Shown in pieces: positions 1 to 64,000 of a stretch of 64,000 nucleotides of DNA. How positions within the stretch are numbered: position 1 is the first letter of the stretch; each line of letters opens with the position of its first letter. Source of the stretch: a virus (lineage: Duplodnaviria; Heunggongvirae; Uroviricota; Caudoviricetes); IMG/VR virus record IMGVR_UViG_3300037467_000966. One strand, 5' to 3'. A program made the translations under genes and the position numbers. The notes under the pieces were generated by a model. It worked only from the letters and a program-made list of their open reading frames with translations, had not been told where the DNA came from and did no database searches.

Positions 1-85
1 CCTATTCAAAAAGTATCGTCAATACAGTCCCTGAGAACTTTTTTGTCAACGATTACCGCTTGAATTTTCTCAACAAAATTTTCTC

Positions 86-3000
86 TTACTGAGGTGTAAG
101 AAGATGTTTGTTAACCCGTTTGGGAATAGTTATCTTCTTGACGATGATACTTCTTTCATCATATTGTGGGTTATACTTCGTGTAGCAAGTCAGCTTGACC
201 ACAAGGTCTTTCTTCAGCTGGTCTGCAACCGTAGCATATACATCAGGGAATAAGACCATGCGCTTATTGCCTTCTAATGTATCGACATTAATAAATGCCA
301 TTGTGTCACCTTTCTTAGTCGGCATCACTTTGAATGAAGTCAAGATGCCGCCCGTGTTGACGTTCTCGTAGTCGCCCAGGTAATCCCAATTCACTGGCTG
401 AGAAACATCGGAGAGAGGATTACCAGAGACATAAAGCCCCAGTAATTCCTTCTCTGCTTCCAGTCTAACCTTATCAGTGAATCCATTGATTTCGTCAGAC
501 AAGTCATCCTTATCTCCACGAATCATGTACAATTGCTGCAGGATGTCCATACGGTTCAATGCATCCTTGCCCAGCTCGTCCAGCGCACCAGACCTTGCTA
601 GGACTTGAATGCTCCGTTTGTTAAGCTGCTTTTTCGGAAGTGTTTCAACCAGGTTCTGCAGACTTGTATATGGTCTTGCTTCCATAATATTAGATATTAC
701 TGCTTCGCCTAGTCCTTTGATAGCTGCTAAACCGAAACGTATATCATTACCTTCAACGGTAAAACCTACACCTGATGTATTAATGTCAGGCGGCAGGATA
801 TTGATTCCCATTCGCTTACATTCATTGATGTAGTTAATAACCTTTTCTTCCTTGTCTGCACCAATGGTTAATAGAGCTGTCATGAACTCTATTGGATAGT
901 ACGTCTTGAAGAAGGCAGTCTGATACGCAATGAAGCTATAACAAGCCGCGTGGGACTTATTAAACGCGTAGCCTGCGAACGGACGGATGTCATCACATAT
1001 ACGCTTGGCAACGTGCTGTGGTGTGCCGTGTTCAATCATCTTTGCTTCCAGCTCCTCTAAAGCTGGCTCTAAGATTTCCTTCTTCTTCTTACCTACGGCT
1101 TTACGTAGTACGTCCGCTTCGCCTTTCGAGTATCCAGCCATCCGTTGGGACACTATCATAACCTGCTCTTGGTAAATCATGATACCGAAAGTCTCTTTGG
1201 TAATGGCATCATACTCTGGATGTAAAGCTGGAATGTCTTCTTGACCATTCGCACGACGCTGGTATTGCGGAATATAATCCATCGGGCCTGGACGATACAA
1301 TGCGTTTCCAGCTACCAGTGTGTTGAAGTCTACCTTGTTCATTCCTCTGAACATCTTCTTCATACCATCTGACTCAAACTGGAACACGCCGTCAGTCCAT
1401 CCGTCTTTAATGGTCTGGAATACTTTCGGGTCTGTAGGCTCTAAGCTATCTGGGTCAATGTCAACGCCGTGACGTTCCTTTACAAGGCGTCTGGCAATAT
1501 CAACAACCGATAAGTTCTTTAAACCTAAGAAGTCAAACTTAATGTATCCGATTGACTCTAACGTTGGCCCTTCATACTGGGTAACACGCTCACCGTTCTT
1601 ACCACGCATTAATGGAGCTGCCTTTGATACTGGGTCAGGCGTGATTAACATACCACAAGCATGGATAGATGCAGAACGCGGAAGCTTCTCTACCTTAGAG
1701 GCTAACTCAAACAGTTCAGGATACTGACTGATATACGGCTGTAAGTCCGCGACTTCTTCCATCGCATCTTCAATGGACATAACCTTTCCTTGATGAACAG
1801 GGATTAGCTTATTCATGTCATTGATAATGTTGTGGTCAATGCCTAGACCGCGGCCAATATCTTTGAATGCTGCTTTTGTGGATAAGGTAGTGAACGTACC
1901 AATCTGTGCTACTTGGTCGGCTCCGTACTTCTCTGTAACATAATCAATAACTTCATGTCGTCTGAGGTAGTCGAAGTCCGTATCAATATCTGGGAAGCCA
2001 GGTCGCTCTGGATTAATGAAACGCTCAAACAGCAAATCATATTTGATGGGGTCTAAGTTTGTAATATGAAGCAGGTAACAGACAAGAGAACCAGCACCAG
2101 AACCACGGCCTGGGCCTACTAATATCCCATTGTCTTTCGCATACTTAATATAATCCCAAACGATTAATAGATAAGCTGAAATGTTTTTCTTGGCAATAAT
2201 ATCAAGCTCATAGTTCATCCGTTCCTGGTACTCAACAATGTTGATATCTCTGTCCATTGCTAATTCAAATAAGGCTACGTTACATAGCTGTGCAATGTAG
2301 GTATCAAATGTATGTCCAGATGGAACATCAAACTTAGGGAACTTAATGTCGCCCAGTTCTAATTCCACATTACACTTCTGAGAAATCTGGTACGCATTCT
2401 CTAGTGCTTCATGTGGGATGCCAAAGTCGAGCATCTCTTGAGCACTCATGAAGTAACAATGCTCATACACAGAGATGTCTGAAGCGTCCTCACTGCGTCC
2501 AATTGTTGTTAAGGCAGCGTGAATAGGCTTCTCTTCTTTGCGTAGCATATGGGCGTCTGAAGTGGCTACAAGCGGGATGTTCATCTCGACTGACCATTGT
2601 CTCAGAACCTCATTGACCAATATTTGTTCAGGCATGTCTGACGGTTGAATCTCAAGATACAATTCATCAAAACATTTCTGATAGAAGCGAATCAGGTTCT
2701 TCGCTACTTTATACCTGCCTCTTTGAATCAACTGAGGAACTTCTCCGCCGAGACAAGCAGTTGTGGCAATAATTCCTTTGCCATATCTTTTAATCAGTTC
2801 ATAGTCTGCGCGAGGCTTACGATAGAAGCCCTCCAGCTGGGCACGACTGGTCAGTTCCAGTAAGTTCTCATAGCCTTCATTTGTTCTTGCAATCAGAAGC
2901 ATATGAGCCATATTTGGACGCCAGCCAGTTTGATTCTTTTTGTCAAACCAGAATCCAGGCTGCTTGTCGTACTCCTCTTTCTTCCATGTCCTGTGCGGTG

Positions 3001-3283
3001 TGAGATAAATCTCGTTACCCAGAATAGGTTTTAATCCAGCCTTCTTCGCCTTCGTATAGAATTCAATATGCCCATGACAAACACCATGGTCCGAAATACC
3101 TATTGAATCCATTCCGTATTCTTTGGCAAGCTCGATTAAGTCATCAATCCGACAGAATCCATCCAACAAACTCCATGGAGTATGAAGATGCAGATGCGTA
3201 AAACGTACCGTACTAAAAACATTGTACGGAATATTAGTGACTTCCTGTTTAGTATCAACAGCAAACGATAAATCGTGCGTCAC
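86..3283 (-). CDS. dnaE: DNA polymerase III alpha subunit, DnaE family (PHP domain, polymerase core, C-terminal OB fold)
   Basis: 1065-aa ORF. N-terminal PHP motif HLHLHTPWSLLDG...SDHG. Long collinear polymerase body and a C-terminal OB-like segment typical of DnaE. Confidence 0.9.
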   Translation of the reverse strand: MTHDLSFAVDTKQEVTNIPYNVFSTVRFTHLHLHTPWSLLDGFCRIDDLIELAKEYGMDSIGISDHGVCHGHIEFYTKAKKAGLKPILGNEIYLTPHRTWKKEEYDKQPGFWFDKKNQTGWRPNMAHMLLIARTNEGYENLLELTSRAQLEGFYRKPRADYELIKRYGKGIIATTACLGGEVPQLIQRGRYKVAKNLIRFYQKCFDELYLEIQPSDMPEQILVNEVLRQWSVEMNIPLVATSDAHMLRKEEKPIHAALTTIGRSEDASDISVYEHCYFMSAQEMLDFGIPHEALENAYQISQKCNVELELGDIKFPKFDVPSGHTFDTYIAQLCNVALFELAMDRDINIVEYQERMNYELDIIAKKNISAYLLIVWDYIKYAKDNGILVGPGRGSGAGSLVCYLLHITNLDPIKYDLLFERFINPERPGFPDIDTDFDYLRRHEVIDYVTEKYGADQVAQIGTFTTLSTKAAFKDIGRGLGIDHNIINDMNKLIPVHQGKVMSIEDAMEEVADLQPYISQYPELFELASKVEKLPRSASIHACGMLITPDPVSKAAPLMRGKNGERVTQYEGPTLESIGYIKFDFLGLKNLSVVDIARRLVKERHGVDIDPDSLEPTDPKVFQTIKDGWTDGVFQFESDGMKKMFRGMNKVDFNTLVAGNALYRPGPMDYIPQYQRRANGQEDIPALHPEYDAITKETFGIMIYQEQVMIVSQRMAGYSKGEADVLRKAVGKKKKEILEPALEELEAKMIEHGTPQHVAKRICDDIRPFAGYAFNKSHAACYSFIAYQTAFFKTYYPIEFMTALLTIGADKEEKVINYINECKRMGINILPPDINTSGVGFTVEGNDIRFGLAAIKGLGEAVISNIMEARPYTSLQNLVETLPKKQLNKRSIQVLARSGALDELGKDALNRMDILQQLYMIRGDKDDLSDEINGFTDKVRLEAEKELLGLYVSGNPLSDVSQPVNWDYLGDYENVNTGGILTSFKVMPTKKGDTMAFINVDTLEGNKRMVLFPDVYATVADQLKKDLVVKLTCYTKYNPQYDERSIIVKKITIPKRVNKHLLTPQ

Positions 3284-3410
3284 TTGACCACCAACTTTCC
3301 TGATTAAATTGTTTATGACATATATGATACACCCATAAATAGGGTGATGTCACCAAAAACTTTTGTGGAAATTACCCTCCACTTTCTACACGTATCCCTC
3401 TAATCGGTGT

Positions 3411-3450
3411 CCTAGCTAAAAATAAAAGAGCCACCCCGAAGAGTAGCTCT
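3411..3450 (-). terminator. Intrinsic terminator (hairpin with CGAAG loop plus U-run) after the OB-fold gene
   Basis: Inverted repeat agagccacc/ggtagctct around ccgaag. Followed on the transcribed strand by CUUUUAUUUUUAG. Confidence 0.5.
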
Positions 3451-3465
3451 GTGCATTCAAATTAA

Positions 3466-3855
3466 TTATGCTTCAGGCAGCAGAGCAATCTGGTATGATA
3501 GTACTCTCACTGTTTCTGTTTTATGTTTGTTGACGGTTATCTTCTTACCCTTCTTATCATCGTAAGAATGAGAAGTATCAAGACGGCCTACCTTGCCTTC
3601 AACAATGACAGCATCGTCTTTGTTTAACTCGCCGTTATTCTTCACATATAATTCATATGCTTTTGGAGACAAGACAACCTGTGTCTCTCCGATTCCATCG
3701 TCTAATGTGAGGTAAACACCTTCACCAAAATCTGTCATGTTCAGGATAGCTGTAACCTTACCGCCGACAGTCACGGTTTCTCCATGAGAATTTGCATTCA
3801 AAGATGCACTAAACTTTGTAACAAATGGCTTTAAACGTTGAACTAAATTTGTCAT
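3466..3855 (-). CDS. OB-fold nucleic-acid-binding protein (tRNA_anti-like OB), separate gene upstream of dnaE
   Basis: 129-aa ORF. The G-x-V-x-V-x-G-x-V segment (GETVTVGGKVTAIL...VIVEGKVG) resembles the DnaE/PolC OB domain. Confidence 0.5.
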   Translation of the reverse strand: MTNLVQRLKPFVTKFSASLNANSHGETVTVGGKVTAILNMTDFGEGVYLTLDDGIGETQVVLSPKAYELYVKNNGELNKDDAVIVEGKVGRLDTSHSYDDKKGKKITVNKHKTETVRVLSYQIALLPEA

Positions 3856-3920
3856 GGCAGAAGCCCTCCTGGTCTCTTTTATTAACGATAAGCTTTATAA
3901 GACAGAATTGCAAGAATAAT

Positions 3921-4637
3921 TTATCCTGCTTGAGCCTCCATGCTATCTAATAATTCATTGACCAGTTCATCTGCTTCCGCATTCTCTTCTCGTGGTACAT
4001 GAATGAGATTAATACTATCAAACTCTTCTAGTAATTCTAATGCACAATCACGTAATCGTATTAAGTGTGGCGCTTTTGTAGTAGAAATTCGGTTGACTTG
4101 TGTGACAACCATTCTTGAATCGCTAAAGACATCAATGTGTTTTGCATTTAAACCGTTCGCCAATAGGTATTCTAATGCTTCGATTAATGCAACATATTCA
4201 GCTGTATTGTTTGTAGCTTCTGCTTCTGCGATGTGTTTTTCTGGGTCTTCATGTTGGAGTCTTGGCAACTGAATGGATGAACCGAGATACTTCGCTCCCT
4301 TGTGTAATAGCTGACTATCTCCACGAACAATGTAGGATATGCCGCTTACATTCGGTCTGGTGGTATCGTTGTTCCCTCGTGCCGCGCCGTCCACATTCAC
4401 AACCAACCGTTGGTAGTTATACTTAGGCTCTAGTTTCTCTTTAATTTCTCTGATAAGTAAATCAGTATCATGTCCATCTTCCTTTAATTGTTCAATGAGC
4501 TTACGAAGCTCTTCATTCAATTCATATAGTTGTTGGAGCTTGATAATGTTTCCTTTAAATTTGTCCAGCTGGTAAATCTTCTCCATGTATACTCTAAGAA
4601 GTTCCACCGCCATGTTGTAAGATACTTTGTAATTCAT
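3921..4637 (-). CDS. rnhA: Ribonuclease H (RNase HI-like) with N-terminal coiled-coil extension
   Basis: NVDGAARGN...AEYVALIEALEYL...DSRMVVTQ...HVPREENAEADELVN matches the RNase H catalytic DEDD signature order. Confidence 0.8.
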   Translation of the reverse strand: MNYKVSYNMAVELLRVYMEKIYQLDKFKGNIIKLQQLYELNEELRKLIEQLKEDGHDTDLLIREIKEKLEPKYNYQRLVVNVDGAARGNNDTTRPNVSGISYIVRGDSQLLHKGAKYLGSSIQLPRLQHEDPEKHIAEAEATNNTAEYVALIEALEYLLANGLNAKHIDVFSDSRMVVTQVNRISTTKAPHLIRLRDCALELLEEFDSINLIHVPREENAEADELVNELLDSMEAQAG

Positions 4638-5425
4638 AAGATGTTTTCCCCTTTTTGATGTGTTTATTTATCACTATCTTTGCCTCCTTTTGTTTAACAA
4701 ATACAATGGGACTTCAGCTCAACTGAATACCTGCCACTCAGTTATTTCACGTATATACTCGTACTCGGTCTTCACTACTGAGGGAATGCGCCACCACTCG
4801 CCGTGGGATTACACGTCTTACATATACTTCGTCTACTAGCCACTGACTTTCATAGGGAATTTTAGGGGCGGACAGTGCCGTGACCCTTGGCTCTTCTATT
4901 GCTTGGGCGTCCCTTGCATGACATGAATTCGGTTTATCTAGCAGTACGAATTTTTTCGTGGCTGGCAACTAAGCCTCCATTAGCCGAAGCTAAAGCTAGG
5001 TACAGTCTAGAATGCCGCCTAGACCGCAGCCAGTAGTTCCCTACTTATCTTCCCCTTACTAGAGATTCCTAATATCTTATGTCAGAACACAGTATGAATT
5101 CTCATACCGTCAGCTCACATAAGATTAACTTAGATTTCGGATAGGCTGTCAGGTCACGCTCCTTCATTTATCTGCTGGTGCATCCCCCAGCTAGCACCTA
5201 CGCATCCTAATCTCTAAGTAAGACAAGAAGACTTCAGATATGTCGTCACGGATATTCTTCGGCCCACCGTGCTATCCCAGCCGATATATATGGGATTACT
5301 AAAAGTTCTTGGCATCTTCTTTATCTGGTGACGGGGTTAGTTTTTGGAAGGAGAATAAACCGTCATATCTCCTGGCTCTGGTCAACATTTTTTATTTAAG
5401 CGGGAAAGCTGCCAAACAAAACCCT

Positions 5426-5512
5426 TGGAGCTGCCAGGAGGATTCGAACCTCCGACCTCTCCCCGTCGATGTGGACTCTTGGGGGAGTATTCTACCGCTG
5501 AACTACAGCAGC
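5426..5512 (-). tRNA. tRNA-like gene with encoded CCA. Canonical acceptor, D and T arms, but a 19-nt anticodon loop (12-nt insertion). Anticodon possibly AAG if the insertion lies after position 37.
   Basis: Minus-strand read GCUGCUG-UA-GUUCAGCGGUAGAAU-A-CUCCC[19 nt]GGGAG-AGGUC-GGAGGUUCGAAUCCUCC-UGGCAGC-U-CCA. The 7-bp acceptor stem pairs (two GU), and the T loop UUCGAAU is canonical. Confidence 0.5.
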
Positions 5513-5619
5513 ATATAAAAGACACCCCGCGAAGGGTGCCCCAGTGAAAAAATTATTCTGCCTGCTCGTAGTATTTCTCTAGGATGTTTTGGATATCCAC
5601 ATATGGAAAACTTTCTGTG

Positions 5620-5823
5620 TTATACATTTGCATCATTCTCCTTTTTCTTTTTCTTTAATTTATGCAAACCGAAATCAACAAGCGCATGTAAACCAAACCC
5701 AAGAAGGAATAGTTTAATAAGCCCGAAGAATCCAGTGAAATTAAATCCAAGATTAATTAAAGCTGTTGCAATAATAACGTACAGGATAGCGGCAATAATG
5801 AATCGTAAGTTACGATGACTCAT
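5620..5823 (-). CDS. Small hydrophobic membrane protein
   Basis: 67-aa ORF with two predicted TM stretches and a lysine-rich C-terminus. Abuts the vWA gene stop. Confidence 0.4.
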   Translation of the reverse strand: MSHRNLRFIIAAILYVIIATALINLGFNFTGFFGLIKLFLLGFGLHALVDFGLHKLKKKKKENDANV

Positions 5824-6614
5824 TACAATACAACACCTTTTGATTTCGCTTGACGTAACCAGTTAGGGAATTCTTTTAATACGGCTTCGTAAAGCTTCTC
5901 GTCAGCAATTCCATTCACATCTGAAATCTTTGTGAAGTCAGCGTTGTCTAAGTAGCGGCCTGTTAAATCATCCAATGATTGCAGATAGTTGAATGACTCA
6001 TTGCCGATACCGATGAACTGCCAGAAGATACCCTGCTTAGCAGCCTCAGTAATCACACGAGTTGTTTCAGAACGGTCACCATTGTCACCATCTGTCATGA
6101 AGAATACCAGTGTAGGAATCTTAACAGGCTTTACATCTTCAGGCATAACCGTCTTGCTTACTACTTCTGTTACGGTCTTTGATTTTGCACCGAACAGTTT
6201 GCCAAGGAATCCAGCTTCCACTTCTTTTGTTACTTCTTCTTGAACAACTTGTGGAGTGATAGCTGTGCCGTACTTAGCAATAATTTGTTTCATTACTGGA
6301 GCATACTCCGTACCACCAGATGCACGAAGACCCTTCTTCTTTAAGAAGTCTTTGTGATTGCTTTCATTGGCAGAACCAATATATTCATAGCCATGATTGA
6401 AAGCATAGATGTCGATTGATTTGTTTGGGTCCATGTTCATTCCAACGCCGATGAAGCGGTCAGCTTGTTCTTGAACATTCCCTTTGTCAATTTCCCATCC
6501 CATAGAACCTGATTTGTCGATAGCGAATACGATGTTCGCTTGAAGACCAGCAAGCCCTAACTTCTCTAATACGATTGCAGATTTCTTTTTTAAATCAATT
6601 ACGTTACCCAACAT
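5823..6614 (-). CDS. von Willebrand factor A (vWA) domain protein, TerY-like
   Basis: MIDAS motif VFAIDKSGSMG followed by ...FFMTDGDNGD. Sits next to the TerC/TerD genes. Confidence 0.8.
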   Translation of the reverse strand: MLGNVIDLKKKSAIVLEKLGLAGLQANIVFAIDKSGSMGWEIDKGNVQEQADRFIGVGMNMDPNKSIDIYAFNHGYEYIGSANESNHKDFLKKKGLRASGGTEYAPVMKQIIAKYGTAITPQVVQEEVTKEVEAGFLGKLFGAKSKTVTEVVSKTVMPEDVKPVKIPTLVFFMTDGDNGDRSETTRVITEAAKQGIFWQFIGIGNESFNYLQSLDDLTGRYLDNADFTKISDVNGIADEKLYEAVLKEFPNWLRQAKSKGVVL

Positions 6615-6619
6615 GTTTC

Positions 6620-6660
6620 TCCCCCTAGAAATTAGTAAAGCGGCCCCGAAAGACCGCTTA
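6620..6660 (-). terminator. Intrinsic terminator-like hairpin after terC
   Basis: aagcgg-ccccgaaaga-ccgctt stem-loop, then an A/U-rich tail on the transcribed strand. Confidence 0.45.
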
Positions 6661-6730
6661 TTTAAAGAATCGTCTGATAGCTCTGATGGCTCTGTCTATA
6701 GATGTAATCATGCTGATAAGTTGTCTGATA

Positions 6731-7483
6731 TTACGCGGCAACATTTTTCTTGCTGCCCTTGTTCTTTAATGCGTGAACCACAAATGTTAATCCAAATGTG
6801 ATGATTAAAACAATAAAGAATAACCAGTCTGGAGCTTCATATGAAGTCCAGTGTTGACCGATAAGGTTACCTACTTCATGCAGTTCAGTTACAAACATCT
6901 TAACCGCAATCAAGAAGATAAGAACGAATGCTGTTCCTTCCATCTCTGGAACCTTATTGATAAGCTTAATGAATACACCTGCAACAGAACGCATCATTAA
7001 GATACCAAGGATACCACCAGCGATTAATACATAGAAGCTTTGAGATAAAGCAAATGCTGCTAAGATACTATCAACAGAGAAAGCAATGTCCATTAACTCA
7101 ACAGAGATAATTGTTGTAACGAATGGCGACAAGCCAAGCTTACCAAAGAATGCTTGAACCTTGTTTTCTTCGAACTCGTCATTGATACCATCGCCGTCTT
7201 CGTCTTTCTTCTTAGAGGCAAAATGCTTAATAGATAAATAAGCAAGGTATAAAGCACCAACTGTTTTGATGGCCCATAAGTATTCCCAATCAGCGATATA
7301 AGCCCAGCCGAAGATACATACAGCACGGAAGATAATCGCGCCCCACATACCATAGAAAAGTGCTTTCTTTTGCTGACTAAGTGGTAATCTCTTTGTCATT
7401 ACTGCAAGTACTAATGCATTGTCTGCGCTTAGCAAACCTTCAAGTACGACTAACGTAACTACTAGTCCAATGATTGATAACAA
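6731..7483 (-). CDS. terC: TerC-family integral membrane protein
   Basis: Multi-TM 250-aa ORF with the TerC signature LLSADNALVLAV near the N-terminus. Confidence 0.85.
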   Translation of the reverse strand: MLSIIGLVVTLVVLEGLLSADNALVLAVMTKRLPLSQQKKALFYGMWGAIIFRAVCIFGWAYIADWEYLWAIKTVGALYLAYLSIKHFASKKKDEDGDGINDEFEENKVQAFFGKLGLSPFVTTIISVELMDIAFSVDSILAAFALSQSFYVLIAGGILGILMMRSVAGVFIKLINKVPEMEGTAFVLIFLIAVKMFVTELHEVGNLIGQHWTSYEAPDWLFFIVLIITFGLTFVVHALKNKGSKKNVAA

Positions 7484-7634
7484 CTATTCCAACTCCCTAA
7501 TTAATATTTGTTTTTGATTTTGTCCACTACATGTTTTGCTGCTGCCTTCACATTATCGTGAAAGAAGTGACCTACCACATAACCAACCACGAATGTAAGA
7601 ATCGTCCCTGACATCTTCATTCCCCCTGTAGATA

Positions 7635-7672
7635 TAATATCTATATATAAGAAAGGGCCGAAGCCCTCTCGT
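7635..7672 (-). terminator. Intrinsic terminator after terD (RNA hairpin GAGAGGGC-UUCG-GCCCUUUC plus U/A-rich tail)
   Basis: gaaagggccgaagccctctc inverted repeat immediately downstream of the 7676 stop. Confidence 0.55.
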
Positions 7673-7675
7673 ATT

Positions 7676-8257
7676 TTAAGCGACTGTTAATCCATAATCT
7701 TTAACGAAACCAGCTAGGCCATTTGCATAACCAGCACCGATAGCGTTGAATTTCCATTCGCCGTTTACTTTATAAATCTCACAAACTGCTACTCCAGTTT
7801 CAATAGAGAAGTCCTCACCTAAATCAAAGCGAAGGATTTCTTCATTTGTGATTTGGTCATACACGCGGACATAAGCATTGGATACTTGTCCGAAGTTTTG
7901 AGAACGACGCTCTGCTTCATAGATAGTTACTACGAAAGCAAGCTTCTGAATGTAAGCAGGCATTACTGAAAGGTCAACTTTGATTGTCTCATCATCGCCC
8001 TCTGTGCCACCAGTCAACTCATCCCCTGAGTGCTCAACTGCACCAGAAGCATGACGTAGATTATTATAGAATATAAAGTCGCCTTCGTCACGAGTTTTAT
8101 TTAATTCATTAACCATGAATACTGAAACATCCAGGTCAAAGTCTGCTCCGCCAGCATACTTATTTGTATCCCAGCCTAATGCTACATTAATCTTTGAAAG
8201 GTTTGTTCCTTTCGTTAAATCAACACGTTGCCCTTTTTTTACCAACTCAACTGCCAT
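7676..8257 (-). CDS. terD: TerD-domain stress/tellurite-resistance family protein
   Basis: GWDTN...GADFDLDVSVF...GD..TGGTEGDDETIKVDL...FVVTIY.A...QNFGQVSNAYVRV..GEWKF.A.GAGYA.GLA is a near-textbook TerD. Confidence 0.9.
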   Translation of the reverse strand: MAVELVKKGQRVDLTKGTNLSKINVALGWDTNKYAGGADFDLDVSVFMVNELNKTRDEGDFIFYNNLRHASGAVEHSGDELTGGTEGDDETIKVDLSVMPAYIQKLAFVVTIYEAERRSQNFGQVSNAYVRVYDQITNEEILRFDLGEDFSIETGVAVCEIYKVNGEWKFNAIGAGYANGLAGFVKDYGLTVA

Positions 8258-8388
8258 GATTCATTTCCCCTTTTCATAAAAGTCTTTTACTTCCATCCAT
8301 GCTTTTTTATAACCATAGTCATGACCTAAACAAAAGCCACCAACGACTGCGATGGTGACTATGCCTAGCATCTTTAACACTTCAATCA

Positions 8389-9006
8389 TTAGTTGATTCC
8401 AGCTACATAAGCCTCAAGACCGCCGCCGTAACCAGCGCCAACAGCTTTGAATTTCCAATCTCCACTGTGCTCATAAAGCTCACCAATAACCACGCAAGTT
8501 TCAATTGAGAAGTCCTCTGATAAGTCATAACGAGCTACCACTTCACCAGTTCCATCATTGACTACTTGCACATACGCATTGTGTACTTGACCAAAGTTTT
8601 GGTTACGTGTTGCTGCATCATAGATAGTGATAGCAAAACGAACAAACTTTGCAGCGATAGGAAGCTTCGCTAAATCAATTGTTACTGTTTCATCAGGGCC
8701 AGTACCTTCACCAGTACGGTTATCCCCAGAGGATACCACGCTGCCCGTAGGGTCACTTGGATTATTGAAGAATACGAATGAGTTCTCAGATATGATTTTG
8801 CCTCCATCACCTAAGATTGCAGCAGATGCATCTAAGTCAAATGCAGAACCGTCATACTGATTAGCATCCCAACCTAATTCCACTTTGAATTTTGTTACTC
8901 CTGGTACTGATTTTGTAAGATTGATGTTACCGCCTTTTTGCAAATTAATCATTTTGTTATTCCTCCCAATTTTTCTTTTGATTTTTTCTTGAATATATTT
9001 TATCAC
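8389..9006 (-). CDS. terD: TerD-domain protein (second paralogue)
   Basis: LGWDANQYDGSAFDLDASAAIL...SGDNRTGEGTGPDETVTIDL...QNFGQVHNAYVQV...GDWKFKAVGAGYGGGL has very high similarity to canonical TerD. Confidence 0.9.
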   Translation of the reverse strand: MIKYIQEKIKRKIGRNNKMINLQKGGNINLTKSVPGVTKFKVELGWDANQYDGSAFDLDASAAILGDGGKIISENSFVFFNNPSDPTGSVVSSGDNRTGEGTGPDETVTIDLAKLPIAAKFVRFAITIYDAATRNQNFGQVHNAYVQVVNDGTGEVVARYDLSEDFSIETCVVIGELYEHSGDWKFKAVGAGYGGGLEAYVAGIN

Positions 9007-9081
9007 TGCTCTTCACTTGAGTCATAGGCTTGCGCTCCCAAGTGATTCGCGGTGGAGTTACCTTTGGCTTTTTCTTTTTCA

Positions 9082-9327
9082 TCATGATTCCTCCGCCTTT
9101 ATGCTAAATCTTGTTCTGCAAACAGGGCATTTAAATCCAGCACTGAATTCTTCGACTGGCTTTATCCTTGGAACATAATAGTTCTCAAGGATTCTTCGAA
9201 GAGCATTTAGTTCAAAGTTGTTCAACTTCTTCAATGTCTTCTCCTCAAAGAAATATACAATGCCTGGATTTGGCGGCGGAGCTAACTGCATAATTTCTGC
9301 GATGTGCTCATCCTGTCTTCTACCCAT
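9082..9327 (-). CDS. Small hypothetical protein with C-terminal CPVC zinc-ribbon-like motif
   Basis: 81-aa ORF containing FKCPVCRTRF. Confidence 0.4.
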   Translation of the reverse strand: MGRRQDEHIAEIMQLAPPPNPGIVYFFEEKTLKKLNNFELNALRRILENYYVPRIKPVEEFSAGFKCPVCRTRFSIKAEES

Positions 9328-9339
9328 TCAATCACTTCC

Positions 9340-9546
9340 TTACTCATCTAACTTAAATGGTTCCCATACCTTATCATCCCAGCTAGAGGATATGTTGCTC
9401 AGCTTTTCGCTGTCAAACTTCTGTCTGAAGTGTTCTTCCAACTGTTTAACCACGGCGGGATTTACAACAAAGCCACCCATGTTATGGTCAATCAGAAAGT
9501 TCTTCAGGATAATCTTGCGAATAATATCATACTCTTTATTCACCAT
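9340..9546 (-). CDS. Hypothetical protein
   Basis: 68-aa ORF collinear with its neighbours. Confidence 0.4.
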   Translation of the reverse strand: MVNKEYDIIRKIILKNFLIDHNMGGFVVNPAVVKQLEEHFRQKFDSEKLSNISSSWDDKVWEPFKLDE

Positions 9547-9785
9547 TCATCTGGCCTCCATCCTAAAACATGTACAACAAAATATCCAACAGGGAAAATT
9601 AAAACAAGAAAGCCAATAACGCAACTTGTTATAATGGGCTGTTGTTTAAAACCTGCAATAACAAGCATGACAACTGCAATTGCTAGAAGCAGGATTAATA
9701 GAATTTGTATACCTACCATGAAGTAAGTGCCCCAGCTTATCCAGGGAAACTTCTTTTTCTTTTCTTTGTTAAGATTGACTGCCAT
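9540..9785 (-). CDS. Small membrane protein (two TM helices)
   Basis: 81-aa ORF with hydrophobic core ...GTYFMVGIQILLILLLAIAVVMLVIAGF. Confidence 0.45.
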   Translation of the reverse strand: MAVNLNKEKKKKFPWISWGTYFMVGIQILLILLLAIAVVMLVIAGFKQQPIITSCVIGFLVLIFPVGYFVVHVLGWRPDEW

Positions 9786-9786
9786 A

Positions 9787-10047
9787 TCAATACTCCTTAC
9801 TTAGTAGCATTGCAGCGCCCTTATTGCTCTTTAAAGATTCGCTTAGGTACAATGGAGTAAACCCACGGTCAAAGGTTAGAATGCCTTCCCAACCTGCGTA
9901 CAAGCTGCCGTAGTTTTCTACAAGTCTAAAAGTTCCTTCGCATTTGTTTGGGGCCATACTAATTAACTCAAGCTTATGAAAGCTATACTCATATACCCAG
10001 CCAACTTTAAAACGATTGCCTTGTGAGTCACGTCTTTCTGGTGGCAT
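9787..10047 (-). CDS. KEW-tail family small protein (C-terminus ...AAMLLSKEY)
   Basis: First member, in transcription-terminal position, of a tandem array of small proteins sharing the C-terminal LL(S/D)KEW peptide. Confidence 0.55.
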   Translation of the reverse strand: MPPERRDSQGNRFKVGWVYEYSFHKLELISMAPNKCEGTFRLVENYGSLYAGWEGILTFDRGFTPLYLSESLKSNKGAAMLLSKEY

Positions 10048-10048
10048 G

Positions 10049-10342
10049 TTACCACTCCTTACTTAATAAATTAACGGCTTCTTTATTTGATTCAATAGCA
10101 ATTTCAACGGCGTCTTCTGCTGTTATACCTAGTCCTACTCCATTGCCCATAGGAACATTCATCCTACGTACAAACTCGGAGTAGTTATAATCATCAGGTT
10201 CCAAGCGGAGAACCTTCTCATTATCTTCACTAGGAATTACCCGATAGCCACCATTAGATTTCTTTTCTACATCAAAGACTTAACCTATCATTTTTTTATA
10301 CCACTTGCTAGTGGAAGAAATACTTTTAATTCGTACTTTCAT
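10049..10342 (-). pseudogene. KEW-tail family member interrupted by an in-frame TAA after codon 20 (nonsense pseudogene, or shorter product from an internal start)
   Basis: Minus-strand frame reads MKVRIKSISSTSKWYKKMIG*VFDVEKK...NKEAVNLLSKEW. The stop follows an A7 tract and the same frame continues to the family C-terminus. Confidence 0.5.
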
Positions 10343-10343
10343 C

Positions 10344-10652
10344 TTACCACTCCTTTGAAAGCAATCGCTTTGCTTCCATATTGTTTTTCGCTTGAGGAAA
10401 CATCAGGTCTTCTTCAGGATAAGAGTTCCTATAAGTTAGCGCATCCTGCGGCCAATCTTCTGGAGCCACTACGCGAATATCATACCACCATCCTGTCTTG
10501 AAATCACCGTCGTCCCAGAACACATCTAAGATTCTAGCTTGTGGTGTCTGCCAACTGCCGAGTTGCTTTATGTAATAAGCCTTTGGCTGTAGCGTAATGA
10601 TATCGCCTACCTTAAAGTTAGCCGTCTCCTTGCTCGGTCTATTTCTTGCCAT
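10344..10652 (-). CDS. KEW-tail family small protein (...EAKRLLSKEW)
   Basis: 102-aa ORF with the C-terminal family motif, tightly packed against its neighbours. Confidence 0.6.
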   Translation of the reverse strand: MARNRPSKETANFKVGDIITLQPKAYYIKQLGSWQTPQARILDVFWDDGDFKTGWWYDIRVVAPEDWPQDALTYRNSYPEEDLMFPQAKNNMEAKRLLSKEW

Positions 10653-10653
10653 C

Positions 10654-10959
10654 TCACCACTCCTTGCTTAAACGTTTTTTCGCTTCTTGATTTGTTACTG
10701 GAGGAGCTTCCGCCAACATCAAATCTATATCGCGATAATATAATTCATCTTGGGTTTCATCTTCCCAGAGGACAGAATATTGAAAGTGCTTAAAGTGTTT
10801 AGAATACTTTCCTTCTATCTCTCCTTGGTGACATCTACCCACAATGGTTCCGACAACAGCATATTCTTCTCCATTGTCACCTTCTCTTTTGTTTTGTTCG
10901 TACCACTCTGAATCATCTGTAAGTAGTACTTTCTCTCCTAATTCATACATACCTACCAC
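10654..10959 (-). CDS. KEW-tail family small protein (...EAKKRLSKEW)
   Basis: 101-aa ORF. The true start is probably ATG at 10948-10950 (MYELGEK...). Confidence 0.6.
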   Translation of the reverse strand: MVGMYELGEKVLLTDDSEWYEQNKREGDNGEEYAVVGTIVGRCHQGEIEGKYSKHFKHFQYSVLWEDETQDELYYRDIDLMLAEAPPVTNQEAKKRLSKEW

Positions 10960-11171
10960 TCCTTGTCCAATAGGGTAGAAGCCCCTTTGTTATTACTAGA
11001 TACAGGAGCTAAACATGATAGAAAAGAATGACATTCTACGCCATTGTCCCATTTAATACGAGGACTTTCTTTTCCTTCTCCTTCTATAATGGTTCCTGTC
11101 ATACCAACTGGAACATTATATCCTGGGTGTACATACTTAATTCGTTTGACTCTTTGACCTTTGTAATACAT
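10953..11171 (-). CDS. KEW-tail family small protein (...ASTLLDKEW)
   Basis: Start adjusted to the internal ATG (MYYKGQRVKR...) just after the upstream gene's stop. The longer track ORF overlaps its neighbour out of frame. Confidence 0.5.
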   Translation of the reverse strand: MYYKGQRVKRIKYVHPGYNVPVGMTGTIIEGEGKESPRIKWDNGVECHSFLSCLAPVSSNNKGASTLLDKEW

Positions 11172-11172
11172 T

Positions 11173-11445
11173 CTACCACTCCTTGTCCAGCAGCCTAGCA
11201 GCTTCCTTATTACTAGAAGAAGGAATAGAAATAATCCTATCTCCATATGGGTCTAGCCTGTGAGACACTACGCTGCCAAGCCAGCCGCATCCTTTTGGCT
11301 TTCTTACAATCGTTGCCATGTTAGCATGGTCATCCCAGGCCAAATCCCTTGGCAACTCAAAATCCATTCCAATTGCATCCATAGAAATAGATTTCCTTTT
11401 ATTCTGCCCTATGCGGATAATCGTTCCTTTTGGAAGCTTCTTCAT
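11173..11445 (-). CDS. KEW-tail family small protein (...EAARLLDKEW)
   Basis: 90-aa ORF, first gene of the tandem array. Confidence 0.6.
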   Translation of the reverse strand: MKKLPKGTIIRIGQNKRKSISMDAIGMDFELPRDLAWDDHANMATIVRKPKGCGWLGSVVSHRLDPYGDRIISIPSSSNKEAARLLDKEW

Positions 11446-12044
11446 ACCATCACTCCTTGAATAAAAAAAATTCTTTACCCAATAGAAAGTACAAACAAGA
11501 TAGGATTCGAATCAGCGTGTGCATGCCCCAGGTTAGCAGCTAAAGGAAACCATAGGTTCCTCCACTCATCTAATACCTATCATTGATAAGAGAACGTCAG
11601 ACCAGGCTGGTAATTTCTAGGCATGCATTTAACCCCACCTGTACCATGAGGTCACCTACAACGTCTTGGAATTCTCTTATGCGTACTCTCTATTCAGTAA
11701 AGAATTTAAAAAGCTCCTTGGGCAGGAAGAAAATAAGATACAATCATAGGCTTCAGTGCTTACCATCCGACAGTGGGACTCGAACCCACACGCCTCTCGG
11801 CGGACAGAGCTATCTCCGTCTGCGTCTGCCAATTTCGCCATGCCCGATGGGGCTTACTTGGCACCTATGATATGGAGAAGAACTTCGGATTGGTGTCTAT
11901 TGCAGACCCCAGAAGGAATCGAACCAGCTACTTTCCGCTTATAGGCGGCTGTTTTACCCAATAAACTATGCGGGCCTCCACTACACCGTAGTTCCTGGCA
12001 TTCTTCTCATTCTTATTCTCTACCTGCCCAAAGAGCAAGTAACC

Positions 12045-12602
12045 TTATTTACCTAGTATGTGTTCAACAATATCACTGACTCCGTGGAATCCGTAAATCA
12101 TTGTAACACCGTCAAGCTTTTCAAGCTCCTGATTCCAATGATGACTAGGAACCAGAACAGGTCGCCCTGTCTTAATCCAATCTACCACATTATGGATAGC
12201 ATCGTCAATTAAAATGTCCGCATTAATTAGGTCTTTCCTAGATGCCGTAATAAAATTCCTTTGTGGAATGAATGGAAGATTCTTTTGCAACCAGTTCCAC
12301 TTACCACCTACTGCGTTAGGAAAAGCAGACGTAACAATAATGACATCATAGTTTTCAGTAAGCTTCTTTAGTTCAGGAACAACATATTCATCAACCAGTT
12401 CCAGGCTTTCATAAGTCGCTGGGTCATTCAGATAAGATATTAAATCATAGTCAGGATGAAATACCTCATGTTTAAATGCCGCCATCTGTTCGTATTCTAA
12501 TTGATGGTCTGGGTGAAGAATATTGTGGTGTTCCATAATCCGTTTCATTAAATAAACAATTGTGTCGTCCATATCAACCGCGACGATTTTCTTTTTCTCC
12601 AT
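12045..12602 (-). CDS. 5'(3')-deoxyribonucleotidase (HAD superfamily, NT5C-like)
   Basis: N-terminal HAD motif I VAVDMDDTIV, with size and layout of dNMP nucleotidases. Confidence 0.8.
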   Translation of the reverse strand: MEKKKIVAVDMDDTIVYLMKRIMEHHNILHPDHQLEYEQMAAFKHEVFHPDYDLISYLNDPATYESLELVDEYVVPELKKLTENYDVIIVTSAFPNAVGGKWNWLQKNLPFIPQRNFITASRKDLINADILIDDAIHNVVDWIKTGRPVLVPSHHWNQELEKLDGVTMIYGFHGVSDIVEHILGK

Positions 12603-12645
12603 GTTAAGCCTCCCTGTAAATCTCTCTATCTATTGTACCAACTTA

Positions 12646-12990
12646 CTATTTTACATTCCATTCATATTTTTTCAAGAGGGATTTAGCCTCCGTATTCTTT
12701 TCAATGAATGGTTCGGCTTCATTCTTGCTAATCCACATCCACGGCCCTCTCTCATAACGCTCAGGCAAGTCGGAACTACGGTATGTTCGAATAATCTTAC
12801 CTACTCTTACATCGCCATCACTAATAAAAGTGCCAGTAGTTTCAACTCCTGTATGAACCAAGTACCAGCCGTACTTTGGGTCGCTGTCGTGTTCGTGTTC
12901 TTCAATGTAGACTTCTCGAATAGGATTCTGATTAAGGCTATCTCGAATATCACTGCTCCAATGATTCTGAACCTTTACGCGAACCTTCAT
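12646..12990 (-). CDS. KEW-tail-related small protein (...EAKSLLKKYEWNVK)
   Basis: 114-aa ORF. C-terminus is a variant of the family motif with a 3-aa extension. Confidence 0.5.
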   Translation of the reverse strand: MKVRVKVQNHWSSDIRDSLNQNPIREVYIEEHEHDSDPKYGWYLVHTGVETTGTFISDGDVRVGKIIRTYRSSDLPERYERGPWMWISKNEAEPFIEKNTEAKSLLKKYEWNVK

Positions 12991-13019
12991 GTTATCACCT
13001 CATAAAAAAAGACTACCGC

Positions 13020-13937
13020 TTACGCAGTAGCCTCCGTCTTTTTAGCAGGAACTTTCTTCGCTGGAGTCTTCTTTACTTCCACTTCAGCCTTTGGTTCTTC
13101 AACTGGTTCTGGTTTTAAGAAACGTGCCTTATTCAGCTTGGTATCAAAGCTCATCGTTTGTGCATTGAAGGTAACGGCATGAGTCTTTAATCCTTCACCC
13201 TGTCTTGCGTCAGCTGATAACACTGTATTGGCAAAACCTAATGCTAAGTTCGCTGCCGTTTGGTTCGTAAAGATGTTCTGAGGATTGCTCACGGCCCGCT
13301 CCGCACAACTCATTTCATGTGGAAGTTTATCTGTTGCCTCTAGAATCTCTGGATACATATCCGCTACGCTTGGAAGATTGAATAAGTGAGGAACCTTTTC
13401 GCCCTTCACAAAGTCACGTCCAGCATTGTAACCAACAACAACTTGACCAGCCCACTCTTCATTTCCCATGTCCAGCCAGAACATACCTTTTGTTTCCTTG
13501 AACACTTCATTCACAATCGCACGAGTCTTATTGTTATCCACCGCACCGACTACGAAAGGAACCAAGTTATGCCGATTAACAATTTGCTTTAACATCTTTG
13601 GCCCATCCAGATATTCTCCAATGATGGTTACCTCAACACCGAACGCACCGCCATAACGCATGCCCATGATTTCAGCTTTGTTATGACCAACATCTCTTGG
13701 CAAGAAGTTCTGACGTGTTAAGTTCTTATCCTCAACGCTGTCTGCATCAATGATAGTTACTGCATGCAATGCCTTGTTCTCCAGCTTAAGCATTCTGTTT
13801 TGAAGACTGATTTGACGAATTAATTGTGGAATAAAATAACCGCCGTTGCCGCCTGCTCCAATAATAATCCAATGCTTTGCCTTCTTTGCTTGTACATCCA
13901 AAGTATAAGTTGGTTCTAATGCCATTGATAAATCCAT
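13020..13937 (-). CDS. E1-like ubiquitin-activating enzyme (ThiF/MoeB fold)
   Basis: Rossmann motif WIIIGAGGNGGY, then IIDADSVEDKNLTRQNF...DVGHNKAEI (the E1/ThiF ATP-binding and arginine-finger region). K/P/E-rich C-terminal tail. Confidence 0.8.
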   Translation of the reverse strand: MDLSMALEPTYTLDVQAKKAKHWIIIGAGGNGGYFIPQLIRQISLQNRMLKLENKALHAVTIIDADSVEDKNLTRQNFLPRDVGHNKAEIMGMRYGGAFGVEVTIIGEYLDGPKMLKQIVNRHNLVPFVVGAVDNNKTRAIVNEVFKETKGMFWLDMGNEEWAGQVVVGYNAGRDFVKGEKVPHLFNLPSVADMYPEILEATDKLPHEMSCAERAVSNPQNIFTNQTAANLALGFANTVLSADARQGEGLKTHAVTFNAQTMSFDTKLNKARFLKPEPVEEPKAEVEVKKTPAKKVPAKKTEATA

Positions 13938-14007
13938 GATTAATTCCTCCTAGTTTTTGTTTTGTTCCTTAATTGAAGTAAGAGCAGCCAAAGACTGCCC
14001 TCTCTTC

Positions 14008-15294
14008 TTAATCTAAGAACCAATCATTACGTTCGCCATGAAGATGACCATAACCGCTGTTCTCAGTCATTGTATCACTCACAACGTAATCGTACCCAAG
14101 GTCAATCAGCTCTTGAACGATTTCCTTAACGGTCTCTTCCACTTCGCCAATTGATTTAGTGTCGTCTCCCAGATTTTTTTCCAGAAAAATTTCGACTTCT
14201 GTTCTCGGCTCGCTGCTTGCGCTTTTGCTCGCGCTGCTCCCGCTTAGTGATTCTTTTTTTTTAGAATCTAAGCCTTGTGCTTTCGCATTAGCTGCCACAA
14301 TATCATCCTTGTTCGCTCGTCCCCCTGGTGAGCCATGGTAGCCATAGCCGCCAGATGTCCCATACCCATAGTAGTCCCACTCGTCCCCCCACTTGTCGTA
14401 ACTGGGAGATGTCCCTGTCCCCGACTTTTTTGCGTGATAGTTGTAACCTCCGTAAGAACGAGAGTGTTGTCCCATCCAATCGTCTGGAGCTTCAACACGA
14501 GGCCATGGTCCTTTAAATGATTTGTGTTCTACTTTTTCTTCGACTACTGGTTCGAATCCTTCTACTGGTACAGTAGTTGTTACCAGTGTCTTGATTTCTA
14601 CTTGAGGAATATCAAACAGCAAAGCTGGGTCAATGTTTACGCGTGTGCCGCCACATACCCAACGGAATAAGAAGTTTGGTTCATCCTTGTCGATGTTGCC
14701 CCATACTCCGTAGAACTGAGTCATGTTTTCATTGGCATCATCTGTACCAGACCAGAACGCTCCCATCGTATGGTGGCTGTGCGTCTCACATAATGGTGTG
14801 CAATTCTCACGAAGATAATTCACCATCCCATCCTGATGGAACTCAGATAATGAACCAGAGTTCTTTTGCTGTGGACAATACACAATCAACTGTCCATCTT
14901 CAATAAGGCCCTTGATGTCTGTGCCATCTGTATACTTTGGTGGCAGCTCCACATTATCATGATTCCAGAAGAACAATGCGCTGGCTTCTGTCTTATCCTT
15001 CGTATGAACATCACGATAGAAAGTTAATACCATGATTAGATACTTCAAAGGAATCTTTGGAATCAATAACTCTGGACCTTCTTCCATTGATTCAAGACCT
15101 GGAATTGCTTTGTCCGCTGGGATATCTGAAAGCTTTACTTTGAATAAAGCAACAGGAGTCTTCACCACTCGGAAGACCCCGTTACGTGCAACAACGATAT
15201 TGGTTGGTTTATCATAAGCCTCAGCTGGTTGTGGACCGAAGTGCTTACCTACTAATTGACCTGCTAACATTGCGGTTAAATCTAAATTTGCCAT
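14008..15294 (-). CDS. JAB/MPN (JAMM) metallopeptidase with long low-complexity G/Y/S-rich C-terminal region
   Basis: Perfect JAMM motif E...HSHHTMGAFWSGTD (H-x-H-x7-S-x2-D). Confidence 0.75.
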   Translation of the reverse strand: MANLDLTAMLAGQLVGKHFGPQPAEAYDKPTNIVVARNGVFRVVKTPVALFKVKLSDIPADKAIPGLESMEEGPELLIPKIPLKYLIMVLTFYRDVHTKDKTEASALFFWNHDNVELPPKYTDGTDIKGLIEDGQLIVYCPQQKNSGSLSEFHQDGMVNYLRENCTPLCETHSHHTMGAFWSGTDDANENMTQFYGVWGNIDKDEPNFLFRWVCGGTRVNIDPALLFDIPQVEIKTLVTTTVPVEGFEPVVEEKVEHKSFKGPWPRVEAPDDWMGQHSRSYGGYNYHAKKSGTGTSPSYDKWGDEWDYYGYGTSGGYGYHGSPGGRANKDDIVAANAKAQGLDSKKKESLSGSSASKSASSEPRTEVEIFLEKNLGDDTKSIGEVEETVKEIVQELIDLGYDYVVSDTMTENSGYGHLHGERNDWFLD

Positions 15295-15336
15295 TTTAAA
15301 ATTCCTCCAATTGTTTTAGTTTTTTGTTTGATTATC

Positions 15337-16095
15337 TTAACGTAAATACTGTTCACCATGACGACGAATGGCATCGCCTAAACGAATTGCTGGCTGTAAA
15401 ATATCATTCTTGAATCGTGGTGTTTCCCCTTTTGCGTCTGCTTCTTTACAGATTCTGTCCATGTATTGCAGTAAGTGAATCGTTCTCTCACGTACAATAC
15501 GTTGACCGTTTACCGTATCTTCAAAGCGCTCAAACTTGCCGCCATCTAAATCATTATTAAATGGATTAGCGAAGAAGCGGTCTGGAACAGTCATGATGGA
15601 TTTAGAACCACCAAGCGCTGGGTAATCAGACTCAGAACCCCAGCATAGGTAACTATGATTAGAGTTCGCAAATGGGAATGTATACAATTGGTCATTCAAG
15701 CTAAGCACAGGTTGCTTAATCGCATATGCTACTCCGTGGCGATACCGACGCGTATCATTTGCTGGGTTGTGCAAAACATGAATAATCCAAACTGCTGCTG
15801 GTGCTACAATCTGAAACTCAGGGAACGCATTCTCCCCTGTCTCGCTTCTCATATCAAACTTGGCAATGTGCCTTGTCTCTGGAGTTGCGATAACATACTG
15901 TTCCATGTTATTAACCTTTGTATATTTTTGTACGCCAAAACCATAAGGAAGAAGCGGCGATTCAATCCGCTCACCTCTGGTTAGGACTTCTTGAATTGCT
16001 TGAACATTTGTATTTTTGATTGAGCGCTCTCCATTACGGATAACTTCAATCTGAATACTATCTGGATTTAAGTGAATACTTGTGCGGTTTTCCAT
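15337..16095 (-). CDS. Putative E2-like (UBC-fold) conjugating enzyme
   Basis: FPFANSNHSYLCWGSESDYPAL aligns with the UbcH5 active-site region [23 protein letters not shown] (NSN-x-S-x2-C followed by S-x-W/Y-x-PAL). Adjacent to JAB and E1. Confidence 0.45.
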   Translation of the reverse strand: MENRTSIHLNPDSIQIEVIRNGERSIKNTNVQAIQEVLTRGERIESPLLPYGFGVQKYTKVNNMEQYVIATPETRHIAKFDMRSETGENAFPEFQIVAPAAVWIIHVLHNPANDTRRYRHGVAYAIKQPVLSLNDQLYTFPFANSNHSYLCWGSESDYPALGGSKSIMTVPDRFFANPFNNDLDGGKFERFEDTVNGQRIVRERTIHLLQYMDRICKEADAKGETPRFKNDILQPAIRLGDAIRRHGEQYLR

Positions 16096-16107
16096 TTCAA
16101 TTCCTCC

Positions 16108-17811
16108 TTAGAATGGTAAATCTTCTTCGTAAGTGTACTCTTCAATTACATCAAATGGCAGATGGTAATCATGGATTGCAACCCTTGCTCCATTGCTTAT
16201 ACCAGCGTATACGCATGCAGCATCAAGCTCACGGAAACGTCTTACATCCCCGCCTTCACGAATAACTACATAGCGCTCTAGTGGAATCGCTCTGCCGTTC
16301 ACATAGATGCCAGGTGCTGTTGCCCGCGGTGGTTCTGCAGTTGGTTCAGCTTGTACAACTTCTTCCACCTGAGCATTTAATCGAGCAATCAACTCATCAA
16401 ATGGCGTCTGCGTTGGAACTTCTTCCACCACTGGTTGTGCTGGCTGAGCTTGCAACTGTTGACGAAGTTGTTCAGCTAAAGCATGACGGCGTTCAGCATT
16501 GGCTCTCGCTTCTGCTTCTATACGCTGACGTTCTTGCTCTTCCAACTCTTGGAGTCGCGCTTCTTCCTCTTGGCGTCTTATGCGCTCAGCTTCCTGACGA
16601 GCACGTTCTTGTTCCATCTCACGACGGATTTGCTCTTCACGCTGACGACGTTCTTCTTCTAAACGAAGTCTTTCTGCTTCTTGACGAGCACGCTCTTCTG
16701 CCTCTTCACGCTCCTTCTGAATACGCTCCTGCTCTAACCAAGGCTCAATCTCAGCCTCCGCCTCACGACGGATACGCTGAGTAACCTCTAGCAACTCAGT
16801 ATGTCCTTCTGGCAATAAGTGCTTCCAGAATTCCATATTAAATTCAGCATAGATGTAATCTTGGATAACGATTGGAGCAACACCATTACGGCTACGGTCA
16901 CCAGTCATATCAATGCTGGTAACTTTACCCCAACCTTGCAGCTCATAACCTTCTGGCTCTTGGTAACCATCGAATGGTGGCAATGCAATCCATCCTTCTT
17001 CTTCAGAACCTGATGGAGCCATAACCTTTACCTTGAGTCCTGTAGGCACCATTTCCGCCGCTGTAGGAGCGACAGCATATTCAGGAGCCTTACCATTCTC
17101 TCTTGCCCATTCAAGGAACTTGTGAGCAAATAAGCGGTCTGTTGCATCAGCTGATTCTTGAAGCTGAACCGCTGGCTTGAATAACTTCTCCATCACCCTG
17201 CGGCTATAATCTCGAAGCTCAGTGCGGATACGCTCTAATCGTTCTTGCTCACGGCGCTGAATCTCTGCTTCCATTAACCTTGTAACTTCACCATGGATTG
17301 CAGCTAGCGCAGAATCCTTACTGTACTCAGCATCAATCCAGTTAACAAAATCAACTAGGCCAGACTGAATGAATTGATAGATGCGATTGGTCTTGAACGG
17401 AATGTACAAGAATGTATTCCCGTTTCTTTCTTCGCGGCGAACCACATAACCAGATTGAAAAGAATTACGATTGTCTCTCATTCTCCTATAAAGCTGATTG
17501 TGGTTCTGCTCAAACCAAGACTTCCATTCAGGTTCACTATTATAGATTTCTCTTATCTTGTTAGCTTTCCTGTGGATGTGACTATCAAGACGTAGAGAAT
17601 AACTATGTTGGTTCTGTCTAATGCGACAGCCAGGGAACTTCTTCTTTAGATAAGCGAACACTAAATCTTTCACTATCTCTTCTTCCTGTGCTCCTGTTTG
17701 TGGAAGCGGCGGAAACTCTTCAATGTATTGCTTGTTGGCAAGTAGCCTAGAACTCATTACAAAGTTTAACTTGCTGACTAATGCGGTTGCATTAACTGTC
17801 ATGTCCCTCAC
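16108..17811 (-). CDS. Large hypothetical protein with long E/R/Q-rich coiled-coil segment
   Basis: 567-aa ORF inside the Ubl-E2-JAB-E1 operon. Candidate adaptor, E3 or target. Confidence 0.6.
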   Translation of the reverse strand: MRDMTVNATALVSKLNFVMSSRLLANKQYIEEFPPLPQTGAQEEEIVKDLVFAYLKKKFPGCRIRQNQHSYSLRLDSHIHRKANKIREIYNSEPEWKSWFEQNHNQLYRRMRDNRNSFQSGYVVRREERNGNTFLYIPFKTNRIYQFIQSGLVDFVNWIDAEYSKDSALAAIHGEVTRLMEAEIQRREQERLERIRTELRDYSRRVMEKLFKPAVQLQESADATDRLFAHKFLEWARENGKAPEYAVAPTAAEMVPTGLKVKVMAPSGSEEEGWIALPPFDGYQEPEGYELQGWGKVTSIDMTGDRSRNGVAPIVIQDYIYAEFNMEFWKHLLPEGHTELLEVTQRIRREAEAEIEPWLEQERIQKEREEAEERARQEAERLRLEEERRQREEQIRREMEQERARQEAERIRRQEEEARLQELEEQERQRIEAEARANAERRHALAEQLRQQLQAQPAQPVVEEVPTQTPFDELIARLNAQVEEVVQAEPTAEPPRATAPGIYVNGRAIPLERYVVIREGGDVRRFRELDAACVYAGISNGARVAIHDYHLPFDVIEEYTYEEDLPF

Positions 17812-17816
17812 CTCTC

Positions 17817-18368
17817 TTAAATAAAGTCAATAGATTCAACTGCTACTGTTCTTGCACGAGTTATTTGATTCACAAAGCCAACGACTTGTCTTTCTACTTC
17901 TGGCAAACGACGCTGTATCTGATGCTTAAAATCATTAAGTTGACTATCATTGTAACGACTAAAGTCCTGAACGGTTTGTGCATTGTTTATCGTTTCAATG
18001 ATTTGTCTTAGGTCAGATGTCAGCAAAAATCTTTCCCGTTCACCCTCAAGGTCATTACAAATCCTTGCGATGTCTGGTAAGAATCCATTTGCTTCCCAGT
18101 GGTCAGCAGGCTCTTCATTCCTTACTACTTCTACTTCCACTGCTGGTCTTGCCTGTACTGCTTCTTCTGGATTCACTTGTTCATTCCTCCTTAGTGATTC
18201 ACATCTTTGACAAACTCGATAATGTGAATAAGAATCTCTATCAACCGTTTGGTTGCTGAAGCCTTGACCGCAATACATTCTGTCGCCGCTTCTTCTAATA
18301 TGAAGAACTCGCGTTGTATTACTTGGAACATACTCAATCGTTGCTACCATCTCTACACTCCCTTTCAT
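17817..18368 (-). CDS. Hypothetical protein with N-terminal Cys cluster (C-x19-CxxC), possible zinc-binding module
   Basis: 183-aa ORF directly downstream of the hexa-repeat gene. Confidence 0.55.
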   Translation of the reverse strand: MKGSVEMVATIEYVPSNTTRVLHIRRSGDRMYCGQGFSNQTVDRDSYSHYRVCQRCESLRRNEQVNPEEAVQARPAVEVEVVRNEEPADHWEANGFLPDIARICNDLEGERERFLLTSDLRQIIETINNAQTVQDFSRYNDSQLNDFKHQIQRRLPEVERQVVGFVNQITRARTVAVESIDFI

Positions 18369-18428
18369 AAAAAAATAGAGGGCCGTGCATAAGCAAGCAG
18401 CCCTCTACCTTTTGTCATGGTATCCAGA

Positions 18429-19508
18429 TTAAGCTAATTTAATCACTAGCTTTGTGAAACGGGCACCTTTCGTACCAGCTTTCACGGTGAAACGAATCTC
18501 GTCGCCAACCACTTCGAATGTTGCATTCTTCAGTTCAGGGAAGATTTCGCTCATGGATGCCTGGATTTCTTCAGGCTTTAAGCTGTCGTCTTCCACGTTA
18601 AGGCGGTTAGAGCCGTATACAACGACTCTCGCACCTTTCGTACCAGCCTTAACAGTGAATCGGATTTCATCCCCAACAACTTCAAACGTTGCGTTTTTCA
18701 ACTCAGGAAAGATTTCAGACATGGAAGCCTGAATCTCTTCTGGTTTTAAGGAATCATCCTCAACATTTAAACGATTAGAACCATAAACAACTACGCGTGC
18801 CATACCTTTCGTCCCCGCTTTCACTGTGAATCGAATTTCATTTCCAACTACCTCGTAGGTAGCATTCTTCAACTCTGGAAAAATCTCAGACATAGATGCC
18901 TGGATTTCTGCTGGAGTCAAAGATGAGTCCTCTACATTCAGACGGTTTGAACCATACACAACAACTCTTGTCATACCTTTTGTACCTGCCTTTACTGTGA
19001 ATCGGATTTCGTTTCCTACTACTTCATACGTAGCATTTTTAAGCTCTGGGAAAATCTCGCTCATAGAAGCTTGAATCTCCGCTGGTGTTAAAGAAGAATC
19101 TTCAACATTCAAACGATTGGAGCCGTAAACAACCACGCGGGTCTGGCCTGAACCAGAACCCTTTGTGCCTGCTTTGACAGTGAAACGAATCTCATTGCCT
19201 ACGACTTCGAAAGTAGCGTTCTTAAGCTCAGGGAAAATCTCAGACATAGAAGCTTTGATTTCCTCTGGGCTTAAAGAATCATCCTCAACGTTTAAGCGGT
19301 TGGAACCGTATACCACAACGCGGGTAGCACCCTTCGTCCCAGCTTTAACTGTGAAGCGGATTTCGTTTCCAACGACTTCGTAAGTTGCATTCTTTAACTC
19401 AGGAAAAATTTCAGACATTGACGCTTGAATTTCTGCAGGTGTTAAAGAAGAATCCTCCACGTTAAGACGATTTGAACCATAAACCACTACTCTTGTTTGA
19501 TTAGACAT
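18429..19508 (-). CDS. Tandem hexa-repeat small-domain protein (6 x ~57 aa, each unit ending ...KAGTKG), candidate polyubiquitin-like precursor
   Basis: Six near-identical units (T)RVVVYGSNRLNVED(S/D)SL(T/K)P(A/E)EI(Q/K)ASMSEIFPELKNAT(Y/F)EVVG(N/D)EIRFTVKAGTKG. First gene of the operon that ends with E2-like, JAB and E1. Confidence 0.6.
   Translation of the reverse strand: MSNQTRVVVYGSNRLNVEDSSLTPAEIQASMSEIFPELKNATYEVVGNEIRFTVKAGTKGATRVVVYGSNRLNVEDDSLSPEEIKASMSEIFPELKNATFEVVGNEIRFTVKAGTKGSGSGQTRVVVYGSNRLNVEDSSLTPAEIQASMSEIFPELKNATYEVVGNEIRFTVKAGTKGMTRVVVYGSNRLNVEDSSLTPAEIQASMSEIFPELKNATYEVVGNEIRFTVKAGTKGMARVVVYGSNRLNVEDDSLKPEEIQASMSEIFPELKNATFEVVGDEIRFTVKAGTKGARVVVYGSNRLNVEDDSLKPEEIQASMSEIFPELKNATFEVVGDEIRFTVKAGTKGARFTKLVIKLA
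18462..19499 (-). repeat. Six tandem ~171-180 bp near-identical coding repeats
   Basis: DNA-level repetition is visible (e.g. gtgaaacgaatctcgtc/gccaac...cttcagttcaggg recurs with period ~171-180 bp). Confidence 0.85.
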
Positions 19509-19573
19509 ACCAACATTCCTCCATAGAATTAATATATTTTGGTGCCCCTCCTAACCTGTGCGGTTGTTCAGGA

Positions 19574-19614
19574 CATAAAAAAGACTAGGTAGGAACCCCT
19601 AAGAACCCACCTAG
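19574..19614 (-). terminator. Hairpin plus U-run upstream of the hexa-repeat gene (terminator or attenuator)
   Basis: ctaggtagg-N13-ccacctag inverted repeat followed by an A6 run on the plus strand (U6 on RNA). Confidence 0.4.
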
Positions 19615-19857
19615 TTAAAAGAATCGTCGCGATATCCCCATCGCTTCAGATTGCTGTCTTTCCAGCCGTCAAAAATATAGTCAAGTCAGATAAAGTTAGT
19701 CAGACCTTATCGACGGTGGGAAGCACGTTAGTCAGACGTACACCCTAGAATCCAAAAACAATAAGCAATGTTAACATTAAAACATAAAATCAGCTTTGAA
19801 GAAAAGTTCTAAAAGTTTGAGACCATTTAGAAACTGGTGAATCTGATTGTCGAAACC

Positions 19858-20037
19858 TTACAAACCCATTTTCTTGATTACTTGATTCTTCATCTTGCGT
19901 TTTACTCCATTGACTTTTGAGTTCAACTTCTTCTTGATGAACTTCTCAGGGTCGGCCTGCATCTCAAGGGCCGCGGCCATGGCGTTCAACTTCTTCGCCA
20001 TAGCACGCAACTCTTTCGGGTTGTTAGAGAACAACAT
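19858..20037 (-). CDS. Small basic protein (59 aa), translationally coupled (TAATG) to the upstream gene
   Basis: Minus-frame MLFSNNPKELRAMAKKLNAMAAALEMQADPEKFIKKKLNSKVNGVKRKMKNQVIKKMGL. Below the 60-aa track threshold. Confidence 0.4.
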   Translation of the reverse strand: MLFSNNPKELRAMAKKLNAMAAALEMQADPEKFIKKKLNSKVNGVKRKMKNQVIKKMGL

Positions 20038-21824
20038 TATTTGTTGCCCTTAACATCCTTAGCTTGTGCTTGTGGAGCTGCTGGGGCGCCTCCAAACAGA
20101 CCACCTTGACCATTGAATCCACCCATTAAAGCAAGAGTAGTTAGGTCAAGTTCGCCATCGCCAAGAGCTAGCATCATCATTGGATTGAAGTTGCCGCCGC
20201 CTTGTTGACCCATCATCATCAATGGAAGAAGCTTATCCTTAGAACCGCCATCTTTCATTGCAAGAAGCATCAATGGATTGAATCCTTGAGAAGCTACTCC
20301 ACCTTGTTGCATCAACATTAATGGTAGTAAGTCATCCATGTTATCGCCAAGAAGCATTAACATTGTTGGGTCGATTGCTCCACCCTGAGCACCACCAAAG
20401 CCGCCAGTAAGAGCCATGATTTTCACAAGCTCATCCTTGTTACCATCGCCAAGGGCAAGAAGTAAAGCTGGGTTGAATCCGCCTTGACCAGCAGCATCCA
20501 ATGTCTTAACAACAGTGTAGAATGCTTTACCAAAGATTGGGTTAGTAGTTGGTAGTACAGAACCATTAGCGTTCTTTTCAGGTACAACCACTTCTACATA
20601 ACCATCATTTACTTTAGTAACATACCCAAAATCAGCACCGTTTAATACAATGTCTCCAACTTTTACTTCATCAGCAGCAGTTGGTAATTTGAATGCAGGT
20701 ACATTGAAGTCAAGAGTTAATCCAGTTACATCAGTGATAGTGCGTGTTGCTGGTTCGAATGCCACAAAGTTTTGAGAGATACCTTTACGAAGTGCAAGAC
20801 CGCCAGTTGTGATTGAGAATGCAAATTTTCCTTCTACTTTACCAAATTGATTTTTGAATGCTCCGAATAAGTTTTTCATAGTTCCATTACCTCCGATTGT
20901 TTTGTTTGATTTTTGGTTTAATTTTGCGTTTAATTGAGCTTGTACATCAGCTTGCTGTTTTGCTTGTGCTAACTTTTGGTTTAATTGATTTTGAATATCC
21001 ACTTTCAACGCCTCCGCTTTTTGTTTTTGTTCGATTGCTGCCACACGATTGATAGCTTCATATGCTGCATCTTGTGCATCATACGCTACATCAGCAACAC
21101 TTTCGATTTCGTGAGCAACATCACTCACTCTGTCATCAAGGCTACCAATTTCATAACCAAGACTGTTTACTGCGCTTTGAAGACGACTTGCATCTTCTCG
21201 TACTTCGTTTGCCCTTTGCTTTGCAATTGCCGCATCAAGCCGTGCTTGGCTACCCACTTGCTGAGCAGATTGAGCACGAAGATTAGCTGTTAAAGAAGAT
21301 TGTTTTGCTTCTTCAACTTCCTTGCTGATGTTGTTCACGCCATCAAACATGCTGACATGTGAATAAGCATGAGAGTGAGCTAGGTTATAGTCGCCATAAA
21401 AAGATTCAGCACCACGGAAAGCGTAGTAATCGTCGTCCTCTTCCTCCTCTTCGTCATCCTCATCGTCCCAATCGTCATCTCCGTAGATATCATCTTCTGT
21501 ATAGCTAGAAGCTTGTTCTACTTGAGCGCGAAGAGAATCAGTTAACGACTGACCTTTCACTTGCGCCCGAAGCTGAGAAGTTAAATCATTCTTCTTTGTA
21601 TCAACCACGTTAACTAGATGATACTCAGCTCCTTCATATCCTTGAATCAGAGTGCCAATACCACGCTTCTGAGATTCAAAGATGCCAGCTGCTACTTGCT
21701 TACGAACAAGAACTTGATGTCCTGTATTCGTATCAATCTTGTAGTTGCTCCCTCCAATCGTAATAATTTCACCAACTGCGACATCAGATAGTTTTCTTAA
21801 ACCCACTGTGTCAACCTCCTTCAT
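20037..21824 (-). CDS. Large hypothetical protein: N-terminal domain, poly-acidic tract (DDDWDDEDDEEEEEDDD), coiled coil, C-terminal Met/Leu/Gly-rich repeats (FNPxLLLAxGDG...GG)
   Basis: 595-aa ORF with 3-4 degenerate C-terminal repeats. Confidence 0.7.
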   Translation of the reverse strand: MKEVDTVGLRKLSDVAVGEIITIGGSNYKIDTNTGHQVLVRKQVAAGIFESQKRGIGTLIQGYEGAEYHLVNVVDTKKNDLTSQLRAQVKGQSLTDSLRAQVEQASSYTEDDIYGDDDWDDEDDEEEEEDDDYYAFRGAESFYGDYNLAHSHAYSHVSMFDGVNNISKEVEEAKQSSLTANLRAQSAQQVGSQARLDAAIAKQRANEVREDASRLQSAVNSLGYEIGSLDDRVSDVAHEIESVADVAYDAQDAAYEAINRVAAIEQKQKAEALKVDIQNQLNQKLAQAKQQADVQAQLNAKLNQKSNKTIGGNGTMKNLFGAFKNQFGKVEGKFAFSITTGGLALRKGISQNFVAFEPATRTITDVTGLTLDFNVPAFKLPTAADEVKVGDIVLNGADFGYVTKVNDGYVEVVVPEKNANGSVLPTTNPIFGKAFYTVVKTLDAAGQGGFNPALLLALGDGNKDELVKIMALTGGFGGAQGGAIDPTMLMLLGDNMDDLLPLMLMQQGGVASQGFNPLMLLAMKDGGSKDKLLPLMMMGQQGGGNFNPMMMLALGDGELDLTTLALMGGFNGQGGLFGGAPAAPQAQAKDVKGNK

Positions 21825-22121
21825 AATAATGAATGTTTAAGCCAACCAACTCCCGAAGTTAGAGGGCTTATGACAGCCACTATAATAAATAAGAGCCAGA
21901 ACCTTTATCGGTCCCGACCCTTGTAAATGCATCGTGCAAGTATTTCTCCAATGACTTCAGCAACGATATTCCAAATGATATCTATCACTCTTTCATTCTT
22001 ATTTGATACTCCCATAGTATGCGAATCGGCTGGTCTTTATCCATCGTCATCCAGATTTCATCGTAATACTCTAGTTTCTCACCTAGTAATAACTTTTCCA
22101 TTGCTTCGCAAGGAGATAATA

Positions 22122-22976
22122 TCATTTAGTTAGCCTACTTGCCAAGATGGAAAATGTTTTTTCTTCACCAATGTTTTCTAAGTGTTGCCAGAACCATTCA
22201 GCTAAATCCTTACCAGTCATCTCACTTTCAAGGTCGCCTCCAAGTAGACCTTCAATGTTGTCCAGTTTCATAAGAATCATATCAATCTTACTAGGCGAAC
22301 GTCCTTCTCTTACGATTATCTCTGCGTTCTTATGATTCGCAAAGTATTCGCGTGTTGCTTTCTGAGCTGGCGTTTCCCCCTTCTGCTCTTCATGTTTAAG
22401 AAGTTTTAAATCTTCAGAGGTAGTAAGAATCAACTCGCTCTTCTCAGCAACTGGTTTTGATTTCTGTTCAGCCAGCTTTGCATTTAACTTATCCTGCAAT
22501 GTTTCAACCTTCGGCTCCTCCTTCTTCTGTTGAAGTTGAGCACGTAAGCTTGCAGCCAAATCAGGTTTCGGAAGTTCAGGAGCTGGTACATCGTGAATAG
22601 TTAACTGACCTTTCTCGACTTCTTCCTGGGCAACCGTTTCTGTTTCACATTCATTAATTTCTTTAATCAAATCCAATGAATACCGAGCAGGCCCAATGTT
22701 TAACACTGGATGACCGCCGCATAAATCAACCATACAAGAACTAACAACAGCCGAAGGAACATTATCTAATCCATCTCTTAATCCTGCCGCTCCATCCTGA
22801 GATGCAACGATGGCTTTGCCGAATCGAACTAAGATAAGACCTGGATGCTTCTTTACGAATGATTGAAGCTTACCTTCTAATTCCTCCATGGCTGGAATAA
22901 CAAATCTTTTCACCACATTTTCTTGCTCAAGTTCAACGAACATTCCTTCTGAACCTTTTGTTAAACTCAATCCCAT
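22122..22976 (-). CDS. Hypothetical protein (start adjusted to ATG with AAAGGAG RBS)
   Basis: The track ORF extends to 23036, but the internal ATG at 22976 has a strong SD 8 nt upstream and removes the out-of-frame overlap with the upstream gene. Confidence 0.6.
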   Translation of the reverse strand: MGLSLTKGSEGMFVELEQENVVKRFVIPAMEELEGKLQSFVKKHPGLILVRFGKAIVASQDGAAGLRDGLDNVPSAVVSSCMVDLCGGHPVLNIGPARYSLDLIKEINECETETVAQEEVEKGQLTIHDVPAPELPKPDLAASLRAQLQQKKEEPKVETLQDKLNAKLAEQKSKPVAEKSELILTTSEDLKLLKHEEQKGETPAQKATREYFANHKNAEIIVREGRSPSKIDMILMKLDNIEGLLGGDLESEMTGKDLAEWFWQHLENIGEEKTFSILASRLTK

Positions 22977-22989
22977 TTCATCATCTCCT

Positions 22990-23769
22990 TTAATATCCGC
23001 CTGGACTTTCTTCGCGGTGTCCTTGCCCACTGACAATCATGTTGTTTAACTTTCTAATATAATCACCCATTGTTTTGCATTCTTCCATGTGAGGAAATCC
23101 ACGGTTCTTCATTATCTTAAAGCATGTATCACCAACTTCATCTTCAACCATCTTTAAGCAATTACGAAGAAGAATATCTGTGCCCATTGGCTCCTTAACT
23201 GCTTCTTTTATTTCAGCATTCAATGGAGTATCAATGGTGAATCCATACTTGGCAGCGAACCGAATCGCCCGTGTTGCTAAGTTTGTTGTCATCCTGTCCG
23301 TTGTTTTTCTAATGATTCCTCTATCAAGGTCACGCCATGCATACTTCGGAGCATAGAAAAAACCATCTGACTTCAAACATATCTGATTAATACTAAAGTC
23401 AAAACGAACGGGAGCGAATGCCCACTCATCATCTGCATTAATCCAATGAACAGGTATTTCTGATTTCGTGAATGTGTAGGGGTCGCAATAGATGTCATGA
23501 GGAATCTCTGTTCCATCCTGCTGCCCAAGTGCTAACACTCCTGTCTTTTCTAAGATGTCTCTTGCATAAGGAACATCACGAATACAAACATCATAATCAT
23601 TCCAGTGCTTTCCCTTGTATAAATCCCTAGGAAACCCACCTGCAAATGACCATTGTGTTCCATGTTCCATTGCAACTGAATCCATTATATCCATGAATGT
23701 TTTCATGCCTGCATCAATCTGACCTTCATAAGGTCGTCTTTCGTATTCAACTTCAGTCGGGTGCATCAT
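22990..23769 (-). CDS. Hypothetical protein
   Basis: 259-aa ORF with coherent composition. Confidence 0.6.
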   Translation of the reverse strand: MMHPTEVEYERRPYEGQIDAGMKTFMDIMDSVAMEHGTQWSFAGGFPRDLYKGKHWNDYDVCIRDVPYARDILEKTGVLALGQQDGTEIPHDIYCDPYTFTKSEIPVHWINADDEWAFAPVRFDFSINQICLKSDGFFYAPKYAWRDLDRGIIRKTTDRMTTNLATRAIRFAAKYGFTIDTPLNAEIKEAVKEPMGTDILLRNCLKMVEDEVGDTCFKIMKNRGFPHMEECKTMGDYIRKLNNMIVSGQGHREESPGGY

Positions 23770-23995
23770 TTACCTCCTTTCATTAAACAAAACATCCAGC
23801 GTTCAGCATCATCGTTTCACGGCCCCGTGCTCGCGCAGTAGCCTGCCACTAGCTTAATAACTGGATGTGACATATAGATTTCAGATTAATCCTAAGACCT
23901 TCACCTAAAACGGTATGGCGGGAATCTCGCTTTTACTCGCTATGAGGACATTAATTACCAGCGTTGTCATCGCCGTAACCCTATTCTTAGGCAAC

Positions 23996-24151
23996 CTTAA
24001 TTTCTATTCATCTTAGACAGCACGATGTCAATCGTCACTGAAGTGTAGCTGCTCCCAAGAAGTCAACTCACTTAGGTAGTAAAAAATACTGGTTGGAGAT
24101 AACCTAAAAAACCTACCTACCATCATACTGTCTAAGACAAATAGAACCACA
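23996..24151. repeat. Inverted-repeat-flanked element, copy 1 (TIRs TTAATTTCTATTCATCTTAGACAG / CTGTCTAAGACAAATAGAACCA)
   Basis: ~22-bp imperfect terminal inverted repeats enclosing ~110 bp. Confidence 0.6.
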
Positions 24152-24316
24152 TCAACTTCGGACGGTGTACCATAATCCCCCTTCCTTCGATGTTGACCAC
24201 TCCTTGAATCAATCACGAAGGCGTAGGAAGTCCGCAGCCCATATTTAATCCTTGGCATTGATGTGGGATAAACAGATTTCAGTAGACCGCTTACGCTATT
24301 AGCGGGGTCCATGTGT

Positions 24317-24416
24317 CCTTAATTTCTATTCATCTGGGAAGATGCAAAGGCGGGGCCTACAATCGGGCATAATCCGCGGTCATATCATTGCATCCTCCAA
24401 GATAAATAGAACCATG
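24317..24416. repeat. Inverted-repeat-flanked element, copy 2 (TTAATTTCTATTCATCTGGGAAG / CTCCAAGATAAATAGAACCA)
   Basis: Same TIR family as copy 1, with different interior. Confidence 0.55.
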
Positions 24417-24563
24417 TGTAATTCAACGTCAACAGGCTGCCACGCTGCGTGACATTTAAACTTCGTCAAAGCTCCATCACCCTAGCTTAATATACACATG
24501 GTAATAAACAGATTTCAGAATCAATAGATGTGCAAGGCGGCTTAGAAGGCCGCGGCACTCATC

Positions 24564-24649
24564 TTAATTTCTATTTATCTTAGAAGGTACAACACATAAG
24601 TTGTGAGCTGGTCAAGCTCGTTATACCCTCTAGGATAAATAGAACCACA
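24564..24649. repeat. Inverted-repeat-flanked element, copy 3 (TTAATTTCTATTTATCTTAG / CTAGGATAAATAGAACCA)
   Basis: Same TIR family. Spacers between copies share TAAACAGATTTCAG. Confidence 0.55.
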
Positions 24650-24895
24650 TAGAGTTCAGTGTCGCGGTGTGAAGAGTTTGTTGGCTCGCTATGAGTTTCC
24701 ATCCCATCACTAACTTAATATCTATGTGGAACGCAAGAACTTCGGTTTCAAACAGGAATTGGTTTCCACTCACTAGTGCTGTCCACCCTAACCTTGGCAT
24801 TCTTACATCTTTGAAAATACGAAGCAGGGGAAAGGAACCGAAAAGGAAACCTGCCTCGTACCCTCAAAGACGAAAGAATATCTTTCGCCCGAAGC

Positions 24896-25288
24896 CTACC
24901 AGTCGTATTCAATACTACCAAACTTGATTTCAATCAATTGCTTGATGACCGCATCATACTTATCAAGTTTTAATCTCACTTGATTCTCTGTCATCTTGCC
25001 TTCCTCCAACTTACTTTCATAATAATATTTATTATCCAGTATGCTGTCGGCAATTCTTTCAAGGTCAAGAACCTCGCGTCGATTCAATTCAAATTCTTCT
25101 TTGATAAAAGAATACAATGGGTCTTTCACATCACCGATATAATCAAAGTGTTTCAACATCGCATCTGGAAGTTCCATTAGTTCTTCCAATGTTTGCGGAT
25201 TGTTAAACTTCCTTAAGAAAGCATCGACTCGTTTTAAGTCAATGCCTTCCTTCTTTGCAAACTCTCTTAATAATGAAATACCGTCCAC
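24896..25288 (-). CDS. Hypothetical protein
   Basis: 130-aa ORF. Confidence 0.55.
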   Translation of the reverse strand: MDGISLLREFAKKEGIDLKRVDAFLRKFNNPQTLEELMELPDAMLKHFDYIGDVKDPLYSFIKEEFELNRREVLDLERIADSILDNKYYYESKLEEGKMTENQVRLKLDKYDAVIKQLIEIKFGSIEYDW

Positions 25289-25296
25289 TTTATCAC

Positions 25297-25404
25297 CTAC
25301 TTGGGAATTTGATTCTTACCACTACGACACATTGGACATTTGTTTGTAATGATTTCACAATCATCATAATCAAAGCCGCAGTTGCCACATTCGATTTCTC
25401 TCAT
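25297..25404 (-). CDS. Mini zinc-ribbon protein (35 aa, CGNC...CPMC)
   Basis: Minus-frame MREIECGNCGFDYDDCEIITNKCPMCRSGKNQIPK. Below the track threshold. Confidence 0.35.
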   Translation of the reverse strand: MREIECGNCGFDYDDCEIITNKCPMCRSGKNQIPK

Positions 25405-25422
25405 TCGAATCACTAGCGTCAC

Positions 25423-25560
25423 CTACTTTGTATGTTTGGCTGGCTGAATCACTCCTAAGAATGTCCAGCCATTTGATTGCATCCATGCTAAGAATTCGTT
25501 CGTGAATGTTTCTTCATCAACCGTGACACCGACAGAGCCTTCAATATCAAACCAACCCAT
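25423..25560 (-). CDS. Small hypothetical protein (45 aa) starting right after the NAMPT stop
   Basis: Internal ATG of the 82-aa track ORF. The longer form would overlap the NAMPT 3' end out of frame. Confidence 0.3.
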   Translation of the reverse strand: MGWFDIEGSVGVTVDEETFTNEFLAWMQSNGWTFLGVIQPAKHTK

Positions 25561-25561
25561 C

Positions 25562-27091
25562 TTATTGGGCCGCCAATCTTTCACGAATTTCAGATAAGCT
25601 TTCTTCACGTTTGATTTCACCGTTCTCAAAGATAACTTCAAGAAGGTCAATGTTTGCAAAGTTTGCTTCATAAGTTTTCGTATCCAGATTATCAGTGGCT
25701 ACTAATTCACCACCGACTTTTACAACTGCCACTAATCCAGTTAATGATTTCTTTGTACCATCATCTGTCTTAGGGTCTTTCAATAAGAAGCGCTCTTCTC
25801 CATCCACTTCAGCAAAGGTTGCTTTCATCGCATGTGCAAATGTATCACGCGTTGTATACTGATAGGTAAAGCTTCCGATACCAAATACCACGTTTGTTGA
25901 AGCAAAGCCTTTTTCTTTTAACAAAGCACAAATCAAATCAGCTCTCTCTAGCGTAATAGAATCGCCGTAGATAGCTCCGATGTGAGGGTCTAATACTTTG
26001 TACCCTAAATCATTTACTGTGCCGCCAATGATGTCGTAGAGGCTCTCAATTAAACCTTTACGCACCAATTCTTCTTCTGCATTCGGGTCACCACAAAGAA
26101 TCTTAACTGGGTCACCACTGTCAGGACGAATAACCACGCGACCATCACGACCAAGGATTTCTTCTTTCAGCTTCGGTAAGTATTCACCAACCACTTTCCA
26201 GAAGTCCCAAGTATCAGATACTACGCTGAAGAAACCTGTTGGATACTTTTCAGTCATCAGTGATTTGAATAATTCATACTCATCTGTTTGACCGTATGCG
26301 CACATCACTGAATGTTCAGTCGCAGGTATTGAAGTTGCCACCAATTCTTTCTCGATGTTTGCATTGTAATAAGCTTCAAGATAATTGATAGCTGGGATTG
26401 TATCTGTACCAACAAAACTTAGTAAGTGACCAGCACCACTTGCTGCCGCCGCATCCTTGCCAGCCATACCGCGCATAGAGAAATCATGACCCTGGAATTC
26501 AACACCTGCTGTAGAACCTGTTGTTTCCATCGCATACGCATCAAGAATCTGACGGTACGTGTAAGCAATCGTTGCAGATGTTGTTGGCTGCCAAAGCTCA
26601 GCTGACATAATGGTTTCAAGATAATTTGTTACCCAGTAGAATTCATCCACTGTATTTTCGATGACCAACATTGGAACACGCATTGGAACCAACGTACCTT
26701 CTTTCACAGCTCTTACACGAACTGGAAGATAACCTAAATCATGAAGAGCTGCAATGTGCTCCGCATCGACCTTTGATGCTTCCATTAATGGGTCTGCAAC
26801 ACCCTGAACATTGCCAGGATTGATTAATGTAAAGTAGATAACACGTTGGTATTCAAATACCACTTCATCCTTTGGACGGCTAAAGAAATGCTCATTGAAG
26901 TAATCAACAAAGTATTTCTTGGTTAATCCTTGGAAGTTAAACGCTACAACTTTCTTTGCTTTCGGGAAGTACTTGTTGCCTCGTGCAATCCATGTGCTGA
27001 AAACCTTATTTGTTTTCTTTGGATACTGCTCACGGTGAGACACCTTGTAAAAATCACACAACAATGTAGCTGGAAAAATAGTTTTAGTCAT
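25562..27091 (-). CDS. nadV: Nicotinamide phosphoribosyltransferase family protein (NAMPT/NadV-like; could be the homologous nicotinamide-ADPR transferase)
   Basis: N-terminus LLCDFYKVSHREQYPKKTNKVFS parallels NAMPT [24 protein letters not shown]. Full-length 509 aa. Confidence 0.85.
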   Translation of the reverse strand: MTKTIFPATLLCDFYKVSHREQYPKKTNKVFSTWIARGNKYFPKAKKVVAFNFQGLTKKYFVDYFNEHFFSRPKDEVVFEYQRVIYFTLINPGNVQGVADPLMEASKVDAEHIAALHDLGYLPVRVRAVKEGTLVPMRVPMLVIENTVDEFYWVTNYLETIMSAELWQPTTSATIAYTYRQILDAYAMETTGSTAGVEFQGHDFSMRGMAGKDAAAASGAGHLLSFVGTDTIPAINYLEAYYNANIEKELVATSIPATEHSVMCAYGQTDEYELFKSLMTEKYPTGFFSVVSDTWDFWKVVGEYLPKLKEEILGRDGRVVIRPDSGDPVKILCGDPNAEEELVRKGLIESLYDIIGGTVNDLGYKVLDPHIGAIYGDSITLERADLICALLKEKGFASTNVVFGIGSFTYQYTTRDTFAHAMKATFAEVDGEERFLLKDPKTDDGTKKSLTGLVAVVKVGGELVATDNLDTKTYEANFANIDLLEVIFENGEIKREESLSEIRERLAAQ

Positions 27092-27512
27092 TATTTGTTT
27101 CCTCCCGTTTCAATTTAATATAACTGCTAGCTTGCTTTAATGAATAATAAGCTGACTCTAATCCTGCTCTGTCGTCCAGCAGGATGTTGTAATAAATCTT
27201 GCCGCCTTTAAACGGAAGACCTGGCATGTTTTCATTGACTGCGTCATAAGGAATATCCCATCTATCAAGATAATTCTTAATGAAATCATGTCGTTCTGGT
27301 TCACTTGTACTAAAGACAATCAAGTAACAGCCAAGCTTCTTGCACTCCCGAAGAAGTTCAATGACTTGGTCGTACTTGTTGCCTTCCTTGTGGTAGTCAT
27401 GAACCGTTCCATCAAAGTCATAAGCAACGATTAACTTCCCGTGCTGCTCCCACTCCTTAATTAAACGAAGGGTTGCAGCACCTGGCAATAGGTACGGGTC
27501 AGTCAAGAACAA
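27084..27512 (-). CDS. HAD-like phosphatase-fold protein (DxDGT motif)
   Basis: IVAYDFDGTVHDY motif I. 142 aa. Confidence 0.45.
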   Translation of the reverse strand: MFLTDPYLLPGAATLRLIKEWEQHGKLIVAYDFDGTVHDYHKEGNKYDQVIELLRECKKLGCYLIVFSTSEPERHDFIKNYLDRWDIPYDAVNENMPGLPFKGGKIYYNILLDDRAGLESAYYSLKQASSYIKLKREETNND

Positions 27513-28377
27513 TCAGCTCCTCGACATCCGTCACATCAATCTTATCTTTATATAGCTGATTTGCCCAATCATGTTGAGCTTGGTCAGATAAGATAGAGTT
27601 GGTTGTAAACACTTTGTTGATTGGACTTTCCGTAAATATTTTACCCTTGAAGATAGTGTCTTCTGCGTGAGCCACACAAAGATAGATTTCTTCAAAGCCA
27701 CGCTTCTTCAACTCATCAGCAGCCATGATAAACGTACCACCCTTACTGGATAAGTCATCAACGATAATCGCTTTCTTACCAATGCCTGGTGTAACCAAAT
27801 CAAGTTTCGTTATGTAACCTGTTTGGAAATCACGATGTTTCAAACCAACGATTGCTTGAAGGTCAAACATTTTCTCGTAACGTTTCTCCGCACCAGCATC
27901 AGGATAAACAAGGAAATCATTGTCGAAATCAAAATCAATTTCATTCATAACATAGTTCACTAAGAATTGATTTACCATTAATGGTTTTGAACGGTCAAGC
28001 AATGCACATGTTACATCTGAATGTGGTTCAATCACAAACACTTTATCGAAATAAAGGCTGTTAATAAAAGCAGAAACATATTTTAAAGTAAATACGCTGC
28101 CGCCTTCGCTTCTGTCCATGCGTGAATAAGGCATGTAATAAACAAGCAGATAACAAGGAACTGTTGCAATCAAGTCCATGTGATTCTTAACAAACATCAG
28201 CTTGATTAAATCCGCATCATCTTCGTACTTAAATGATAGGATATTTACCTGCTCCATATTTTGTTTGAAGAAATTGAGCGCTGGATGCTCCTCCGTTGCT
28301 TCAATTGTTGTAATCACATGTGTTTCGCCATTAGGAAATCTACCGAACGGAACTTCTTTGCCATTTAATAAAATCAT
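27499..28377 (-). CDS. Ribose-phosphate pyrophosphokinase (Prs) family protein, divergent. PRPP synthetase or ADPR-pyrophosphate synthetase-like
   Basis: YMPYSRMDR (Prs CFPYARQDK), VYPDAGAEKR (Prs SPDAGGAKR), and PRTase motif IIVDDLSSKGGT. Confidence 0.8.
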   Translation of the reverse strand: MILLNGKEVPFGRFPNGETHVITTIEATEEHPALNFFKQNMEQVNILSFKYEDDADLIKLMFVKNHMDLIATVPCYLLVYYMPYSRMDRSEGGSVFTLKYVSAFINSLYFDKVFVIEPHSDVTCALLDRSKPLMVNQFLVNYVMNEIDFDFDNDFLVYPDAGAEKRYEKMFDLQAIVGLKHRDFQTGYITKLDLVTPGIGKKAIIVDDLSSKGGTFIMAADELKKRGFEEIYLCVAHAEDTIFKGKIFTESPINKVFTTNSILSDQAQHDWANQLYKDKIDVTDVEELIVLD

Positions 28378-28613
28378 TTTGACTCCTCCACTTCTTCTTC
28401 TAATGGTTCACCGAATGCTGCCGATACAAGAATCGTATTGCTGTTGTCGTACTCCCAAACTTTCACGAATGGGTCAATGCCTTTTGGAGCCTTAAACTTA
28501 CGTGTTGTGCGTGGCGGGATGGGACTCATATCGCATTCAATCCCATGAATCGCTGTTGCTGGATGAATCACATACTCCTTGTTTGTATCATTGTAAAATA
28601 TCATATTATCCAC
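28374..28613 (-). CDS. Hypothetical protein
   Basis: 79-aa ORF. Confidence 0.5.
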   Translation of the reverse strand: MDNMIFYNDTNKEYVIHPATAIHGIECDMSPIPPRTTRKFKAPKGIDPFVKVWEYDNSNTILVSAAFGEPLEEEVEESK

Positions 28614-29341
28614 CCATCTAAAGTCGCATCAAAGATTAAATCTCTTAGCTTCTCCTGAAGCTGATTGTTTACTTCGACACGAATTTCTTTTGATTTGTAA
28701 ACATCTTTTAATTCTTGTGCTGCTGTTTCCCAATCCTTAATCAGCATTCTGATTTCATCAAATGTAAACTTACCACGTTTGATATCTATCATGAACTGGC
28801 GTTCTTCACCTTCATACCAGATAGCTTTCTTGTAGTCCGTAAAGCCATTTGCATGAAACTTAACCAGTACTTTGCAAAGATGAACAGCCAACATTGCTTT
28901 CTTTGGATTGTAAGCATGTCGTTCAATCAGTGCCCGTGTCTTCTCCGAAGTTGGATTCTGAAGGTCATTGATGTTCCGCTGAACCGTACCCATCGTAGCA
29001 CTGTAAAGATTGGAGAGATTCATATTGGCTATGTCATCTCTCATCGCAATGATTTCATCCATCTTCTGGCATCCGAATGTTTCAATGCCTGGGCTAAATA
29101 ATAAATCAAGATAAGCAGGATTCGCTTTGAACAATAAAGTCTCAAGCCGTCTTACATCCTGAACATCTTCATCCACTTCATCCGAAGTTGTTTGCTTTGC
29201 ATGCTTCTTGCCTTCATATAAATCATCAAAGGTTGGAAGAACAAAGTATTTCAAATCCACATCTGATTGTTCATCATTTAAATTACGCATATGACTGCCG
29301 CCATTTATCATAGCAACAACATGTCTGTCATGCTTCTTCAT
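28601..29341 (-). CDS. Predicted nucleotidyltransferase (Pol-beta superfamily fold)
   Basis: GGSHMRNLNDEQSDVDL fits the GS-x9-13-DxD NTase signature. Confidence 0.5.
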   Translation of the reverse strand: MKKHDRHVVAMINGGSHMRNLNDEQSDVDLKYFVLPTFDDLYEGKKHAKQTTSDEVDEDVQDVRRLETLLFKANPAYLDLLFSPGIETFGCQKMDEIIAMRDDIANMNLSNLYSATMGTVQRNINDLQNPTSEKTRALIERHAYNPKKAMLAVHLCKVLVKFHANGFTDYKKAIWYEGEERQFMIDIKRGKFTFDEIRMLIKDWETAAQELKDVYKSKEIRVEVNNQLQEKLRDLIFDATLDGWII

Positions 29342-29634
29342 CGAATCCCATCCTTATGTTTGACCTCATGATACTTATCACCTAAATGAAGCATATCTTC
29401 GACAGTGTCCGCAAGTTCCTTCATGATGATAGCTCTCACAACTCTTAGTGTTTCCCTTCTTACTGATTCTTCAACAGGGTTTTGTTTGATGCCAGCTAAT
29501 GCATTGGATGCCGATAGCCTGCGCTCCTGCTCTTCAAATTCATCAATCTTTGTAATAACATGATGAGCGAAGTGCGGTGTATCTTTAAATTGCAATGGTA
29601 GTGCATCTTTGATTTGCTTAATTTTTTCTAGCAT
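29338..29634 (-). CDS. Hypothetical protein
   Basis: 98-aa ORF. Confidence 0.5.
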   Translation of the reverse strand: MLEKIKQIKDALPLQFKDTPHFAHHVITKIDEFEEQERRLSASNALAGIKQNPVEESVRRETLRVVRAIIMKELADTVEDMLHLGDKYHEVKHKDGIR

Positions 29635-29646
29635 CCAATCATCCTC

Positions 29647-29901
29647 CTAAAGTGACTCTACTAATTTTGCAATGCATGTTGGGCAAATACCTGTCTTGCC
29701 ATGTAATTCATGAATAGCTACTACTGTACCGCATTCTGCACAACCTGGATTGTACTTGCGAAGAACAATGTTTTCCCCATCTTTAAAGAATTCCATTGCT
29801 TGGTCATCCTCGCAACCCATTGCTCTACGCATTTCTTTTGGTATTACGATACGTCCTAAGCTATCAATCTTTCTGATGATTCCTGTCGCTAACATTGCCA
29901 T
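29647..29901 (-). CDS. AbrB/SpoVT-family DNA-binding regulator with C-terminal Cys4 zinc ribbon
   Basis: GIIRKIDSLGRIVIPKEMRRAMG is the AbrB/MazE swapped-hairpin signature. C-terminus has CAECG...CPTC. Confidence 0.75.
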   Translation of the reverse strand: MAMLATGIIRKIDSLGRIVIPKEMRRAMGCEDDQAMEFFKDGENIVLRKYNPGCAECGTVVAIHELHGKTGICPTCIAKLVESL

Positions 29902-30049
29902 CTCTCCCTATGGTATCTATTTTAGTTTTATCTTCTACATAATCCTCACATACGGGGCAAATGATTTCTTCGCCCTCGTACATGACCTTTCGGGTATTAC
30001 TACAACAAGCACAATTAATCATTTGATTTTTCGAACCATTTTTTCTCAC
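29864..30049 (-). CDS. Small Cys-rich protein (CACC...CPVC)
   Basis: 61-aa ORF. Confidence 0.35.
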   Translation of the reverse strand: MRKNGSKNQMINCACCSNTRKVMYEGEEIICPVCEDYVEDKTKIDTIGRDGNVSDRNHQKD

Positions 30050-30227
30050 GAAGATTAACTAGCTTAACACCAGTATGATTTACACAATGCAAATCCCCAT
30101 TTGTAGCATTCTCAAAGAAAAGCTTATCAAGTTCACCTGCTGCTGCTAATAATGCTGCGCGTTCCACACTGATTTCTTTTAAAGTTGTCATTTGTTGTTT
30201 CCCCTTTTCAATGGTTTTAATAGCCAC
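30015..30227 (-). CDS. Small hypothetical protein
   Basis: 70-aa ORF. Confidence 0.35.
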   Translation of the reverse strand: MAIKTIEKGKQQMTTLKEISVERAALLAAAGELDKLFFENATNGDLHCVNHTGVKLVNLREKKWFEKSND

Positions 30228-30269
30228 TCTCCAATGGCTGTAACAATATCAATACACATAAAGATAAAA

Positions 30270-30674
30270 TCAATCATTTGTATTACCCTTGATTAATTCC
30301 ATGATATCTTTTAGTGCATAGTACTCAGGAGCAAAGACATGCATAATACCGTTTGCTAATACTACTAAATCAATAATCATCAAAGCTAACATAAGAAAAG
30401 AAATGAAATAGCCGAAGCCGCCATAATAGCCGCCTTTGAACTCTTCTTTTTCTCGCTTGAGAAAGTGTCTTGCAGCCCATAGAAACACAAACAATAACGG
30501 AACTGTTACTACCAGCTCCGCTACTCCATACATCATTTCTTTTTGAACAACCGCTATGTAAACATGCTCGGCTGCTACACCTAATTGTTTTGCTACTTCC
30601 TTAACGACATCACCAATTCTATCTGTTCTGTCCATCAGATAATTAATCAGCTTGTCCTGTGTTGCGTCTCTCAC
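30270..30674 (-). CDS. Membrane protein (3 TM)
   Basis: 134-aa ORF with hydrophobic segments. Confidence 0.5.
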   Translation of the reverse strand: MRDATQDKLINYLMDRTDRIGDVVKEVAKQLGVAAEHVYIAVVQKEMMYGVAELVVTVPLLFVFLWAARHFLKREKEEFKGGYYGGFGYFISFLMLALMIIDLVVLANGIMHVFAPEYYALKDIMELIKGNTND

Positions 30675-30686
30675 TTAACCACTCCC

Positions 30687-31082
30687 CTAAAATGGTATTC
30701 TAAAGCTATTAAACTTCTTAAACAATTCTTCTGCCCTTTTCTTTTGCTCATCGTACTCCCACATGTCACCTTGAAGAAGTTTGTTTTTAAAGATGGCATT
30801 ATTACCAACTGGCTGACAGTCTTTAATACGAACAGTAAAGATTTTAATATTATCTTGCACACGCCTAGTGCGATGAATATGATTGTGTTCCCTACCATAC
30901 CTCGCAATCATTTCTTCGGGTGTCATGCCATCGTGCGATAGGGTTCCAACACGAATTAAATGTTCGGCAGCATCTCCTTCTACATTAAAGTAAGCCATCC
31001 ATTTTGTCCCTGGCTTTGTGACCGCGTACTCCACATCATCAGGGTCTCTCATTTCAATAATATCACCTGCCCTAAATGTCAT
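30687..31082 (-). CDS. Hypothetical protein
   Basis: 131-aa ORF. The overlapping 30671-30907 frame is judged spurious. Confidence 0.55.
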   Translation of the reverse strand: MTFRAGDIIEMRDPDDVEYAVTKPGTKWMAYFNVEGDAAEHLIRVGTLSHDGMTPEEMIARYGREHNHIHRTRRVQDNIKIFTVRIKDCQPVGNNAIFKNKLLQGDMWEYDEQKKRAEELFKKFNSFRIPF

Positions 31083-31221
31083 AGCGACACCTCACTTTTT
31101 CCATATCCAAACTGCTATAAAAATAAGTACAATCATAAGTGCAACTGGGATACTGAAGAAATAAAAATATGCTTGTAATGTATCCCACATTGTTAACGTC
31201 TTGCCTTCATACATCTGCTAA

Positions 31222-31260
31222 CCCCCCAGAAAGCAGAAGGCCCCGAAGGGCCTACTCAGC
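31222..31260 (-). terminator. Hairpin (GGCCCCGAAGGGCC core) at the sigma-factor gene stop
   Basis: Extended stem agtaggccc/gggccttct around a UUCG loop on RNA. Weak U-tail. Confidence 0.45.
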
Positions 31261-32682
31261 TTCTACATTTAATGTGAATGTGATAGAACCGTTATTGCTT
31301 TCTTCAAGCATGCTAATCAGCTCTTTCATTTCAGCTACGAAATCTTCAGTTGGAACGTTCCCGCCCGAAGCATGATACTTAAATGTTAGAAGCTTTTGAA
31401 TCTTACCCATTGGTGATGTCTCTGTAGCAACGCTTTCAGCAGCCATCTCCTTGCGAACCTCTGCTTCAACTTCTGCACGAAGCTCGGCTTTGATTTCAGC
31501 CTTGAACTCTTCGATTGCTTCTGCCATATTCACAACAGGCTGTTCAGGCTTCTTGATTTCCACTTGCTCAACTTCATGTTTTACAACAGGCACTTGTTCT
31601 ACCAACCTTTCCTTGTCTTTTTCACCCATGAAAGCTGGATGATTAATCACTGGCGTTTCAACTGGTACTTCAATCTCCACCCGTTTCTTAGGTTCATTGA
31701 CCCATTTGTAATCGCCTTTCTCATATAAACGACGTAATCTGGTTAGACTACCTGTTGGGACACCTGTTTGTTTTGATATCTCTGCATAGGTATATTTACC
31801 TTCTGCCAACAACTGGACCGCTTTATCGGTGTCCCCGCTATGTTCACGAACCATGCCTGGATGATTAGTCATCTTTTCCTTCCGCACTTCTTTTGGACGG
31901 TGCTTCTGAGCATACGTTGCAATAGTGCTGTAAGGTACGCCTGTCTTTTCATTGATTTCTTTGTAAGACATCGTCGTTGTCTTTAACAAGTGAATAACTT
32001 CTTTCTTATTGGCTGGTGCAATTCCTCTAGCCATTTTCTCTTCATTCCTTTCTGCCTTAGCTTGATTAGACTCAATGGTCTTTTTTATTTTCTTCAATAT
32101 CTTTTTCTCTATCCTTGATATGTAGGACTGAGAGATATCGAGTGCCGCCGACACTTCCCGTTGTGTTTGATTTTGAAAGTAACGCATAAGAATAATATCT
32201 TTATCCCGTGGCGACAAGCCTTCCAATGCAGCTCGTACTTCAGCCATGGTATCGTTCCATTCAAACACTTCTGAGAAATGTTGGATGTTCTTATCAGGCG
32301 TGACATCCATCAAAGTTAATTCATGTCCATCTATATCCGTCGTTATCGGGCTGTCAATGGACGTTTCAGCTTTGATTTTCTTACCTTTCCGAAGGAACAT
32401 CAAGATTTCGTTGTCGATGCATCGTGAAGCGTATGTAGCAAACTTGACTTCCTTCTCTGTGTTAAAAGTATGAACAGCTTTAATCATACCGATTAATCCA
32501 ATACTAAACAAATCCTCTATGTCTAGTCCTGTGTTGTCATACTTTTTTGCAATATGCACTACCAACCTGAGATTACCTTCAATTACTTTCTCTTTAGCTT
32601 CCTCATCCCCCGCCTTGTATGCTCTAAGCAGCTCTAATGTTTCTGTAGGTTTTAGCGGTGGTGGCAAATCCATCATCGACAT
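31252..32682 (-). CDS. Phage-encoded sigma-70-family RNA polymerase sigma factor with long C-terminal extension carrying two HTH-like repeats
   Basis: Region 2 DLFSIGLIGMIKAVHTFNTEKEVKFATYASRCIDNEILMFLR. Region 4 TQREVSAALDISQSYISRIEKKILKK. Then repeats Y(K/A)EI(N/S)(E/K)(K/Q)TGVP... Confidence 0.85.
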   Translation of the reverse strand: MSMMDLPPPLKPTETLELLRAYKAGDEEAKEKVIEGNLRLVVHIAKKYDNTGLDIEDLFSIGLIGMIKAVHTFNTEKEVKFATYASRCIDNEILMFLRKGKKIKAETSIDSPITTDIDGHELTLMDVTPDKNIQHFSEVFEWNDTMAEVRAALEGLSPRDKDIILMRYFQNQTQREVSAALDISQSYISRIEKKILKKIKKTIESNQAKAERNEEKMARGIAPANKKEVIHLLKTTTMSYKEINEKTGVPYSTIATYAQKHRPKEVRKEKMTNHPGMVREHSGDTDKAVQLLAEGKYTYAEISKQTGVPTGSLTRLRRLYEKGDYKWVNEPKKRVEIEVPVETPVINHPAFMGEKDKERLVEQVPVVKHEVEQVEIKKPEQPVVNMAEAIEEFKAEIKAELRAEVEAEVRKEMAAESVATETSPMGKIQKLLTFKYHASGGNVPTEDFVAEMKELISMLEESNNGSITFTLNVEAE

Positions 32683-32783
32683 TGCTTCACCTCCATGGAA
32701 GATACCAGGTACAACAAAAGGAGGTAGTTGAAAACAAATCTGGTATCCTCTATGCAGGAGAAGCCCGAAGGCCTCCCGCTATT

Positions 32784-33338
32784 TTATTCTTCGATTACAA
32801 GCAACGTATGAACATAGCTAAGAATCTGTGCCTTAGCATGTGCTGTTAACTTGCAGTCACGCACCCATTTAGGAGCCTCATCTGAGCCGATGTTGCGTCC
32901 TCCGCCCATCTGCATATAGATATCACCCTCTGCAAAATCAGAGGCAAATATGCTGATGTTATCAATTGTAGCGGCATGTGTTTGAAGACGAACCTTACAA
33001 AGGATACCAGCCTTCACTTGATTTTCAGTTGGTTCAAAGATATCAATCATCTTAATGCCTAGTACTTCATTGCTTGACTCATCAGTAACAATAGATAAGT
33101 CGCCTTTACGGTTCAAGTACCAGAATGGTTTTGCACCGCTGCCAGTGGCACGACGAGTATTGTTATCAGCTTGGTCAAACGCAATACGTGGACTAACTTG
33201 CTTAGTTTCTTTCTTAGCTGCTGGAGCCTTAGTTGATTTACGAGTAGTTGTTTTTGTTGTCATTGTGACAACCTCCTTCGAATAGTTAATATATTTAAAA
33301 GACCCCATTGCTGGGGCCGCCTTACACATAAATTCCAA
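32784..33338 (-). CDS. K/T-rich N-terminus protein, paralogue of 46615-47175
   Basis: Shared architecture and shared C-terminus AQIL(S/R)YV(H/D)(T/S)LLV with the 46615 gene. Confidence 0.6.
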   Translation of the reverse strand: MEFMCKAAPAMGSFKYINYSKEVVTMTTKTTTRKSTKAPAAKKETKQVSPRIAFDQADNNTRRATGSGAKPFWYLNRKGDLSIVTDESSNEVLGIKMIDIFEPTENQVKAGILCKVRLQTHAATIDNISIFASDFAEGDIYMQMGGGRNIGSDEAPKWVRDCKLTAHAKAQILSYVHTLLVIEE

Positions 33339-33561
33339 TTGCTCTTCTTTGTCTTACTGGATTCAATACAAATTCACGGAGTATTAAGAATGCATCAATC
33401 ATCAAACATACCACTGACCATATCTTAAAGAACAATGGGATTGCTGCCCAAGTTACAATGGTCATCGTTGTTTCAATCAATAGACTGCATACCATCCATG
33501 TCTTCGCACCAATTGATGTTTTTCTTGCTGACACTATCTTCTTGGTATCCAACCATCTCAT
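33322..33561 (-). CDS. Small membrane protein, paralogue of 48507-48710
   Basis: SIGAKTWMVCSLLIETTMTIVTWAAIPLFFKIW vs SVGAKSWMVMSFLIESCMAFTMWSVIPWFFKLW. Confidence 0.5.
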   Translation of the reverse strand: MRWLDTKKIVSARKTSIGAKTWMVCSLLIETTMTIVTWAAIPLFFKIWSVVCLMIDAFLILREFVLNPVRQRRAIGIYV

Positions 33562-33564
33562 CTC

Positions 33565-33837
33565 CTATCTAATCGTGTCGGGGATTTTCCACCGAGTCAT
33601 GATTGGTATTGGATGCAAGATGTATGGAAATTCGACTACGAAAAATAAACCATGACAATCTGTACATAGATTCATTTCTGCAATCAAATGGGTTTCACGA
33701 GAATCAATCACATCAATCAGTTCGGGAGCCGCATAATTCTTACAGTGCGGACAACATGTATCATTTGACCAATAATGTTCTGATACAATTGCCACATCTA
33801 CTTCTTTATAGGCAACACCTGCCGTCATCTGAATCAC
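33565..33837 (-). CDS. Cys-rich small protein (CCPHC...CTDC), putative zinc finger
   Basis: 90-aa ORF. Confidence 0.45.
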   Translation of the reverse strand: MIQMTAGVAYKEVDVAIVSEHYWSNDTCCPHCKNYAAPELIDVIDSRETHLIAEMNLCTDCHGLFFVVEFPYILHPIPIMTRWKIPDTIR

Positions 33838-33840
33838 CTC

Positions 33841-34098
33841 CTAGCGAATATCATCTTTTGCTAATAGCACTTTAGCATCTTTGTTATTACCAAGATTCAT
33901 ACTGAATTGATAAACCTCACTGTCTTCTGGATGCTTTCCAAGAAAGACTACAGGCTGACCAATCGCGTTGCCTAATCGTGTTGCAACTTCCTTGCTCCAC
34001 CTCTCACCTCCACCAGTATAGAGACTGACAATTCCTTCTTTTCGCAATATTTCCTCAGCTTGCTTCCATTGTGACGGTAAATTTTTTCTATCTAGCAA
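33841..34098 (-). CDS. Hypothetical protein
   Basis: 85-aa ORF. Confidence 0.5.
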   Translation of the reverse strand: MLDRKNLPSQWKQAEEILRKEGIVSLYTGGGERWSKEVATRLGNAIGQPVVFLGKHPEDSEVYQFSMNLGNNKDAKVLLAKDDIR

Positions 34099-34431
34099 AT
34101 GGCCTCAACTCCTTTCGTACCAAGGGATAGAAAATTCACAGAATATTCATAATAAACTTTCTTCTTTTTCCGAGGTGTAATTTTCTCTAAAAACCTTTAT
34201 TAGTATATATAGAGTGACTTTTCTACGACGCATGATGTAGAGAGTTACATTCTACAGAAAATGGAAGAAAAGAAAAACCACCACCAAAAAGGTACAGCGT
34301 GCGTACAGAGTTAGCGTGGAGTGCGAAGCATGACCACGCAGAAACGATAGCGTACAATATATACTTTATAAGATGGGGGTCTAAGGGGGCTGGACCCTTG
34401 ACCCAGTATATCCATATGGGTAGTAATGTAC

Positions 34432-35181
34432 CTACACTGCACTCAAGCCATCATCATCTGTATCGGACAGTTCGTGCGCGTCCACCCAGTCAGCAGCTGC
34501 ATCATCTGGATTCCAATCAATCATTGCTGGTGCATCAGCCAAGTGAGCCGTTAACTGAGACTTGAATGAATCAGTCAGGCTTTGTACCTTTGCCTTCTTC
34601 TCTGCATCAATCTCTACTGTACGCTTAGCACGGGCTTCATACGCCGCCTTCTGACTGATATAAGTATCACGAAATTTCTTTGTTACTTCACATGATTCAT
34701 CATCCAATGGTAGTGCTACCCAATTCATTGGCTCTCTTGTTTCCTGATAACCAAAGATACTTGGACGACGTTTAAATGGATATGTTCCATGCAATTCATC
34801 GAGCAGTTCATGGATATATTTAAAGTCTTTGAATATCTGAGTCTGATTTATACCAACATATTCAGATACTTTCATTGTGAAATCCATATCTCCTGAATAA
34901 TAGATAGTGCCATTTACGAAATCAGCCACCGCATAAAACTTCTCAGGAGCCTCATCTTGCATCAATATGGCATCACCCTTATGAATGTCTACCTGCTTGC
35001 CTATCATCGCAGGATGGCCCGATAGAACCGTTACACCTACCAATGCCTTCAAGACGTTGTCTACGACAGCCATTGAGCCAACCAGTTCTTCATAACCCAG
35101 GCGCTTTGCATACTCATCACCAATGGTTACATATTGTACTTGTTTCATAGTTAAATCCTCCTTTTGGATACTTCTGTGCAT
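34432..35181 (-). CDS. Hypothetical protein
   Basis: 249-aa ORF. Confidence 0.6.
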   Translation of the reverse strand: MHRSIQKEDLTMKQVQYVTIGDEYAKRLGYEELVGSMAVVDNVLKALVGVTVLSGHPAMIGKQVDIHKGDAILMQDEAPEKFYAVADFVNGTIYYSGDMDFTMKVSEYVGINQTQIFKDFKYIHELLDELHGTYPFKRRPSIFGYQETREPMNWVALPLDDESCEVTKKFRDTYISQKAAYEARAKRTVEIDAEKKAKVQSLTDSFKSQLTAHLADAPAMIDWNPDDAAADWVDAHELSDTDDDGLSAV

Positions 35182-35336
35182 GATTCATCAATCCAACGCT
35201 TATCTTCTTCGCTGGCTTGAGTATAAGTTTTATTAATGAATGCTTCTCCTTCAGTAGATATCTTGCATCCACACATCAAAGCTAGCTCCATTAATCCGAT
35301 AGTAATAATATCAGCACCTGATTTCATATCCTTCAC
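35151..35336 (-). CDS. Small hypothetical protein
   Basis: 61-aa ORF. Confidence 0.35.
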   Translation of the reverse strand: MKDMKSGADIITIGLMELALMCGCKISTEGEAFINKTYTQASEEDKRWIDESCTEVSKRRI

Positions 35337-35395
35337 TCCTTAAATCAATGTTAGTAGAGAACCAACAACCATAACAACCATACCGATAGTACAAA

Positions 35396-35899
35396 TCATT
35401 GCGATGCAGAAACCAAAGATGTCGAAATCCAATTGTCTGACCCCCAGTATCCCGTAGGAATTTCTTTTCCTGCTGCTATCTTTGCCATGTCCTCCCTTCT
35501 CAACGCTTTTAGTTTGGATAACCGTTCTCTTAAACGCATTCCACGAGGATAGAATTCACTAAAGTCTTCCACATTATAGCCAATCTGCATGATTCCCTTA
35601 CCTATGATTAGTGGTGCTTTAATCAAACGTGGATTGCATTTGACATACAAATAAAGCTTAGATAATGGAAGTGACTCTACATCAATGCCGCGTGCCAACA
35701 ATTCCTTATAGACTTTGCCATTCTTAGCAATGATGTCGTCTGTTCCGTTCTCTGTGTAGCTTAGGATATCTTTCAGTTCCTCAAATGTTAACGGCTCTGT
35801 CCCCATATTGCGAACCTCAAATTCTTGCCCAACTGCCTGTAAATGAGCAACAGCTTTTCTAGATGACGGATTCGATGACAGTATAAAAACTCGAATCAT
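35396..35899 (-). CDS. Hypothetical protein
   Basis: 167-aa ORF. Confidence 0.6.
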   Translation of the reverse strand: MIRVFILSSNPSSRKAVAHLQAVGQEFEVRNMGTEPLTFEELKDILSYTENGTDDIIAKNGKVYKELLARGIDVESLPLSKLYLYVKCNPRLIKAPLIIGKGIMQIGYNVEDFSEFYPRGMRLRERLSKLKALRREDMAKIAAGKEIPTGYWGSDNWISTSLVSASQ

Positions 35900-35933
35900 T
35901 TCTCCATTCCTCCCCAGGAATCAAAAAAGACCC

Positions 35934-36215
35934 CTATTCAGGAGTCCTTTCATCAATTAATTTTTTACTTGCTTCTAATACATCTTTTGTAGAGGTGCCA
36001 AGGACATCCTTCTTCAAATTGTATATCTTCACATCACCCGACATTTCTCTGACATACTTTTCAAATTCCTTTTTGTCTTTGAACTTATCAGTATCAAACA
36101 TGCCAGGTCTTCTAACTTTAACACCACGTTCTACCGTAAAATCATCAAACTCTTTACTAGTCGGGCCTACGATTCCAGTGCCCGCAATATGACCACCCAA
36201 TGATGAACGTCTCAT
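35934..36215 (-). CDS. Hypothetical protein
   Basis: 93-aa ORF. Confidence 0.5.
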   Translation of the reverse strand: MRRSSLGGHIAGTGIVGPTSKEFDDFTVERGVKVRRPGMFDTDKFKDKKEFEKYVREMSGDVKIYNLKKDVLGTSTKDVLEASKKLIDERTPE

Positions 36216-36436
36216 TTGTATGCCTCCCTTATTTCGCGGTATTCATACATCATATTCTTACCATTTGGTGTAGCCCCTATGTAATGCTTCTCACCAATCC
36301 AGGTAATCTTTCCGTTATTCTCAGCAACAATGAACATGATGTCATGGATTTCGTCAATATCTTTGCATTCATAAGAACCATGACTAATGACTTGCCCAGG
36401 AAACTTAGCATGAACTTTGTACTGTGCAGCTTGCAT
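36212..36436 (-). CDS. Hypothetical protein
   Basis: 74-aa ORF. Confidence 0.5.
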   Translation of the reverse strand: MQAAQYKVHAKFPGQVISHGSYECKDIDEIHDIMFIVAENNGKITWIGEKHYIGATPNGKNMMYEYREIREAYK

Positions 36437-36437
36437 A

Positions 36438-36749
36438 TCACCACTCCTTATCTAACATTCGGGCTGCGGCCTTATTGCTGGTCTCACCCTTCTCAACTGG
36501 GACAGCGTGCCCTCGCTCAATCCAACAGCTAACATAGCTCTGACCATAACCTGTTCCGCCATTAGTATACTTTCTTCCTCTCATCTCTGAAAACTGCTGG
36601 TCATTATGCGGACTAGTTGCTAAATAGTAAGCGCTAAAGAACTGGTCTCCTGGGTCACATACTTCAAAGACTCTCCCTATGGCAGACCTCTTTTTATCAT
36701 ACCAGTGGCCGCTAAATCCATCTTCTATTATTTGAACGAACATTCTCAT
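36438..36749 (-). CDS. KEW-tail family small protein (...AAARMLDKEW), dispersed copy
   Basis: C-terminal family motif. Confidence 0.6.
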   Translation of the reverse strand: MRMFVQIIEDGFSGHWYDKKRSAIGRVFEVCDPGDQFFSAYYLATSPHNDQQFSEMRGRKYTNGGTGYGQSYVSCWIERGHAVPVEKGETSNKAAARMLDKEW

Positions 36750-36760
36750 CCCTCCACTTC

Positions 36761-36794
36761 ACACAAAAAAAGGAGAAGACCGAAGCCCTCTCCT
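36761..36794 (-). terminator. Intrinsic terminator (RNA GGAGAGGGC-UUCG-GUCUUCUCC then U7)
   Basis: Fully paired 9-bp stem with GU wobbles and UUCG tetraloop, followed by a U7 run. Confidence 0.7.
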
Positions 36795-36800
36795 AATTTA

Positions 36801-37919
36801 TTAATATGCTAATTTGTAGTTCACACCAGTATCATATTGTTGTTTGATAACAATACCACTTACTTGAACTTCTTCTGTTGGGTCTCCCTCTTCATCTGTT
36901 ACATTCACCGTGATAGCATCAGCAGGAACAGTCATTTGAGTTACCTCTTCGACAATCGTAGCTGGATTAAAGCTCAATGAGAAGTATTTGCCACTGCCCA
37001 TATAGCCATCCAATCGAATCTCTTCAGAGAATAAGTCTAAACGCTGACTCTTTAGGTCATGTGACTTACCATCAGAGAATACAACTTTTACATTGTAACG
37101 TTGGTCATCTGTATTCAAGATGTTCAGGTCACCAATAGCCTCCTTGAACGAATACCCTTCATTTAATTCAAACGCGATTGCACGTAGACTGTCGTAGTTA
37201 AGCTTCACACGATTTGCAAATGATACAACATGGTTGATTTCGCCATGATATTCTGGAGCAACCTTATCTCCTAAATACTCTTGAATCTCAGCAGATGATG
37301 GATAGTCAAAGCGAATGTGATAATGGAAGCGACCAGGGCGGCTCAACATGAACTCATTTACTCGATTCAAATCATTAACAGTGATAGCATACAATCTCTT
37401 CTGTTGAGATGTACCATCGAACAGACCCAATAGATTGTCTTGATTCTCAACATTAGGATTCTGTTGTTGATTACCGCCACCGCCAAATTGATGACCACGA
37501 TTAGAAGCAAACATCTTCTCGAATTCATCAAAGATAACTAAGCATTCTTGTTCAATCTCCTCAATGAAATCAGCAATGCCTGGGAATGCCTTCGTAACCA
37601 TGACAACTGGAATACCCTTCGCAACAACTGCTTCTGCAATCAATTGAACGAACATTGATTTACCCATGCCTTTTTTACCAGAAAGGATAATACCCATGCT
37701 ACGATTAAACTTCTCGTAAGATTTCAAAACTTTTGTAATCTTCTCAGCATGAGAGCCATAGATTTTCTCCTCAGTAGTTTCAAAGCTTGTTACCTCTGTC
37801 AAATAAAAGCCCATCATTGGATGGAACTCCACCTTGTATGTAGCTGCTGGAAGTTCGTTGTAAGTTTTAAGGTCATCACCATAAATTCTAAATGTTTTAC
37901 CAGTACCGACGATTTTCAT
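36801..37919 (-). CDS. P-loop NTPase (Walker A GKKGMGKS, Walker B LVIFDEFE)
   Basis: 372-aa ORF with central ATPase motifs. Confidence 0.7.
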   Translation of the reverse strand: MKIVGTGKTFRIYGDDLKTYNELPAATYKVEFHPMMGFYLTEVTSFETTEEKIYGSHAEKITKVLKSYEKFNRSMGIILSGKKGMGKSMFVQLIAEAVVAKGIPVVMVTKAFPGIADFIEEIEQECLVIFDEFEKMFASNRGHQFGGGGNQQQNPNVENQDNLLGLFDGTSQQKRLYAITVNDLNRVNEFMLSRPGRFHYHIRFDYPSSAEIQEYLGDKVAPEYHGEINHVVSFANRVKLNYDSLRAIAFELNEGYSFKEAIGDLNILNTDDQRYNVKVVFSDGKSHDLKSQRLDLFSEEIRLDGYMGSGKYFSLSFNPATIVEEVTQMTVPADAITVNVTDEEGDPTEEVQVSGIVIKQQYDTGVNYKLAY

Positions 37920-37941
37920 AATTAATTCCTCCAGTTTGTTT

Positions 37942-38148
37942 TTAATAGTTTTCTTCTTCCATCCATGTCTTCACTAACTCTAGCATTTCTTCATTGCTAT
38001 CAAACTCTGTTACATCCAACCAACTGTTGTTCACTCGAACTAAGAGCCAGTTCCAGCCCCATGCAACAATCACATGAGGGCCGTAACCATCTCGTCCGAA
38101 TCTTCCATCGCAGAAGCTTTCGATTTCCATGCCAACTTTTAGTTCCAT
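37942..38148 (-). CDS. Small hypothetical protein
   Basis: 68-aa ORF. Confidence 0.45.
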   Translation of the reverse strand: MELKVGMEIESFCDGRFGRDGYGPHVIVAWGWNWLLVRVNNSWLDVTEFDSNEEMLELVKTWMEEENY

Positions 38149-38151
38149 GAC

Positions 38152-40233
38152 TTAATCCCAACGGTCAATCTTCACAAGCTGAGTAGTGGCACCAGTTGTA
38201 ACTTTCAGTGTCACATTCCAGTCTTGGTCTTTATTGAATCCAATACCACATGCACTTGCTTCATCAGCACCTTCGATTGTCGCATTCGCCGCAAAGTGCT
38301 CAAGCGTTCTACGAATTTCACGAAGCTCTGAAATCAAATGCTCGTTGAAGAATCCACGGCCTGCACCTTCAGATGTATCCTTCACATCTTTCAATAAGAA
38401 GAATGTGTGGTTACCAGCTTCAGGAGCCTGCTTCTCACCCCAAAGATTTGGAGAAGTGGTAATACCCGTTACTTCAACGAATGTGTTTTGTCCAGCAGTC
38501 CAGCTTTCATCAGATGTGATAGCTGCATGACGAATGTGACTTACTTCACCGTTGACATAATCAAATTCAAATACATCAACTTGGTATCCAGTTGAGCCAG
38601 ATACGCCGTTGTAAGTGAATTTCTTGCCATTACGTAATGCAAGTTCGACTTTAAATGCCGTCTTACCAGTTCCACGCTCGCAGAAGTTATGAACATAGAA
38701 GCGATAACGTCCGTTAGGAGCGCCAGTTGCAAAGCGAATGTTTTCTACTGGATGTGGATTGCGATGACCACCGCCATTCATATCAATGTCAAGGTAACCG
38801 CCGCTTCGACGACCACGCTTGTCACTCCAGTAAATGTGTTCACCGTATGGTGTTTCACCATGCAAGTCTAAGTCAGTAAATCCTTCCCATGCTAGAGACA
38901 CACGAATGTCGTTATTTTCATAACGTCCGCCCGCTGCTTCAACACGCTCTTTGATTTCAGCATCCACACCACCATGATAATACCAGCTGAATGTGTTATC
39001 CCAACGCAACATGTTTGGTGCGCCTTCGACAGCAGCTGTAACCAATGCCATGAAGCGGTCAGGATTGTCAATCAATGCTTCAATCTTGTCAGCCGTAGGC
39101 AATACAGTTCTTTGGAACTTAGCCCATGTCATAACAGTTGATGGAAGATTGCTGACGTTTCCTTGCTTAGGCTTTGTATCCTTTGGAGTCAAATGACCGA
39201 ATACACCGCCTGTAGTTTTTGGTGCTGCAGCTTGCTCTACTGCCTTAGGCCACCAGAACATGGCTGGCACTTCTTCAATCTTTGCATAACGACGCTTTAA
39301 TGAGTCAGCACTTACAAGGCCAGCTTCTACAAACTTCGCAAAAATCTTTTCATCTTCACGAATCTTATTAGCTGTTGGAGCAGACTGAGCACGCATGAAT
39401 GTTGCTGGATTTAAACGCTGTGCTAATGCGCGACCAGCTTCAGCCAATGATGCGCCGCCATTGATATCATTCAATGTTTGACCAACGTTAGAGCTGTTAG
39501 ATGGAATGAATCCAGTTGGTGCGCCTACTGCTGCTAACCATAGGAAGTTTTCCTTCTGCTTACGGTCTGCAAATGTATCAAGCTTAACTAGCACATTGCG
39601 GAACCATTCAGCAGCTGGAACATAACGCTCACCACGGTAAACCGTTTCAGATTTTAATAAAGCAATAACAGATTCAACCGTTTCAACATTGTGCTGAGAA
39701 GACACACGACGTAGAACATTGTAGTCCTCACGCTTTGCAGCAGATACTTGATAAGCAGTACGAAGAACGCTACGGTTAGCCATTCCTTCTGGTAGACGAA
39801 CGTGAACGTGTGTCCACTCACCAGTCTTAGGAGTACCTAATACACGAGCATCAGGAATAAATACACCATCAACACGGGCATTTTGTACAGCTTGTTGCAT
39901 CGCTGCTACTGCTGGCCCGAAGAATGTTGGTACACTTGCAAAATCAAGAATAGCAGAGCGTTGGTTTCCATCAGCATCAATCGTTACAAGACCGCCATAA
40001 CGAGTCCAGAATTGACGGCAACCATGACAAGTATAATGCTGGCGTGTTCCCTCTTTGTGCTCTGGAAGGTTTGCCAAGTACAACTCGTACAACTCTTCTC
40101 TTGCAGTAGTCGTGAACAATTGCTTGCCGCCATCAATCATCTTATCGAAATGAGCCTGAACAGCAGCCTCAAATTGTGGGTAACCATCACGTACAGAATC
40201 CTCGTTAGTGTAAACATTGAATAAGTTAGTCAT
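38152..40233 (-). CDS. Large hypothetical protein (693 aa) downstream-coupled to the ATPase gene
   Basis: Long ORF with no motif recognisable by eye. Confidence 0.7.
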   Translation of the reverse strand: MTNLFNVYTNEDSVRDGYPQFEAAVQAHFDKMIDGGKQLFTTTAREELYELYLANLPEHKEGTRQHYTCHGCRQFWTRYGGLVTIDADGNQRSAILDFASVPTFFGPAVAAMQQAVQNARVDGVFIPDARVLGTPKTGEWTHVHVRLPEGMANRSVLRTAYQVSAAKREDYNVLRRVSSQHNVETVESVIALLKSETVYRGERYVPAAEWFRNVLVKLDTFADRKQKENFLWLAAVGAPTGFIPSNSSNVGQTLNDINGGASLAEAGRALAQRLNPATFMRAQSAPTANKIREDEKIFAKFVEAGLVSADSLKRRYAKIEEVPAMFWWPKAVEQAAAPKTTGGVFGHLTPKDTKPKQGNVSNLPSTVMTWAKFQRTVLPTADKIEALIDNPDRFMALVTAAVEGAPNMLRWDNTFSWYYHGGVDAEIKERVEAAGGRYENNDIRVSLAWEGFTDLDLHGETPYGEHIYWSDKRGRRSGGYLDIDMNGGGHRNPHPVENIRFATGAPNGRYRFYVHNFCERGTGKTAFKVELALRNGKKFTYNGVSGSTGYQVDVFEFDYVNGEVSHIRHAAITSDESWTAGQNTFVEVTGITTSPNLWGEKQAPEAGNHTFFLLKDVKDTSEGAGRGFFNEHLISELREIRRTLEHFAANATIEGADEASACGIGFNKDQDWNVTLKVTTGATTQLVKIDRWD

Positions 40234-40285
40234 TAAAATCGTCTCCTTTTTTACATCCGAATTTTTGTTAGCAAACCAATAACAA

Positions 40286-40480
40286 TTAGTTAATTACCCT
40301 TGCATTGATGTAATTCATAACAGTTGGTACGACTTCATCAATGAATTCTCTTGCATTTAAACCAGCAACATTGTTGTAAACATACCCTAAAGATTCACAT
40401 GTCTTGTCTCCTAATTTGCCTACGGCGCTGAGCGCAACGTCAGCCAAAATGAACATGACCGCGATGTCTTGCATCCTCAT
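40286..40480 (-). CDS. Small hypothetical protein
   Basis: 64-aa ORF. Confidence 0.4.
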   Translation of the reverse strand: MRMQDIAVMFILADVALSAVGKLGDKTCESLGYVYNNVAGLNAREFIDEVVPTVMNYINARVIN

Positions 40481-40481
40481 C

Positions 40482-40766
40482 TTATTTCCTCCTTAGATTC
40501 ATCGTATAATCCCTGGACTTATGAACACTACACATCCAGTTATCAACTTGTCGTTGCAAGTGAGAGCTTGTTTCAAACATGGCTATTAACTTACCCCATG
40601 CTAAATCAACTAAGCCATAACGATAGGATACTTTTTTCCCACTATCATCGACAATTTTAGTGAGATTAAGAGCAACAACCATGTACTGTCTGCCGCGCAT
40701 CATATCGTCAACAAATATTAAATCCCCTTCTCCTACTTCTGGATTTTCATTAATATGGACATCCAT
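40482..40766 (-). CDS. Hypothetical protein
   Basis: 94-aa ORF. Confidence 0.5.
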   Translation of the reverse strand: MDVHINENPEVGEGDLIFVDDMMRGRQYMVVALNLTKIVDDSGKKVSYRYGLVDLAWGKLIAMFETSSHLQRQVDNWMCSVHKSRDYTMNLRRK

Positions 40767-40770
40767 TATA

Positions 40771-41148
40771 TCAGCCTCCTACGTAAATTACATCAACAGC
40801 ATCTTTGTCATCTTCTTTAGCAGATGTATAAACATCGCTGCTGTAACGAGTATAATCAAATGCATCAACAAAATCACGACGCTCCAATACCATCTTGCGC
40901 TGTGAAGCATAAGCATTAACGGTAGCGTTACCCATCTCCATGCTGTTGTGAGTATGAGCCACGATTAAAGCATTGTCGGGCGCATCCTTAAATTTTTCTT
41001 TCATTTGTCCCCAAGTTAATTGACTAGCCATATTATCTACTCCTTCGCAAACCAGTATCGTAAAGCAAAATAAAGAATAACAATAGGTATAATAGCGGGC
41101 CAATAATGCCCTATAAAGTGAAGTTTCTGAAGCTCCAATTGCCACCAA
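40771..41148 (-). CDS. Hypothetical protein (true start may be the internal ATG near 41031)
   Basis: 125-aa ORF with an odd N-terminal segment. Confidence 0.4.
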   Translation of the reverse strand: MVAIGASETSLYRALLARYYTYCYSLFCFTILVCEGVDNMASQLTWGQMKEKFKDAPDNALIVAHTHNSMEMGNATVNAYASQRKMVLERRDFVDAFDYTRYSSDVYTSAKEDDKDAVDVIYVGG

Positions 41149-41167
41149 TCATGAAAGAAACTATTCA

Positions 41168-41632
41168 TCAAAGCTCATCCTCATTGCATACTGGAAAAGC
41201 TTGATAATCATCTCTAGTAGAGAACACTCTGCCATTCCAACAGATGTAGTTGTATTTAAGGTCCTTTGCTGTGTGTATACATTCCCGCCAGGATTTTGGC
41301 ATCATCCTCTTTGCGTCAAACACATCCCTCCAGCCATTTGGCTTTGGCTCTTCAATATATTCCATGAACTTATGAGAATATAAATCCAGAAATCCAAGCG
41401 AGATATCTTTCTCCCTGCCATCGGCTAGCCTGCCTATCATCCGATTCATCTGTGGATTACACCAGAAATAAAGAACAGGAGTCAGCCGAGTATTTGTACT
41501 TGACCAACATCCTGAATCAGGGTTGTTCCAATCTTCGTTGTACTTCAAACCATTTTCACTAACAGTCGTTACTTTCTTGCCAGATTTCAGCATCTCGTAA
41601 AGTTCGACTGACTTTTGCCCTATATTAATCAT
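41168..41632 (-). CDS. Hypothetical protein
   Basis: 154-aa ORF. Confidence 0.55.
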   Translation of the reverse strand: MINIGQKSVELYEMLKSGKKVTTVSENGLKYNEDWNNPDSGCWSSTNTRLTPVLYFWCNPQMNRMIGRLADGREKDISLGFLDLYSHKFMEYIEEPKPNGWRDVFDAKRMMPKSWRECIHTAKDLKYNYICWNGRVFSTRDDYQAFPVCNEDEL

Positions 41633-42882
41633 TTGCTCTCTCCTTTGATTTGTTTTATAAGAGCAGCCTGTCTCTTTCTTTTGTCATCCCACGCTTTCAT
41701 GCCTTCAAGTTCCTTATTACCTTTAACTTTAGAAATCTCATTAGCCCAGAATAGAAATGGCCCGTAATTAGAATGTCCTTCATGTAATCCATTCCGACCA
41801 CGAGCATCTGCTAATCCTAATTGAGCAAGACCTTCAACACCCAATGCACTTTTTCTAGCTCCTTCAATCATATCGACTTTCTTCACGTCCCTCATTTCAT
41901 GAACACGATGAAATCTCATATGATTAAGAACGCCAAAATGAGCGGCATTAAACCATTTTTTCGGAAGCTTCAAACGAATACATATTTCTTCTAGCGGTGC
42001 TACACCAGCTTCTTCATGACCATGATGCTTAGGCCACAACTCTTTAGGAGTACGAGCCTTACCAAAGTCATGACAAAGAGCAGTAAATCTCCTTTCAACT
42101 TGGTCTGTTAGCTTGCACATCTCAGACAAAACCTGCATCGTATGATTATACGCATCACCCTCTGGATGATGTTCAGGATGTTGCTCCACACCAATTAAGT
42201 CATAAACTTCTTTGAAGTGAACCTGTAGGCACTGCCCATTTTTCAGTACTTCAAAAAACTTTTCTGGGTGGTCAGACTCTAAAGCTTTTTCTAGTTCAAG
42301 ATAAACACGTTCAACCGATAATGACTTCATCTCCTCTTGTAGAGTTTCATCCTTCATCATTTCTAATGTATTCGGATGTACATCAAATCCTAATTGAGCA
42401 GCAAATCGTGCGGCCCGATAAACCCTTAATGGGTCTTCTTTAAACGCTTCTGTTGTTGCATTGATTATTTTATTCTTAATGTCTCTCTGACCGCTAAATG
42501 GGTCATAAAGCTCATCTCGAAGAATGTTATAAGCAATCGCATTCATTGTAAAATCACGACGAGATAAGTCTTCTTCAATCGTAATGTCGGGACTAGAATC
42601 TATTTCAAATCCTCTGTGTCCTTCGCCCACTTTCTTTTCTCTCCTAGCAAAAGCTACCTCACATATTTCTTCTCCGATTTCTAGAAGATATACATGAAAG
42701 CTAAGCCCAACAGAATAAGCACGAGGAAATAATCTTTCAAATTGTTCTCCTGTTAAACCAGTAACACAATAATCATTATCATGAACGGGAATGCCCAAGA
42801 TTTTATTACGGATGCTGCCACCCACACGGTAAGCAATACCCCCAGCTTCATGCACTGCATTAGCAAATTCCATTTCGTTCAT
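41629..42882 (-). CDS. cca: CCA-adding tRNA nucleotidyltransferase (class II NTase head plus HD domain)
   Basis: GGSIRNKILGIPVHDNDY (GG-x-VRD-x-LLG...DxD) and C-terminal HD motif CHDFGK. Confidence 0.85.
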   Translation of the reverse strand: MNEMEFANAVHEAGGIAYRVGGSIRNKILGIPVHDNDYCVTGLTGEQFERLFPRAYSVGLSFHVYLLEIGEEICEVAFARREKKVGEGHRGFEIDSSPDITIEEDLSRRDFTMNAIAYNILRDELYDPFSGQRDIKNKIINATTEAFKEDPLRVYRAARFAAQLGFDVHPNTLEMMKDETLQEEMKSLSVERVYLELEKALESDHPEKFFEVLKNGQCLQVHFKEVYDLIGVEQHPEHHPEGDAYNHTMQVLSEMCKLTDQVERRFTALCHDFGKARTPKELWPKHHGHEEAGVAPLEEICIRLKLPKKWFNAAHFGVLNHMRFHRVHEMRDVKKVDMIEGARKSALGVEGLAQLGLADARGRNGLHEGHSNYGPFLFWANEISKVKGNKELEGMKAWDDKRKRQAALIKQIKGESK

Positions 42883-42892
42883 CTAATCACTC

Positions 42893-43117
42893 CTAGTCAC
42901 ATAATAATTGAACAGCCTTTTTTAGTTCAGCCTTGTTAATATGAATAACGCGGCTTTCTGTTTCACCATAAGAGCCATATATATAAAGTTCAACAGAGTC
43001 TCTATAATGAGAAGACTCCTCTAAGGCAACGTTTGTTTGTATGCCATCGTGATTGCCAGTGCCATGGTCTTGTACTTCAACTTCAATTTTAATTTTTGCC
43101 ATCACGCTTCCCTCCAA
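42893..43117 (-). CDS. Small hypothetical protein
   Basis: 74-aa ORF. Confidence 0.45.
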   Translation of the reverse strand: MEGSVMAKIKIEVEVQDHGTGNHDGIQTNVALEESSHYRDSVELYIYGSYGETESRVIHINKAELKKAVQLLCD

Positions 43118-43284
43118 AATTTATTGCACGTTGGACAATAGAATTCATCAATGCTGCCCACATCTTCTGTAGCAGGCAAAGAACCTAGAACCACGATATT
43201 ATGAAAAGCATCTCGACAGATGCCTTCTTCAGCTTGAATAAAGCGACGGGTAGGATATTCCTTTTCTTCATTTGGATTTGTCAT
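43102..43284 (-). CDS. Small protein with CPTC motif
   Basis: 60-aa ORF. Confidence 0.4.
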   Translation of the reverse strand: MTNPNEEKEYPTRRFIQAEEGICRDAFHNIVVLGSLPATEDVGSIDEFYCPTCNKFWREA

Positions 43285-43466
43285 CAGAACGGCTCCTTAT
43301 AAGTTAGTACTAGCTTGCCATCAAATACAATCAGACTGATTGGTTCAATGTACGGGTTCCTATCAATAAAGCTTTCATATCCATGAGCAAATACGAACGT
43401 TTCAACTAACAGCTTTCTTGCTGGTGGCATTGACGGCTTCAACAGTTCTAACGGGTCCATTCTCAT
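43284..43466 (-). CDS. Small hypothetical protein
   Basis: 60-aa ORF. Confidence 0.35.
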   Translation of the reverse strand: MRMDPLELLKPSMPPARKLLVETFVFAHGYESFIDRNPYIEPISLIVFDGKLVLTYKEPF

Positions 43467-43551
43467 TCTCCTTTACGATAATTTTATTTAAGTATTGCTG
43501 GGTTAAATGCGATAATCCTTTTTCATTTACCTTTGTATTTATCTTCGGCAT
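43402..43551 (-). CDS. Small basic protein (internal start MPKINTK...). Overlaps the previous ORF, so one of the two may be spurious.
   Basis: 49-aa ORF. Confidence 0.25.
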   Translation of the reverse strand: MPKINTKVNEKGLSHLTQQYLNKIIVKENENGPVRTVEAVNATSKKAVS

Positions 43552-43659
43552 TGTGATTCTCCTCCTCCATTGGTGCTTCTTTAAACTGGTCAAAAATAAA
43601 AGTAGCAAAGTAAGCTATGCATGCGGCAATTAAATACCACCACCAATGTAAATGCATGA

Positions 43660-44271
43660 CTAGCCTCCAATCGGTTTAAAATACATCATCCAGCCAGCTA
43701 ATTCAAGCTGACGCTTAGCTTTCAAAAATATGTAGTCGAGATTCTCACCCAACTTAATTGTTCCATCTTCTTCAAGATGCTTACATGGAATCCATATATT
43801 CTGATTGGTTTGGAATCCGTCAGCGCTGCTGATAATCACATAGCGCTTAGCATTGTAGCCTTTATAACTTCTATCAATCAGTCGAATCGGAATGCCCTTG
43901 TAATTCTGAACATCAAAATTCAATCTTGCATCTCCTCCTTCTGATAACACATCACTAATCTTAGCGAAAACAAATTCACTAAATGGAACTTCACCAATTG
44001 CTTTCATCTTACGTGGTGACAGAGCAACCATATTGGCATCAAACATGATGTCCACAAAATAAAAAGTACGATTACGATAAGAAACTTTATCCCCAAATTT
44101 CATTACGATTTCCCCCTCTACATTGAACATGACGCAATGGTCATCATTACAAAAACAATTAGAAAAGCAATGCCAAGGCATCCCCATTCTCTGCCTGGTC
44201 CCCAGAAAATAAGATAACAAAGAAACAATAAGATAATCGTTGTAAGCAACATAAAATTCCCTCCCCTTCAC
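43660..44271 (-). CDS. Hypothetical protein (real start probably internal MKFGDK...)
   Basis: 203-aa track ORF. Confidence 0.5.
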   Translation of the reverse strand: MKGREFYVAYNDYLIVSLLSYFLGTRQRMGMPWHCFSNCFCNDDHCVMFNVEGEIVMKFGDKVSYRNRTFYFVDIMFDANMVALSPRKMKAIGEVPFSEFVFAKISDVLSEGGDARLNFDVQNYKGIPIRLIDRSYKGYNAKRYVIISSADGFQTNQNIWIPCKHLEEDGTIKLGENLDYIFLKAKRQLELAGWMMYFKPIGG

Positions 44272-44303
44272 ACAAAAAAAGGGCTGCCCCGAAGGACAAC
44301 CCT
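44271..44303 (-). terminator. Intrinsic terminator (RNA GGGUUGUCC-UUCG-GGGCAGCCC then U7)
   Basis: Immediately after the SPFH gene stop. Confidence 0.7.
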
Positions 44304-44310
44304 AGTTTAA

Positions 44311-45333
44311 TTATTTAGATGCTGGTAATTGAATCATTGGTGTGTTGCCACCTTGAACCTGAGGAACAGAACCATTCCATTTCTTAATCCAGTTATCTTG
44401 AATGATAGCAGGAGTTAATGATTGTTCCAGCTTAGCATTCGCCTTAGCTTGTGCATCAGCCTTGATTTGTACTTCTTTAGCAGCAGCTTGAGCCTGAATA
44501 ACTTGAACCTGAGCCTTGTTGTCGGCGTCAATCTTATCGTTAATCATCTCTTGCTCTTTGTTGCGTTGCTCACGCTTTAAGAACTCATTACGGTTCTGTG
44601 CATCAGCAATTTGCTGTAAGGATTTCAATGTTGTCTTATCAGGACGAACATCAGATAATGCGAAACTTTCAAGCATGATGCCATCTTTCGCTAGAATCTT
44701 AGCAAGTTCAGACTCCATTTCTTTTGTAGCCTTGTCACGTTGTTCAGCATACATTGCTAACACTCCGTAACGAGTAGAAACTTCCTGCATAACTGTTTTA
44801 ATCTGGGTCTTAATGTAGCTCTCTTCAATTTCTGGAGCCTCTTTACGACGGAACTTGGTAAAGATATGTGGAAGCTTATCATCTTCCATGTGGTAAGAAT
44901 AAACTACGTCAACATTCACTGACTTACCATCAGAAGTATTGATGTCGAAATCTTCATTCCCTGGAGAGTTCTTTGTTTCCTTCTTAGTAAGATAAACCGT
45001 TTCAGTTGATACAGGGTACTGCGTCACATCTACCCATGGTGCATGCCAGCGTAACCCTTGGTTAAGAACTTCTTTCTTTAAGCCGCCAGACAAACTGAAC
45101 TGGACGCCTTTGTATCCAGGTTGAATAATATCAGAGCTTTGACCAATAATCGTTCCAGCAATAATAGCAGCTACAACAAACCCACCAATTTTAACAGCTT
45201 TCTTCTTGTACTTTGTGTATAATTCTTTCTCTTCGATATTTAAGTTCATGCTTCTTTCACTCCTAGTTTGTTTTTGTTGTTGTATTCTATTTAAGCCCTC
45301 GTTTAACAAGCGCTGTAAATCCTTATCATCCAT
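44311..45333 (-). CDS. SPFH/band-7 (prohibitin/HflK-like) domain membrane protein with C-terminal coiled coil
   Basis: N-terminal TM, then YKGVQFSLSGGLKKEVLNQGLRWHAPWVDV..., typical of an SPFH domain start. Confidence 0.65.
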   Translation of the reverse strand: MDDKDLQRLLNEGLNRIQQQKQTRSERSMNLNIEEKELYTKYKKKAVKIGGFVVAAIIAGTIIGQSSDIIQPGYKGVQFSLSGGLKKEVLNQGLRWHAPWVDVTQYPVSTETVYLTKKETKNSPGNEDFDINTSDGKSVNVDVVYSYHMEDDKLPHIFTKFRRKEAPEIEESYIKTQIKTVMQEVSTRYGVLAMYAEQRDKATKEMESELAKILAKDGIMLESFALSDVRPDKTTLKSLQQIADAQNRNEFLKREQRNKEQEMINDKIDADNKAQVQVIQAQAAAKEVQIKADAQAKANAKLEQSLTPAIIQDNWIKKWNGSVPQVQGGNTPMIQLPASK

Positions 45334-45452
45334 TACTTAGTACCTCCGAAAAAGATTCGCCATAACTTAACAGCCCACTTCGCTAGAATCGGGCCGTAGA
45401 AAAATCCTGCGCCAATCATTGTAATAAGTACTAGCGCATAATACATTAACAT
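45333..45452 (-). CDS. Micro membrane protein (39 aa), TAATG-coupled to the SPFH gene
   Basis: Minus-frame MLMYYALVLITMIGAGFFYGPILAKWAVKLWRIFFGGTK. Confidence 0.35.
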   Translation of the reverse strand: MLMYYALVLITMIGAGFFYGPILAKWAVKLWRIFFGGTK

Positions 45453-45461
45453 ACAATCACC

Positions 45462-45605
45462 TCAATGCATCATGGTAAGTAGTGTAAAAAATCCACCTAC
45501 CAAGAAAACTAAAAGGAGGACAATGCCTCCTAAAACCATGCCCCATCTTTTGTCCAGAATTCCAATTACAAAACAGGCAAAGACTGCCAAAAATAATGCG
45601 TACAT
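45462..45605 (-). CDS. Micro membrane protein (47 aa)
   Basis: Minus-frame MYALFLAVFACFVIGILDKRWGMVLGGIVLLLVFLVGGFFTLLTMMH. Start abuts the upstream stop. Confidence 0.35.
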   Translation of the reverse strand: MYALFLAVFACFVIGILDKRWGMVLGGIVLLLVFLVGGFFTLLTMMH

Positions 45606-45863
45606 TTAAGCCTCCATTCCGTCATCAACTAGCACAATCTTGTAGCCATCGACGCGGTCAATTAATTTTCCATACCCATTAAACGATGTGAAGCCCATTT
45701 GTTCTGTCCAGAACTTCTGTGCCAGTACAACTGCTTCAAGTGCTGAATGAGCGGCGTATAATCTACCTTCATCAACGTGAACTCCTGCTTCAGGATGTAT
45801 TGCAATACCAACCACTTTATACAATTGCTTTGGTGATACCATATTCATTAGTTCGCTTGTCAT
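45606..45863 (-). CDS. Hypothetical protein
   Basis: 85-aa ORF. Confidence 0.5.
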   Translation of the reverse strand: MTSELMNMVSPKQLYKVVGIAIHPEAGVHVDEGRLYAAHSALEAVVLAQKFWTEQMGFTSFNGYGKLIDRVDGYKIVLVDDGMEA

Positions 45864-46124
45864 TTAAAATTCCCCCTGTAATAATCTTTTTGCTTCCCTA
45901 TTAGTTCGAGCAACCAACGATTTAAATCGTGATTCATCAATGCCAATTACATCTCCAGGGTCATGCCCTTTCGATACAGTAAACTCAGTAATTCTAACTG
46001 ACCATACATCGCTGTGTCGATGCTCTGTAACAATACCTCTGAAGATATAACTGTCATCATTTCTTGAGCGATGCTGGCTGTAAAAATTATATTCACGACC
46101 AATTTCTATCTCCACGACTACCAC
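45864..46124 (-). CDS. KEW-tail-related small protein (variant ...EAKRLLQGEF)
   Basis: 86-aa ORF. Confidence 0.5.
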   Translation of the reverse strand: MVVVEIEIGREYNFYSQHRSRNDDSYIFRGIVTEHRHSDVWSVRITEFTVSKGHDPGDVIGIDESRFKSLVARTNREAKRLLQGEF

Positions 46125-46516
46125 TCCTTCGACAGTAAACTTTTTGCTTGAGTATTCTTCTCGAAGACTGTCACTTCCTTCACATGGTCATGCGGAATAA
46201 ACGTGTACTTCCTCACATCTAATTCATCATGAGGCTTAAGAATACCTTCTACTTCAGGATGCATATAGTGAATCTTGTCATCACGCTCAATAGGAGAACC
46301 ATCGGTTTCATAGCCTTCCGTAGGGCGAATAATATACCATACAGAACCATTGCCATGATTTCCTTGCACCTTGACCAATACTTCTCGAATCTCTCCTTCT
46401 GGACCGCGTAATTCACTCGTTAATTTTACATGCATAAAACCACTCCTTCCGTCGTGCAACGGCGAATATCCCGCTCGGTTAAAAATATCCAAGTATAAAA
46501 AAGAGGACGCCGCCAT
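46118..46516 (-). CDS. KEW-tail family small protein (...QAKSLLSKEW)
   Basis: 132-aa ORF. Confidence 0.6.
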   Translation of the reverse strand: MAASSFLYLDIFNRAGYSPLHDGRSGFMHVKLTSELRGPEGEIREVLVKVQGNHGNGSVWYIIRPTEGYETDGSPIERDDKIHYMHPEVEGILKPHDELDVRKYTFIPHDHVKEVTVFEKNTQAKSLLSKEW

Positions 46517-46567
46517 ACCTATACTCTGTTGTTAAGGAAAGAGCACAACCAGAAACTCTCCCCTTAA

Positions 46568-46603
46568 CATAAAAAAAGGGACAGCTCTAAAAGAACCATC
46601 CCT
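46568..46603 (-). terminator. Intrinsic terminator (10-bp wobble-rich stem, then U7)
   Basis: gggacagctc...gaaccatccc on the plus strand, preceded by an A7 run. Confidence 0.55.
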
Positions 46604-46614
46604 TCCCTAACTTC

Positions 46615-47175
46615 CTATGCGTCAACCAATAGGCTGTCCACATAGCGTAGGATTTGCGCCTGAACCTTGCGGTCAAGAGTCAAATCACTAACGTACTGAG
46701 TCTGACCTTCACGCTCGTAGCTACGACGTTGCATACGAACATAAAGACTGTCGTCACGGTTAGACTCAACCACGGCAATACCTTTAACTTGACCAATAAT
46801 GGTTTCTAGCGTAATCGTCGCTACAGTACCATTGTTCCACTGTGCCTCACTAGGCTCGTATACCTTGATTTCACGAATACCCAACGCGTCGTTGAAAGAA
46901 TCCGCCGTTACACCTTCAGTCTCTGCTGAATCCTGAAGATACCACATACCATTACTAGATACAGCTTGGGCACCTAATCTACGCTTTGTAGCAGGACGCT
47001 CCTGAACCTTTGGTGCATTTGAACCAGTAGACTGGCGTGTAGATTTACGTGTAGTAGTTTTAGTTTCTGCCACTTGATTTTCCTCCTTCTTTGTTTCAAC
47101 CTGAGCTTTCGCTTGGATGTTTTCCTTAGCTGTAGATTTTCTTGCTGGAACCTTTACTGATACTTTTGTTGTCAT
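46615..47175 (-). CDS. K/T-rich N-terminus protein, paralogue of 32784-33338
   Basis: Shared C-terminus AQILRYVDSLLV. Confidence 0.6.
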   Translation of the reverse strand: MTTKVSVKVPARKSTAKENIQAKAQVETKKEENQVAETKTTTRKSTRQSTGSNAPKVQERPATKRRLGAQAVSSNGMWYLQDSAETEGVTADSFNDALGIREIKVYEPSEAQWNNGTVATITLETIIGQVKGIAVVESNRDDSLYVRMQRRSYEREGQTQYVSDLTLDRKVQAQILRYVDSLLVDA

Positions 47176-47261
47176 AATAAATTTCCTCCTATGCCTCTTT
47201 GGGCCAATTAATTTTATTCACACGGCGATTAGCAACATACAATAAACCTTACCCTTACCTT

Positions 47262-47447
47262 TTAACTCTCACCACCTTTAAATATCATCTTACCTACAAA
47301 CCACAAACAACCAATCACCACCAAGATAATCCCTAGTCCACCTAGAACGGGAACCAAGAATGCAACCACGGCGGGTAATACCGTAAAGCCTAAGAACAAA
47401 AAGCCACATATGAAAATCAGACTCCTTATCAGAGCCATATGTATCAC
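47262..47447 (-). CDS. Small membrane protein
   Basis: 61-aa hydrophobic ORF. Confidence 0.45.
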   Translation of the reverse strand: MIHMALIRSLIFICGFLFLGFTVLPAVVAFLVPVLGGLGIILVVIGCLWFVGKMIFKGGES

Positions 47448-47498
47448 TTCCTTTCACATGCGAAAAGGGAGACAGTACCAAGACCGCCTCCCCATATA

Positions 47499-48062
47499 TT
47501 AAGCTTCCTTATCAAATAACTTTCCTAGCGGACCTAAATCCATCTTGCCACCGCCAAGCTTTCCTAATAAATCACCCAGGCTAACCTCTTTAAGCTCTGG
47601 CTTTTCCCATGGTAACTTGCCACCCATCATATCTTTCAAATCCTTAGGCAGTTCGCCACCATTCTTTGCCTCCTCATGCTTCAAGAACGCCTTCAATAAC
47701 GGATTATCCTTTGGAATAGCCATGCCTTTACCATGAATAGGATGATTAACAGGAATAGCACCAGTCTTCTTCATAAGGTCATCCAGCATGCCTTGCATAA
47801 AATCCTTCTCATCCTGCTCATCAGCGGCGGACGCCATAGCCTCATCCAAATCTACTTCCATTACCTGACGTAGTTCAAATAGAATACCAGGAAGCTCCTT
47901 TAATACTTTCAAACCTTCCATTAAGTTATAATCAGAAACAGAAACCTCTAAGCCTTCAATAATAATACCATCAGCTAATTGTGGTACTGGAATCATCACT
48001 TTACCTAATTTAAAATTCATGTTCATGTCAACATACCTCCAAAGTTTTATAATAAATTTCAC
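47499..48062 (-). CDS. Hypothetical protein
   Basis: 187-aa ORF. Confidence 0.6.
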   Translation of the reverse strand: MKFIIKLWRYVDMNMNFKLGKVMIPVPQLADGIIIEGLEVSVSDYNLMEGLKVLKELPGILFELRQVMEVDLDEAMASAADEQDEKDFMQGMLDDLMKKTGAIPVNHPIHGKGMAIPKDNPLLKAFLKHEEAKNGGELPKDLKDMMGGKLPWEKPELKEVSLGDLLGKLGGGKMDLGPLGKLFDKEA

Positions 48063-48259
48063 ATGACTAAAGGGAGATACCAGCGCGGCACCTCCCTACT
48101 TTAACTTATATTCTATCACACTTTTACCTTCCATAGAAGCGAATAACATATCCTGCTTATGCGCACATCCAGCAAACGGGTCTTCCAATGTACCACATAG
48201 TAAACAACAAGCACTGCCTTCCATTTCATCAATGATTGGATGACTCTGCATTTCTCTCA

Positions 48260-48520
48260 TTATTCAACAACCTCCGTAAGGGAATACATTAAATCTAACA
48301 ACGGCTCGGATAAAACCTCCTCAATATAGCCGCGGTAAGGACTATCCAAATAATCAATCTCTAACGTAGGCTCTTCACCCTGAGAATCAACTATATGAAT
48401 CGTAGCCTCATCACCATCAGGAACAGTAACAGTAACGACGGCAACAACACCACTCTCAAATAAATCATCCGTAGGTTCCTCTACAACTAAATTAGCATTA
48501 CCAATACTAAACATATACAT
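48260..48520 (-). CDS. Acidic small protein
   Basis: 86-aa ORF. Confidence 0.5.
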   Translation of the reverse strand: MYMFSIGNANLVVEEPTDDLFESGVVAVVTVTVPDGDEATIHIVDSQGEEPTLEIDYLDSPYRGYIEEVLSEPLLDLMYSLTEVVE

Positions 48521-48710
48521 TCCTCCTACTAATCGGGTGCAGGATAAACTCCCTGCTTATTAAGAATAAATCTATCATCAAACAGAATACAGTCCATAGC
48601 TTAAAGAACCATGGTATAACAGACCACATAGTAAATGCCATACATGATTCAATCAAGAACGACATAACCATCCATGACTTAGCACCAACACTTACCGACT
48701 GTCTATCCAC
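48507..48710 (-). CDS. Small membrane protein, paralogue of 33322-33561
   Basis: See 33322 entry. Confidence 0.5.
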   Translation of the reverse strand: MDRQSVSVGAKSWMVMSFLIESCMAFTMWSVIPWFFKLWTVFCLMIDLFLISREFILHPISRRNVYV

Positions 48711-49174
48711 AACATCACCTCCTAATGGCGGGCGGGATTACCTTATGATTACAACATCACTATATAGTACAATAAGACATAGACAACTATATAGAGATAG
48801 ACCATATAGCATTACCCCATACAAGATAAGCTAATAGAACACCTAACCACATAGAAGTACCTATACCTAAACAAAACCATATAGCACATTTATTATAATT
48901 ATCCATACAACTTTCCTTTCATAGGTGTATTTTCCACTTTTACCTCTTATTATAGTACTTATGACTTTAGTCATTAGTCACCCATAATATAGGCACAAGG
49001 TACAAATAAATAAACATAACCTCTCAAACCCTTGGTACGCAAGGACTTTTTACTACCAGTACCCTCAAACATTCATTGTGTCTTACCTAGGCCCACTTTT
49101 AGTGTGTCCATTTGTTACCTTAAGGTTAAGTAAGTTACCATGACTTTATGACATCCAGAGAGAAAGGGAGTCAC

Positions 49175-49423
49175 CTACACGGCGCTCCCTATGCGTTCCT
49201 CTATATAGTCTCTGTCCATCTCCATCTCCATAGGATGGCTTATATAGTATTCCTCCAAGCGGCGGCGTATCTCCACTGGACCTTCTTCGGTATCACACTC
49301 TGGTAATACAGGGTCCTGTACTATATAGATATCATTGCCTATATAAGAGATGAATAGCCCGTCGGTGCCCAGTGTCATCCCTTCCTTTAATACATACATA
49401 CACTTATCAATAAACTCTTCCAT
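49175..49423 (-). CDS. Hypothetical protein inside the CTATATAG-rich spacer
   Basis: 82-aa ORF. Contains motif copies itself, so the call is uncertain. Confidence 0.4.
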   Translation of the reverse strand: MEEFIDKCMYVLKEGMTLGTDGLFISYIGNDIYIVQDPVLPECDTEEGPVEIRRRLEEYYISHPMEMEMDRDYIEERIGSAV

Positions 49424-49519
49424 TCTACCATTCCTCCTATATAGTACTACTTATGCCTATTAGCTAAATCATATAGCATTATGACACCACATATGAAAAA
49501 CAATGCCGCCACGTATAAC

Positions 49520-49612
49520 ACTCTATTCTATATAGTCTTCCTCTCCCTATATAGTTCCTGCTATATATACCATATACCTATATAGTACATGATACTCTCT
49601 ATATACATCCTA
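49520..49612. repeat. Array of CTATATAG-core repeats (5 copies, ~14-19 bp spacing)
   Basis: ctatatag at 49528, 49547, 49561, 49578 and 49597. Confidence 0.6.
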
Positions 49613-50059
49613 CCTATTAATTCAATTCAATTAATCAGGCGTAATACGCCCACCAGCGAAAGCCTCCTCTAAAGGGGTCCCCCCACAACTTCAACCAGCC
49701 GAAGGCGAATAGTCAGCCGAAGGCAGGTCCTCCTATATAGGGACTCCCACACCCTATTTGCATATGGCTCGCTCATCGCTCGCCATCGGGCTTGCACCTG
49801 CTACCGCAGGGTCCGATAAAGAACGGGGCCTCTATAGCTAAACGCTCCCCGCGTGCGTCGGCGCAACAAGTTCGAATCTTAAGGGTCCCCTTCCCATGCG
49901 TAAACTCCGTGACAGCTTCCCCCCATTCACTTGAACTTGTAACGCGCCTCCTACCAGTCAAGCTTGGCCTCGCTTCGCTCGGCGTATCGGGCGGGTATAT
50001 TCTCCAGCGTATATAGATAATGTATAAAACTAGCAGCCCATACAAGTAATCATCTCCCT

Positions 50060-50090
50060 ATATAGTAATAAAGGAGGCCGAAGCCCCCAT
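50060..50090 (-). terminator. Intrinsic terminator (RNA GGGGGC-UUCG-GCCUCC then U/A-rich)
   Basis: Immediately downstream of the 50099 stop. Confidence 0.5.
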
Positions 50091-50098
50091 GGTGACAA

Positions 50099-51319
50099 TT
50101 ACTCTGCTACAACTCCCCACATGTCAAGACCAGCATCATACTGAGCAATAGCCATGATTAATGCAAGAGTTTCACGAGGTACAACCAAGTTAGGAACAGT
50201 TTGGAATACCCAGTTGCCATCAAACTCCATATCCAAAGCGTGTGATACAGATACTTCAGCGTCAGCATGTTTCTTCTTGCAGCTTGTGCAGTATAGGTTA
50301 CCAGTGTTGCCTTTGAATTCTTTACCGCAAGTACAAGTAGCTTTCACATTGATTTCATTAGGTCTCCAGAAACCGAATGCAGGACGAAGGCCGTTCTTTG
50401 TATCCACCCATCCAATAGAAGTAGATGCAAGGTCAGAGCTAGAGTTAGCAGATGCATTCTTGATTGGGAACTCCAAGATGTTACCATTAGCTTTGATTTG
50501 GATTACCACAGTGATGTCTGGGTTGTTACGAGTACGAGACACTTCACTTGGGTCAACCAATACGATTTGCTCAATACCTAGTTCAGCATCAGACAATGTT
50601 TCAAGGATTCCTTCTAATCGGTTTAATACAGGGTATAGTTCAGCATTCAAGTACCAAGGGCCTTCAAACTTCTTGAATTCATTCTTGATTGATTCAGAGC
50701 GACCTAGACGACGACGACCTTCAGCAGCAGCAGGCTTAGTATTCTTTAGTACACGGCTAGTAGATTTACGGTTTGGTTTATTCATTTCAGTTTCCACCTT
50801 TTCATTAGTTGTAGTTTTAGTTTCTTTTACTTCAGCTTTCTTTTCTTCTTGTGTAGCAGCACCAGTATTTAAACGACGACGACCAGCAACCTTCTTTTCT
50901 TCTTGTTTCATTTCAACTTCCTCCTTAGTGTTTTCAACTTTGTTTGCATGTTTAGCCAAGAACTTTTGTGCAGCAGATGATTTAGCGATAGTAGCAGCTT
51001 TCTTTTCTTCAGGTGTAGATTCAACAGATACAGTGATTTCAGCAGTTTTAGTAGTTTTCATTAATTCCATCTCCTTAGTGTATGCTTGGTTTAGTACAGC
51101 AGCGATTGCATTAGCAACATTGATATCATCAGATACTACAGCGATGGACTTCTCTCCGCCGTTGATAGCTTCCATCACATACATATCAACAGCTTCTTCA
51201 AGTCCGTTCTTGCCCTCAGCAGTAAAGTTGTTAACAGTCATTTGGAAGTCTTCAACAAGAACATCAACACCAGCTTTAACATCTTCAGTAGTTGCTACGA
51301 ATTTTACAAATTTAGTCAT
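50099..51319 (-). CDS. Hypothetical abundant-looking protein: N-terminal domain, K/E-rich linker, C-terminal CxxC...CxxC zinc ribbon
   Basis: 406-aa ORF bracketed by terminators. CTCGKEFKGNTGNLYCTSCKK. Confidence 0.7.
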   Translation of the reverse strand: MTKFVKFVATTEDVKAGVDVLVEDFQMTVNNFTAEGKNGLEEAVDMYVMEAINGGEKSIAVVSDDINVANAIAAVLNQAYTKEMELMKTTKTAEITVSVESTPEEKKAATIAKSSAAQKFLAKHANKVENTKEEVEMKQEEKKVAGRRRLNTGAATQEEKKAEVKETKTTTNEKVETEMNKPNRKSTSRVLKNTKPAAAEGRRRLGRSESIKNEFKKFEGPWYLNAELYPVLNRLEGILETLSDAELGIEQIVLVDPSEVSRTRNNPDITVVIQIKANGNILEFPIKNASANSSSDLASTSIGWVDTKNGLRPAFGFWRPNEINVKATCTCGKEFKGNTGNLYCTSCKKKHADAEVSVSHALDMEFDGNWVFQTVPNLVVPRETLALIMAIAQYDAGLDMWGVVAE

Positions 51320-51354
51320 GATTAATTACCATCCTTATTATTAGTTATAGTTTT

Positions 51355-51392
51355 TTGGTTAAATAAATAAAGGGAAGCCCGAAGACTCCCCT
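51355..51392 (-). terminator. Intrinsic terminator (RNA GGGGAGUC-UUCG-GGCUUCCC then UUUAUUUAUUU)
   Basis: Textbook hairpin plus U-tract after the 837-aa gene. Confidence 0.75.
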
Positions 51393-51402
51393 GTGGTATT
51401 GC

Positions 51403-53916
51403 TTATAGTCCTAGAAGGTCAGCGATGTAGAACTTCACATCATCACAAACATTCAAGGCTTCTAGTGCAGCTTTAGGGTCAGCATCACGTTTCACATTGC
51501 TTACAAGAGAAGCATCGCGGCGAGAACCATCAGCAAACACATAGTAGTTGTTTGTTAATTCGATTTGAAGCATATGCTGTAATGCACCAGTAGCAAGCTC
51601 CACATCTTTAGCGTCATCACCAACAAGAACGAAACGTTGACCGCTTTCGATGACACGGTAGACATAGTCCATAGCCTTGTCATTCAAGTAACGAGTGAAC
51701 TCAGTTGGCATTAAATCTTTGTAACCCATACCATAACCGATTTCATCTTCACGGTCCATAGTCTCACCCATAACCCACTCCACTTTGATTTCTTCTAAGT
51801 GAGCTGGAGCTTCGATTACAGTCCCATCTTCTTGCTCTACTTCAAGAACCACATTAGTAGTATCGAAGAAGTATGGTGCGAATGCTGGAATCTTCTTAGA
51901 CTCTTCACGCTCTTGAGCACGAACGATGGCTTGAGCTAACCAGTACACAGCAAGGTCCCACTTATCGTTCTCAGCATCAGTTAAACCTTCAGGCTTGTTA
52001 TCAGCTAATTCGAAGATTGCTTCTGCTTGAGCTTCATCAAGTTTCCACATGTTGAATGCAGCAAAGAAGATTTGGTTGATTTTCTTCATTACATCATTGT
52101 GACGAACATCTTCTGGCATAGTTGGCGCAACAAATCCTTTATCTGAGTATTTGAATACGTGTGGTGCTCCGTATACAGTTAATCCAGCAGATTTAACACG
52201 AACAGCTAATGGCTTCTCAACTTCACCAGGGAACTTAGGCACCCATAGTTTCTTACCTTCTACTTCAACATATGTTTGAACGAATTGACGCTCAACTTGT
52301 GGAAGCTCTTTGTAGAATGGAGAAACATAATCAGACTTACCTTGCTCACGTAATGATGCACGTTCAGCTGCTACCTTACCTTCAGACTTAGGAGTGTTGC
52401 CATGGTAGTGAACACAATCTTCAGCCGCACCTCTTGTACCTTCAGCACGGAATTCAAACTTGTTGATTGCTTCACCTTTCATTAGGATTTGATTGTGACC
52501 AACATAACGGATTCTTCCTTCTGCATCACGATAGTCTGTTTTCTCGAATTGCTCAGCTTCGTTTAATGCAAGTGTTGCTTCAACATCCACAAACTTCTGA
52601 GAAAGACCACAAACAACGGACGGCAGGTTGCTACCCACTTGAGCCAATTCAAGGATGCTTAATGGATTCAACACAGAACGAGACTTTCTTGAAGTATCCA
52701 AATCACCGTTTACTTCATCACGTTGGAACAAACGTACACTGTGAGCACAAGTAGTACAAAGCTTATTGATGGCATGGATATTACGCACATCTTGTTGAGC
52801 AAACTCACCAGTGAACACTTGGATATACGCAGTTACCTGAGCATTGAACCAAGAGTTGTTATCAGCTACATACATAGACTCATCTTTGAAACGTGCATTC
52901 TTGCTGTTGATATAACGTACATCAGCAGTCTTGAATACAGGCCATGGGCGTCCACCATTCTTATCAGCATCAACTGGAAGGTTAACTCTTGGCTTACCGT
53001 CTTTACCTAATTTGATTGGTAGTACAATATAGCCTTTACCTTCAGCTGGTTTCATAGAGTTGTTACGTGGCTTAGTGAAGTCAGCATCATAAGCAACACG
53101 ATTACCTTCAGCATCATAGCCATTGAAGTCTAACCATTCAACCATACCCATGCGACCAGTGTTTGGATTTGGCAACTTACGGTTGAAGAACTTGATTTGC
53201 ATATAATCCTTAGGAATACGCACAGTTACTTCACCGATAATTGTTTGCTCCCACTTCTCACCATTCTTGTTCACACCTTCACTGTGACGAACATACTTAC
53301 GGCTACGAATCTCTTCACGAGTTGCTTCTGCTTTCTCAGCATAGAACCAGATGTTTTCCACACGCACACCAAAGTCACCAATGCTACGGAAGTATTCATT
53401 CTTAGAATTGTTCACGTTGTCCAGCATAGCTTGAATCTCATTTGACAATCCACCAGTATGAGATACGTTAAACTCATTGAATGCACCTTTCTCTAAGTGC
53501 TTAGAGTTGTTGATTGCCTTTTGATTACGGTAGTTTACTTGTTCTTGTTCAGTCATAGTTTGAACTTCCTCCTTTTGATTTGTTTCTGCCACTAGAGTCT
53601 CACTAGCAGCAGATAATTGACCAACTTCACCTTCAACTTCTACAGTTTCAGCAACAGGACCACGAAGAGATTCCATATCAGCCGCGAAATCTTCATCGTC
53701 AATATCCATTTCAAGAGCACGAGCGAAAAGGTTAATCTTAACTGCTTTAGTCATACGAGTAGTGTGAGCAACCATTAATGAATCAAGAGCTTCGTCAAGC
53801 ATAGCAACAGTTACATTACGTCCAAGACCAGTTACGAAAGCTTCGATTTCAGTAGCAGTTTTAACTCCAGCGTTGATTACCATTTCGATTACAGTTGCGA
53901 TAGTAGTGTTTGTCAT
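51403..53916 (-). CDS. Large hypothetical protein (837 aa), terminator-insulated
   Basis: Long clean ORF with an N-terminal segment similar in character to the 406-aa neighbour. Confidence 0.75.
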   Translation of the reverse strand: MTNTTIATVIEMVINAGVKTATEIEAFVTGLGRNVTVAMLDEALDSLMVAHTTRMTKAVKINLFARALEMDIDDEDFAADMESLRGPVAETVEVEGEVGQLSAASETLVAETNQKEEVQTMTEQEQVNYRNQKAINNSKHLEKGAFNEFNVSHTGGLSNEIQAMLDNVNNSKNEYFRSIGDFGVRVENIWFYAEKAEATREEIRSRKYVRHSEGVNKNGEKWEQTIIGEVTVRIPKDYMQIKFFNRKLPNPNTGRMGMVEWLDFNGYDAEGNRVAYDADFTKPRNNSMKPAEGKGYIVLPIKLGKDGKPRVNLPVDADKNGGRPWPVFKTADVRYINSKNARFKDESMYVADNNSWFNAQVTAYIQVFTGEFAQQDVRNIHAINKLCTTCAHSVRLFQRDEVNGDLDTSRKSRSVLNPLSILELAQVGSNLPSVVCGLSQKFVDVEATLALNEAEQFEKTDYRDAEGRIRYVGHNQILMKGEAINKFEFRAEGTRGAAEDCVHYHGNTPKSEGKVAAERASLREQGKSDYVSPFYKELPQVERQFVQTYVEVEGKKLWVPKFPGEVEKPLAVRVKSAGLTVYGAPHVFKYSDKGFVAPTMPEDVRHNDVMKKINQIFFAAFNMWKLDEAQAEAIFELADNKPEGLTDAENDKWDLAVYWLAQAIVRAQEREESKKIPAFAPYFFDTTNVVLEVEQEDGTVIEAPAHLEEIKVEWVMGETMDREDEIGYGMGYKDLMPTEFTRYLNDKAMDYVYRVIESGQRFVLVGDDAKDVELATGALQHMLQIELTNNYYVFADGSRRDASLVSNVKRDADPKAALEALNVCDDVKFYIADLLGL

Positions 53917-54027
53917 TTTAAATTATCCCCTTTTGATTGTTAGTTTTTTATGATGGCCTCTCACCCATCTGTGTCCTCACTGTTAAACCAACCATTGACT
54001 CTCCCGACAACGACAATTATTTATCTA

Positions 54028-54648
54028 TTAATCTGCTAGTGGTGCTTGGCGGCCTAACTTACGACGACCACCTTTAAGTGGAGCAGCAACACCTTCATCT
54101 TTCTTAGTCTCCATCTTCACCACGTTTTCTTCTTTCTTTGGTTCAGGCTGTTTAATCTCGATGATTTCTTCCTCTTCATCTTCTTCCACTTCACCAAATG
54201 GATTTGTACCGAATAACTTCTGAGCTAACATGCCCAACATCTGAGTTACCTCAGGATTCACAACAACATCAGCAACAGCTGCTACTTTCTTTGCCACTTC
54301 TTCATCTTTCTTAGCCTGAGCTTCCAAACGGTCATCCTCAAGGATAGCCTCAACGATTTCTTCATCAGTTGGAAGATTCACACCAGTAGCCTGAGCAATC
54401 ATTGAAATCTTAACTGCGTCAACACGTTGTTGCATTTCAACGTTATTCAAACGAGTGTTGAACTTGGCAGCAATACCATCAACTTTCTTATTAGTTGCAG
54501 GCATAACTCCTTTAACAGTAGAGCCAACAGTTGCAGCAGTAGACTTAGTAGTATCCCAAGCCTTGTTAGCGAATTGAGTTGTAGCTTCAACAGCAGCACC
54601 TCCGTTATTTCCTAGTGCTGATTTGAATTGTGATAATGTGAATGCCAT
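54028..54648 (-). CDS. Hypothetical protein (start adjusted to ATG with GAAAGGAG RBS)
   Basis: The track ORF extends 17 codons further upstream without an RBS. Confidence 0.6.
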   Translation of the reverse strand: MAFTLSQFKSALGNNGGAAVEATTQFANKAWDTTKSTAATVGSTVKGVMPATNKKVDGIAAKFNTRLNNVEMQQRVDAVKISMIAQATGVNLPTDEEIVEAILEDDRLEAQAKKDEEVAKKVAAVADVVVNPEVTQMLGMLAQKLFGTNPFGEVEEDEEEEIIEIKQPEPKKEENVVKMETKKDEGVAAPLKGGRRKLGRQAPLAD

Positions 54649-54761
54649 GATTATTTTCTCCTTTCGTCCCGCCCCTTTTTGGGCTGCCAGACGTACCAAT
54701 GACTAAGTGACAGGGATAGACAGATTTATCCCAACAACAATGACGGTCACCTCCTACGCCA

Positions 54762-54788
54762 TACAAAAAGGAGAGCCGAAGCTCCCCC
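54762..54788 (-). terminator. Intrinsic terminator (RNA GGGGAGC-UUCG-GCUCUCC then U5)
   Basis: ggagagccgaagctcccc preceded by caaaaa on the plus strand. Confidence 0.7.
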
Positions 54789-54793
54789 TGTCA

Positions 54794-55216
54794 TTACTTT
54801 ATGTCACCATAGGCCCATTTAGTTAACCAAGAGCCAAGGCCGCCAGCACCTTTCTTTGTAACCTTCTTAGTGGTATCAATTGCCTTAGCTGTCCTTTCAC
54901 CAAGACTCTGAGCTAAAGCACCACCACTCGTTTGCTTAGCCACTTGGTCAGCAGTCTTACCAGTACTAGCTTGGATAACAATATCTAAAACGTCATATGC
55001 ACTCATACCAGATGGGTCCATACCAACCTGCTTTACCATAGCGAATACAGACAATAGTTCTTTAACCTCTTTACGCTTCATAGCAGCACCAGCAATTTCT
55101 TCATCTAATGCATCAGGGTCAGCAATGATATCATTAAGAATAGTAATGCGTTTCATTAGTCTTTCCTCCGTGAAGCTTACAAACTCTGAACCTAGTAAAT
55201 TGATTTCTTTTGACAT
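54794..55216 (-). CDS. Hypothetical protein (start adjusted to ATG with GGAGG RBS)
   Basis: MSKEINLLGSEF... with GGAGG 7 nt upstream. Confidence 0.6.
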   Translation of the reverse strand: MSKEINLLGSEFVSFTEERLMKRITILNDIIADPDALDEEIAGAAMKRKEVKELLSVFAMVKQVGMDPSGMSAYDVLDIVIQASTGKTADQVAKQTSGGALAQSLGERTAKAIDTTKKVTKKGAGGLGSWLTKWAYGDIK

Positions 55217-55725
55217 GATTAATTCCTCCAATTTAAAATTTAGTAACATAATAAAGGGAACTGCGAATCGAGCAGGAAACAGAACAAACTCTCCCCGTCA
55301 TTTAAGAAACCCCGCGACGGGTGTTTCTAACTACGTTAGGCTCCCACCCCCTTTCGGTAGGTGAGTAAAAGACAGACGACCTGGGTACTTGCTGTTGATT
55401 GCTGTTGCTTCAGATGTTTGTACGTGTTGTTTCATGATAGTTTCCATCTCCATTGCTTGTGTTGCTTCCCCAGTAAACCCCCGCCAACCATTTCTCCTCT
55501 CCCTAGTGTAACTCTGTCTGTATACATCGAGGACAAACTTAGGCGGGCCTTGCACTTTTACCAACTCCTTTCATACTATGCTCAGGGACCCATACCACCC
55601 TGGCAATCTTACTAGCACCCTCCAACCAATGCATGCTGTTACCAACATGCCCCTCACCAGTTCTTCGGTAACTGGCTACTGTGCTTTAATTAATCCGTGG
55701 CAAATGCGACTAGATGACAACTTCC

Positions 55726-56190
55726 CTATCTCTGATAGTAATTTGGGGGAAGAGGTTTTACCTTTTTAGTACGTGCTGTTATATCATACATAGGTGCGTC
55801 ATCAAATAATCGAAAAGCTCTACGGACTAATGCAGCTGCATCCTTCTTGATGGCAACTGAGAATAACGGTCTAAGGCTAGACACTAAAGCTCGGATTTCC
55901 TTTAGGTCTTTACAATCTCTTTCCATCTTTGTGATAGCGTACTTAAACTCACCTGCACGGGCACATAAATCCATGAAGTATTCAGTTTTGATTTCTTCAT
56001 TACCCAATGCATTGATGCTTGTTTCGCGAACGACAAGACTGAAAGATTTTGTAGCAACGACTTTTCTGTACGTTTGCCCCTCAAACTGCACAACGCCCTC
56101 GATATTTACCAAGCCTTTATGGACTTCAATGTGGTAAGAGCGATTGTATTTCTCAAATTCCCATGTTAGCATTAATTGACGGTTCTCCAT
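55726..56190 (-). CDS. Hypothetical protein (start adjusted, GGAGG RBS)
   Basis: MENRQLMLTWEF.... Confidence 0.55.
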   Translation of the reverse strand: MENRQLMLTWEFEKYNRSYHIEVHKGLVNIEGVVQFEGQTYRKVVATKSFSLVVRETSINALGNEEIKTEYFMDLCARAGEFKYAITKMERDCKDLKEIRALVSSLRPLFSVAIKKDAAALVRRAFRLFDDAPMYDITARTKKVKPLPPNYYQR

Positions 56191-56644
56191 CCTTATTACC
56201 TCCAGTAATGATTTGAATGAAAATCGTATGTGCCAACCCATTGATGTGTGCTACAATATTGCTCTCTTTAACCACTCGATTAACATAGTGGCGGCGAGCA
56301 TTAATGCGTTCTTTAATGTTAACAGTATTACAAGGTGCATAGAAAGCTTCATGTTGCTCAACGATATTGTCAATTGCTTCAGAACCCAAGAAAGCTTCAT
56401 ATTTACGACCCATCTCCAATAGCTCTTGAATGTTCAAATCATGAGCGTCATTGGTCAAACCAAAGATGGCCGCATACCTTCTTGCTTCTTCAAAGTCTTC
56501 TAAATTGTGCAAAGTCTTTGGTGCTAAGTTGATGTGTTGATGTCCACAGTGTCCTGCTAGTCCATAGATAGCGATGCCCATAGTAACGGCAATTGATGCT
56601 AAAGCCAATAAGATGATTAATAGTGTTTCCATTGATAGTTTCAC
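56153..56644 (-). CDS. Membrane-anchored hypothetical protein (N-terminal TM)
   Basis: 163-aa ORF. Confidence 0.5.
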   Translation of the reverse strand: MKLSMETLLIILLALASIAVTMGIAIYGLAGHCGHQHINLAPKTLHNLEDFEEARRYAAIFGLTNDAHDLNIQELLEMGRKYEAFLGSEAIDNIVEQHEAFYAPCNTVNIKERINARRHYVNRVVKESNIVAHINGLAHTIFIQIITGGNKDGEPSINANMGI

Positions 56645-56666
56645 TCCTGTAAGTTTTGAATTATGA

Positions 56667-57047
56667 TTATTCTTCTTCTGATGCGGCTACTTCTTCTACC
56701 ACTTCCGCATCAATGATGTCTTGAGTAGATTTCCAAAGGTGTCTTTCTTGTAATGCGCGATTGTCTTTAAACAGACGAACCTTCTCTGCTTGCTCAGCTT
56801 CCCACTGTGCCTGAAGCTTGCGTTGTCTTTCAATTTCAGCCAGCTCATCTTTGAGTCTTTTCTTTTCCTCATTCCAAGCCAGGATAGCTGCATGGTTTTC
56901 TTCAATTAATTTGGCAATGTGCTGCTCGTGCTCAAGGCGTAATTTTGCCTGACGCTTTTCTTCGCGCTCCAGTCTAGTCTCAAGTTCAAATGCGTGAGCA
57001 ACAATACGTTTAACTTTTTCCCATAAACTGATTCTAGTTTTAGCCAT
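56667..57047 (-). CDS. Coiled-coil protein
   Basis: 126-aa ORF, E/K/R-rich. Confidence 0.55.
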   Translation of the reverse strand: MAKTRISLWEKVKRIVAHAFELETRLEREEKRQAKLRLEHEQHIAKLIEENHAAILAWNEEKKRLKDELAEIERQRKLQAQWEAEQAEKVRLFKDNRALQERHLWKSTQDIIDAEVVEEVAASEEE

Positions 57048-57064
57048 GATAGGTTCCTCCCTTA

Positions 57065-57283
57065 TTATAGTTCGAACATTGCAACAAGCCAGCAGTGTAA
57101 CTCATGAGCTTGCTCAGGCGTAATGACGCAGAATTGTACAGCTTGGGTAACGGCCCCGTAAAACTTAAATACAATAGAAAGAACTTCTTCAATAGAGAAG
57201 AAACTTTCAGCATTGCCAAGAAGTAAAACATCCTGAACGGCTTCGGTTAATTCAGCACGGATTGCTTCATCAATAGTCATCAT
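57065..57283 (-). CDS. Small hypothetical protein
   Basis: 72-aa ORF. Confidence 0.5.
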   Translation of the reverse strand: MMTIDEAIRAELTEAVQDVLLLGNAESFFSIEEVLSIVFKFYGAVTQAVQFCVITPEQAHELHCWLVAMFEL

Positions 57284-58623
57284 TATTCTGCATCTCCTGG
57301 GATGTCTAGAGTTTGACCTGCGTGAATCCAGTGACCTGCATCTGTTGCATTGCGAACATCGTCATGCATCAGTCTGTCTTTGTTAGCTTCCCAGATTCGA
57401 TGCCATTGATTACCGTCACCATAGACAGCAACAGCAATATCCCACAGTGTATCACCATCATGGACAATAGCAGTGTCCACTTGAACAGGGACAATGTCTT
57501 CATGACCATCGACAGAAACAGCATCAGAAGGCTCTGAAGGCTTGTTGTCAACAACAGGGGCTGGACTATTCTCCTTAGGCTTAGACTGCTCTGTGGCCTT
57601 GTGAGAAGCCTCAGGATGCACCTTAGGAGAAGGAGCTTTATCAACACCCATGTTAAACATAGAGACAACAGCAAACAGCACCATTAATGCACCAGCAGTA
57701 ATCAGCGCTTTAGGGCCAAACTTCTTAATCTTAGCCCAGATACTGCCGAAGAAGGCGGCAACTGCATCTTCAAAAGCAGGCTTTTCTTCTTTAGGCTCAT
57801 CTGTATTCATTTGAGCTTCGTACATTTCAATCTGAGCCATAACTACCGCACGCTTATTCTTGTAGTCAATTACCTCTGCAAGAATAGCATCAATATCCAT
57901 ACGGATATCTAGTGGGATATGTTGACCGTATTCATTGTGAGCATCCTCCGTCATGCTCTTTGATTTTGCAGATAGTTCATCTTCCTGAGCTTTAAGGAAC
58001 TTAAATTCTAGTCCAGCTTGAAGATAGGTCATGCCTGCAACCTTGATTATATAAGCAGCAAATAAATCTTTGTTAGCAACTGCCTCTAGAGCAACATGCT
58101 CCATTAAATAGCTATACTTAGCAAATACATCTTCTGGATTCACAATGTCACCAGTGTCCACAACACGACTAAGGTCAAAGTCATATTCAGACTCTTGCTG
58201 TTGTTGGTGAAAATAATCAAGAGCATCTTGGACTGGGCGCTCCTCCGCATTCTCAACACTGTAGCTTCCTACTGGTAAATCAATCACCGCATCATCCCCA
58301 GGAATAAAGCTATTGATTTCATTAACCAAATCACCTAGGTCAGAAGGGATTGTTAAATCAGCTTCAGAATGCACTGGAGGAGTATCGAAATTGTCATGAC
58401 GGTGCAATTGGCAAAGACCATCTTTCACAGCCACTTCTTCACACTTACGTCCATTAGGCCAAACATAAGAGCAGATAACTAAAACATTAGACTCTTCAAC
58501 AGCAGGACGGTGAGAAGCACAGAATCCGTTAACCAAACCAACAGTTTGCTTGCAGCGTTCTCCATTCTTCTTGATTGCTTCACAAGTTACTTTTCCACGA
58601 CGATTAGCCAAATTAATTACCAC
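57283..58623 (-). CDS. LysM-domain protein with N-terminal Cys-cluster (zinc-ribbon-like) and central TM segment
   Basis: C-terminal DGDTLWDIAVAVYGDGNQWHRIWEAN...GQTLDIP is a LysM motif. Confidence 0.7.
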   Translation of the reverse strand: MVINLANRRGKVTCEAIKKNGERCKQTVGLVNGFCASHRPAVEESNVLVICSYVWPNGRKCEEVAVKDGLCQLHRHDNFDTPPVHSEADLTIPSDLGDLVNEINSFIPGDDAVIDLPVGSYSVENAEERPVQDALDYFHQQQQESEYDFDLSRVVDTGDIVNPEDVFAKYSYLMEHVALEAVANKDLFAAYIIKVAGMTYLQAGLEFKFLKAQEDELSAKSKSMTEDAHNEYGQHIPLDIRMDIDAILAEVIDYKNKRAVVMAQIEMYEAQMNTDEPKEEKPAFEDAVAAFFGSIWAKIKKFGPKALITAGALMVLFAVVSMFNMGVDKAPSPKVHPEASHKATEQSKPKENSPAPVVDNKPSEPSDAVSVDGHEDIVPVQVDTAIVHDGDTLWDIAVAVYGDGNQWHRIWEANKDRLMHDDVRNATDAGHWIHAGQTLDIPGDAE

Positions 58624-58725
58624 CTTTTAATAGTATAGTTTTTACTCGCTGGACTTAGGGACGGACGACCTTACAATACAAGCTCCTTTCTGGACAGTTT
58701 AACGCCTTGTCCAGGGCGGGAGATA

Positions 58726-59655
58726 TTACTCCTGAGAGCTGTGCATGAATTCAAAGATGTTTACTACTTTAGGGTTAGACTCATGCTCTTGAACATCAGT
58801 ATCAAACTTCTTTAATTCCTTAAGCTGCTTATCAGTAGGAATATTGAATACAAATCTACCAGCTTCAACCTTCAGGAGCTTTTCCTCAATAAGAAAATTG
58901 TATTTCTCTACACGGCTTAGGATTGTTTGAATAACTTCAATCTCTTCACCGTATTCTTTCTCTTGCTTACAGATAAGCTCTTCAAAGCGTTTAACATTCT
59001 CCTCTTTGCGTAAATCAAAGTGAAGGTAACTACTAGCTGTAGCAATATCTTCATCTGCAAGGTAAATGTCCATAGCTCTAACTGAGCCATTCTCTTTACG
59101 CTCAATCACCATAGCCATACGAGGAGCCTTATCTGCCCATGCACCAGTCTTTGTTTCAATGCCGATAGTACAAGCATTGTAAGAGTAAATCGTGCCAAAT
59201 AGAGGAGATTTGACAGTCTTATAGTGGCGGCTTGCATTAAACTTCTCTTTACGAAGAATATATAGCTCCTTCTCAAGAGTAAGCAGACGTAAAGCTGTTT
59301 CTTCACTCATTTCAGCAGAGCGCTCAATAGCATCCCTTACTGATTCATAGCGAACACCATAAGCAGTAACGTATAGTACATTCAAGCTGTCAATCTTTGT
59401 CGTGATACGTGGAGCAGTTTCAGAGTCATAAGAGCCAGTGCCAAATTTACCAACAAGACGGTTCTTTTCCTCAGCGGACATTTCATCAGCAAGTTTCATT
59501 GCCTTAGCTTCAAGCTTTTCATAGAGAGACACAGGAGCAGCTTCAGACTTAGACTTCTTACCTTTCATGACCATAGCAACAATAACAGCAACCAACGCAG
59601 CAACAACAACAACAGATAAAATAATAGTAGCTTCAAACATTCTAGATTCCTCCAA
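58726..59655 (-). CDS. Membrane-anchored hypothetical protein
   Basis: 309-aa ORF with N-terminal TM. Confidence 0.6.
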   Translation of the reverse strand: MEESRMFEATIILSVVVVAALVAVIVAMVMKGKKSKSEAAPVSLYEKLEAKAMKLADEMSAEEKNRLVGKFGTGSYDSETAPRITTKIDSLNVLYVTAYGVRYESVRDAIERSAEMSEETALRLLTLEKELYILRKEKFNASRHYKTVKSPLFGTIYSYNACTIGIETKTGAWADKAPRMAMVIERKENGSVRAMDIYLADEDIATASSYLHFDLRKEENVKRFEELICKQEKEYGEEIEVIQTILSRVEKYNFLIEEKLLKVEAGRFVFNIPTDKQLKELKKFDTDVQEHESNPKVVNIFEFMHSSQE

Positions 59656-59669
59656 TGATAGTTTAATTT

Positions 59670-59702
59670 TATTTTAAAAGGAGAGGCCCGAAGACCCCTC
59701 CC
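59670..59702 (-). terminator. Intrinsic terminator (UUCG-loop hairpin then U4A4)
   Basis: ggagaggcccgaagacccctcc after the 59709 stop. Confidence 0.65.
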
Positions 59703-59708
59703 ATTGTT

Positions 59709-60209
59709 TTAAAGCAGATTTAATTCTTCTAAATATCTACGCATTTCAATGATGAATTGACGAGCATAGGCAATAGTAGGAGCATTGGTTTTATTATGAC
59801 GCACCACATACTCGAAAATCTTAAAGCCTTTAGCCATATAATCATAATCAGCAAATTCCTCACACTTATCAATTAAGCACATTGCTCTAAGGAATTCATG
59901 CTCCTTTTCCATATGACCAAGTACATCAATAAGACCCTGGTAATTGCTAAGAGTAATGAAACGATAAACTTCTTTAGCACCAGGAAGATTGACTCTGTAA
60001 ACAAAACCAGATGGAGACATGTCCTGCAGTAGTGCAGCAATTTCCTCAGCAGTAAGAATTTCTTTTGCTTCACCAGAGATTGATTTACCAGCAGCCTGCT
60101 CTTCCATAGCACGACGAATCATTTCACGCTCTTTCTTGAAAGTAGCCAAAACCTCAGAGTTACGCTTCTTGTTCTTCCCAAGTAAAAATTTCTTGATATC
60201 AATAATCAT
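59709..60209 (-). CDS. Hypothetical protein
   Basis: 166-aa ORF. Confidence 0.6.
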   Translation of the reverse strand: MIIDIKKFLLGKNKKRNSEVLATFKKEREMIRRAMEEQAAGKSISGEAKEILTAEEIAALLQDMSPSGFVYRVNLPGAKEVYRFITLSNYQGLIDVLGHMEKEHEFLRAMCLIDKCEEFADYDYMAKGFKIFEYVVRHNKTNAPTIAYARQFIIEMRRYLEELNLL

Positions 60210-60210
60210 G

Positions 60211-60579
60211 CTAGATTCCCTCCCGATTTTGTTTTTCTTGAATTTCTTTTTGTTCCATTAGATAGTCGTTCTCAAATGCAATAACACCTTTGGTTGGAAT
60301 GACAATACCAGCAATTAGCCAACCTTCTTTACTTGCCCTAACCTGAATGACTGTAAAACCAGCACGCTGAAGAGCTGCTTTAGCCGCAAACTGCAATCTA
60401 CCTCTTTCACTAAACAATTCCCAAGAAGCCAGTTTACTGATTTCATTAATCTTCTTGTACTCAAGGTCAATAAAGTAACGGTTTGTTTCTGAGTCATAGT
60501 TTAACTCGTAGTCAACTTCGCTTTGTCTCACCTCCTCTAATTGGTATATAAGGTGTTCTAGTGGGTTCATGATAGTCAT
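60211..60579 (-). CDS. Hypothetical protein
   Basis: 122-aa ORF. Confidence 0.55.
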   Translation of the reverse strand: MTIMNPLEHLIYQLEEVRQSEVDYELNYDSETNRYFIDLEYKKINEISKLASWELFSERGRLQFAAKAALQRAGFTVIQVRASKEGWLIAGIVIPTKGVIAFENDYLMEQKEIQEKQNREGI

Positions 60580-60635
60580 CTGAACTCCTCCTTTGGTTTA
60601 TTGTCCTTCATGGGAATGGCTACCCAATCCAGACA

Positions 60636-60668
60636 CGATAAAAAGAGAAGGCCCGAAAGCCTCCTCAT
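60636..60668 (-). terminator. Terminator-like hairpin (CCGAAAG loop) then U-run
   Basis: gagaagggcccgaaagcctcctc preceded by aaaaag. Confidence 0.45.
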
Positions 60669-60676
60669 AGGAATTA

Positions 60677-60859
60677 TTAACGGCAATCTTCGTGATAGCA
60701 CTCACTAGGAGTGATAGGCTGATTCCATTCTTTCTCAATATCCTTCTGAGACCTACCATCAAATGCGAATGGGTTGTTCATAGACACGATAATAAAAGCA
60801 ATTACACCTAATACAGTAACAACAATAGCCCATTTAATAACTTTCGCTAAATCTTTCAT
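60677..60859 (-). CDS. Small membrane protein
   Basis: 60-aa ORF with TM. Confidence 0.45.
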   Translation of the reverse strand: MKDLAKVIKWAIVVTVLGVIAFIIVSMNNPFAFDGRSQKDIEKEWNQPITPSECYHEDCR

Positions 60860-60860
60860 T

Positions 60861-61193
60861 TTACATTACCTCCAAAAATAGTTTATTTAAGTTTTCAATA
60901 GCTTCAATTAACTGACTGTTGTTTTCAGGGTGTAGCTGAGAGGCACCACCACTGGCAGGCGGCTCCTCATTCATTCCTTTATCTTCTGCCTCGTCTAAGA
61001 TGTCGATAATTAAGTAATCTGGGATGTTAGTTCTACTAAGCACGGCTTCACATTGTTCAATATACCAATGAACAGGAAAGCCAGGGTCAATCTTAAGGTT
61101 TTGTGCAATACAATGTGCAATAACGCTCTCGATGCCAATACGTGCAATCTGAATCTGTTTATCCTTTAGAGTTACTCTACCGACACGCTTCAT
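60861..61193 (-). CDS. Hypothetical protein (start adjusted to the internal ATG after the upstream stop)
   Basis: MKRVGRVTLKD.... The longer track form overlaps 61195-61554 out of frame. Confidence 0.5.
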   Translation of the reverse strand: MKRVGRVTLKDKQIQIARIGIESVIAHCIAQNLKIDPGFPVHWYIEQCEAVLSRTNIPDYLIIDILDEAEDKGMNEEPPASGGASQLHPENNSQLIEAIENLNKLFLEVM

Positions 61194-61194
61194 A

Positions 61195-61554
61195 TTAGTC
61201 CTCCAAGTCCCAGAGCCAATTCCAAACTTTCTTTGCATCACTGCGAAGAGTACGTTTAGACTCGCCCTTGTATCCATTATTAAGGTAAACAACTTTATCT
61301 GCAGGCTCTTCAATGATAGTCTCAACAGGCGCAGGCTTACGGTTCTTCATGAAGCTAGGAACATCAATAGATTCTTCCTTAATCATGCTTACACCATAAG
61401 TAACAGCAGGTTCACGACGAACAACAGGAGCAACAGCAGGCTTACTAACGTGCTTAGCAAATCCTTTACCTGAAGCATCCACAAAAGTCATAACGCCATT
61501 CTTAACTACACCTTTACCAACCATTCCTAAAACCTTTTCCATTATAGACTCCAC
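61195..61554 (-). CDS. Hypothetical protein
   Basis: 119-aa ORF. Confidence 0.55.
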   Translation of the reverse strand: MESIMEKVLGMVGKGVVKNGVMTFVDASGKGFAKHVSKPAVAPVVRREPAVTYGVSMIKEESIDVPSFMKNRKPAPVETIIEEPADKVVYLNNGYKGESKRTLRSDAKKVWNWLWDLED

Positions 61555-61571
61555 CTTTGCTAGTTTAGTTT

Positions 61572-61605
61572 TTTATATAAATAAAGAGAGGCCCGAAGAC
61601 CTCCC
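61572..61605 (-). terminator. Intrinsic terminator (RNA GAGGUC-UUCG-GGCCUC then UCUUUAUUUAU)
   Basis: gagaggcccgaagacctc after the 61613 stop. Confidence 0.65.
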
Positions 61606-61612
61606 ATTGTTT

Positions 61613-62491
61613 TTACTTATTGAAGTGTTCAGCAATAAATGCTTTCCAAACGCCCTTTTGACCAGGATACTTCTTAGTGTATTGCATGTAAGCACCCTGA
61701 CATACAGGATGGAACTTACGGAACTCATTAGTGTCATTAACATTAATCCCATTATCAATAGCAAATTCAACAATAGGGATAATGACATTTAAGAATCCAG
61801 CTTCATCACTAGGCACCTTAGACCAAGCCACAGAGTACCCACTTCTACCCTTATTAAGTGGAGTACAAATAGTGCTAAGAGTAAGCCTGCTGCTACCTTT
61901 CTTCTTAATAGTAGCTTTACGTTGTTTCTTAGCAGGCTTTTCAGTAACCTCAATAGCATCCAAAATAGTATTCACAGCTGTACTATGCTCTTCGATTACT
62001 TCTTCTAACTTGCCATGAGTAACAGGAACCATTGGAGTTAATTCAAATTCAACTGGAGCAGATTGCAGCTTAGCTAATTCAACTTGAAGCTCTAATTCTC
62101 TGATACGTAGTTCAGCCAATTTGATTTCCTCTGCACGCTTGTTGCTTTCTCTTGCATCTAATACCTCGTTTAACATTGCTTTAAATTGTTCCATCATCAT
62201 TTCCTCTACCTCTTTCTCTGCTTGTAATTTAGTATCTGCGATTAATTTATTGTAAAAGCTTTTGTTCATGAAACCCCAAACATCATCATCTGCATTTGCT
62301 ACGTTGTAATCTACAACTTCTTCAGTTTCAAAATTAGTAACACCAGTACGTTTCATTTTATCTTCTAGTGATTCTGTAGCTAGTTTCTTATCAGCTTGCT
62401 GCTTTAAATGATGACCTTCTGCTGCTAATTTACCTTTCTTGCTCATTCTTTTGCTAACTTCTTCGTATTTCTTTCCCCAATTTCTTGCCAT
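61613..62491 (-). CDS. Coiled-coil protein
   Basis: 292-aa ORF, charged and heptad-like. Confidence 0.6.
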   Translation of the reverse strand: MARNWGKKYEEVSKRMSKKGKLAAEGHHLKQQADKKLATESLEDKMKRTGVTNFETEEVVDYNVANADDDVWGFMNKSFYNKLIADTKLQAEKEVEEMMMEQFKAMLNEVLDARESNKRAEEIKLAELRIRELELQVELAKLQSAPVEFELTPMVPVTHGKLEEVIEEHSTAVNTILDAIEVTEKPAKKQRKATIKKKGSSRLTLSTICTPLNKGRSGYSVAWSKVPSDEAGFLNVIIPIVEFAIDNGINVNDTNEFRKFHPVCQGAYMQYTKKYPGQKGVWKAFIAEHFNK

Positions 62492-62523
62492 TCTAGTTTC
62501 CTCCTGCTAGTTAAAAGTATTTT

Positions 62524-62778
62524 TTATAAGAAAGATTTAACGGATTTCTTAACTTCAATTTCCGCTAAAGTCTTTTCCTTCTGGTACTGCGCTGTTTCTA
62601 GTAAGCCTTTAATCCAATCAATATCATTTTGATTAAATGTTTCAGGTGCTTTAATCATCATTGAATAAGTTTCTAAATAAGAATCAATGTTTGTGTTCCA
62701 AACCCTAAGTGCTGCGTTTAAAGATTGAATCTGTAAATCTACCATTTCAGCAGTTAAAATATCGAATTCTAAGTTCAT
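62524..62778 (-). CDS. Hypothetical protein
   Basis: 84-aa ORF. Confidence 0.5.
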   Translation of the reverse strand: MNLEFDILTAEMVDLQIQSLNAALRVWNTNIDSYLETYSMMIKAPETFNQNDIDWIKGLLETAQYQKEKTLAEIEVKKSVKSFL

Positions 62779-63011
62779 TAGTTTCTACCTCCATTGTTAA
62801 ATTCTCTCCAAGCTTCGTTTTGCACAAGGCGAAGTTTACGAGTAAATTCAGGTTTTTCGATGTGATTCAAGATGTCTTTCATTTCGGTAAGTTCGGCAGT
62901 AAGCTCTTCTTGTAAACGAAGGTTTCTGTTGCGAATGGCTTCTTCCAATAAACCGTGGTACATTTCAATGTCCTTTCTTAATAGGTTCGCAATGATAGTT
63001 AATTCTGACAT
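62778..63011 (-). CDS. Hypothetical protein
   Basis: 77-aa ORF. Confidence 0.5.
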   Translation of the reverse strand: MSELTIIANLLRKDIEMYHGLLEEAIRNRNLRLQEELTAELTEMKDILNHIEKPEFTRKLRLVQNEAWREFNNGGRN

Positions 63012-63115
63012 GTTTGTCCTCCAGGGTTAAAGTCCCACGACTATTAATTGGTGACCACAAGGGCCATGATATAAAGGGAACGGCGAATCACATATAGCCT
63101 AACTACCTGGCTATA

Positions 63116-63619
63116 TTAAGAATCCCCGTCCCAATTGAAATTAAAGGTAATGCTGCGAGGACTAGACGGGAGCTGAGTACGCTCGTATCTAGCAACCTCA
63201 TAAGACATGGCTTTAAGCATACTTTCATGAATGCTCATATCAAAGTGCCAGTTAATCTCTTCTTCCACATAGATGTCTTCACTTAAGCCATAGTAGTAAG
63301 TATCAATGTCAGTATCTACTTGACCAGCTTTATATCCTCTAGCTCGTGACCTTCCACCAAGCAAGTAATCATTAGGGTTTACTAGGAAACCATTTTCTGC
63401 AGGAATACGAATACGGCGGTGCTGGATAAAACCATTTGTGTTATTTGCATAAACAAGAGCAGTAGCATAAGATGTAGAAAACCAAGAAATACCTTCAAGA
63501 TTATCAGTATCAGAACCACGGAAGATATCGAAAACATACCAGCCTTCAGAATCAACAGTGTAAACAGGTTCAGTAGAAAGCATTAATTCAGCAGATGGTT
63601 TATCTAAAACTTTTAACAT
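63116..63619 (-). CDS. Hypothetical protein
   Basis: 167-aa ORF. Confidence 0.55.
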   Translation of the reverse strand: MLKVLDKPSAELMLSTEPVYTVDSEGWYVFDIFRGSDTDNLEGISWFSTSYATALVYANNTNGFIQHRRIRIPAENGFLVNPNDYLLGGRSRARGYKAGQVDTDIDTYYYGLSEDIYVEEEINWHFDMSIHESMLKAMSYEVARYERTQLPSSPRSITFNFNWDGDS

Positions 63620-63861
63620 TATAAAACTTCCTTTCCAATTAAAATATTTTGTTTGTACATTTCAGAATCAGCGGGCAATTCTACCCAAGAAATTAAACCT
63701 TCGATTTTTGATTCTTTTCTTTTTTCGAAATTAACTTGCTTGATTTTGCTTGAAGAATCTGAGTAGTAATCTTGGTACATTTTTTCAATGCGTTTTCTTA
63801 GAAGTTCGTTTTTCATTTTCTTTTCCTCTTTTCTAGTTGTAGGTTTTTTATGTAAACACAA
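63619..63861 (-). CDS. Hypothetical protein, first gene after the CCCC-TTATATAG array
   Basis: 80-aa ORF. Confidence 0.5.
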   Translation of the reverse strand: MCLHKKPTTRKEEKKMKNELLRKRIEKMYQDYYSDSSSKIKQVNFEKRKESKIEGLISWVELPADSEMYKQNILIGKEVL

Positions 63862-63961
63862 ATATAGGAGGCCCTATATAGGACCCCCCCCTTATATAGA
63901 CCCCCCTTATAGGAAGGCCCCTTATATAGCACCCCTTATATAGAGGCCCTACTATATAGCA
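63861..63961. repeat. Phased array of 6-7 CCCC-TTATATAG units (period 14-18 bp) directly upstream of the structural-type operon
   Basis: TATATAG at 63875, 63893, (TTATAGG 63907), 63923, 63937 and 63953, each preceded by a C-run. Confidence 0.7.
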
Positions 63962-64000
63962 CCCTTTGCTAGCTGCTTCTTGTAGTAGGCCACAGTAGCC

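Follow-up and report, generated by a model that had tools for sequence, protein, structure and literature searches.

The gap between the RNase H gene and a tRNA-like gene encodes, on its minus strand, a conserved multi-domain structured RNA of ~0.7-0.8 kb. The window (the whole stretch of 64,000 nucleotides that was analysed) has a jumbo-phage-like genomic setting, and no additional copies of the RNA were found in these 64 kb. No catalogued RNA family matches this RNA, which makes it a candidate for a new large phage RNA. The interpretation that we prefer, and to which we give a probability of roughly 0.55, is that of a stand-alone stable RNA representing a new family of large tRNA-adjacent phage RNAs, of the GOLLD/ROOL kind, rather than a gene-specific regulator. 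The first-pass annotation, which was made from this single sequence, had proposed a large structured RNA beside a tRNA-like gene. This conclusion holds and is supported by comparative analysis (conservation, slow divergence and covariation); the single-sequence arguments given for it (G+C content and a complementary pair) proved weak or wrong.

The features to which we refer below are the following (sequential order from the 5' to the 3' end of the RNA; the enclosing gap is given first).

4638-5425, ~790 bp, RNA encoded on the minus strand: gap between the RNase H gene and the tRNA-like gene.
5426..5512, minus strand: tRNA-like gene with encoded CCA (Rfam match 5429-5512; Rfam tRNA and ARAGORN).
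5374..5425, minus strand: window-specific spacer (tRNA 3'-end repeat, weak promoter-like site).
5373-5128 (~245 nt), minus strand: module A, the less conserved 5' part, conserved in lineages L182, L183, L184 and L191.
5372-5350, minus strand: hairpin GGAGA..UCUCC of module A.
5321-5314 with 5232-5225, minus strand: helix X of module A, with the internal loop GCCA (5313-5310) / GAA (5235-5233).
Inner 3-bp helix of module A, minus strand.
5219-5213 with 5134-5128, minus strand: helix Y of module A, enclosing GAUUAGGAU (5212-5204) and CCGAAA (5140-5135).
~5125-4701 (~425 nt), minus strand: module B, present in all relatives.
5074..5125, minus strand: hairpin P1 of module B (9-bp outer stem, conserved UGAG/CUGA internal loop, 9-bp upper stem, tetraloop).
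5067..5073, minus strand: junction AUUAGGA between P1 and P2, conserved in the alignment.
4937..5064, minus strand: helix P2 (5064-5057 with 4946-4937), closing a variable multi-branch domain (duplex energies).
4925..4935, minus strand: junction AAACCGAAUUC between P2 and P3, in which G, A, A, U and C show little or no variation in the alignment.
4701..4920, minus strand: long-range helix P3 (4920-4909 with 4712-4701) and the domain that it encloses (RNAalifold).
4908-4904 / 4715-4713, minus strand: conserved internal loop GCC(C)A / GAA in the P3 domain.
4903-4901 with 4718-4716, minus strand: 3-bp helix AGC/GCU in the P3 domain.
4745..4840, minus strand: central module of B, with AGUAGAC.., GUAAUCC, hairpin P5 (4806-4794) and GCAUUCCCU (4789-4781).
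4721..4743, minus strand: hairpin Pz, directly 5' of GAGCUGAA (z = -3.6), with a stem that differs in nearly every lineage.
4594..4690, minus strand: strong Shine-Dalgarno AAAGGAGG (4690-4683) and a 26-aa uORF from GTG at 4674 to ~4594.

Consistent with the earlier statement that the region has no convincing ORF, its longest open reading frames encode 73 aa on the minus strand and 69, 59 and 49 aa on the plus strand, the 73-aa frame gave no match in a Pfam search, and no gene is called in the homologous stretch of any relative. The G+C content had been described as clearly higher than that of the surroundings: there is a slight rise (0.442 vs a mean of 0.411 over the window, sd 0.024 among same-size windows), which is weak as an argument given that 11% of such windows reach this value, and the Pol III gene itself stands at 0.435. 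The pair of complementary segments cited around 4990-5040 does not exist as such: gccgaagctaaagctagg occurs once, at 4983, and its partner cctagctttagcttcggc is absent from that strand throughout the window. The folding energy of the whole region is not exceptional (z = -0.96 for the minus strand and -1.84 for the plus strand). Local structure is nevertheless real, as in hairpin P1 (z = -6.4). The decisive evidence is comparative and does not come from the single sequence.

Homologues of module B were found by BLAST and nhmmer in 13 other lineages (nhmmer E-values from 1e-87 to 1e-16), in each case in a non-coding gap that precedes either the RNase H gene or a single interposed ORF. The 13 contigs concerned are jumbo-phage-like, with RNase H proteins 57-89% identical to that of the window; introns and homing endonuclease genes abound in relatives. 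One relative lies in a Bacillus isolate assembly (GCA_030143775.1, contig JASMRE010000002.1; homologue at L193 3880-4309), for which the species on record is Bacillus stercoris. Searches of the deposited phage genomes (INPHARED) and of PLSDB plasmids by blastn and tblastn with the window region, the RNase H protein and the regions of two relatives returned no match. In IMG/VR no true relatives of the RNase H were found, and three pattern scans gave chance matches, none of which was confirmed by nhmmer. In the 455-nt gap of L324-326, where the RNase H is 54% identical, the B profile detected nothing and a few motifs look alike by eye. When aligned with the three closest relatives, B is 0.76-0.79 identical and A 0.82-0.84, vs 0.61-0.64 for the third codon positions of the adjacent RNase H gene. 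This slower-than-synonymous divergence, together with the compensatory changes described below, indicates selection.

The covariation across related phages that the first-pass annotation had put forward as a check was indeed observed, long-range helices included. In module B, 92.9% of cells are paired vs 36-47% with slid partners, and 28 of the 35 pairs have changed on both sides; such values were reached in 0 of 500 shuffles, a control that ignores phylogeny and was applied to 14 sequences, some of them closely related. In module A the corresponding figures are 92.2% vs 38-48%, and both sides have changed in 15 of 42 pairs. About 63 of the 478 cells in B are G-U pairs, which would be A-C mismatches on the other strand; the RNA is thus read from the minus (gene-sense) strand.

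Considering the helices of B one by one, P1 is an inverted repeat with a folding z of -6.4, whose 17+4 pairs are 90-95% paired over the 14 sequences, 17 pairs being changed on both sides. The strands of P2 pair better with their cognates than with non-cognates (-12.8 vs -7.4 kcal/mol), the cognate ranking first or second of 13 in 11 sequences. The domain that P2 encloses exists in two unrelated versions, one per relative, and domains of B are swapped between close relatives. In the P3 domain 14 pairs are 88-93% paired and 11 of them have changed on both sides; the P3 duplex is likewise stronger between cognate strands (-13.2 vs -5.9 kcal/mol) and is part of the minimum-energy fold in all of the 14 sequences but two, L006 and L007. 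RNAalifold predicted no pairs on the central module taken alone, which we attribute to the inability of MAFFT to align the variable hairpins. P5 and Pz were read by eye, and the stems of P5 vary by relative (CCAC/GUGG, CUGCC/GGUAG, CCAG/CUGG, CCCC/GGGG, CUCA/UGAG and CCGC/GCGG); the automated cognate/non-cognate test on short hairpins was uninformative for P5 and weak for Pz because the anchoring is imprecise. The Pz loop reads UGG[CU] or GGC in 12 of the 14 sequences and is complementary to the GCCA loop, so that a pseudoknot between the two loops is possible, as suggested by a conserved complementarity of which both sides are nearly invariant. Modules A and B have recurring motifs in common: the helix-GCCA/GAA-helix internal loop and the AUUAGGA..CCGAA junction, AUUAGGA recurring in A at 5211-5205.

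Five other candidate elements were rejected on inspection: P1 as a group II domain V (wrong length, wrong bulge side and no Rfam match), a k-turn in P1 (the 3-nt bulge is absent), an AUUAGGA-GUCCU pairing (L192 shows no covariation), a Shine-Dalgarno-sequestering switch based on the 3' strand of P3 (not conserved) and TTGAGC..TTGTAT as a promoter (spacing too short, and its bases covary as RNA).

The region does abut a tRNA-like gene, as had been noted, and in most lineages a tRNA or tRNA-like gene is found just upstream of the RNA. In the window this gene scores 51.7 bits with the Rfam tRNA model (RF00005; gathering score 29) and forms its cloverleaf, with normal acceptor, D and T arms. In place of the 7-nt anticodon loop of that family it has a loop of 17 nt (CAAGAGUCCACAUCGAC) closed by UCCCC/GGGGA, where the alignment to the model shows an 18-nt insertion, and ARAGORN assigned no anticodon. 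This odd anticodon arm is kept in L184 (3492-3576) and L185 (4224-4314), where the remaining arms differ. The complementarity of the 17-nt loop to A or B was no better than that of shuffled loops. Within the spacer the 3' end of the tRNA is repeated (TTGGCAGCT, 5415-5407), and TTGGCA-17-AAAAAT (5415-5387) bears a weak resemblance to a promoter. L183 and L184 lack a spacer: module A is fused there to the tRNA and begins 4-5 nt past the discriminator base.

The ends, abundance and processing of the RNA are matters that we infer: it would be co-transcribed with the tRNA-like gene, its 5' end would be set by tRNA-processing enzymes, and the folded RNA would act in its own right. Scaffolding or assembly, binding of tRNA or protein, and catalysis are candidate roles. 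A more specific version, which we offer tentatively and hold to be somewhat short of even odds, is that the tRNA-like gene, A and B together form an undescribed class of ornate phage RNA, built of repeated GCCA/GAA-loop modules and including a domain that also serves as an accessory of a group I intron. This RNA would act alone (in a higher-order RNA assembly, in tRNA 3'-end capture via UGGY/GCCA, or as a ribozyme) once released from a tRNA-containing precursor that heads the replication gene block.

The main rival to a stand-alone RNA is a giant cis-acting 5' leader on the replication-operon mRNA (uORF, RNase H, OB-fold protein and Pol III alpha), which would control translation, stability, processing or read-through, possibly in answer to a tRNA or another ligand. 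We consider it unlikely on balance, though clearly the most serious of the alternatives. From the end of B to a strong Shine-Dalgarno downstream on the same strand the distance is always 10-60 nt, and in most lineages B runs into it without a terminator, so that the RNA is at least physically part of an mRNA leader. Moreover, in ten lineages (the window, L182-L185, L187, L189 and L191-L193) B is followed by a conserved uORF of 9-29 aa with its own Shine-Dalgarno, which in the window overlaps the RNase H start at 4637, and in L182-184 and L191 A ends ~25 nt before the Shine-Dalgarno of an ORF. In L006 an intrinsic-terminator-like hairpin with a T-run directly follows P3, in the style of a riboswitch expression platform. 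T-box leaders use an NCCA-UGGN pairing, and the GCCA loop and UGGY hairpin loop found here might by analogy recall such a recognition of the tRNA end. However, the gene after B is not constant (uORF plus RNase H, a 188-233-aa ORF or a 57-aa ORF). Module A, located upstream of ORFs in L182-184 and L191, stands directly upstream of B in the window, and shorter X-type domains with the same GCCA/GAA loop do so in L185, L189 and L192; A therefore needs no downstream ORF. With 425-790 nt and swappable domains, the RNA is also far above known bacterial cis-regulators in size, being two to four times larger than T-box and large riboswitch leaders, and it matches no T-box or riboswitch family of Rfam. 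Finally, inspection for a conserved terminator/antiterminator or Shine-Dalgarno-sequestering alternative found none, the terminator after P3 occurring in L006 only; the consensus UCCUUUU/AAAAGGA is lost in the window and in L192, where P3 persists by covariation.

Much less probable is an intron-derived relic or selfish RNA. The region would then descend from a group I intron, as a remnant or a derivative, or be a mobile peripheral domain of such an intron, and would do nothing for the phage. In support of this, ~100 nt of the B core are homologous to the P6 extension found in the group I intron (RF00028) in the Pol III alpha gene of the Bacillus phages vB_BceM_WH1 and Edson, with the common motifs ..AAUAUCAUACG.., GUAAUCCCGUAAGUC, a hairpin, UUCCCUCC, CCGUCCCUGUGCG and GUGAAC. 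The B profile matches L002 at 10473-10577 (nhmmer, E = 6e-6 among all loci and 6.9e-7 with the alignment), the same central-module string is present in L003 at 10557-10674, and in L002 (WH1) the B-like stretch falls within a 154-nt insertion in P6. The abundance of introns and homing endonuclease genes in the relatives and the exchange of B domains also point this way. On the other hand, nothing in the intron corresponds to A or to the rest of B, the P, Q, R and S core is absent from the region and no splice sites are evident. The Rfam Intron_gpI model, at E up to 10, is silent in the region, L185 and L191 and yet detects the introns of L007 (59.6 bits) and L002 (28.7 bits). No gene is interrupted, the tRNA-like gene on one side and the RNase H gene on the other both being complete and the latter having its own start, and the region has kept its place, with compensatory changes and slow divergence, across lineages whose RNase H identity goes down to 57%. 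No GUUCA..GACUA / AUAGUC elements are visible in A or B.

We give slightly less credit still to an element acting as DNA (replication origin, packaging site or promoter array) ahead of the replication genes. Its position immediately upstream of the RNase H and DNA polymerase genes would suit it, as would the weak promoter-like sites at 5415-5387 and 5581-5552 and the terminator-like hairpin at ~5541-5520, just upstream of the tRNA-like gene. Nevertheless, covarying helix strands 130-250 nt apart and G-U pairs on one strand are the signature of an RNA, iterons and AT-rich repeats are lacking, the cumulative GC skew has no turning point here, and promoter-like sites are no more frequent in the region than expected by chance. 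A degraded protein-coding gene is very improbable: in close relatives A and B are separated by two ORFs (131-135 aa and 86-99 aa) that are missing from the window, which indicates a gene loss at this spot, but what the window aligns with is the non-coding sequence flanking these ORFs and not their reading frames, gene calling gave no ORF within A or B of any relative, indels are of arbitrary length, the 73-aa frame lacks a Pfam match and covariation tracks base pairing rather than codons.

Large bacterial and phage RNAs with a complex fold are, to our knowledge, rare, and each class (rRNA, RNase P, introns, OLE, GOLLD, ROOL and raiA) found so far is biochemically unusual. As a stand-alone RNA, the present one would extend the short list of phage RNAs adjacent to tRNAs by one new family, with Bacillus-type jumbo phages as its source. 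Its modular build provides experimental handles, namely the repeated GCCA/GAA loops, the swappable domains, the module shared with an intron and the fused aberrant tRNA. Should it prove to be a cis-acting leader, no leader known from a phage would come close to it in size.

Among known systems, the families that the first-pass annotation had named for a search (group I and II introns, RNase P RNA, tmRNA and 6S RNA) all remained without an Rfam match in the region, and ARAGORN was negative for tmRNA. A scan of the whole window with Rfam 15 at gathering scores gave tRNAs alone; at E up to 10, window positions 4400-5700, L185 3500-5000 and L191 1-1300 gave noise and tRNAs and no family. The covariance models of GOLLD (RF01998) and ROOL (RF03087) were likewise unmatched in the window, L185 and L191 at E up to 10. 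GOLLD is phage-encoded, neighbours tRNA genes, measures from several hundred to ~800 nt with many helices, and is better conserved in its 3' part than in its 5' part; tRNAs are sometimes joined to it (PMC12286853, PMC5737381). The RNA described here resembles it in its phage location, its tRNA neighbour, its size (~670 nt for A plus B, ~810 nt including the tRNA-like gene) and in the contrast between a universal B and a variable A, which are features of context and fall short of membership. It differs in having no motif in common with GOLLD and in running straight into a Shine-Dalgarno and an ORF. ROOL (~580 nt) also has a complex fold and occurs in phages and prophages, often near tRNA islands (PMC5737381, PMC12286853). 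Large size, complex fold, phage origin and tRNA-island context are thus found in both; the helices and conserved nucleotides are others, and the present RNA is so far restricted to the clade of Bacillus-type jumbo phages. Both GOLLD and ROOL form homo-oligomeric RNA-only cages (PMC12286853). T-box and large riboswitch leaders share with it a structured RNA placed right before a Shine-Dalgarno and an ORF and, in L006, a terminator after the closing helix; they differ from it in size, in family and in the constancy of the gene that follows. Finally, in the eukaryotic MALAT1-mascRNA system a tRNA-like element is located at the 3' end of a long RNA. Here too a tRNA-like fold is joined to a long structured RNA, the two being only 4-5 nt apart in L183 and L184, except that the tRNA-like element is on the 5' side; such proximity suggests that processing of the RNase P or RNase Z type could set an end of the RNA.

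The non-coding gap at 4638-5425, which separates a tRNA-like gene from an RNase H gene, is best read as encoding a conserved, selected RNA of complex fold on the minus strand (probability about 0.9). This strand carries all the substantial ORFs of the 64-kb window, and the locus is arranged on it, in order of transcription, as follows.

5823-9006 (-), TerD, TerD, TerC and vWA-TerF-like genes, a tellurite-resistance-like set that comes first
(-), 67-aa membrane protein gene, after the Ter genes and before the tRNA-like gene
5512-5429 (-), tRNA-like gene, followed by the non-coding stretch
5373-5128 (-), module A, the less conserved 5' part of the RNA
about 5125-4701 (-), module B, found in all relatives
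4594-4690 (-), Shine-Dalgarno AAAGGAGG and 26-aa uORF (GTG at 4674), which overlaps the RNase H start
4637-3921 (-), RNase HI-like gene (Pfam RVT_3 and RNase_H)
(-), OB-fold protein gene, between RNase H and the polymerase
3283-86 (-), DNA polymerase III alpha gene (1065 aa, uninterrupted)

Identity of the polymerase to its counterparts in the Bacillus jumbo phages KLEB27-3, WH1 and Edson is about 60%. The RNase H protein is present on a 526-kb JGI contig, and 42 relatives of it (identity 50-89%) lie on metagenomic or Logan contigs that reach about 247 kb; a Bacillus stercoris assembly carries one of the 42. The Ter set upstream of the RNA locus is syntenic in related loci L182-L185, L189 and L193. 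In L001-L003, L185-L188, L193 and L007, the polymerase gene is divided into two or three pieces by group I introns and by homing-endonuclease genes of the HNH and LAGLIDADG types. Further long stretches of the window also lack minus-strand ORFs of at least 90 aa (48063-49772, 9007-10343, 45334-46117 and 42883-43659), and Rfam gave no match in them at gathering scores.

For comparison, we took the loci around the RNase H relatives. In the three closest, L182-L184, the region aligns as two blocks: A right behind the tRNA genes, and 5127-4638 (B plus leader) with the non-coding DNA preceding RNase H. Two ORFs of 131-135 aa (phrog_19476, function not known) and 86-99 aa separate A from B in these loci and in L191 (L182 3840-4531; L183 3840-4527; L184 3873-4573; L191 230-786). 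This cassette sits exactly at the point that matches window 5128|5127, and is absent from the window, L185, L189 and L192. An nhmmer profile of B matched all the other lineages examined (L185, L186, L187, L188, which is the same as L004 and L005, L189, L190/L191, L192, L193, L006 and L007), each time in a gene-free gap upstream of RNase H or of one interposed 188-233-aa ORF, with the exception of L193, where B and RNase H are separated by two small called genes (57 and 89 aa). Identity of A and B to the closest relatives (0.76-0.84) is above that of RNase H third codon positions (0.61-0.64), which points to purifying selection acting on both non-coding modules. The window holds no second copy of the RNA. 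In a more distant lineage (L324-L326 4526-5000; RNase H 54%), RNase H is likewise preceded by about 455 nt free of genes. The B profile did not pick up this gap, which perhaps harbours a diverged form of the RNA. By eye, a few motifs in that gap are similar (GUAAUUCCC.., UCUUCCCUUCC).

The alignment of B (14 sequences, several closely related) consists of nearly invariant blocks (AUCUUAUGUGAG..UUCUGACAUAAGAUAUUAGGA; AAACCGAAnUC; GAUGCCAAGCAA; GUAAGUCC; GCGUUCCCU; CGUCCCUGUG; UGAGCUGAAGUCC..UUGUAU) with inserts of variable length between them. RNAalifold recovers a hairpin (P1), a long-range helix (P3) and an adjoining 3-bp helix. Over these 35 pairs, 92.9% of the cells are standard pairs, and moving the 3' partners along by 1-3 columns lowers this to 36-47%; both sides have changed in 28 of the 35, and none of 500 shuffles reached the observed values, all of these being pair statistics that ignore kinship. 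G-U pairs make up about 13% of the cells, which assigns the RNA to the minus strand. Another helix, P2, encloses 110-200 nt that cannot be aligned from one lineage to another. In P2 and P3, strands of the same sequence pair much better than strands of mixed sequences (-12.8 versus -7.4 kcal/mol for P2; -13.2 versus -5.9 kcal/mol for P3), with the cognate partner in first place in most cases. Two unrelated versions of the P2 domain exist and have been exchanged, since the window and L183 bear different ones despite 87% identical RNase H. Two putative short hairpins read by eye from the sequences, P5 (after GUAAGUCC) and Pz (before GAGCUGAA), have stems that differ in almost every lineage. Between P3 and the 3-bp helix, nearly all sequences have an internal loop of GCCA facing GAA, and the Pz loop carries UGG[CU] or GGC in 12 of the 14; judging from these sequences, a GCCA:UGGC pseudoknot, both sides of which are highly conserved, is plausible. 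The interior of the P3 domain is only partly solved in the fold model.

For A, RNAalifold predicts from five sequences a 5' hairpin, a helix X, an inner 3-bp helix and a helix Y (pairing 92.2% versus 38-48%; both-side changes in 15 of 42 pairs). The 3-bp helix next to X covaries, being AGC/GCU in L183 and L184, AGA/UCU in the window, AGU/ACU in L182 and GAU/AUC in L191. A and B are made of the same parts, as X and P3 have the GCCA/GAA internal loop in common and the junction motif pair surrounded by Y (GAUUAGGAU..CCGAAA) also flanks P2. In L185, L189 and L192, a shorter X-type domain with GCCA/GAA directly precedes B without intervening ORFs, and the contiguous layout of the window is thus one normal form.

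The helices of both modules covary among the related loci, a check that the first-pass annotation had proposed. The absence of a convincing ORF, which it reported, stands (the longest are 73 aa on the minus and 69, 59 and 49 aa on the plus strand, the 73-aa ORF without Pfam match), as does the abutting tRNA-like gene, scored as tRNA by Rfam, with an anticodon that ARAGORN could not assign. The G+C content that it called clearly elevated is only weakly so (0.442 versus a window mean of 0.411, sd 0.024; 11% of windows of this length reach it), and the complementary pair that it quoted is not confirmed, the first string occurring once, at 4983, and its reverse complement being missing on that strand. 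As folding energy over the whole region is also unremarkable, the single-sequence case is weak. The RNA families it suggested were unmatched: Rfam 15 gave only tRNAs at gathering scores in the whole window and nothing relevant at E up to 10 in 4400-5700 or the homologous stretches of L185 and L191, and ARAGORN found no tmRNA. The region was unmatched among deposited phage genomes and plasmids, and an IMG/VR search found no relatives.

The tRNA-like gene scores as a tRNA, yet its "anticodon" loop (CAAGAGUCCACAUCGAC) is 17 nt long and closed by a UCCCC/GGGGA stem. L184 (3492-3576) and L185 (4224-4314) keep this arm, with different acceptor and T arms. The gene gives the impression of a dedicated tRNA-like element, not of a tRNA used in decoding. 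Since A starts 4-5 nt past the discriminator base of the preceding tRNA in L183 and L184, we infer that the tRNA-like gene and the RNA are likely co-transcribed and that tRNA processing would set the 5' end. The 55-nt spacer before A is found only in the window; it contains a weak promoter-like site, and the tRNA-like 3' end UGGCAGCU (5427-5435 (-)) recurs in it at 5407-5415 (-). A G+C-rich hairpin of 9 bp with UCUUUUAUAU behind it (5520-5541 (-), z = -2.8) immediately precedes the tRNA-like gene; it probably terminates the 67-aa gene, and was missing from the output of the consensus terminator scan. Two more tRNAs of the window (11764-11848 (-) and 11902-11976 (-)) have anticodons unassignable by ARAGORN. 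Relatives (L185 3681-3755; L192 1513-1586) carry a tRNA with a CUA anticodon (amber-suppressor type) and one with a 4-base anticodon.

Downstream of B, a strong Shine-Dalgarno lies 10-35 nt past P3 in ten lineages and serves a uORF of 9-29 aa, which stops at the RNase H start or runs into it. Relatives have uORFs of 9-17 aa that end in ..PSD, ..RSD or ..KSG, shortly ahead of the Shine-Dalgarno of RNase H, an arrangement that suggests translational coupling. A further hairpin intervenes after P3 in L188, L186 and L193, and in L006 P3 is immediately followed by a clear terminator-like hairpin with a T-run.

We consider it somewhat better than an even bet that the RNA is a stand-alone one of the GOLLD/ROOL kind, which would act on its own and not as regulator of the downstream gene. 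The main rival, a giant cis-acting leader of the replication operon, draws on this constantly close Shine-Dalgarno and on the lack of a terminator after B in most lineages, but is less likely in our view because the gene next after B is not constant among lineages, A needs no ORF behind it, and known cis-regulators are far smaller and less modular. The tRNA or tRNA-like genes immediately upstream and the termination right after B in one lineage also favour the stand-alone RNA.

The single match of the B profile outside the family (L002 10473-10577, E = 6e-6) lies inside the sequence interrupting the polymerase gene of Bacillus phage WH1, and the same string occurs in phage Edson. This interruption is a group I intron, with exon boundaries mapped by tblastn, 28.7 bits to Rfam Intron_gpI (gathering threshold 50) and recognisable P, Q, R and S elements. 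As the match falls in a 154-nt insertion of the P6 hairpin, about 100 nt of the B core is a module also present in the peripheral domain of an intron. The intron has no counterpart of the remaining B or of any of A, and A and B contain no catalytic-core elements. A relic of an intron is unlikely. Also unlikely are a DNA element, as G-U pairs and covarying helices place the signal on minus-strand RNA, and a pseudogene, as B occupies a gene-free gap in every lineage examined.

The favoured stand-alone RNA is not a member of the GOLLD or ROOL family, since neither Rfam model matches anything here. It resembles both in its phage and tRNA-island context, and GOLLD in having a conserved 3' part and a variable 5' part (PMC5737381, PMC12286853).

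Follow-up and report, generated by a model that had tools for sequence, protein, structure and literature searches.

The 64,000-nt stretch of viral DNA analyzed in this study (hereafter the window), assigned to the Caudoviricetes, contains a gene with the shape of a tRNA in which the anticodon loop is 17–19 nt long and not 7 nt, as in a canonical decoding tRNA. This raises the question of what such an RNA is: a tRNA interrupted by an insertion, the remnant of a tRNA gene, or an RNA with a function other than decoding.

A tRNA-shaped gene without a usable anticodon

A preliminary description of this DNA had proposed that the gene be examined with covariance models and ARAGORN. The Rfam tRNA model (RF00005) accepted it with 51.7 bits against a gathering score of 29; model positions 1–71 were fully matched, with an 18-nt insertion placed in the anticodon loop of the 5426–5512 gene. 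ARAGORN called it on the minus strand with exactly these borders, but assigned no anticodon ('tRNA-???'). The identical gene is present on three independent short contigs from other samples (L001–L003). Its parts are as follows.

5426–5512, minus strand: whole tRNA-shaped gene, 87 nt (ARAGORN, Rfam tRNA model; three identical contigs)
5506–5512, minus strand: 5′ strand of the acceptor stem, partner strand 5430–5436 (sequence, pair counts)
5489–5503, minus strand: D arm, GUUC AGCGGUA GAAU (Rfam alignment, pair counts)
5459–5487, minus strand: 29-nt anticodon arm, CUCCCC-CAAGAGUCCACAUCGAC-GGGGAG, an exact copy of the tip of helix 89 (H89) of 23S rRNA (100% match to the Priestia megaterium 23S gene)
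5465–5481, minus strand: 17-nt H89 apical loop (alignment of phage copies, pair counts, identity of loop versus body)
5437–5453, minus strand: T arm, GGAGG UUCGAAU CCUCC (Rfam alignment, pair counts)
5429, minus strand: discriminator U
5426–5428, minus strand: encoded CCA

Written by segment, the gene reads GCUGCUG UA GUUC AGCGGUA GAAU A CUCCC CCAAGAGUCCACAUCGACG GGGAG AGGUC GGAGG UUCGAAU CCUCC UGGCAGC U CCA, and it has the 7-bp acceptor stem, the D arm and the UUCRANY-type T loop of the RF00005 cloverleaf. The anatomy and the CCA end given in the preliminary description were correct, but the acceptor and D stems, which had been called perfect, hold three G·U pairs (U6·G67 and G7·U66 in the acceptor stem, G10·U25 in the D stem). 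The anticodon stem had been read correctly as CUCCC/GGGAG closing a 19-nt loop, except that it can be extended by one C-G pair, which yields a stem of 6 bp and a loop of 17 nt.

The minimum-energy fold of the window copy, taken as a single sequence, is not the cloverleaf; the latter is supported by covariation among homologues (see below). Judged from its sequence, the window RNA would be a cloverleaf without a usable anticodon, which could not decode. Its acceptor end resembles that of bacterial tRNA-Gly in the presence of G1-C72, C2-G71 and U73 (and also G3-C70 in the homologue from L183), but the tRNA-Gly identity bases C35 and C36 are absent from the window gene. We found no indication of a tmRNA: ARAGORN reported none, position 3-70 is U-A and not G3·U70, and the 87-nt RNA contains no reading frame.

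The anticodon arm is identical to the tip of 23S rRNA helix 89

A scan of IMG/VR with the core of the loop returned the same 17 bases closed by different stems, which prompted a comparison with rRNA. This analysis revealed that the arm is identical, in 29 of 29 nt, to the tip of H89 in its Bacillota form. H89 belongs to domain V and lies beside the peptidyl transferase centre. The identity ends exactly at tRNA positions 26 and 44, and BLAST of the 29-nt arm against a single rRNA operon gave E = 1e-9, so that the match is far beyond chance. In the Priestia operon it falls inside the region that aligns to E. coli 23S rRNA.

The exact arm (CTCCCCCAAGAGTCCACATCGACGGGGAG) was found in at least 120 bacterial genome stretches, and the organisms among the matches listed include Bacillus, Priestia megaterium, Paenibacillus, Clostridium and Enterococcus, as well as some cyanobacteria and proteobacteria. 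All 121 genomic occurrences of the 29-mer that we examined lie inside 23S, between the domain V flanks GGGGAUAACAGGCUUAU and GUUUGGCACCUCGAUGUCGGCUC or a near variant. In all 5,426 E. coli genomes, the E. coli equivalent, GAUACCGCC-CAAGAGUUCAUAUCGAC-GGCGGUGUU, falls within annotated 23S rRNA; we take it to occupy approx. positions 2458–2490 in helix 89, with the counterpart of the phage arm at approx. 2461–2489, a numbering that agrees with the known positions D2449, Ψ2457, G2470 and U2479.

Both the sequence and the pairing of the H89 apical stem-loop are present in the window arm, in which the internal G-C and A-U pairs of the H89 loop are retained. The arm shares all of its 29 bases with the Bacillota helix, but lies outside rRNA: its flanks are the D arm and the variable loop of the tRNA, and the lower half of H89 is missing, its place being taken by the D arm and the rest of the tRNA body. 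BLAST of the window against an rRNA operon detected no other rRNA-like segment. No second copy or complement of the loop was found in the window, and the idea of an antisense or repeat element was dropped.

Divergent tRNA bodies carry a conserved loop

We compared the locus with relatives whose vWA-TerF protein is 53–84% identical to the one encoded beside the gene. Gene order is kept in these relatives, and arrays of tRNA and tRNA-like genes follow the same hairpin-plus-U-tract as in the window. The H89 arm is present in two of them, L032 (63% protein identity) and L183 (80%), and the element is absent at the same locus in L029, L030, L031, L179 and L180/L181; only three tRNA-borne copies were found. 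The L032 gene reads GCAGCGG UG GUGU AAUGGUAA ACAC U GUCCCC-CAAGAGUCCAUAUCGAC-GGGGAU ..., and the L183 gene GCGGCAG UA GCUU AGGUA GAGU G CCCC-CAAGAGUCCACAUCGAC-GGGG ....

No part of the gene is better conserved than the loop. The latter is identical to the window copy at 16 of 17 positions in L032 and at 17 of 17 in L183, versus 29 of 58 (50%) and 34 of 58 (59%), respectively, for the tRNA body. The L183 copy is too divergent to be detected by ARAGORN or Rfam; its minimum-energy structure is the cloverleaf.

An alignment on the cloverleaf, which included the orthologue from L030 beside the copies with an H89 arm, had 95.3% of its cells paired and nine pairs with compensatory changes, which involve all four stems. 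None of 500 shuffles was as good, and no slid register came close. Among the homologues, 2 of the 7 acceptor pairs (with 100% of cells paired) and 4 of the 5 T-stem pairs show compensatory changes. The cloverleaf of the window gene is therefore supported by covariation, and the changes in all four stems contradict the earlier suggestion of a tRNA pseudogene. The body of the L030 orthologue is closest to that of L183 and bears a different arm with a 9-nt loop, so that the arm behaves like exchangeable cargo.

Homologues were also sought in wider collections. Megablast of the locus against GenBank phages gave no match, and a scan of IMG/VR with the D-arm/T-arm pattern returned nothing. A scan of this kind in metagenomes yielded 24 long-loop tRNAs, none of them homologous, most being archaeal-type intron-bearing Gly or Ala genes.

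The sets of tRNA-like genes of the relatives occupy 4597–5175 in L029, 11152–11408 in L030, 5993–6326 in L031 and 11108–11281 in L032. Each gene follows a UAU(A/U)AU motif, and many terminate in UCCA. The sets include an amber-suppressor-type tRNA(CUA) in L029, normal tRNA-Trp genes and several cloverleaf-like RNAs having anticodon arms of 18–30 nt without an rRNA match; no match to these other cargo arms was found in rRNA operons from 120 genomes.

The same hairpin occurs outside tRNA bodies

In L046, a relative of SPO1-like Bacillus phages, the hairpin is free (CCCUCUCCUCU-CAAGAGUCCAUAUCGAC-AGAGGAGAGGG) and located between the tRNA-Arg and tRNA-Ser genes of a 15-tRNA array. It is also present in an unannotated gap of approx. 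600 nt in the cultured phages KoopaTroopa, Tsamsa, Izhevsk and BcoS-136 and in the IMG/VR records L036 and L044/L048. In the cultured phages this gap opens with a TTGACA-17-TATAAT promoter directly after 11–20 tRNA genes, and in L036 and L048 tRNA genes of the same strand lie upstream of it. The gap precedes a gene for a 480-aa protein.

Across eight phage contexts the 15-nt core AAGAGUCCAYAUCGA is invariant, and 5 of the 6 pairs of the closing stem covary (e.g. C-G to U-A at the loop-adjacent pair). The hairpin occurs with different stems in at least five phage lineages other than that of the window. Selection therefore acts on the loop and on the existence of a closing stem, not on the sequence of the latter. 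All identifiable hosts are Bacillus-type, and all copies have the Bacillota form of the loop (UCCAY), not that of E. coli (UUCAU). A scan of IMG/VR with the E. coli-type loop gave only two matches in coding sequence and one real 23S fragment.

Several other matches were discarded. Of the 17 IMG/VR matches to the loop core, 13 fall in coding sequence, lack a closing stem and were ascribed to chance. The match in Paenibacillus phage Pd_22F comes from a true 23S fragment contained in the record, and those in Pseudomonas Pakpunavirus represent a terminator of weak similarity. Short records of Enterococcus, Listeria and Staphylococcus that carry no annotation were left out as probable host rDNA. 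An exact 18-nt match to the 690-loop region of 16S rRNA (UUCCACGUGUAGCGGUGA; L048 2500–2517, L044 4787–4804) lies inside a 572-aa ORF and was dismissed as probably due to chance, although it is unusually long for this.

Genomic setting of the window gene

All long ORFs of the window are on the minus strand. They encode a DnaE-type polymerase, RNase H, a Ter cluster, a nucleotidase, ThiF and JAB proteins, a sigma factor, NAPRTase, a PRPP-synthetase-like protein, an RlaP nucleotidyltransferase and a CCA-adding enzyme, and their PHROG families are consistent with a phage origin. The neighbouring vWA-TerF protein, whose nearest cellular homologues are from Priestia and Brevibacillus, also occurs on a contig of 526,029 bp, which points to a very large phage. 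The following features form the surroundings of the tRNA-shaped gene.

5517–5540, minus strand: G+C-rich hairpin GGCACCC UUCGCG GGGUGUC, then UUUU (sequence; same arrangement in L029–L032)
approx. 5100–5378, minus strand: neighbouring structured non-coding element of approx. 280 nt (alignments, long-range helices)
28601–29341, minus strand: RlaP-family nucleotidyltransferase (RNA-end repair function)
41629–42882, minus strand: phage CCA-adding enzyme, i.e. tRNA nucleotidyltransferase with an HD domain (Pfam PolyA_pol 1.9e-23, PolyA_pol_RNAbd, HD)

The last of these bears out the preliminary mention of a phage CCA-adding enzyme. No RNA ligase was found among the window ORFs scanned.

The hairpin at 5517–5540 is separated from the tRNA-shaped gene by the leader AUAU, which directly precedes the gene. 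By its sequence, the hairpin looks terminator-like, or it may be a processing or stability element; a simple terminator scan did not call it. Upstream of the gene we found no convincing promoter, only weak promoter-like sites. The Ter cluster (vWA-TerF-like, TerC and two TerD proteins; 5823–9006, minus strand) is located immediately upstream, as in all relatives.

On the other side of the gene, the approx. 280-nt element lies directly 3′ of the last tRNA-like gene in every relative (L030 11403–11665, L031 6311–6672, L032 11276–11565). Its helices pair AGAUAAAGAAGAU with GUCUUCUUGUCUU and ACUUAGA with UCUAAGU, with a few compensatory pairs. It had no match in Rfam, including the GOLLD, ROOL, group I intron, RNase P and tmRNA models, and a scan of IMG/VR for it returned nothing. 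Beyond it, ORF-poor sequence continues for approx. 450 nt, to about position 4640. An OB-fold 'tRNA_anti-codon' protein (3466–3855) was considered as a partner of the RNA and dropped, as it belongs to a replication module beside DnaE and RNase H in all relatives.

Two more tRNA-like genes are present in the window, both on the minus strand. In the one at 11904–11975 (Rfam 31.4 bits), the anticodon loop consists of 6 nt (CUAUAA) and both the acceptor and the T stem contain mismatches, those of the acceptor being conserved in the L032 homologue. The other (11764–11848) is Leu-like, with a long variable arm and no CCA, and its anticodon arm can be drawn with an 8-nt loop (AGAUAGCU) or, alternatively, with a 4-nt loop on a stem of 7 bp; its counterpart in L030 is a normal tRNA-Leu(UAG). 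Unusual tRNA-like genes were also observed on other contigs: five from the human gut (L007, L015, L018, L025 and L028, one contig being 502 kb long) contain tRNA-likes with a conserved 13-nt anticodon loop (UUGCGGGUUACUG), L008/L023 have one with a loop of 20 nt, and L017, L024 and L027 have tRNAs in which a UAU anticodon loop is combined with a variable arm of unusual length.

Elsewhere in the window, ThiF (E1-like), JAB and prokaryotic-ubiquitin-matching proteins are encoded together (13020–13937, 14008–15294 and 18429–19508, minus strand), which suggests a putative ubiquitin-like conjugation system of the phage. The Prok_Ub match is strong overall, with no single passing stretch and many spurious weak matches beside it. 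ORF-free gaps of 1–2 kb (48062–50099, 33338–34432 and 23769–24896) could contain further non-coding RNAs. GC skew is most extreme at 46–50 kb, where the AT skew is reversed as well.

Ro60-like proteins beside the Tsamsa-type copies

The protein encoded downstream of the hairpin gap contains DUF2828, DUF7788 and vWA domains and belongs to PHROG 850 ('RNA-binding protein'). The seven best PDB matches of its AlphaFold model (24 homologues; pLDDT 79) are Ro60/TROVE proteins, including Ro60 of Thermus phage phiLo (E = 2e-7 to 7e-5), so that the protein is predicted to have a Ro60-like fold. The RNA gaps upstream of the DUF2828 genes contain repeated modules, UAGACAC-ACACAGCAA ... GUGUCUAG, and in the Priestia contig L185 one module encloses a permuted tRNA-like domain, which is the architecture of YrlA. 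Phage Ro60 proteins bind Y-like RNAs encoded just upstream of them (PMC12135203), and bacterial Y RNAs mimic tRNA and contain tRNA-like domains (PMC4201824).

These Y-RNA-like modules are unannotated in the GenBank records. Each array contains 2–4 of them (L174 2290–2790, KoopaTroopa; L177 1285–1790, Tsamsa; L178; L185 2400–2920; L186 2740–2945).

Two DUF2828 loci (Priestia and Thermoactinomyces) have Y-like modules and lack the H89 hairpin. Conversely, no DUF2828/Ro60-like gene was found in the 64-kb window, from a genome of approx. 526 kb, nor, despite its hairpin, within the examined stretch of L046. The hairpin is therefore an optional companion of Ro60-like systems and not a defining part of them.

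A proposed mimic of H89 on a tRNA scaffold

The hairpin recurs in three RNA scaffolds, each associated with tRNA arrays, and molecular mimicry is the simplest reading of the data. We propose, with slightly better than an even chance of being right, that the tRNA body is a scaffold displaying a mimic of H89 which binds or diverts a factor that recognizes this helix. The gene would specify a small, stable, tRNA-shaped and non-decoding RNA in which the anticodon stem-loop has been exchanged for the H89 apical stem-loop of the host 23S rRNA. Once transcribed, such an RNA could owe to its tRNA body a compact fold and processing by RNase P and at the 3′ end, and its CCA could be kept in repair by the host or the phage CCA-adding enzyme. 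The displayed hairpin, a free copy of a ribosomal surface, would titrate, divert or recruit a protein that recognizes the H89 tip on the 50S subunit.

One candidate partner would be a host defence effector that damages or modifies the ribosome, in which case the RNA would act as a decoy. To PIN-domain toxins, hairpins of rRNA and anticodon arms of tRNA are similar substrates, so that the anticodon position would be a plausible site for presenting such a bait. The H89 tip is also the binding site of orthosomycin antibiotics. We know of no toxin or enzyme aimed at this tip, and none was found in our literature search. In jumbo phages, RlaP, CCA-adding enzymes and TROVE proteins probably serve in the repair of RNA that host effectors have damaged (PMC7824862); two members of this repair set, RlaP and the CCA-adding enzyme, are present in the window, which makes a decoy for a ribosome-directed effector attractive.

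Other candidates would be uL16, which binds in a cleft formed by H38 and H89, IF2 or another H89-contacting GTPase (IF2-C2, Obg), or a phage RNA quality-control particle of the Ro60 type. H89 forms the uL16 cleft and touches the acceptor arm of the A-site tRNA (PMC3950693), its tip contacts IF2 at the C2 domain, by which the acceptor end of the tRNA is held as well (PMC4611024; the IF2 contact is credited to La Teana et al. 2001 in a passage of PMC3496166), and the N-terminal domain of Obg contacts H89 (PMC4028186). Ribosomal proteins such as uL16 contact several helices simultaneously, so a hairpin on its own may be a weak ligand for them. The patchy occurrence of the element among close relatives, the lack of a convincing promoter upstream, the terminator-like hairpin directly before the gene and the small number of tRNA-borne copies (three) likewise count against the proposal.

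Alternative explanations

The preliminary description had offered a mini-intron or 12-nt insertion after position 37, with the anticodon AAG, whose splicing would give tRNA-Leu(AAG) or a similar decoding tRNA. Rfam does align the full tRNA model with one insertion, and intron-bearing tRNAs with a similar D arm exist in metagenomes, but these are unrelated genes of the archaeal Gly/Ala type. No contiguous deletion of 12 nt restores a canonical loop with U33 and a purine at 37, no bulge-helix-bulge motif of two 3-nt bulges around a 4-bp helix can be drawn, and the insert, which exceeds a normal loop by 12 nt, falls far below the size of a group I intron, whose core measures approx. 200 nt or more. 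Moreover, an intron would show the opposite pattern of conservation, whereas here the insert is the best conserved part and belongs to a 29-nt copy of H89; we therefore regard this explanation as extremely improbable. It is also improbable that the gene is a non-functional accident, either a decaying tRNA gene with captured host rDNA or a chimera of assembly. The patchiness of the element, the degenerate appearance of the two neighbouring tRNA-likes and a copy (L183) beyond the detection of Rfam and ARAGORN might be expected of such an accident; the identical sequence in independent assemblies of different samples might not, nor might stems kept paired by compensatory changes, a loop far better conserved than its body, rRNA identity that stops exactly at the boundaries of the arm, and the independent presence of the hairpin, with different stems, in at least five other phage lineages.

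The remaining explanations concern functional RNAs. If the functional part were the tRNA end, the RNA, without decoding, would serve as a decoy for, or a substrate of, enzymes or toxins acting at the acceptor stem or CCA, such as nucleotidyltransferase/pyrophosphokinase toxins or the phage CCA enzyme, and the bulky arm would merely bar it from translation. The well-kept acceptor stems and discriminator U, the phage-encoded CCA-adding enzyme, the two odd tRNA-likes in the window and the tRNA-likes with aberrant arms and no rRNA match in the arrays of relatives are in keeping with this, and an acceptor-end decoy is possible for the many other aberrant tRNA-likes of the relatives. For the window gene we consider it unlikely, as it leaves unexplained the use of an exact rRNA helix, the invariant 15-nt core against diverging bodies and the hairpins without a tRNA body in L046 and the Tsamsa-like phages. 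The tRNA-like decoy listed in the preliminary description comes close to the best-supported reading. We see a similarly small chance that the RNA is a module of a phage Ro60-type particle for RNA quality control or repair, with the hairpin as a handle which a Ro60-like ring and its associated nucleases would bind or be offered, for example so as to steer them to or from damaged 23S rRNA. The Tsamsa-like hairpins lie among Y-RNA-like modules directly upstream of a Ro60-like gene, in keeping with the binding of such RNAs by phage Ro60 and the tRNA-like domains of Y RNAs (see above), but Ro60-like genes are lacking from the window and the examined part of L046, and two DUF2828 loci do without the hairpin. 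Such a module is possible, and would be compatible with mimicry and not exclusive of it.

Relation to known systems

A 'tRNA scaffold' for recombinant RNA was reportedly engineered by Ponchon and Dardel in 2007, with the anticodon stem-loop replaced by a cargo hairpin and a tRNA body that is said to provide RNase P and 3′ processing as well as protection from nucleases. The window gene has the same layout, with cargo in place of the anticodon, but it is natural and phage-encoded, and its cargo is a host ribosomal helix.

RNA anti-CRISPRs and tRNAs resistant to anticodon nucleases are used by phages to counter RNA-targeting defences of the host. Such RNAs, often encoded in tRNA clusters, share with the role proposed for the window RNA the principle that a host factor is absorbed or evaded through imitation or replacement of a host RNA, but the known ones imitate CRISPR repeats or are working tRNAs, whereas the window RNA imitates a helix of large-subunit rRNA.

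YrlA Y RNAs (PMC4201824, PMC12135203) are likewise small tRNA-mimicking non-coding RNAs, encoded by phages near tRNA genes in a context of RNA quality control and repair. In YrlA, however, it is the ends of the RNA that pair into the Ro-binding stem, and a loop caps the acceptor stem, whereas the window RNA has an open, normal acceptor stem with CCA; no Ro-binding stem motif lies near it, and no Ro60-like gene accompanies it in the window. The leaders of ribosomal protein operons (cf. PMC10931766) also copy local rRNA structure outside the ribosome for a ribosome-binding protein. These are cis-acting mRNA leaders of cellular genes, in contrast to the tRNA-borne and putatively trans-acting RNA of the phage, which is not followed by a ribosomal protein gene.

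Apart from the generic tRNA match, the hairpin-bearing RNAs belong to no family in Rfam 15, and a full-text literature search returned no report of phage H89 mimics, of other mimics of a large-subunit rRNA helix or of tRNA-likes bearing rRNA. The H89-mimic RNA thus appears to be previously undescribed. There is a substantial chance that the hairpin-bearing RNAs, which are akin to known tRNA-like non-coding RNAs and RNA mimics, represent a new functional class. The fuller proposal, that small RNAs of large Bacillus-type phages display an exact mimic of the H89 tip (on a tRNA body, as a free hairpin or in Y-like arrays) and so neutralize a host effector attacking or reading this region of the ribosome, or capture a translation or assembly factor of the uL16/IF2/Obg/RbgA class, we put forward tentatively, at somewhat less than an even chance.

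Significance for phage biology

The chimera accounts for one kind of 'tRNA-???' gene reported by tRNA finders, and its signature (AAGAGUCCAYAUCGA, closed by a stem and located beside tRNA genes) can be searched for. Should the hairpin function as a mimic, it would point to a factor of Bacillus and its relatives that recognizes the H89 tip, e.g. a ribosome-directed defence toxin, or alternatively to a step of translation or 50S assembly that phages manipulate; the 29-nt hairpin could itself serve as a bait for fishing out this factor. If the proposal is true, the RNA would represent the first trans-acting rRNA decoy found in nature, as well as nature's equivalent of the engineered tRNA scaffold, and rRNA decoys would join tRNA replacement and CRISPR-repeat mimics among the RNA counter-measures of phages, which would in this way take over or protect the ribosomes of their hosts through a captured factor or a neutralized effector.

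Follow-up and report, generated by a model that had tools for sequence, protein, structure and literature searches.

Genes of the Ter cassette

The DNA analysed here (the window, 64,000 nucleotides) is the virus record IMGVR_UViG_3300037467_000966. Its minus strand encodes, between 5620 and 8952, two TerD proteins, a TerC protein of the YkoY/MeeY subfamily and a vWA protein whose MIDAS is intact, together with small membrane ORFs (Table 1). The first-pass annotation had located the vWA, TerC and two TerD ORFs correctly, on this strand, and all four have Pfam matches far beyond chance; it had overlooked the small membrane ORFs of 42, 37 and 67 aa. The cassette, a compact group of 'tellurite-resistance' (Ter) genes of bacterial type, is an abbreviated TerD/TerC/TerF-vWA hub rather than the complete Ter set that had been claimed – TerB, TelA, TerA/Z/E and Ter-type biosynthetic enzymes were not found among the ORFs scanned.

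Table 1. Features of the Ter cassette and of the genes considered with it
Feature	Coordinates	Strand	Description
67-aa membrane ORF	5620..5823	-	two TM segments (hydropathy 2.6 and 2.0); weak Pfam 2TM match (0.0017)
vWA	5823..6614	-	263 aa, TerF-C-terminal/copine type; Pfam PF10138 vWA-TerF-like (4.1e-52)
Second GC-rich hairpin	6638..6659	-	TerC-vWA spacer; RNAfold -12.8 kcal/mol; found by reading the sequence
TerC	6731..7483	-	250-aa integral membrane protein, TTG start; Pfam PF03741 (3.6e-48)
37-aa membrane ORF	7501..7614	-	single-pass; directly upstream of TerC; hydropathy 1.5
GC-rich hairpin, UUCG loop	7647..7674	-	immediately 3' of TerD-a stop codon; RNAfold -14.4 kcal/mol
TerD-a	7676..8257	-	193-aa TerD-domain protein, GDELTG loop variant; Pfam PF02342 (6.8e-74)
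42-aa membrane ORF	8261..8389	-	single-pass; found by reading the sequence; gene call in JGI contigs L005 and L007
TerD-b	8389..8952	-	187-aa TerD-domain protein; Pfam PF02342 (2.1e-67); mechanical ORF 8389-9006
HAD-type NT5C	12045-12602
NAMPT	25562-27091		matches NF006629
HAD-like gene	27084-27512		weak
Prs-like gene	27499-28377		matches canonical ribose-phosphate diphosphokinase

The motifs previously quoted for TerC (EGLLSADNALVLAV) and for the MIDAS of the vWA protein are present in the sequence. TerC belongs to NCBIfam TIGR03716, the YkoY/MeeY-MeeF subfamily (237.6 bits, cutoff 138.5), and is at most 54% identical to anything in 185,579 species-representative genomes. A motif-for-motif match to canonical TerD had been reported for both TerD copies. 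It holds fully for TerD-b, with GWD, FDLDASA, the canonical Ca-binding loop GDNRTGEGTGPDE, QNFGQV.NAY and GDWKFKAVGAGYGGGL, but not for TerD-a, which reads GDELTGGTEGDDE where GDNRTG was expected, a residue of the Ca loop being altered (GDN to GDE). TerD-a matches the PDB structures 3IBZ (8e-56) and 2KXT (4e-53). The start codon of TerD-b is most likely the ATG at 8952, and the GTG at 9006 is unlikely, because a GGGAGGA ribosome-binding site lies 8 nt upstream of the ATG and the resulting N-terminus matches the orthologs in phage contigs L008 (68% identity) and L097 (61%).

The two TerD proteins are 46% identical and were never sisters in 500 bootstraps. TerD-b of the window forms a clade with that of L008 (97% bootstrap), while TerD-a falls in a jumbo-phage clade (95%) and an all-phage clade (81%). 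On these trees they are old paralogs, each in a phage-only lineage shared with Herelleviridae.

The vWA protein had been called TerY-like. Its Pfam match is instead to the C-terminal type of TerF, its nearest solved folds are of the copine type, and no PADLOC model matches it. In ter operons and in actinobacterial stress proteins, TerF consists of a TerD domain and a C-terminal vWA domain, the basis of PF10138; unlike in this fusion, TerD and vWA are separate genes in the window, with TerC between them. Natural TerD-vWA fusions (proteins P0306-P0324) are distant homologs of the window protein. The MIDAS reads D33-K-S-G-S37, and D33, S35, T102 and D175 are invariant. An AlphaFold2 model (pLDDT 93.6) had its best Foldseek matches in the vWA domains of plant RGLG1/2 and BON1 (E 3e-11, TM ~0.6), with which it shares the fold and the metal-binding MIDAS, occupied by Ca2+ or Mg2+ in RGLG1 structures. 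Unlike these proteins, to which it is ~15% identical, it has no C2 or RING domain and carries a beta-hairpin insert with GFLGKLFG at its tip. A membrane-binding role for this tip was considered and is unsupported (low helical hydrophobic moment, 0.14).

The small ORFs are closely packed among the larger genes. The 42-aa ORF overlaps the TerD-b stop codon with its start (TAATG) and ends 3 nt ahead of the TerD-a start; its best 17-residue Kyte-Doolittle mean is 2.15. It is variable rather than conserved, an unrelated 96-aa ORF holding its place in L008. The 37-aa ORF keeps its position and exact length in the window, L095, L008 and L097, with 73% amino acid identity to L095 (dN/dS 0.21). The 67-aa ORF overlaps the vWA stop codon in the same manner (TAATG) and also comes after vWA in L095 (52% identity, dN/dS 0.16) and L008 (H.LVD motif), but is absent in L097. 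A terminator-like call at 7670-7651 falls within the hairpin after TerD-a, which may be a terminator-like or transcript-stabilising element; a consensus scan made no such call for the hairpin in the TerC-vWA spacer.

Comparison with known Ter systems

Describing Ter genes as unusual in a virus was an overstatement. Deposited phage records number 101 for TerD, 257 for vWA and ~21 for TerC, and all three proteins fall within existing PHROG families (phrog_7180 for TerC, phrog_5359 for vWA). There are published equivalents in phiKp34 (PMC8386662) and in jumbo phages (PMC7824862, Iyer et al. 2021), and LysYB1 and ME3 also carry such sets. Klebsiella phage phiKp34 encodes terC, a terF-C-terminal vWA, two terD and telA (PMC8386662), and Caulobacter jumbo phages encode TerD/TerC/TerF/TelA (PMC7824862). 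The window cassette resembles the systems of phiKp34, the Caulobacter phages and ME3 in clustering two TerD, TerC and a TerF-type vWA in a large virulent phage genome. It differs from them in lacking TelA and a Ter-type PRTase or HAD among the ORFs scanned, in being tightly contiguous with interleaved micro-TM ORFs, in its Gram-positive host, and in having a TerC of the Bacillales YkoY/YceF subfamily. Its TerD proteins are only ~28-38% identical to those of proteobacterial phages.

The closest deposited phage homologs are in the Herelleviridae phages Lysinibacillus vB_LfM_LysYB1/2 and Bacillus YungSlug (TerD-a 62-67%, TerD-b 55%, TerC 47-49% identity). These share the order TerD-b, TerD-a, TerC. 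LysYB1 in addition has a vWA-TerF gene, though it is 7.5 kb away whereas that of the window is adjacent. They differ from the window phage in family and in their ~145-kb genomes, and their TerC genes are unannotated in the records.

Among bacteria, the nearest arrangement is the Bacillales yceCDEF-type operon, in which the TerD paralogs YceC/D/E are followed by the TerC protein YceF/MeeF. As in that operon, a same-strand TerD gene lies immediately upstream of TerC, and TerC is of the YkoY subfamily; identities are 47-62%. The phage TerD proteins, however, are in separate clades, vWA and micro-TM genes are added, and there is no YceC-type copy; Bacillales chromosomal loci carry either one TerD gene or three, rarely with an adjacent vWA. 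The window cassette is thus a well-characterised new example of the phage Ter sets already documented, and no surprise.

Phage replicon, origin and selection

Three marker proteins encoded in the window have their best matches in the jumbo Bacillus phages Edson, WH1 and KLEB27-3: Pol III alpha (60% identity), a 693-aa protein (68%) and an 837-aa protein (33%), the last with matches only within that clade. By these markers, the bearer of the cassette is an uncultured member of the clade. Cultured Edson and WH1 have no TerD or TerC near their vWA gene and neither is among the TerC matches, and TerD-b is absent in contigs L095 and L009, so the cassette is dispensable. In the syntenic phage contigs L008, L009, L095 and L097, its order is kept, with genes for RNase H and Pol III or for DnaB and holin nearby.

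The first-pass annotation had named host DNA – an assembly chimera or a prophage edge – as the finding that would undo a phage-encoded cluster, and had asked whether the TerD copies were recently host-derived. Either origin, or a very recent capture, would make the genes uninformative on phage biology. The gene order does recall the host yceCDEF operon, and the labels of some database copies read Bacillus stercoris or B. subtilis, but the 'Bacillus stercoris' copy examined is on a 224-kb contig of phage-like content (among it split Pol III alpha, RNase H and many small ORFs). Same-strand phage genes flank the cassette on both sides, with GC content and strand uniform over the whole window, identical copies occur in several independent JGI and Logan samples, and diverged phage contigs are syntenic for it. 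The best identities to bacterial proteins are only 45-62% (TerC at most 54% and TerD at most 62% in the bacterial genomes examined, vWA at most 45%). The TerD copies sit in phage-only lineages (bootstrap 81-97%) shared with Herelleviridae, so they are not a recent host capture. A host origin, to which we give next to no credence, is effectively refuted; the Ter cluster is genuine, intact and on a phage replicon.

The genes could instead be decaying passengers, currently functionless. Edson and WH1 do without the cassette, some lineages have lost TerD-b, and a frameshift splits the vWA gene in L009, although L010, a near-identical copy, has it intact. All ORFs of the cassette are intact, catalytic and metal-binding motifs are invariant, and dN/dS is 0.05-0.2 over 53-89% amino acid divergence (TerC 0.17-0.20, TerD-a 0.05-0.11, vWA 0.13-0.15), indicating functional genes under purifying selection. 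Passenger status is very improbable, already disfavoured by these ratios.

Possible roles

The co-occurrence of Ter with Prs-like, NAMPT and HAD-type genes had been singled out, and all of these exist in the window. The Prs and NAMPT genes, however, are canonical NAD-salvage types rather than Ter-type PRTases, and form a separate block 16.5 kb from the cassette, with ~20 unrelated genes between. That Ter provides the sensor and effector arm of a pathway for a nucleoside-like or NAD-related metabolite, one also comprising the Prs-like PRTase, NAMPT and HAD phosphatases, is improbable. Neither Prs nor NAMPT is encoded closer than ~8-10 kb to the cassette in L001, L002, L008, L009, L095 or L097, no ORF scanned matches a PRTase, ATP-grasp or lyase family specific to Ter, and NAD+ replenishment already accounts for the NAMPT systems of jumbo phages (PMC7824862, section 3.4.8). 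The co-occurrence is not wholly dismissed, because Prs-NAMPT directly adjoins TerD-TerC in a further group of large Bacillus elements (L011 and L012), where a DHHA1-like gene and a nucleoside transporter of the NupC type come next; these two elements are mutually syntenic and amount to about one observation. In Acinetobacter phage ME3, TerD adjoins PRTase-HAD-PRTase genes.

Our preferred reading, held tentatively and at slightly less than an even chance, is that the cassette is an accessory 'Ter hub', functional and long resident in phages, which stabilises divalent-cation balance and the envelope during infection. The TerD, TerD, TerC layout copies the Bacillales stress operon, with vWA and two or three micro-membrane proteins appended. 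No yybP-ykoY (Mn) riboswitch was found at the phage cassette when searched for, and therefore expression would be set by the phage rather than by cellular metal status. TerC and the small TM proteins would insert into the infected-cell membrane. In B. subtilis, MeeF and MeeY, both TerC proteins, metalate exoenzymes and are linked to Mn transport (PMC10550928, PMC12096827); the phage TerC may likewise act as a low-rate exporter of a divalent metal, probably Mn-type, and as a metalation factor. What the phage would gain is not evident, because TerC is an exporter of Mn, not an importer. The two cytosolic TerD proteins would bind Ca2+, and the vWA protein may assemble with them under the membrane through a partnership supported by the natural TerD-vWA fusions. 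Ter operons enhance stress tolerance (PMC9933665), and Jug jumbo phages transcribe terD genes highly and also encode a Ca-ATPase (PMC12880540).

The cassette might otherwise serve superinfection exclusion or inter-phage competition, altering the membrane so that rivals can neither inject DNA nor harm the cell, a function that Iyer et al. 2021 put forward explicitly for the Ter systems of jumbo phages (PMC7824862, section 3.4.10). This would reproduce the 'Phi' (phage inhibition) phenotype and pore-forming-colicin resistance of plasmid ter operons; phage inhibition and colicin resistance are attributed to IncHI2 plasmid ter genes by Whelan 1995, as cited in PMC8386662. The cassette has many membrane components and is accessory and patchy, as conflict genes are. 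Those phenotypes, though, were mapped to larger terZABCDEF operons in Enterobacteria, not to a TerD/TerC/vWA subset in Bacillus, and no PADLOC defence model fits any cassette protein; we regard this reading as possible but rather unlikely. Exclusion and stress protection are not mutually exclusive.

Under the Ter hub reading, the cassette products would jointly steady divalent cations and the envelope through the long jumbo-phage infection cycle, and so guard the virus factory against chemical stress, membrane stress and, probably, secondary attack. The likely role of the cassette is to protect the membrane and divalent-cation balance of the infected cell, to exclude superinfecting phages, or both.

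Gene content of the Ter cassette

All genes of the cassette are encoded on the minus strand and packed into 3.4 kb, some with overlapping stop and start codons (see table). The first-pass annotation had named four ORFs here – a vWA protein, TerC and two TerD proteins – and each of these is present and scores far above the Pfam threshold for its family. The most probable start of TerD-b, the ATG at 8952, was chosen because of a GGGAGGA ribosome-binding site and an N-terminus that matches those of the orthologs. A scan for sigma-70 promoters found 12, against 10.9 expected from shuffled sequence; as this is not above expectation, no promoter is claimed.

The cassette has all four of the features that reportedly define a Ter "hub" cluster (Anantharaman, Iyer and Aravind, 2012): TerD, TerC, a TerF-type vWA, and clustering that is conserved in relatives. 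The description of the set as complete was too strong: TerB, TelA and Ter-type biosynthetic genes were all missing from the ORFs scanned; a full system would comprise terZABCDEF, telA and a biosynthetic module. Neither the ORFs flanking the cluster nor about 30 further ORFs of the window had a Pfam match to TerB, TelA/KlaA or paralogs of TerA, TerZ, TerE or TerF, and there are no adjacent Ter-type PRTases, ATP-grasp enzyme or HAD phosphatase beside the cassette. None of the Ter proteins matched a defense-system model in PADLOC, TerY-P included.

Features of the Ter cassette and other annotated genes of the window
Feature	Position	Strand	Evidence or remark
67-aa ORF, two TM segments	5620–5823	minus	overlaps vWA stop codon
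vWA	5823–6614	minus	Pfam PF10138 vWA-TerF-like, 4.1e-52
GC-rich hairpin after TerC	6638–6659		stable, -12.8 kcal/mol
TerC	6731–7483	minus	Pfam PF03741, 3.6e-48
37-aa membrane ORF	7501–7614	minus	upstream of TerC
GC-rich hairpin after TerD-a	7647–7674		stable, -14.4 kcal/mol
TerD-a	7676–8257	minus	Pfam PF02342, 6.8e-74
42-aa single-pass membrane ORF	8261–8389	minus	between both TerD genes; TAATG stop/start overlap
TerD-b	8389–9006 as ORF	minus	start most probably ATG 8952; Pfam PF02342, 2.1e-67
KEW-ending ORFs	9787–10047, 10049–10204, 10344–10652, 10654–10959, 10953–11246, 11173–11445, 12646–12990	minus	
NT5C	12045–12602		
NAMPT	25562–27091		NF006629, 539 bits
HAD-like	27084–27512		weak
Prs-like	27499–28377		TIGR01251, 84 bits, below cutoff
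RlaP-like RNA-repair nucleotidyltransferase	28601–29341		
Phage sigma factor	31252–32682		phrog_351, 2.5e-78
ArsC-family protein	35396–35899		
tRNA nucleotidyltransferase	41629–42882		phrog_2244, 1.1e-98

Phage residence of the cassette

The entire window is encoded on the minus strand, with a GC content of ca. 40–44% and no compositional break. Its Pol III alpha (86–3283) shares 60–61% identity with the polymerases of three cultured jumbo Bacillus phages (KLEB27-3, WH1 and Edson). A further protein, of 693 aa, has 68% identity to proteins of Edson and WH1, and another, of 837 aa, has phage matches only in Edson, WH1 and KLEB27-3. Several JGI and Logan samples together have 9–10 contigs with identical Ter proteins, the long contigs being 50–526 kb. 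The order of the cassette recurs in the comparison contigs L005, L008, L009/L010, L095 and L097, and the diverged copies, including a further one in L096, sit on phage-like contigs. L008 (205.7 kb) encodes RNR, ligase, Rad52, amidase, DnaB and holin; L009 (223.6 kb, filed as a Bacillus stercoris assembly) has an RNase H gene and a Pol III that is split; and in L095, synteny with the window extends from JAB and ThiF as far as RNase H. Because of the phage-like genes of the window, the lack of a compositional break and the recurrence on phage-like contigs, it is extremely improbable that the cluster is host DNA, whether by assembly chimera or at a prophage edge, and its assignment to a phage replicon stands.

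A megablast search with the 3.5-kb cluster found no match in 50,697 phage records, so these records hold no near-identical phage, and a scan of IMG/VR with the single protein TerD-a confirmed no relative. The "Bacillus" assemblies that encode the homologs P0014, P0131, P0147, P0152, P0156 and P0224 contain contigs of ca. 205–240 kb with phage-type TerD or TerC; these contigs have the look of jumbo phages that were co-assembled, or of large mobile elements, annotated as bacterial.

Divergence of the two TerD proteins

By sequence, the TerD copies match 3IBZ and 2KXT, PDB structures of Ca2+-binding TerD proteins. The TerD motifs attributed to both copies can be read directly, and the Ca-binding loop of TerD-b is canonical (GDNRTGEGTGPDE), but that of TerD-a deviates (GDELTGGTEGDDE), with GDE replacing GDN. 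Throughout the TerD-a lineage of phages this loop (ca. 8017–8034) reads GDE[LR]TG, versus GDN[RLV]TG in the sampled bacterial TerDs – a clade-specific change at a conserved TerD loop residue.

A neighbor-joining tree of TerD was computed in numpy with 500 bootstraps; since the tree is built from distances and its sampling of bacteria is limited, the deep branching is read cautiously. A recent tandem duplication of TerD is rejected: the copies are 46% identical and were sisters in 0 of the 500 bootstraps. TerD-a clusters with copies on other jumbo-phage contigs (95%) and, among Herelleviridae phages, with those of LysYB1 and YungSlug (81%); TerD-b clusters with L008 (97%) and has a weaker link to copy 1 of LysYB1 (65%). 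Both fall in phage-only clades (81–97%), outside the bacterial position-1, -2 and -3 groups (YceC-, YceD- and YceE-like). Orthology of the phage proteins to YceC, YceD or YceE is not supported, and the YceC-like clade (97%) excludes both. Bacterial TerDs adjacent to TerC reach no more than 62% identity with the phage copies. This tree placement and the low bacterial identities argue against a recent host origin, which the first-pass annotation had raised, and indicate that the cassette is an old module circulating among phages.

TerC and the vWA protein

The TerC motif that had been quoted, EGLLSADNALVLAV, is present when read directly from the DNA, and the protein belongs to the YkoY (MeeY/MeeF) subfamily (TIGR03716, 1.2e-70, 237.6 bits vs. 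a cutoff of 138.5). While TerC genes of this subfamily typically have a Mn2+ yybP-ykoY riboswitch, the phage gene does not – there was no Rfam match to this riboswitch between 5400 and 9500, at the gathering score or at E≤1, nor to any other cis-RNA within the cluster. A TerC alignment scan of 185,579 species-representative genomes returned only Bacillales, at 45–54% identity. Of the 80 Bacillales loci retrieved, most have TerD, in one or three copies, directly upstream of TerC, and the same-strand arrangement of these yceCDEF-type operons is like that of TerD-b, TerD-a and TerC in the window; a vWA-TerF gene, however, is rarely adjacent to TerC in the Bacillales loci. In B. subtilis, MeeF and MeeY (both TerC proteins) are manganese-linked metalation/export factors associated with the Sec translocon (PMC10550928, PMC12096827).

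The vWA protein has an intact MIDAS, as first described, with DKSGS at residues 33–37 (D33 to S37), and T102 and D175 are invariant across 35 homologs. Its structure model is a confident vWA fold (pLDDT 93.6), for which the nearest solved folds are the copine-type vWA domains of RGLG1/2 and BON1, consistent with a weak Pfam match to Copine. The closest bacterial homologs are 40–45% identical. The label TerY-like was rejected, given a best Pfam match of the TerF type, copine-type folds as nearest neighbors and no PADLOC match; there is also no TerY-P triad, as the vWA gene is beside TerC and the two-TM ORF, with no kinase or PP2C. Distant homologs of 411–457 aa are natural fusions of TerD and vWA, which supports TerD and vWA being functional partners.

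Residues 122–156 of the vWA protein (ca. 6147–6251) form a beta-hairpin arm, the tip of which is a conserved GFLGKLFG segment. Motifs like GFLGKLFG are mobile in the vWA-TerF family: in the alignment of the family, the phage and Bacillales proteins have them at the tip of the hairpin insert, P0271, P0275, P0278, P0283 and P0295 have them at their extreme N-terminus, and P0304 has one at its C-terminus. The segment resembles a MinD-like amphipathic membrane-targeting helix, an idea that is speculative in view of a low helical hydrophobic moment (computed value 0.14).

Selection and dispensability

Compared with L095, L097, L008 and L009, at 53–89% amino acid identity, the dN/dS ratios were 0.05–0.11 for TerD-a, 0.17–0.20 for TerC and 0.13–0.15 for vWA; the values are approximate because dS is near saturation, while the direction is clear and indicates purifying selection. 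In four lineages the 37-aa ORF is found at an unchanged position and with exactly the same length (dN/dS 0.21 vs. L095), and the 67-aa ORF is conserved in three, while the 42-aa ORF had no conservation among the relatives compared.

The cassette is accessory. TerD-b is missing from L095 and L009, and in L009 (a 224-kb contig, GCA_030143775.1) the vWA gene is split into ORFs of 94 and 151 aa (11440–12176). In L010 (1919–2656), a Logan contig nearly identical to L009 with the same TerD, the vWA is intact at 245 aa; the split is either a frameshift/pseudogene or a sequencing error. Phages Edson (6769–9093) and WH1 (6764–9088) encode a vWA-TerF with no TerD or TerC nearby; this gene is flanked by glutathionylspermidine-synthase-like (ATP-grasp) and glyoxalase genes, a different accessory context.

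Relation to other phage Ter systems

The assertion that such genes are unusual in a virus was overstated. All four Ter proteins fall in existing PHROG families (5698, 7180, 5359), and tblastn against deposited phage records found TerD in 101, vWA in 257 and TerC in ca. 21, the last mainly in Herelleviridae of the Bacillus group (CP-51, JL, Shanette, YungSlug and LysYB1/2 among them). LysYB1 has a contiguous TerD-TerD-TerC (with TerC unannotated), but its vWA-TerF gene is 7.5 kb away. Ter genes of other phages have also been published: Klebsiella phage phiKp34 encodes terC, a terF-C-terminal vWA, two terD and telA (PMC8386662); Acinetobacter phage ME3, the locus of which was also inspected directly, has a near-complete Ter system, and Caulobacter jumbo phages have abbreviated TerD/TerC/TerF/TelA operons (Iyer et al. 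2021, PMC7824862); and the Jug gut jumbo phages have three highly transcribed terD genes (PMC12880540). For jumbo-phage Ter systems, Iyer et al. (2021) proposed roles in tolerance of xenobiotics and in competing with superinfecting phages (PMC7824862). The cassette adds an example to a phenomenon known in jumbo and other large phages; it is not a new phenomenon.

Other features of the window

Possibly more novel than the Ter cassette is a candidate ubiquitin-like conjugation operon at 13020–19508 (minus strand). The ORF at 18429–19508 encodes 359 aa with six tandem repeats of ca. 58 aa (RVVVYGSNRLNVED...EIRFTVKAGTKG); because of these repeats and their summed Pfam Prok_Ub score (5.9e-30), the predicted product resembles a polyubiquitin-like precursor. 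The part of the operon downstream of it, on the same strand, comprises three unknown ORFs of 183, 567 and 252 aa as well as a Prok-JAB protein (14008–15294) and a ThiF/E1-like protein (13020–13937; PADLOC E1-E2, 1e-6), the JAB and ThiF being conserved in L095. No protein of this operon had a PHROG match.

Between 9787 and 12990 (minus strand) there is an array of small paralogous ORFs (ca. 50–115 aa) with C-termini of the form (N)KEA..LLSKEW, LLDKEW or RLSKEW; the one member tested had no Pfam or PHROG match. At the equivalent position in L095 (4708–8300) are 13 consecutive ORFs of 76–97 aa. The cassette region is flanked by tRNA genes on the minus strand, with Rfam matches at 5429–5512 (51.7 bits) and 11904–11975 (31.4 bits). 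A third ARAGORN call at 11764–11848 (minus strand) lacks Rfam confirmation, and all three ARAGORN calls have abnormal anticodon loops.

Possible roles of the cassette

TerD is a family of Ca2+-binding proteins, and vWA domains with a MIDAS serve as metal-dependent adaptors. Judging by what is known of these families and of TerC, we tentatively infer that the products of the cassette could build a membrane-associated assembly that handles divalent cations, and that would keep the envelope and ion balance of the infected cell stable through the long jumbo-phage cycle; this reading is plausible but far from assured. The main rival, dedicated superinfection exclusion, is compatible with a role in envelope and ion balance, and is somewhat doubtful as the function of the cassette. 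That the genes are merely decaying passengers is very improbable, with dN/dS of 0.05–0.20 for TerD-a, TerC and vWA.

A metabolite pathway shared with the Prs, NAMPT and HAD genes had been hinted at from their co-occurrence. These genes do exist, but they are of canonical NAD-salvage types and are 16.5 kb from the cassette, and no Prs or NAMPT is near the cassette in L001, L002, L008, L009, L095 or L097; for phage NAMPT systems, an explanation by NAD replenishment is already in place (PMC7824862). On the other side, in L011 (4810–11911) and L012 (1704–11856), mutually syntenic large Bacillus elements with integrase, RNR and DnaB genes, Prs-NAMPT is directly beside TerD(-TerD)-TerC, after which come a DHHA1-like gene and a nucleoside transporter of the NupC family. 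This adjacency is a weak lead, and a common pathway is quite unlikely.

A more far-reaching idea, and an improbable one, is that the cassette is more than a borrowed stress operon and encodes a phage-specialized membrane complex controlling divalent-cation flux or membrane state. Its parts would be the phage-only TerD lineages, one with the GDE[LR]TG loop; the copine-like vWA with its GFLGKLFG arm; the riboswitch-free TerC; and the dedicated 37-aa and two-TM micro-proteins. Such a complex might stop DNA injection by rival phages or neutralize membrane-depolarizing abortive-infection effectors, and might couple to nucleoside/NAD salvage, as the Prs-NAMPT-TerD-TerC-DHHA1-NupC blocks of L011 and L012 hint.

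To our knowledge, Ter genes rank with the most widespread of the stress- and defense-associated bacterial genes for which a mechanism is still lacking. A minimal, strongly conserved phage cassette could serve as a reduced system for the function of the TerD-TerC-vWA hub. Its practical appeal is that it has five to seven small genes and no riboswitch, in phages of a host genus with excellent genetics and characterized TerC proteins (MeeF/MeeY).
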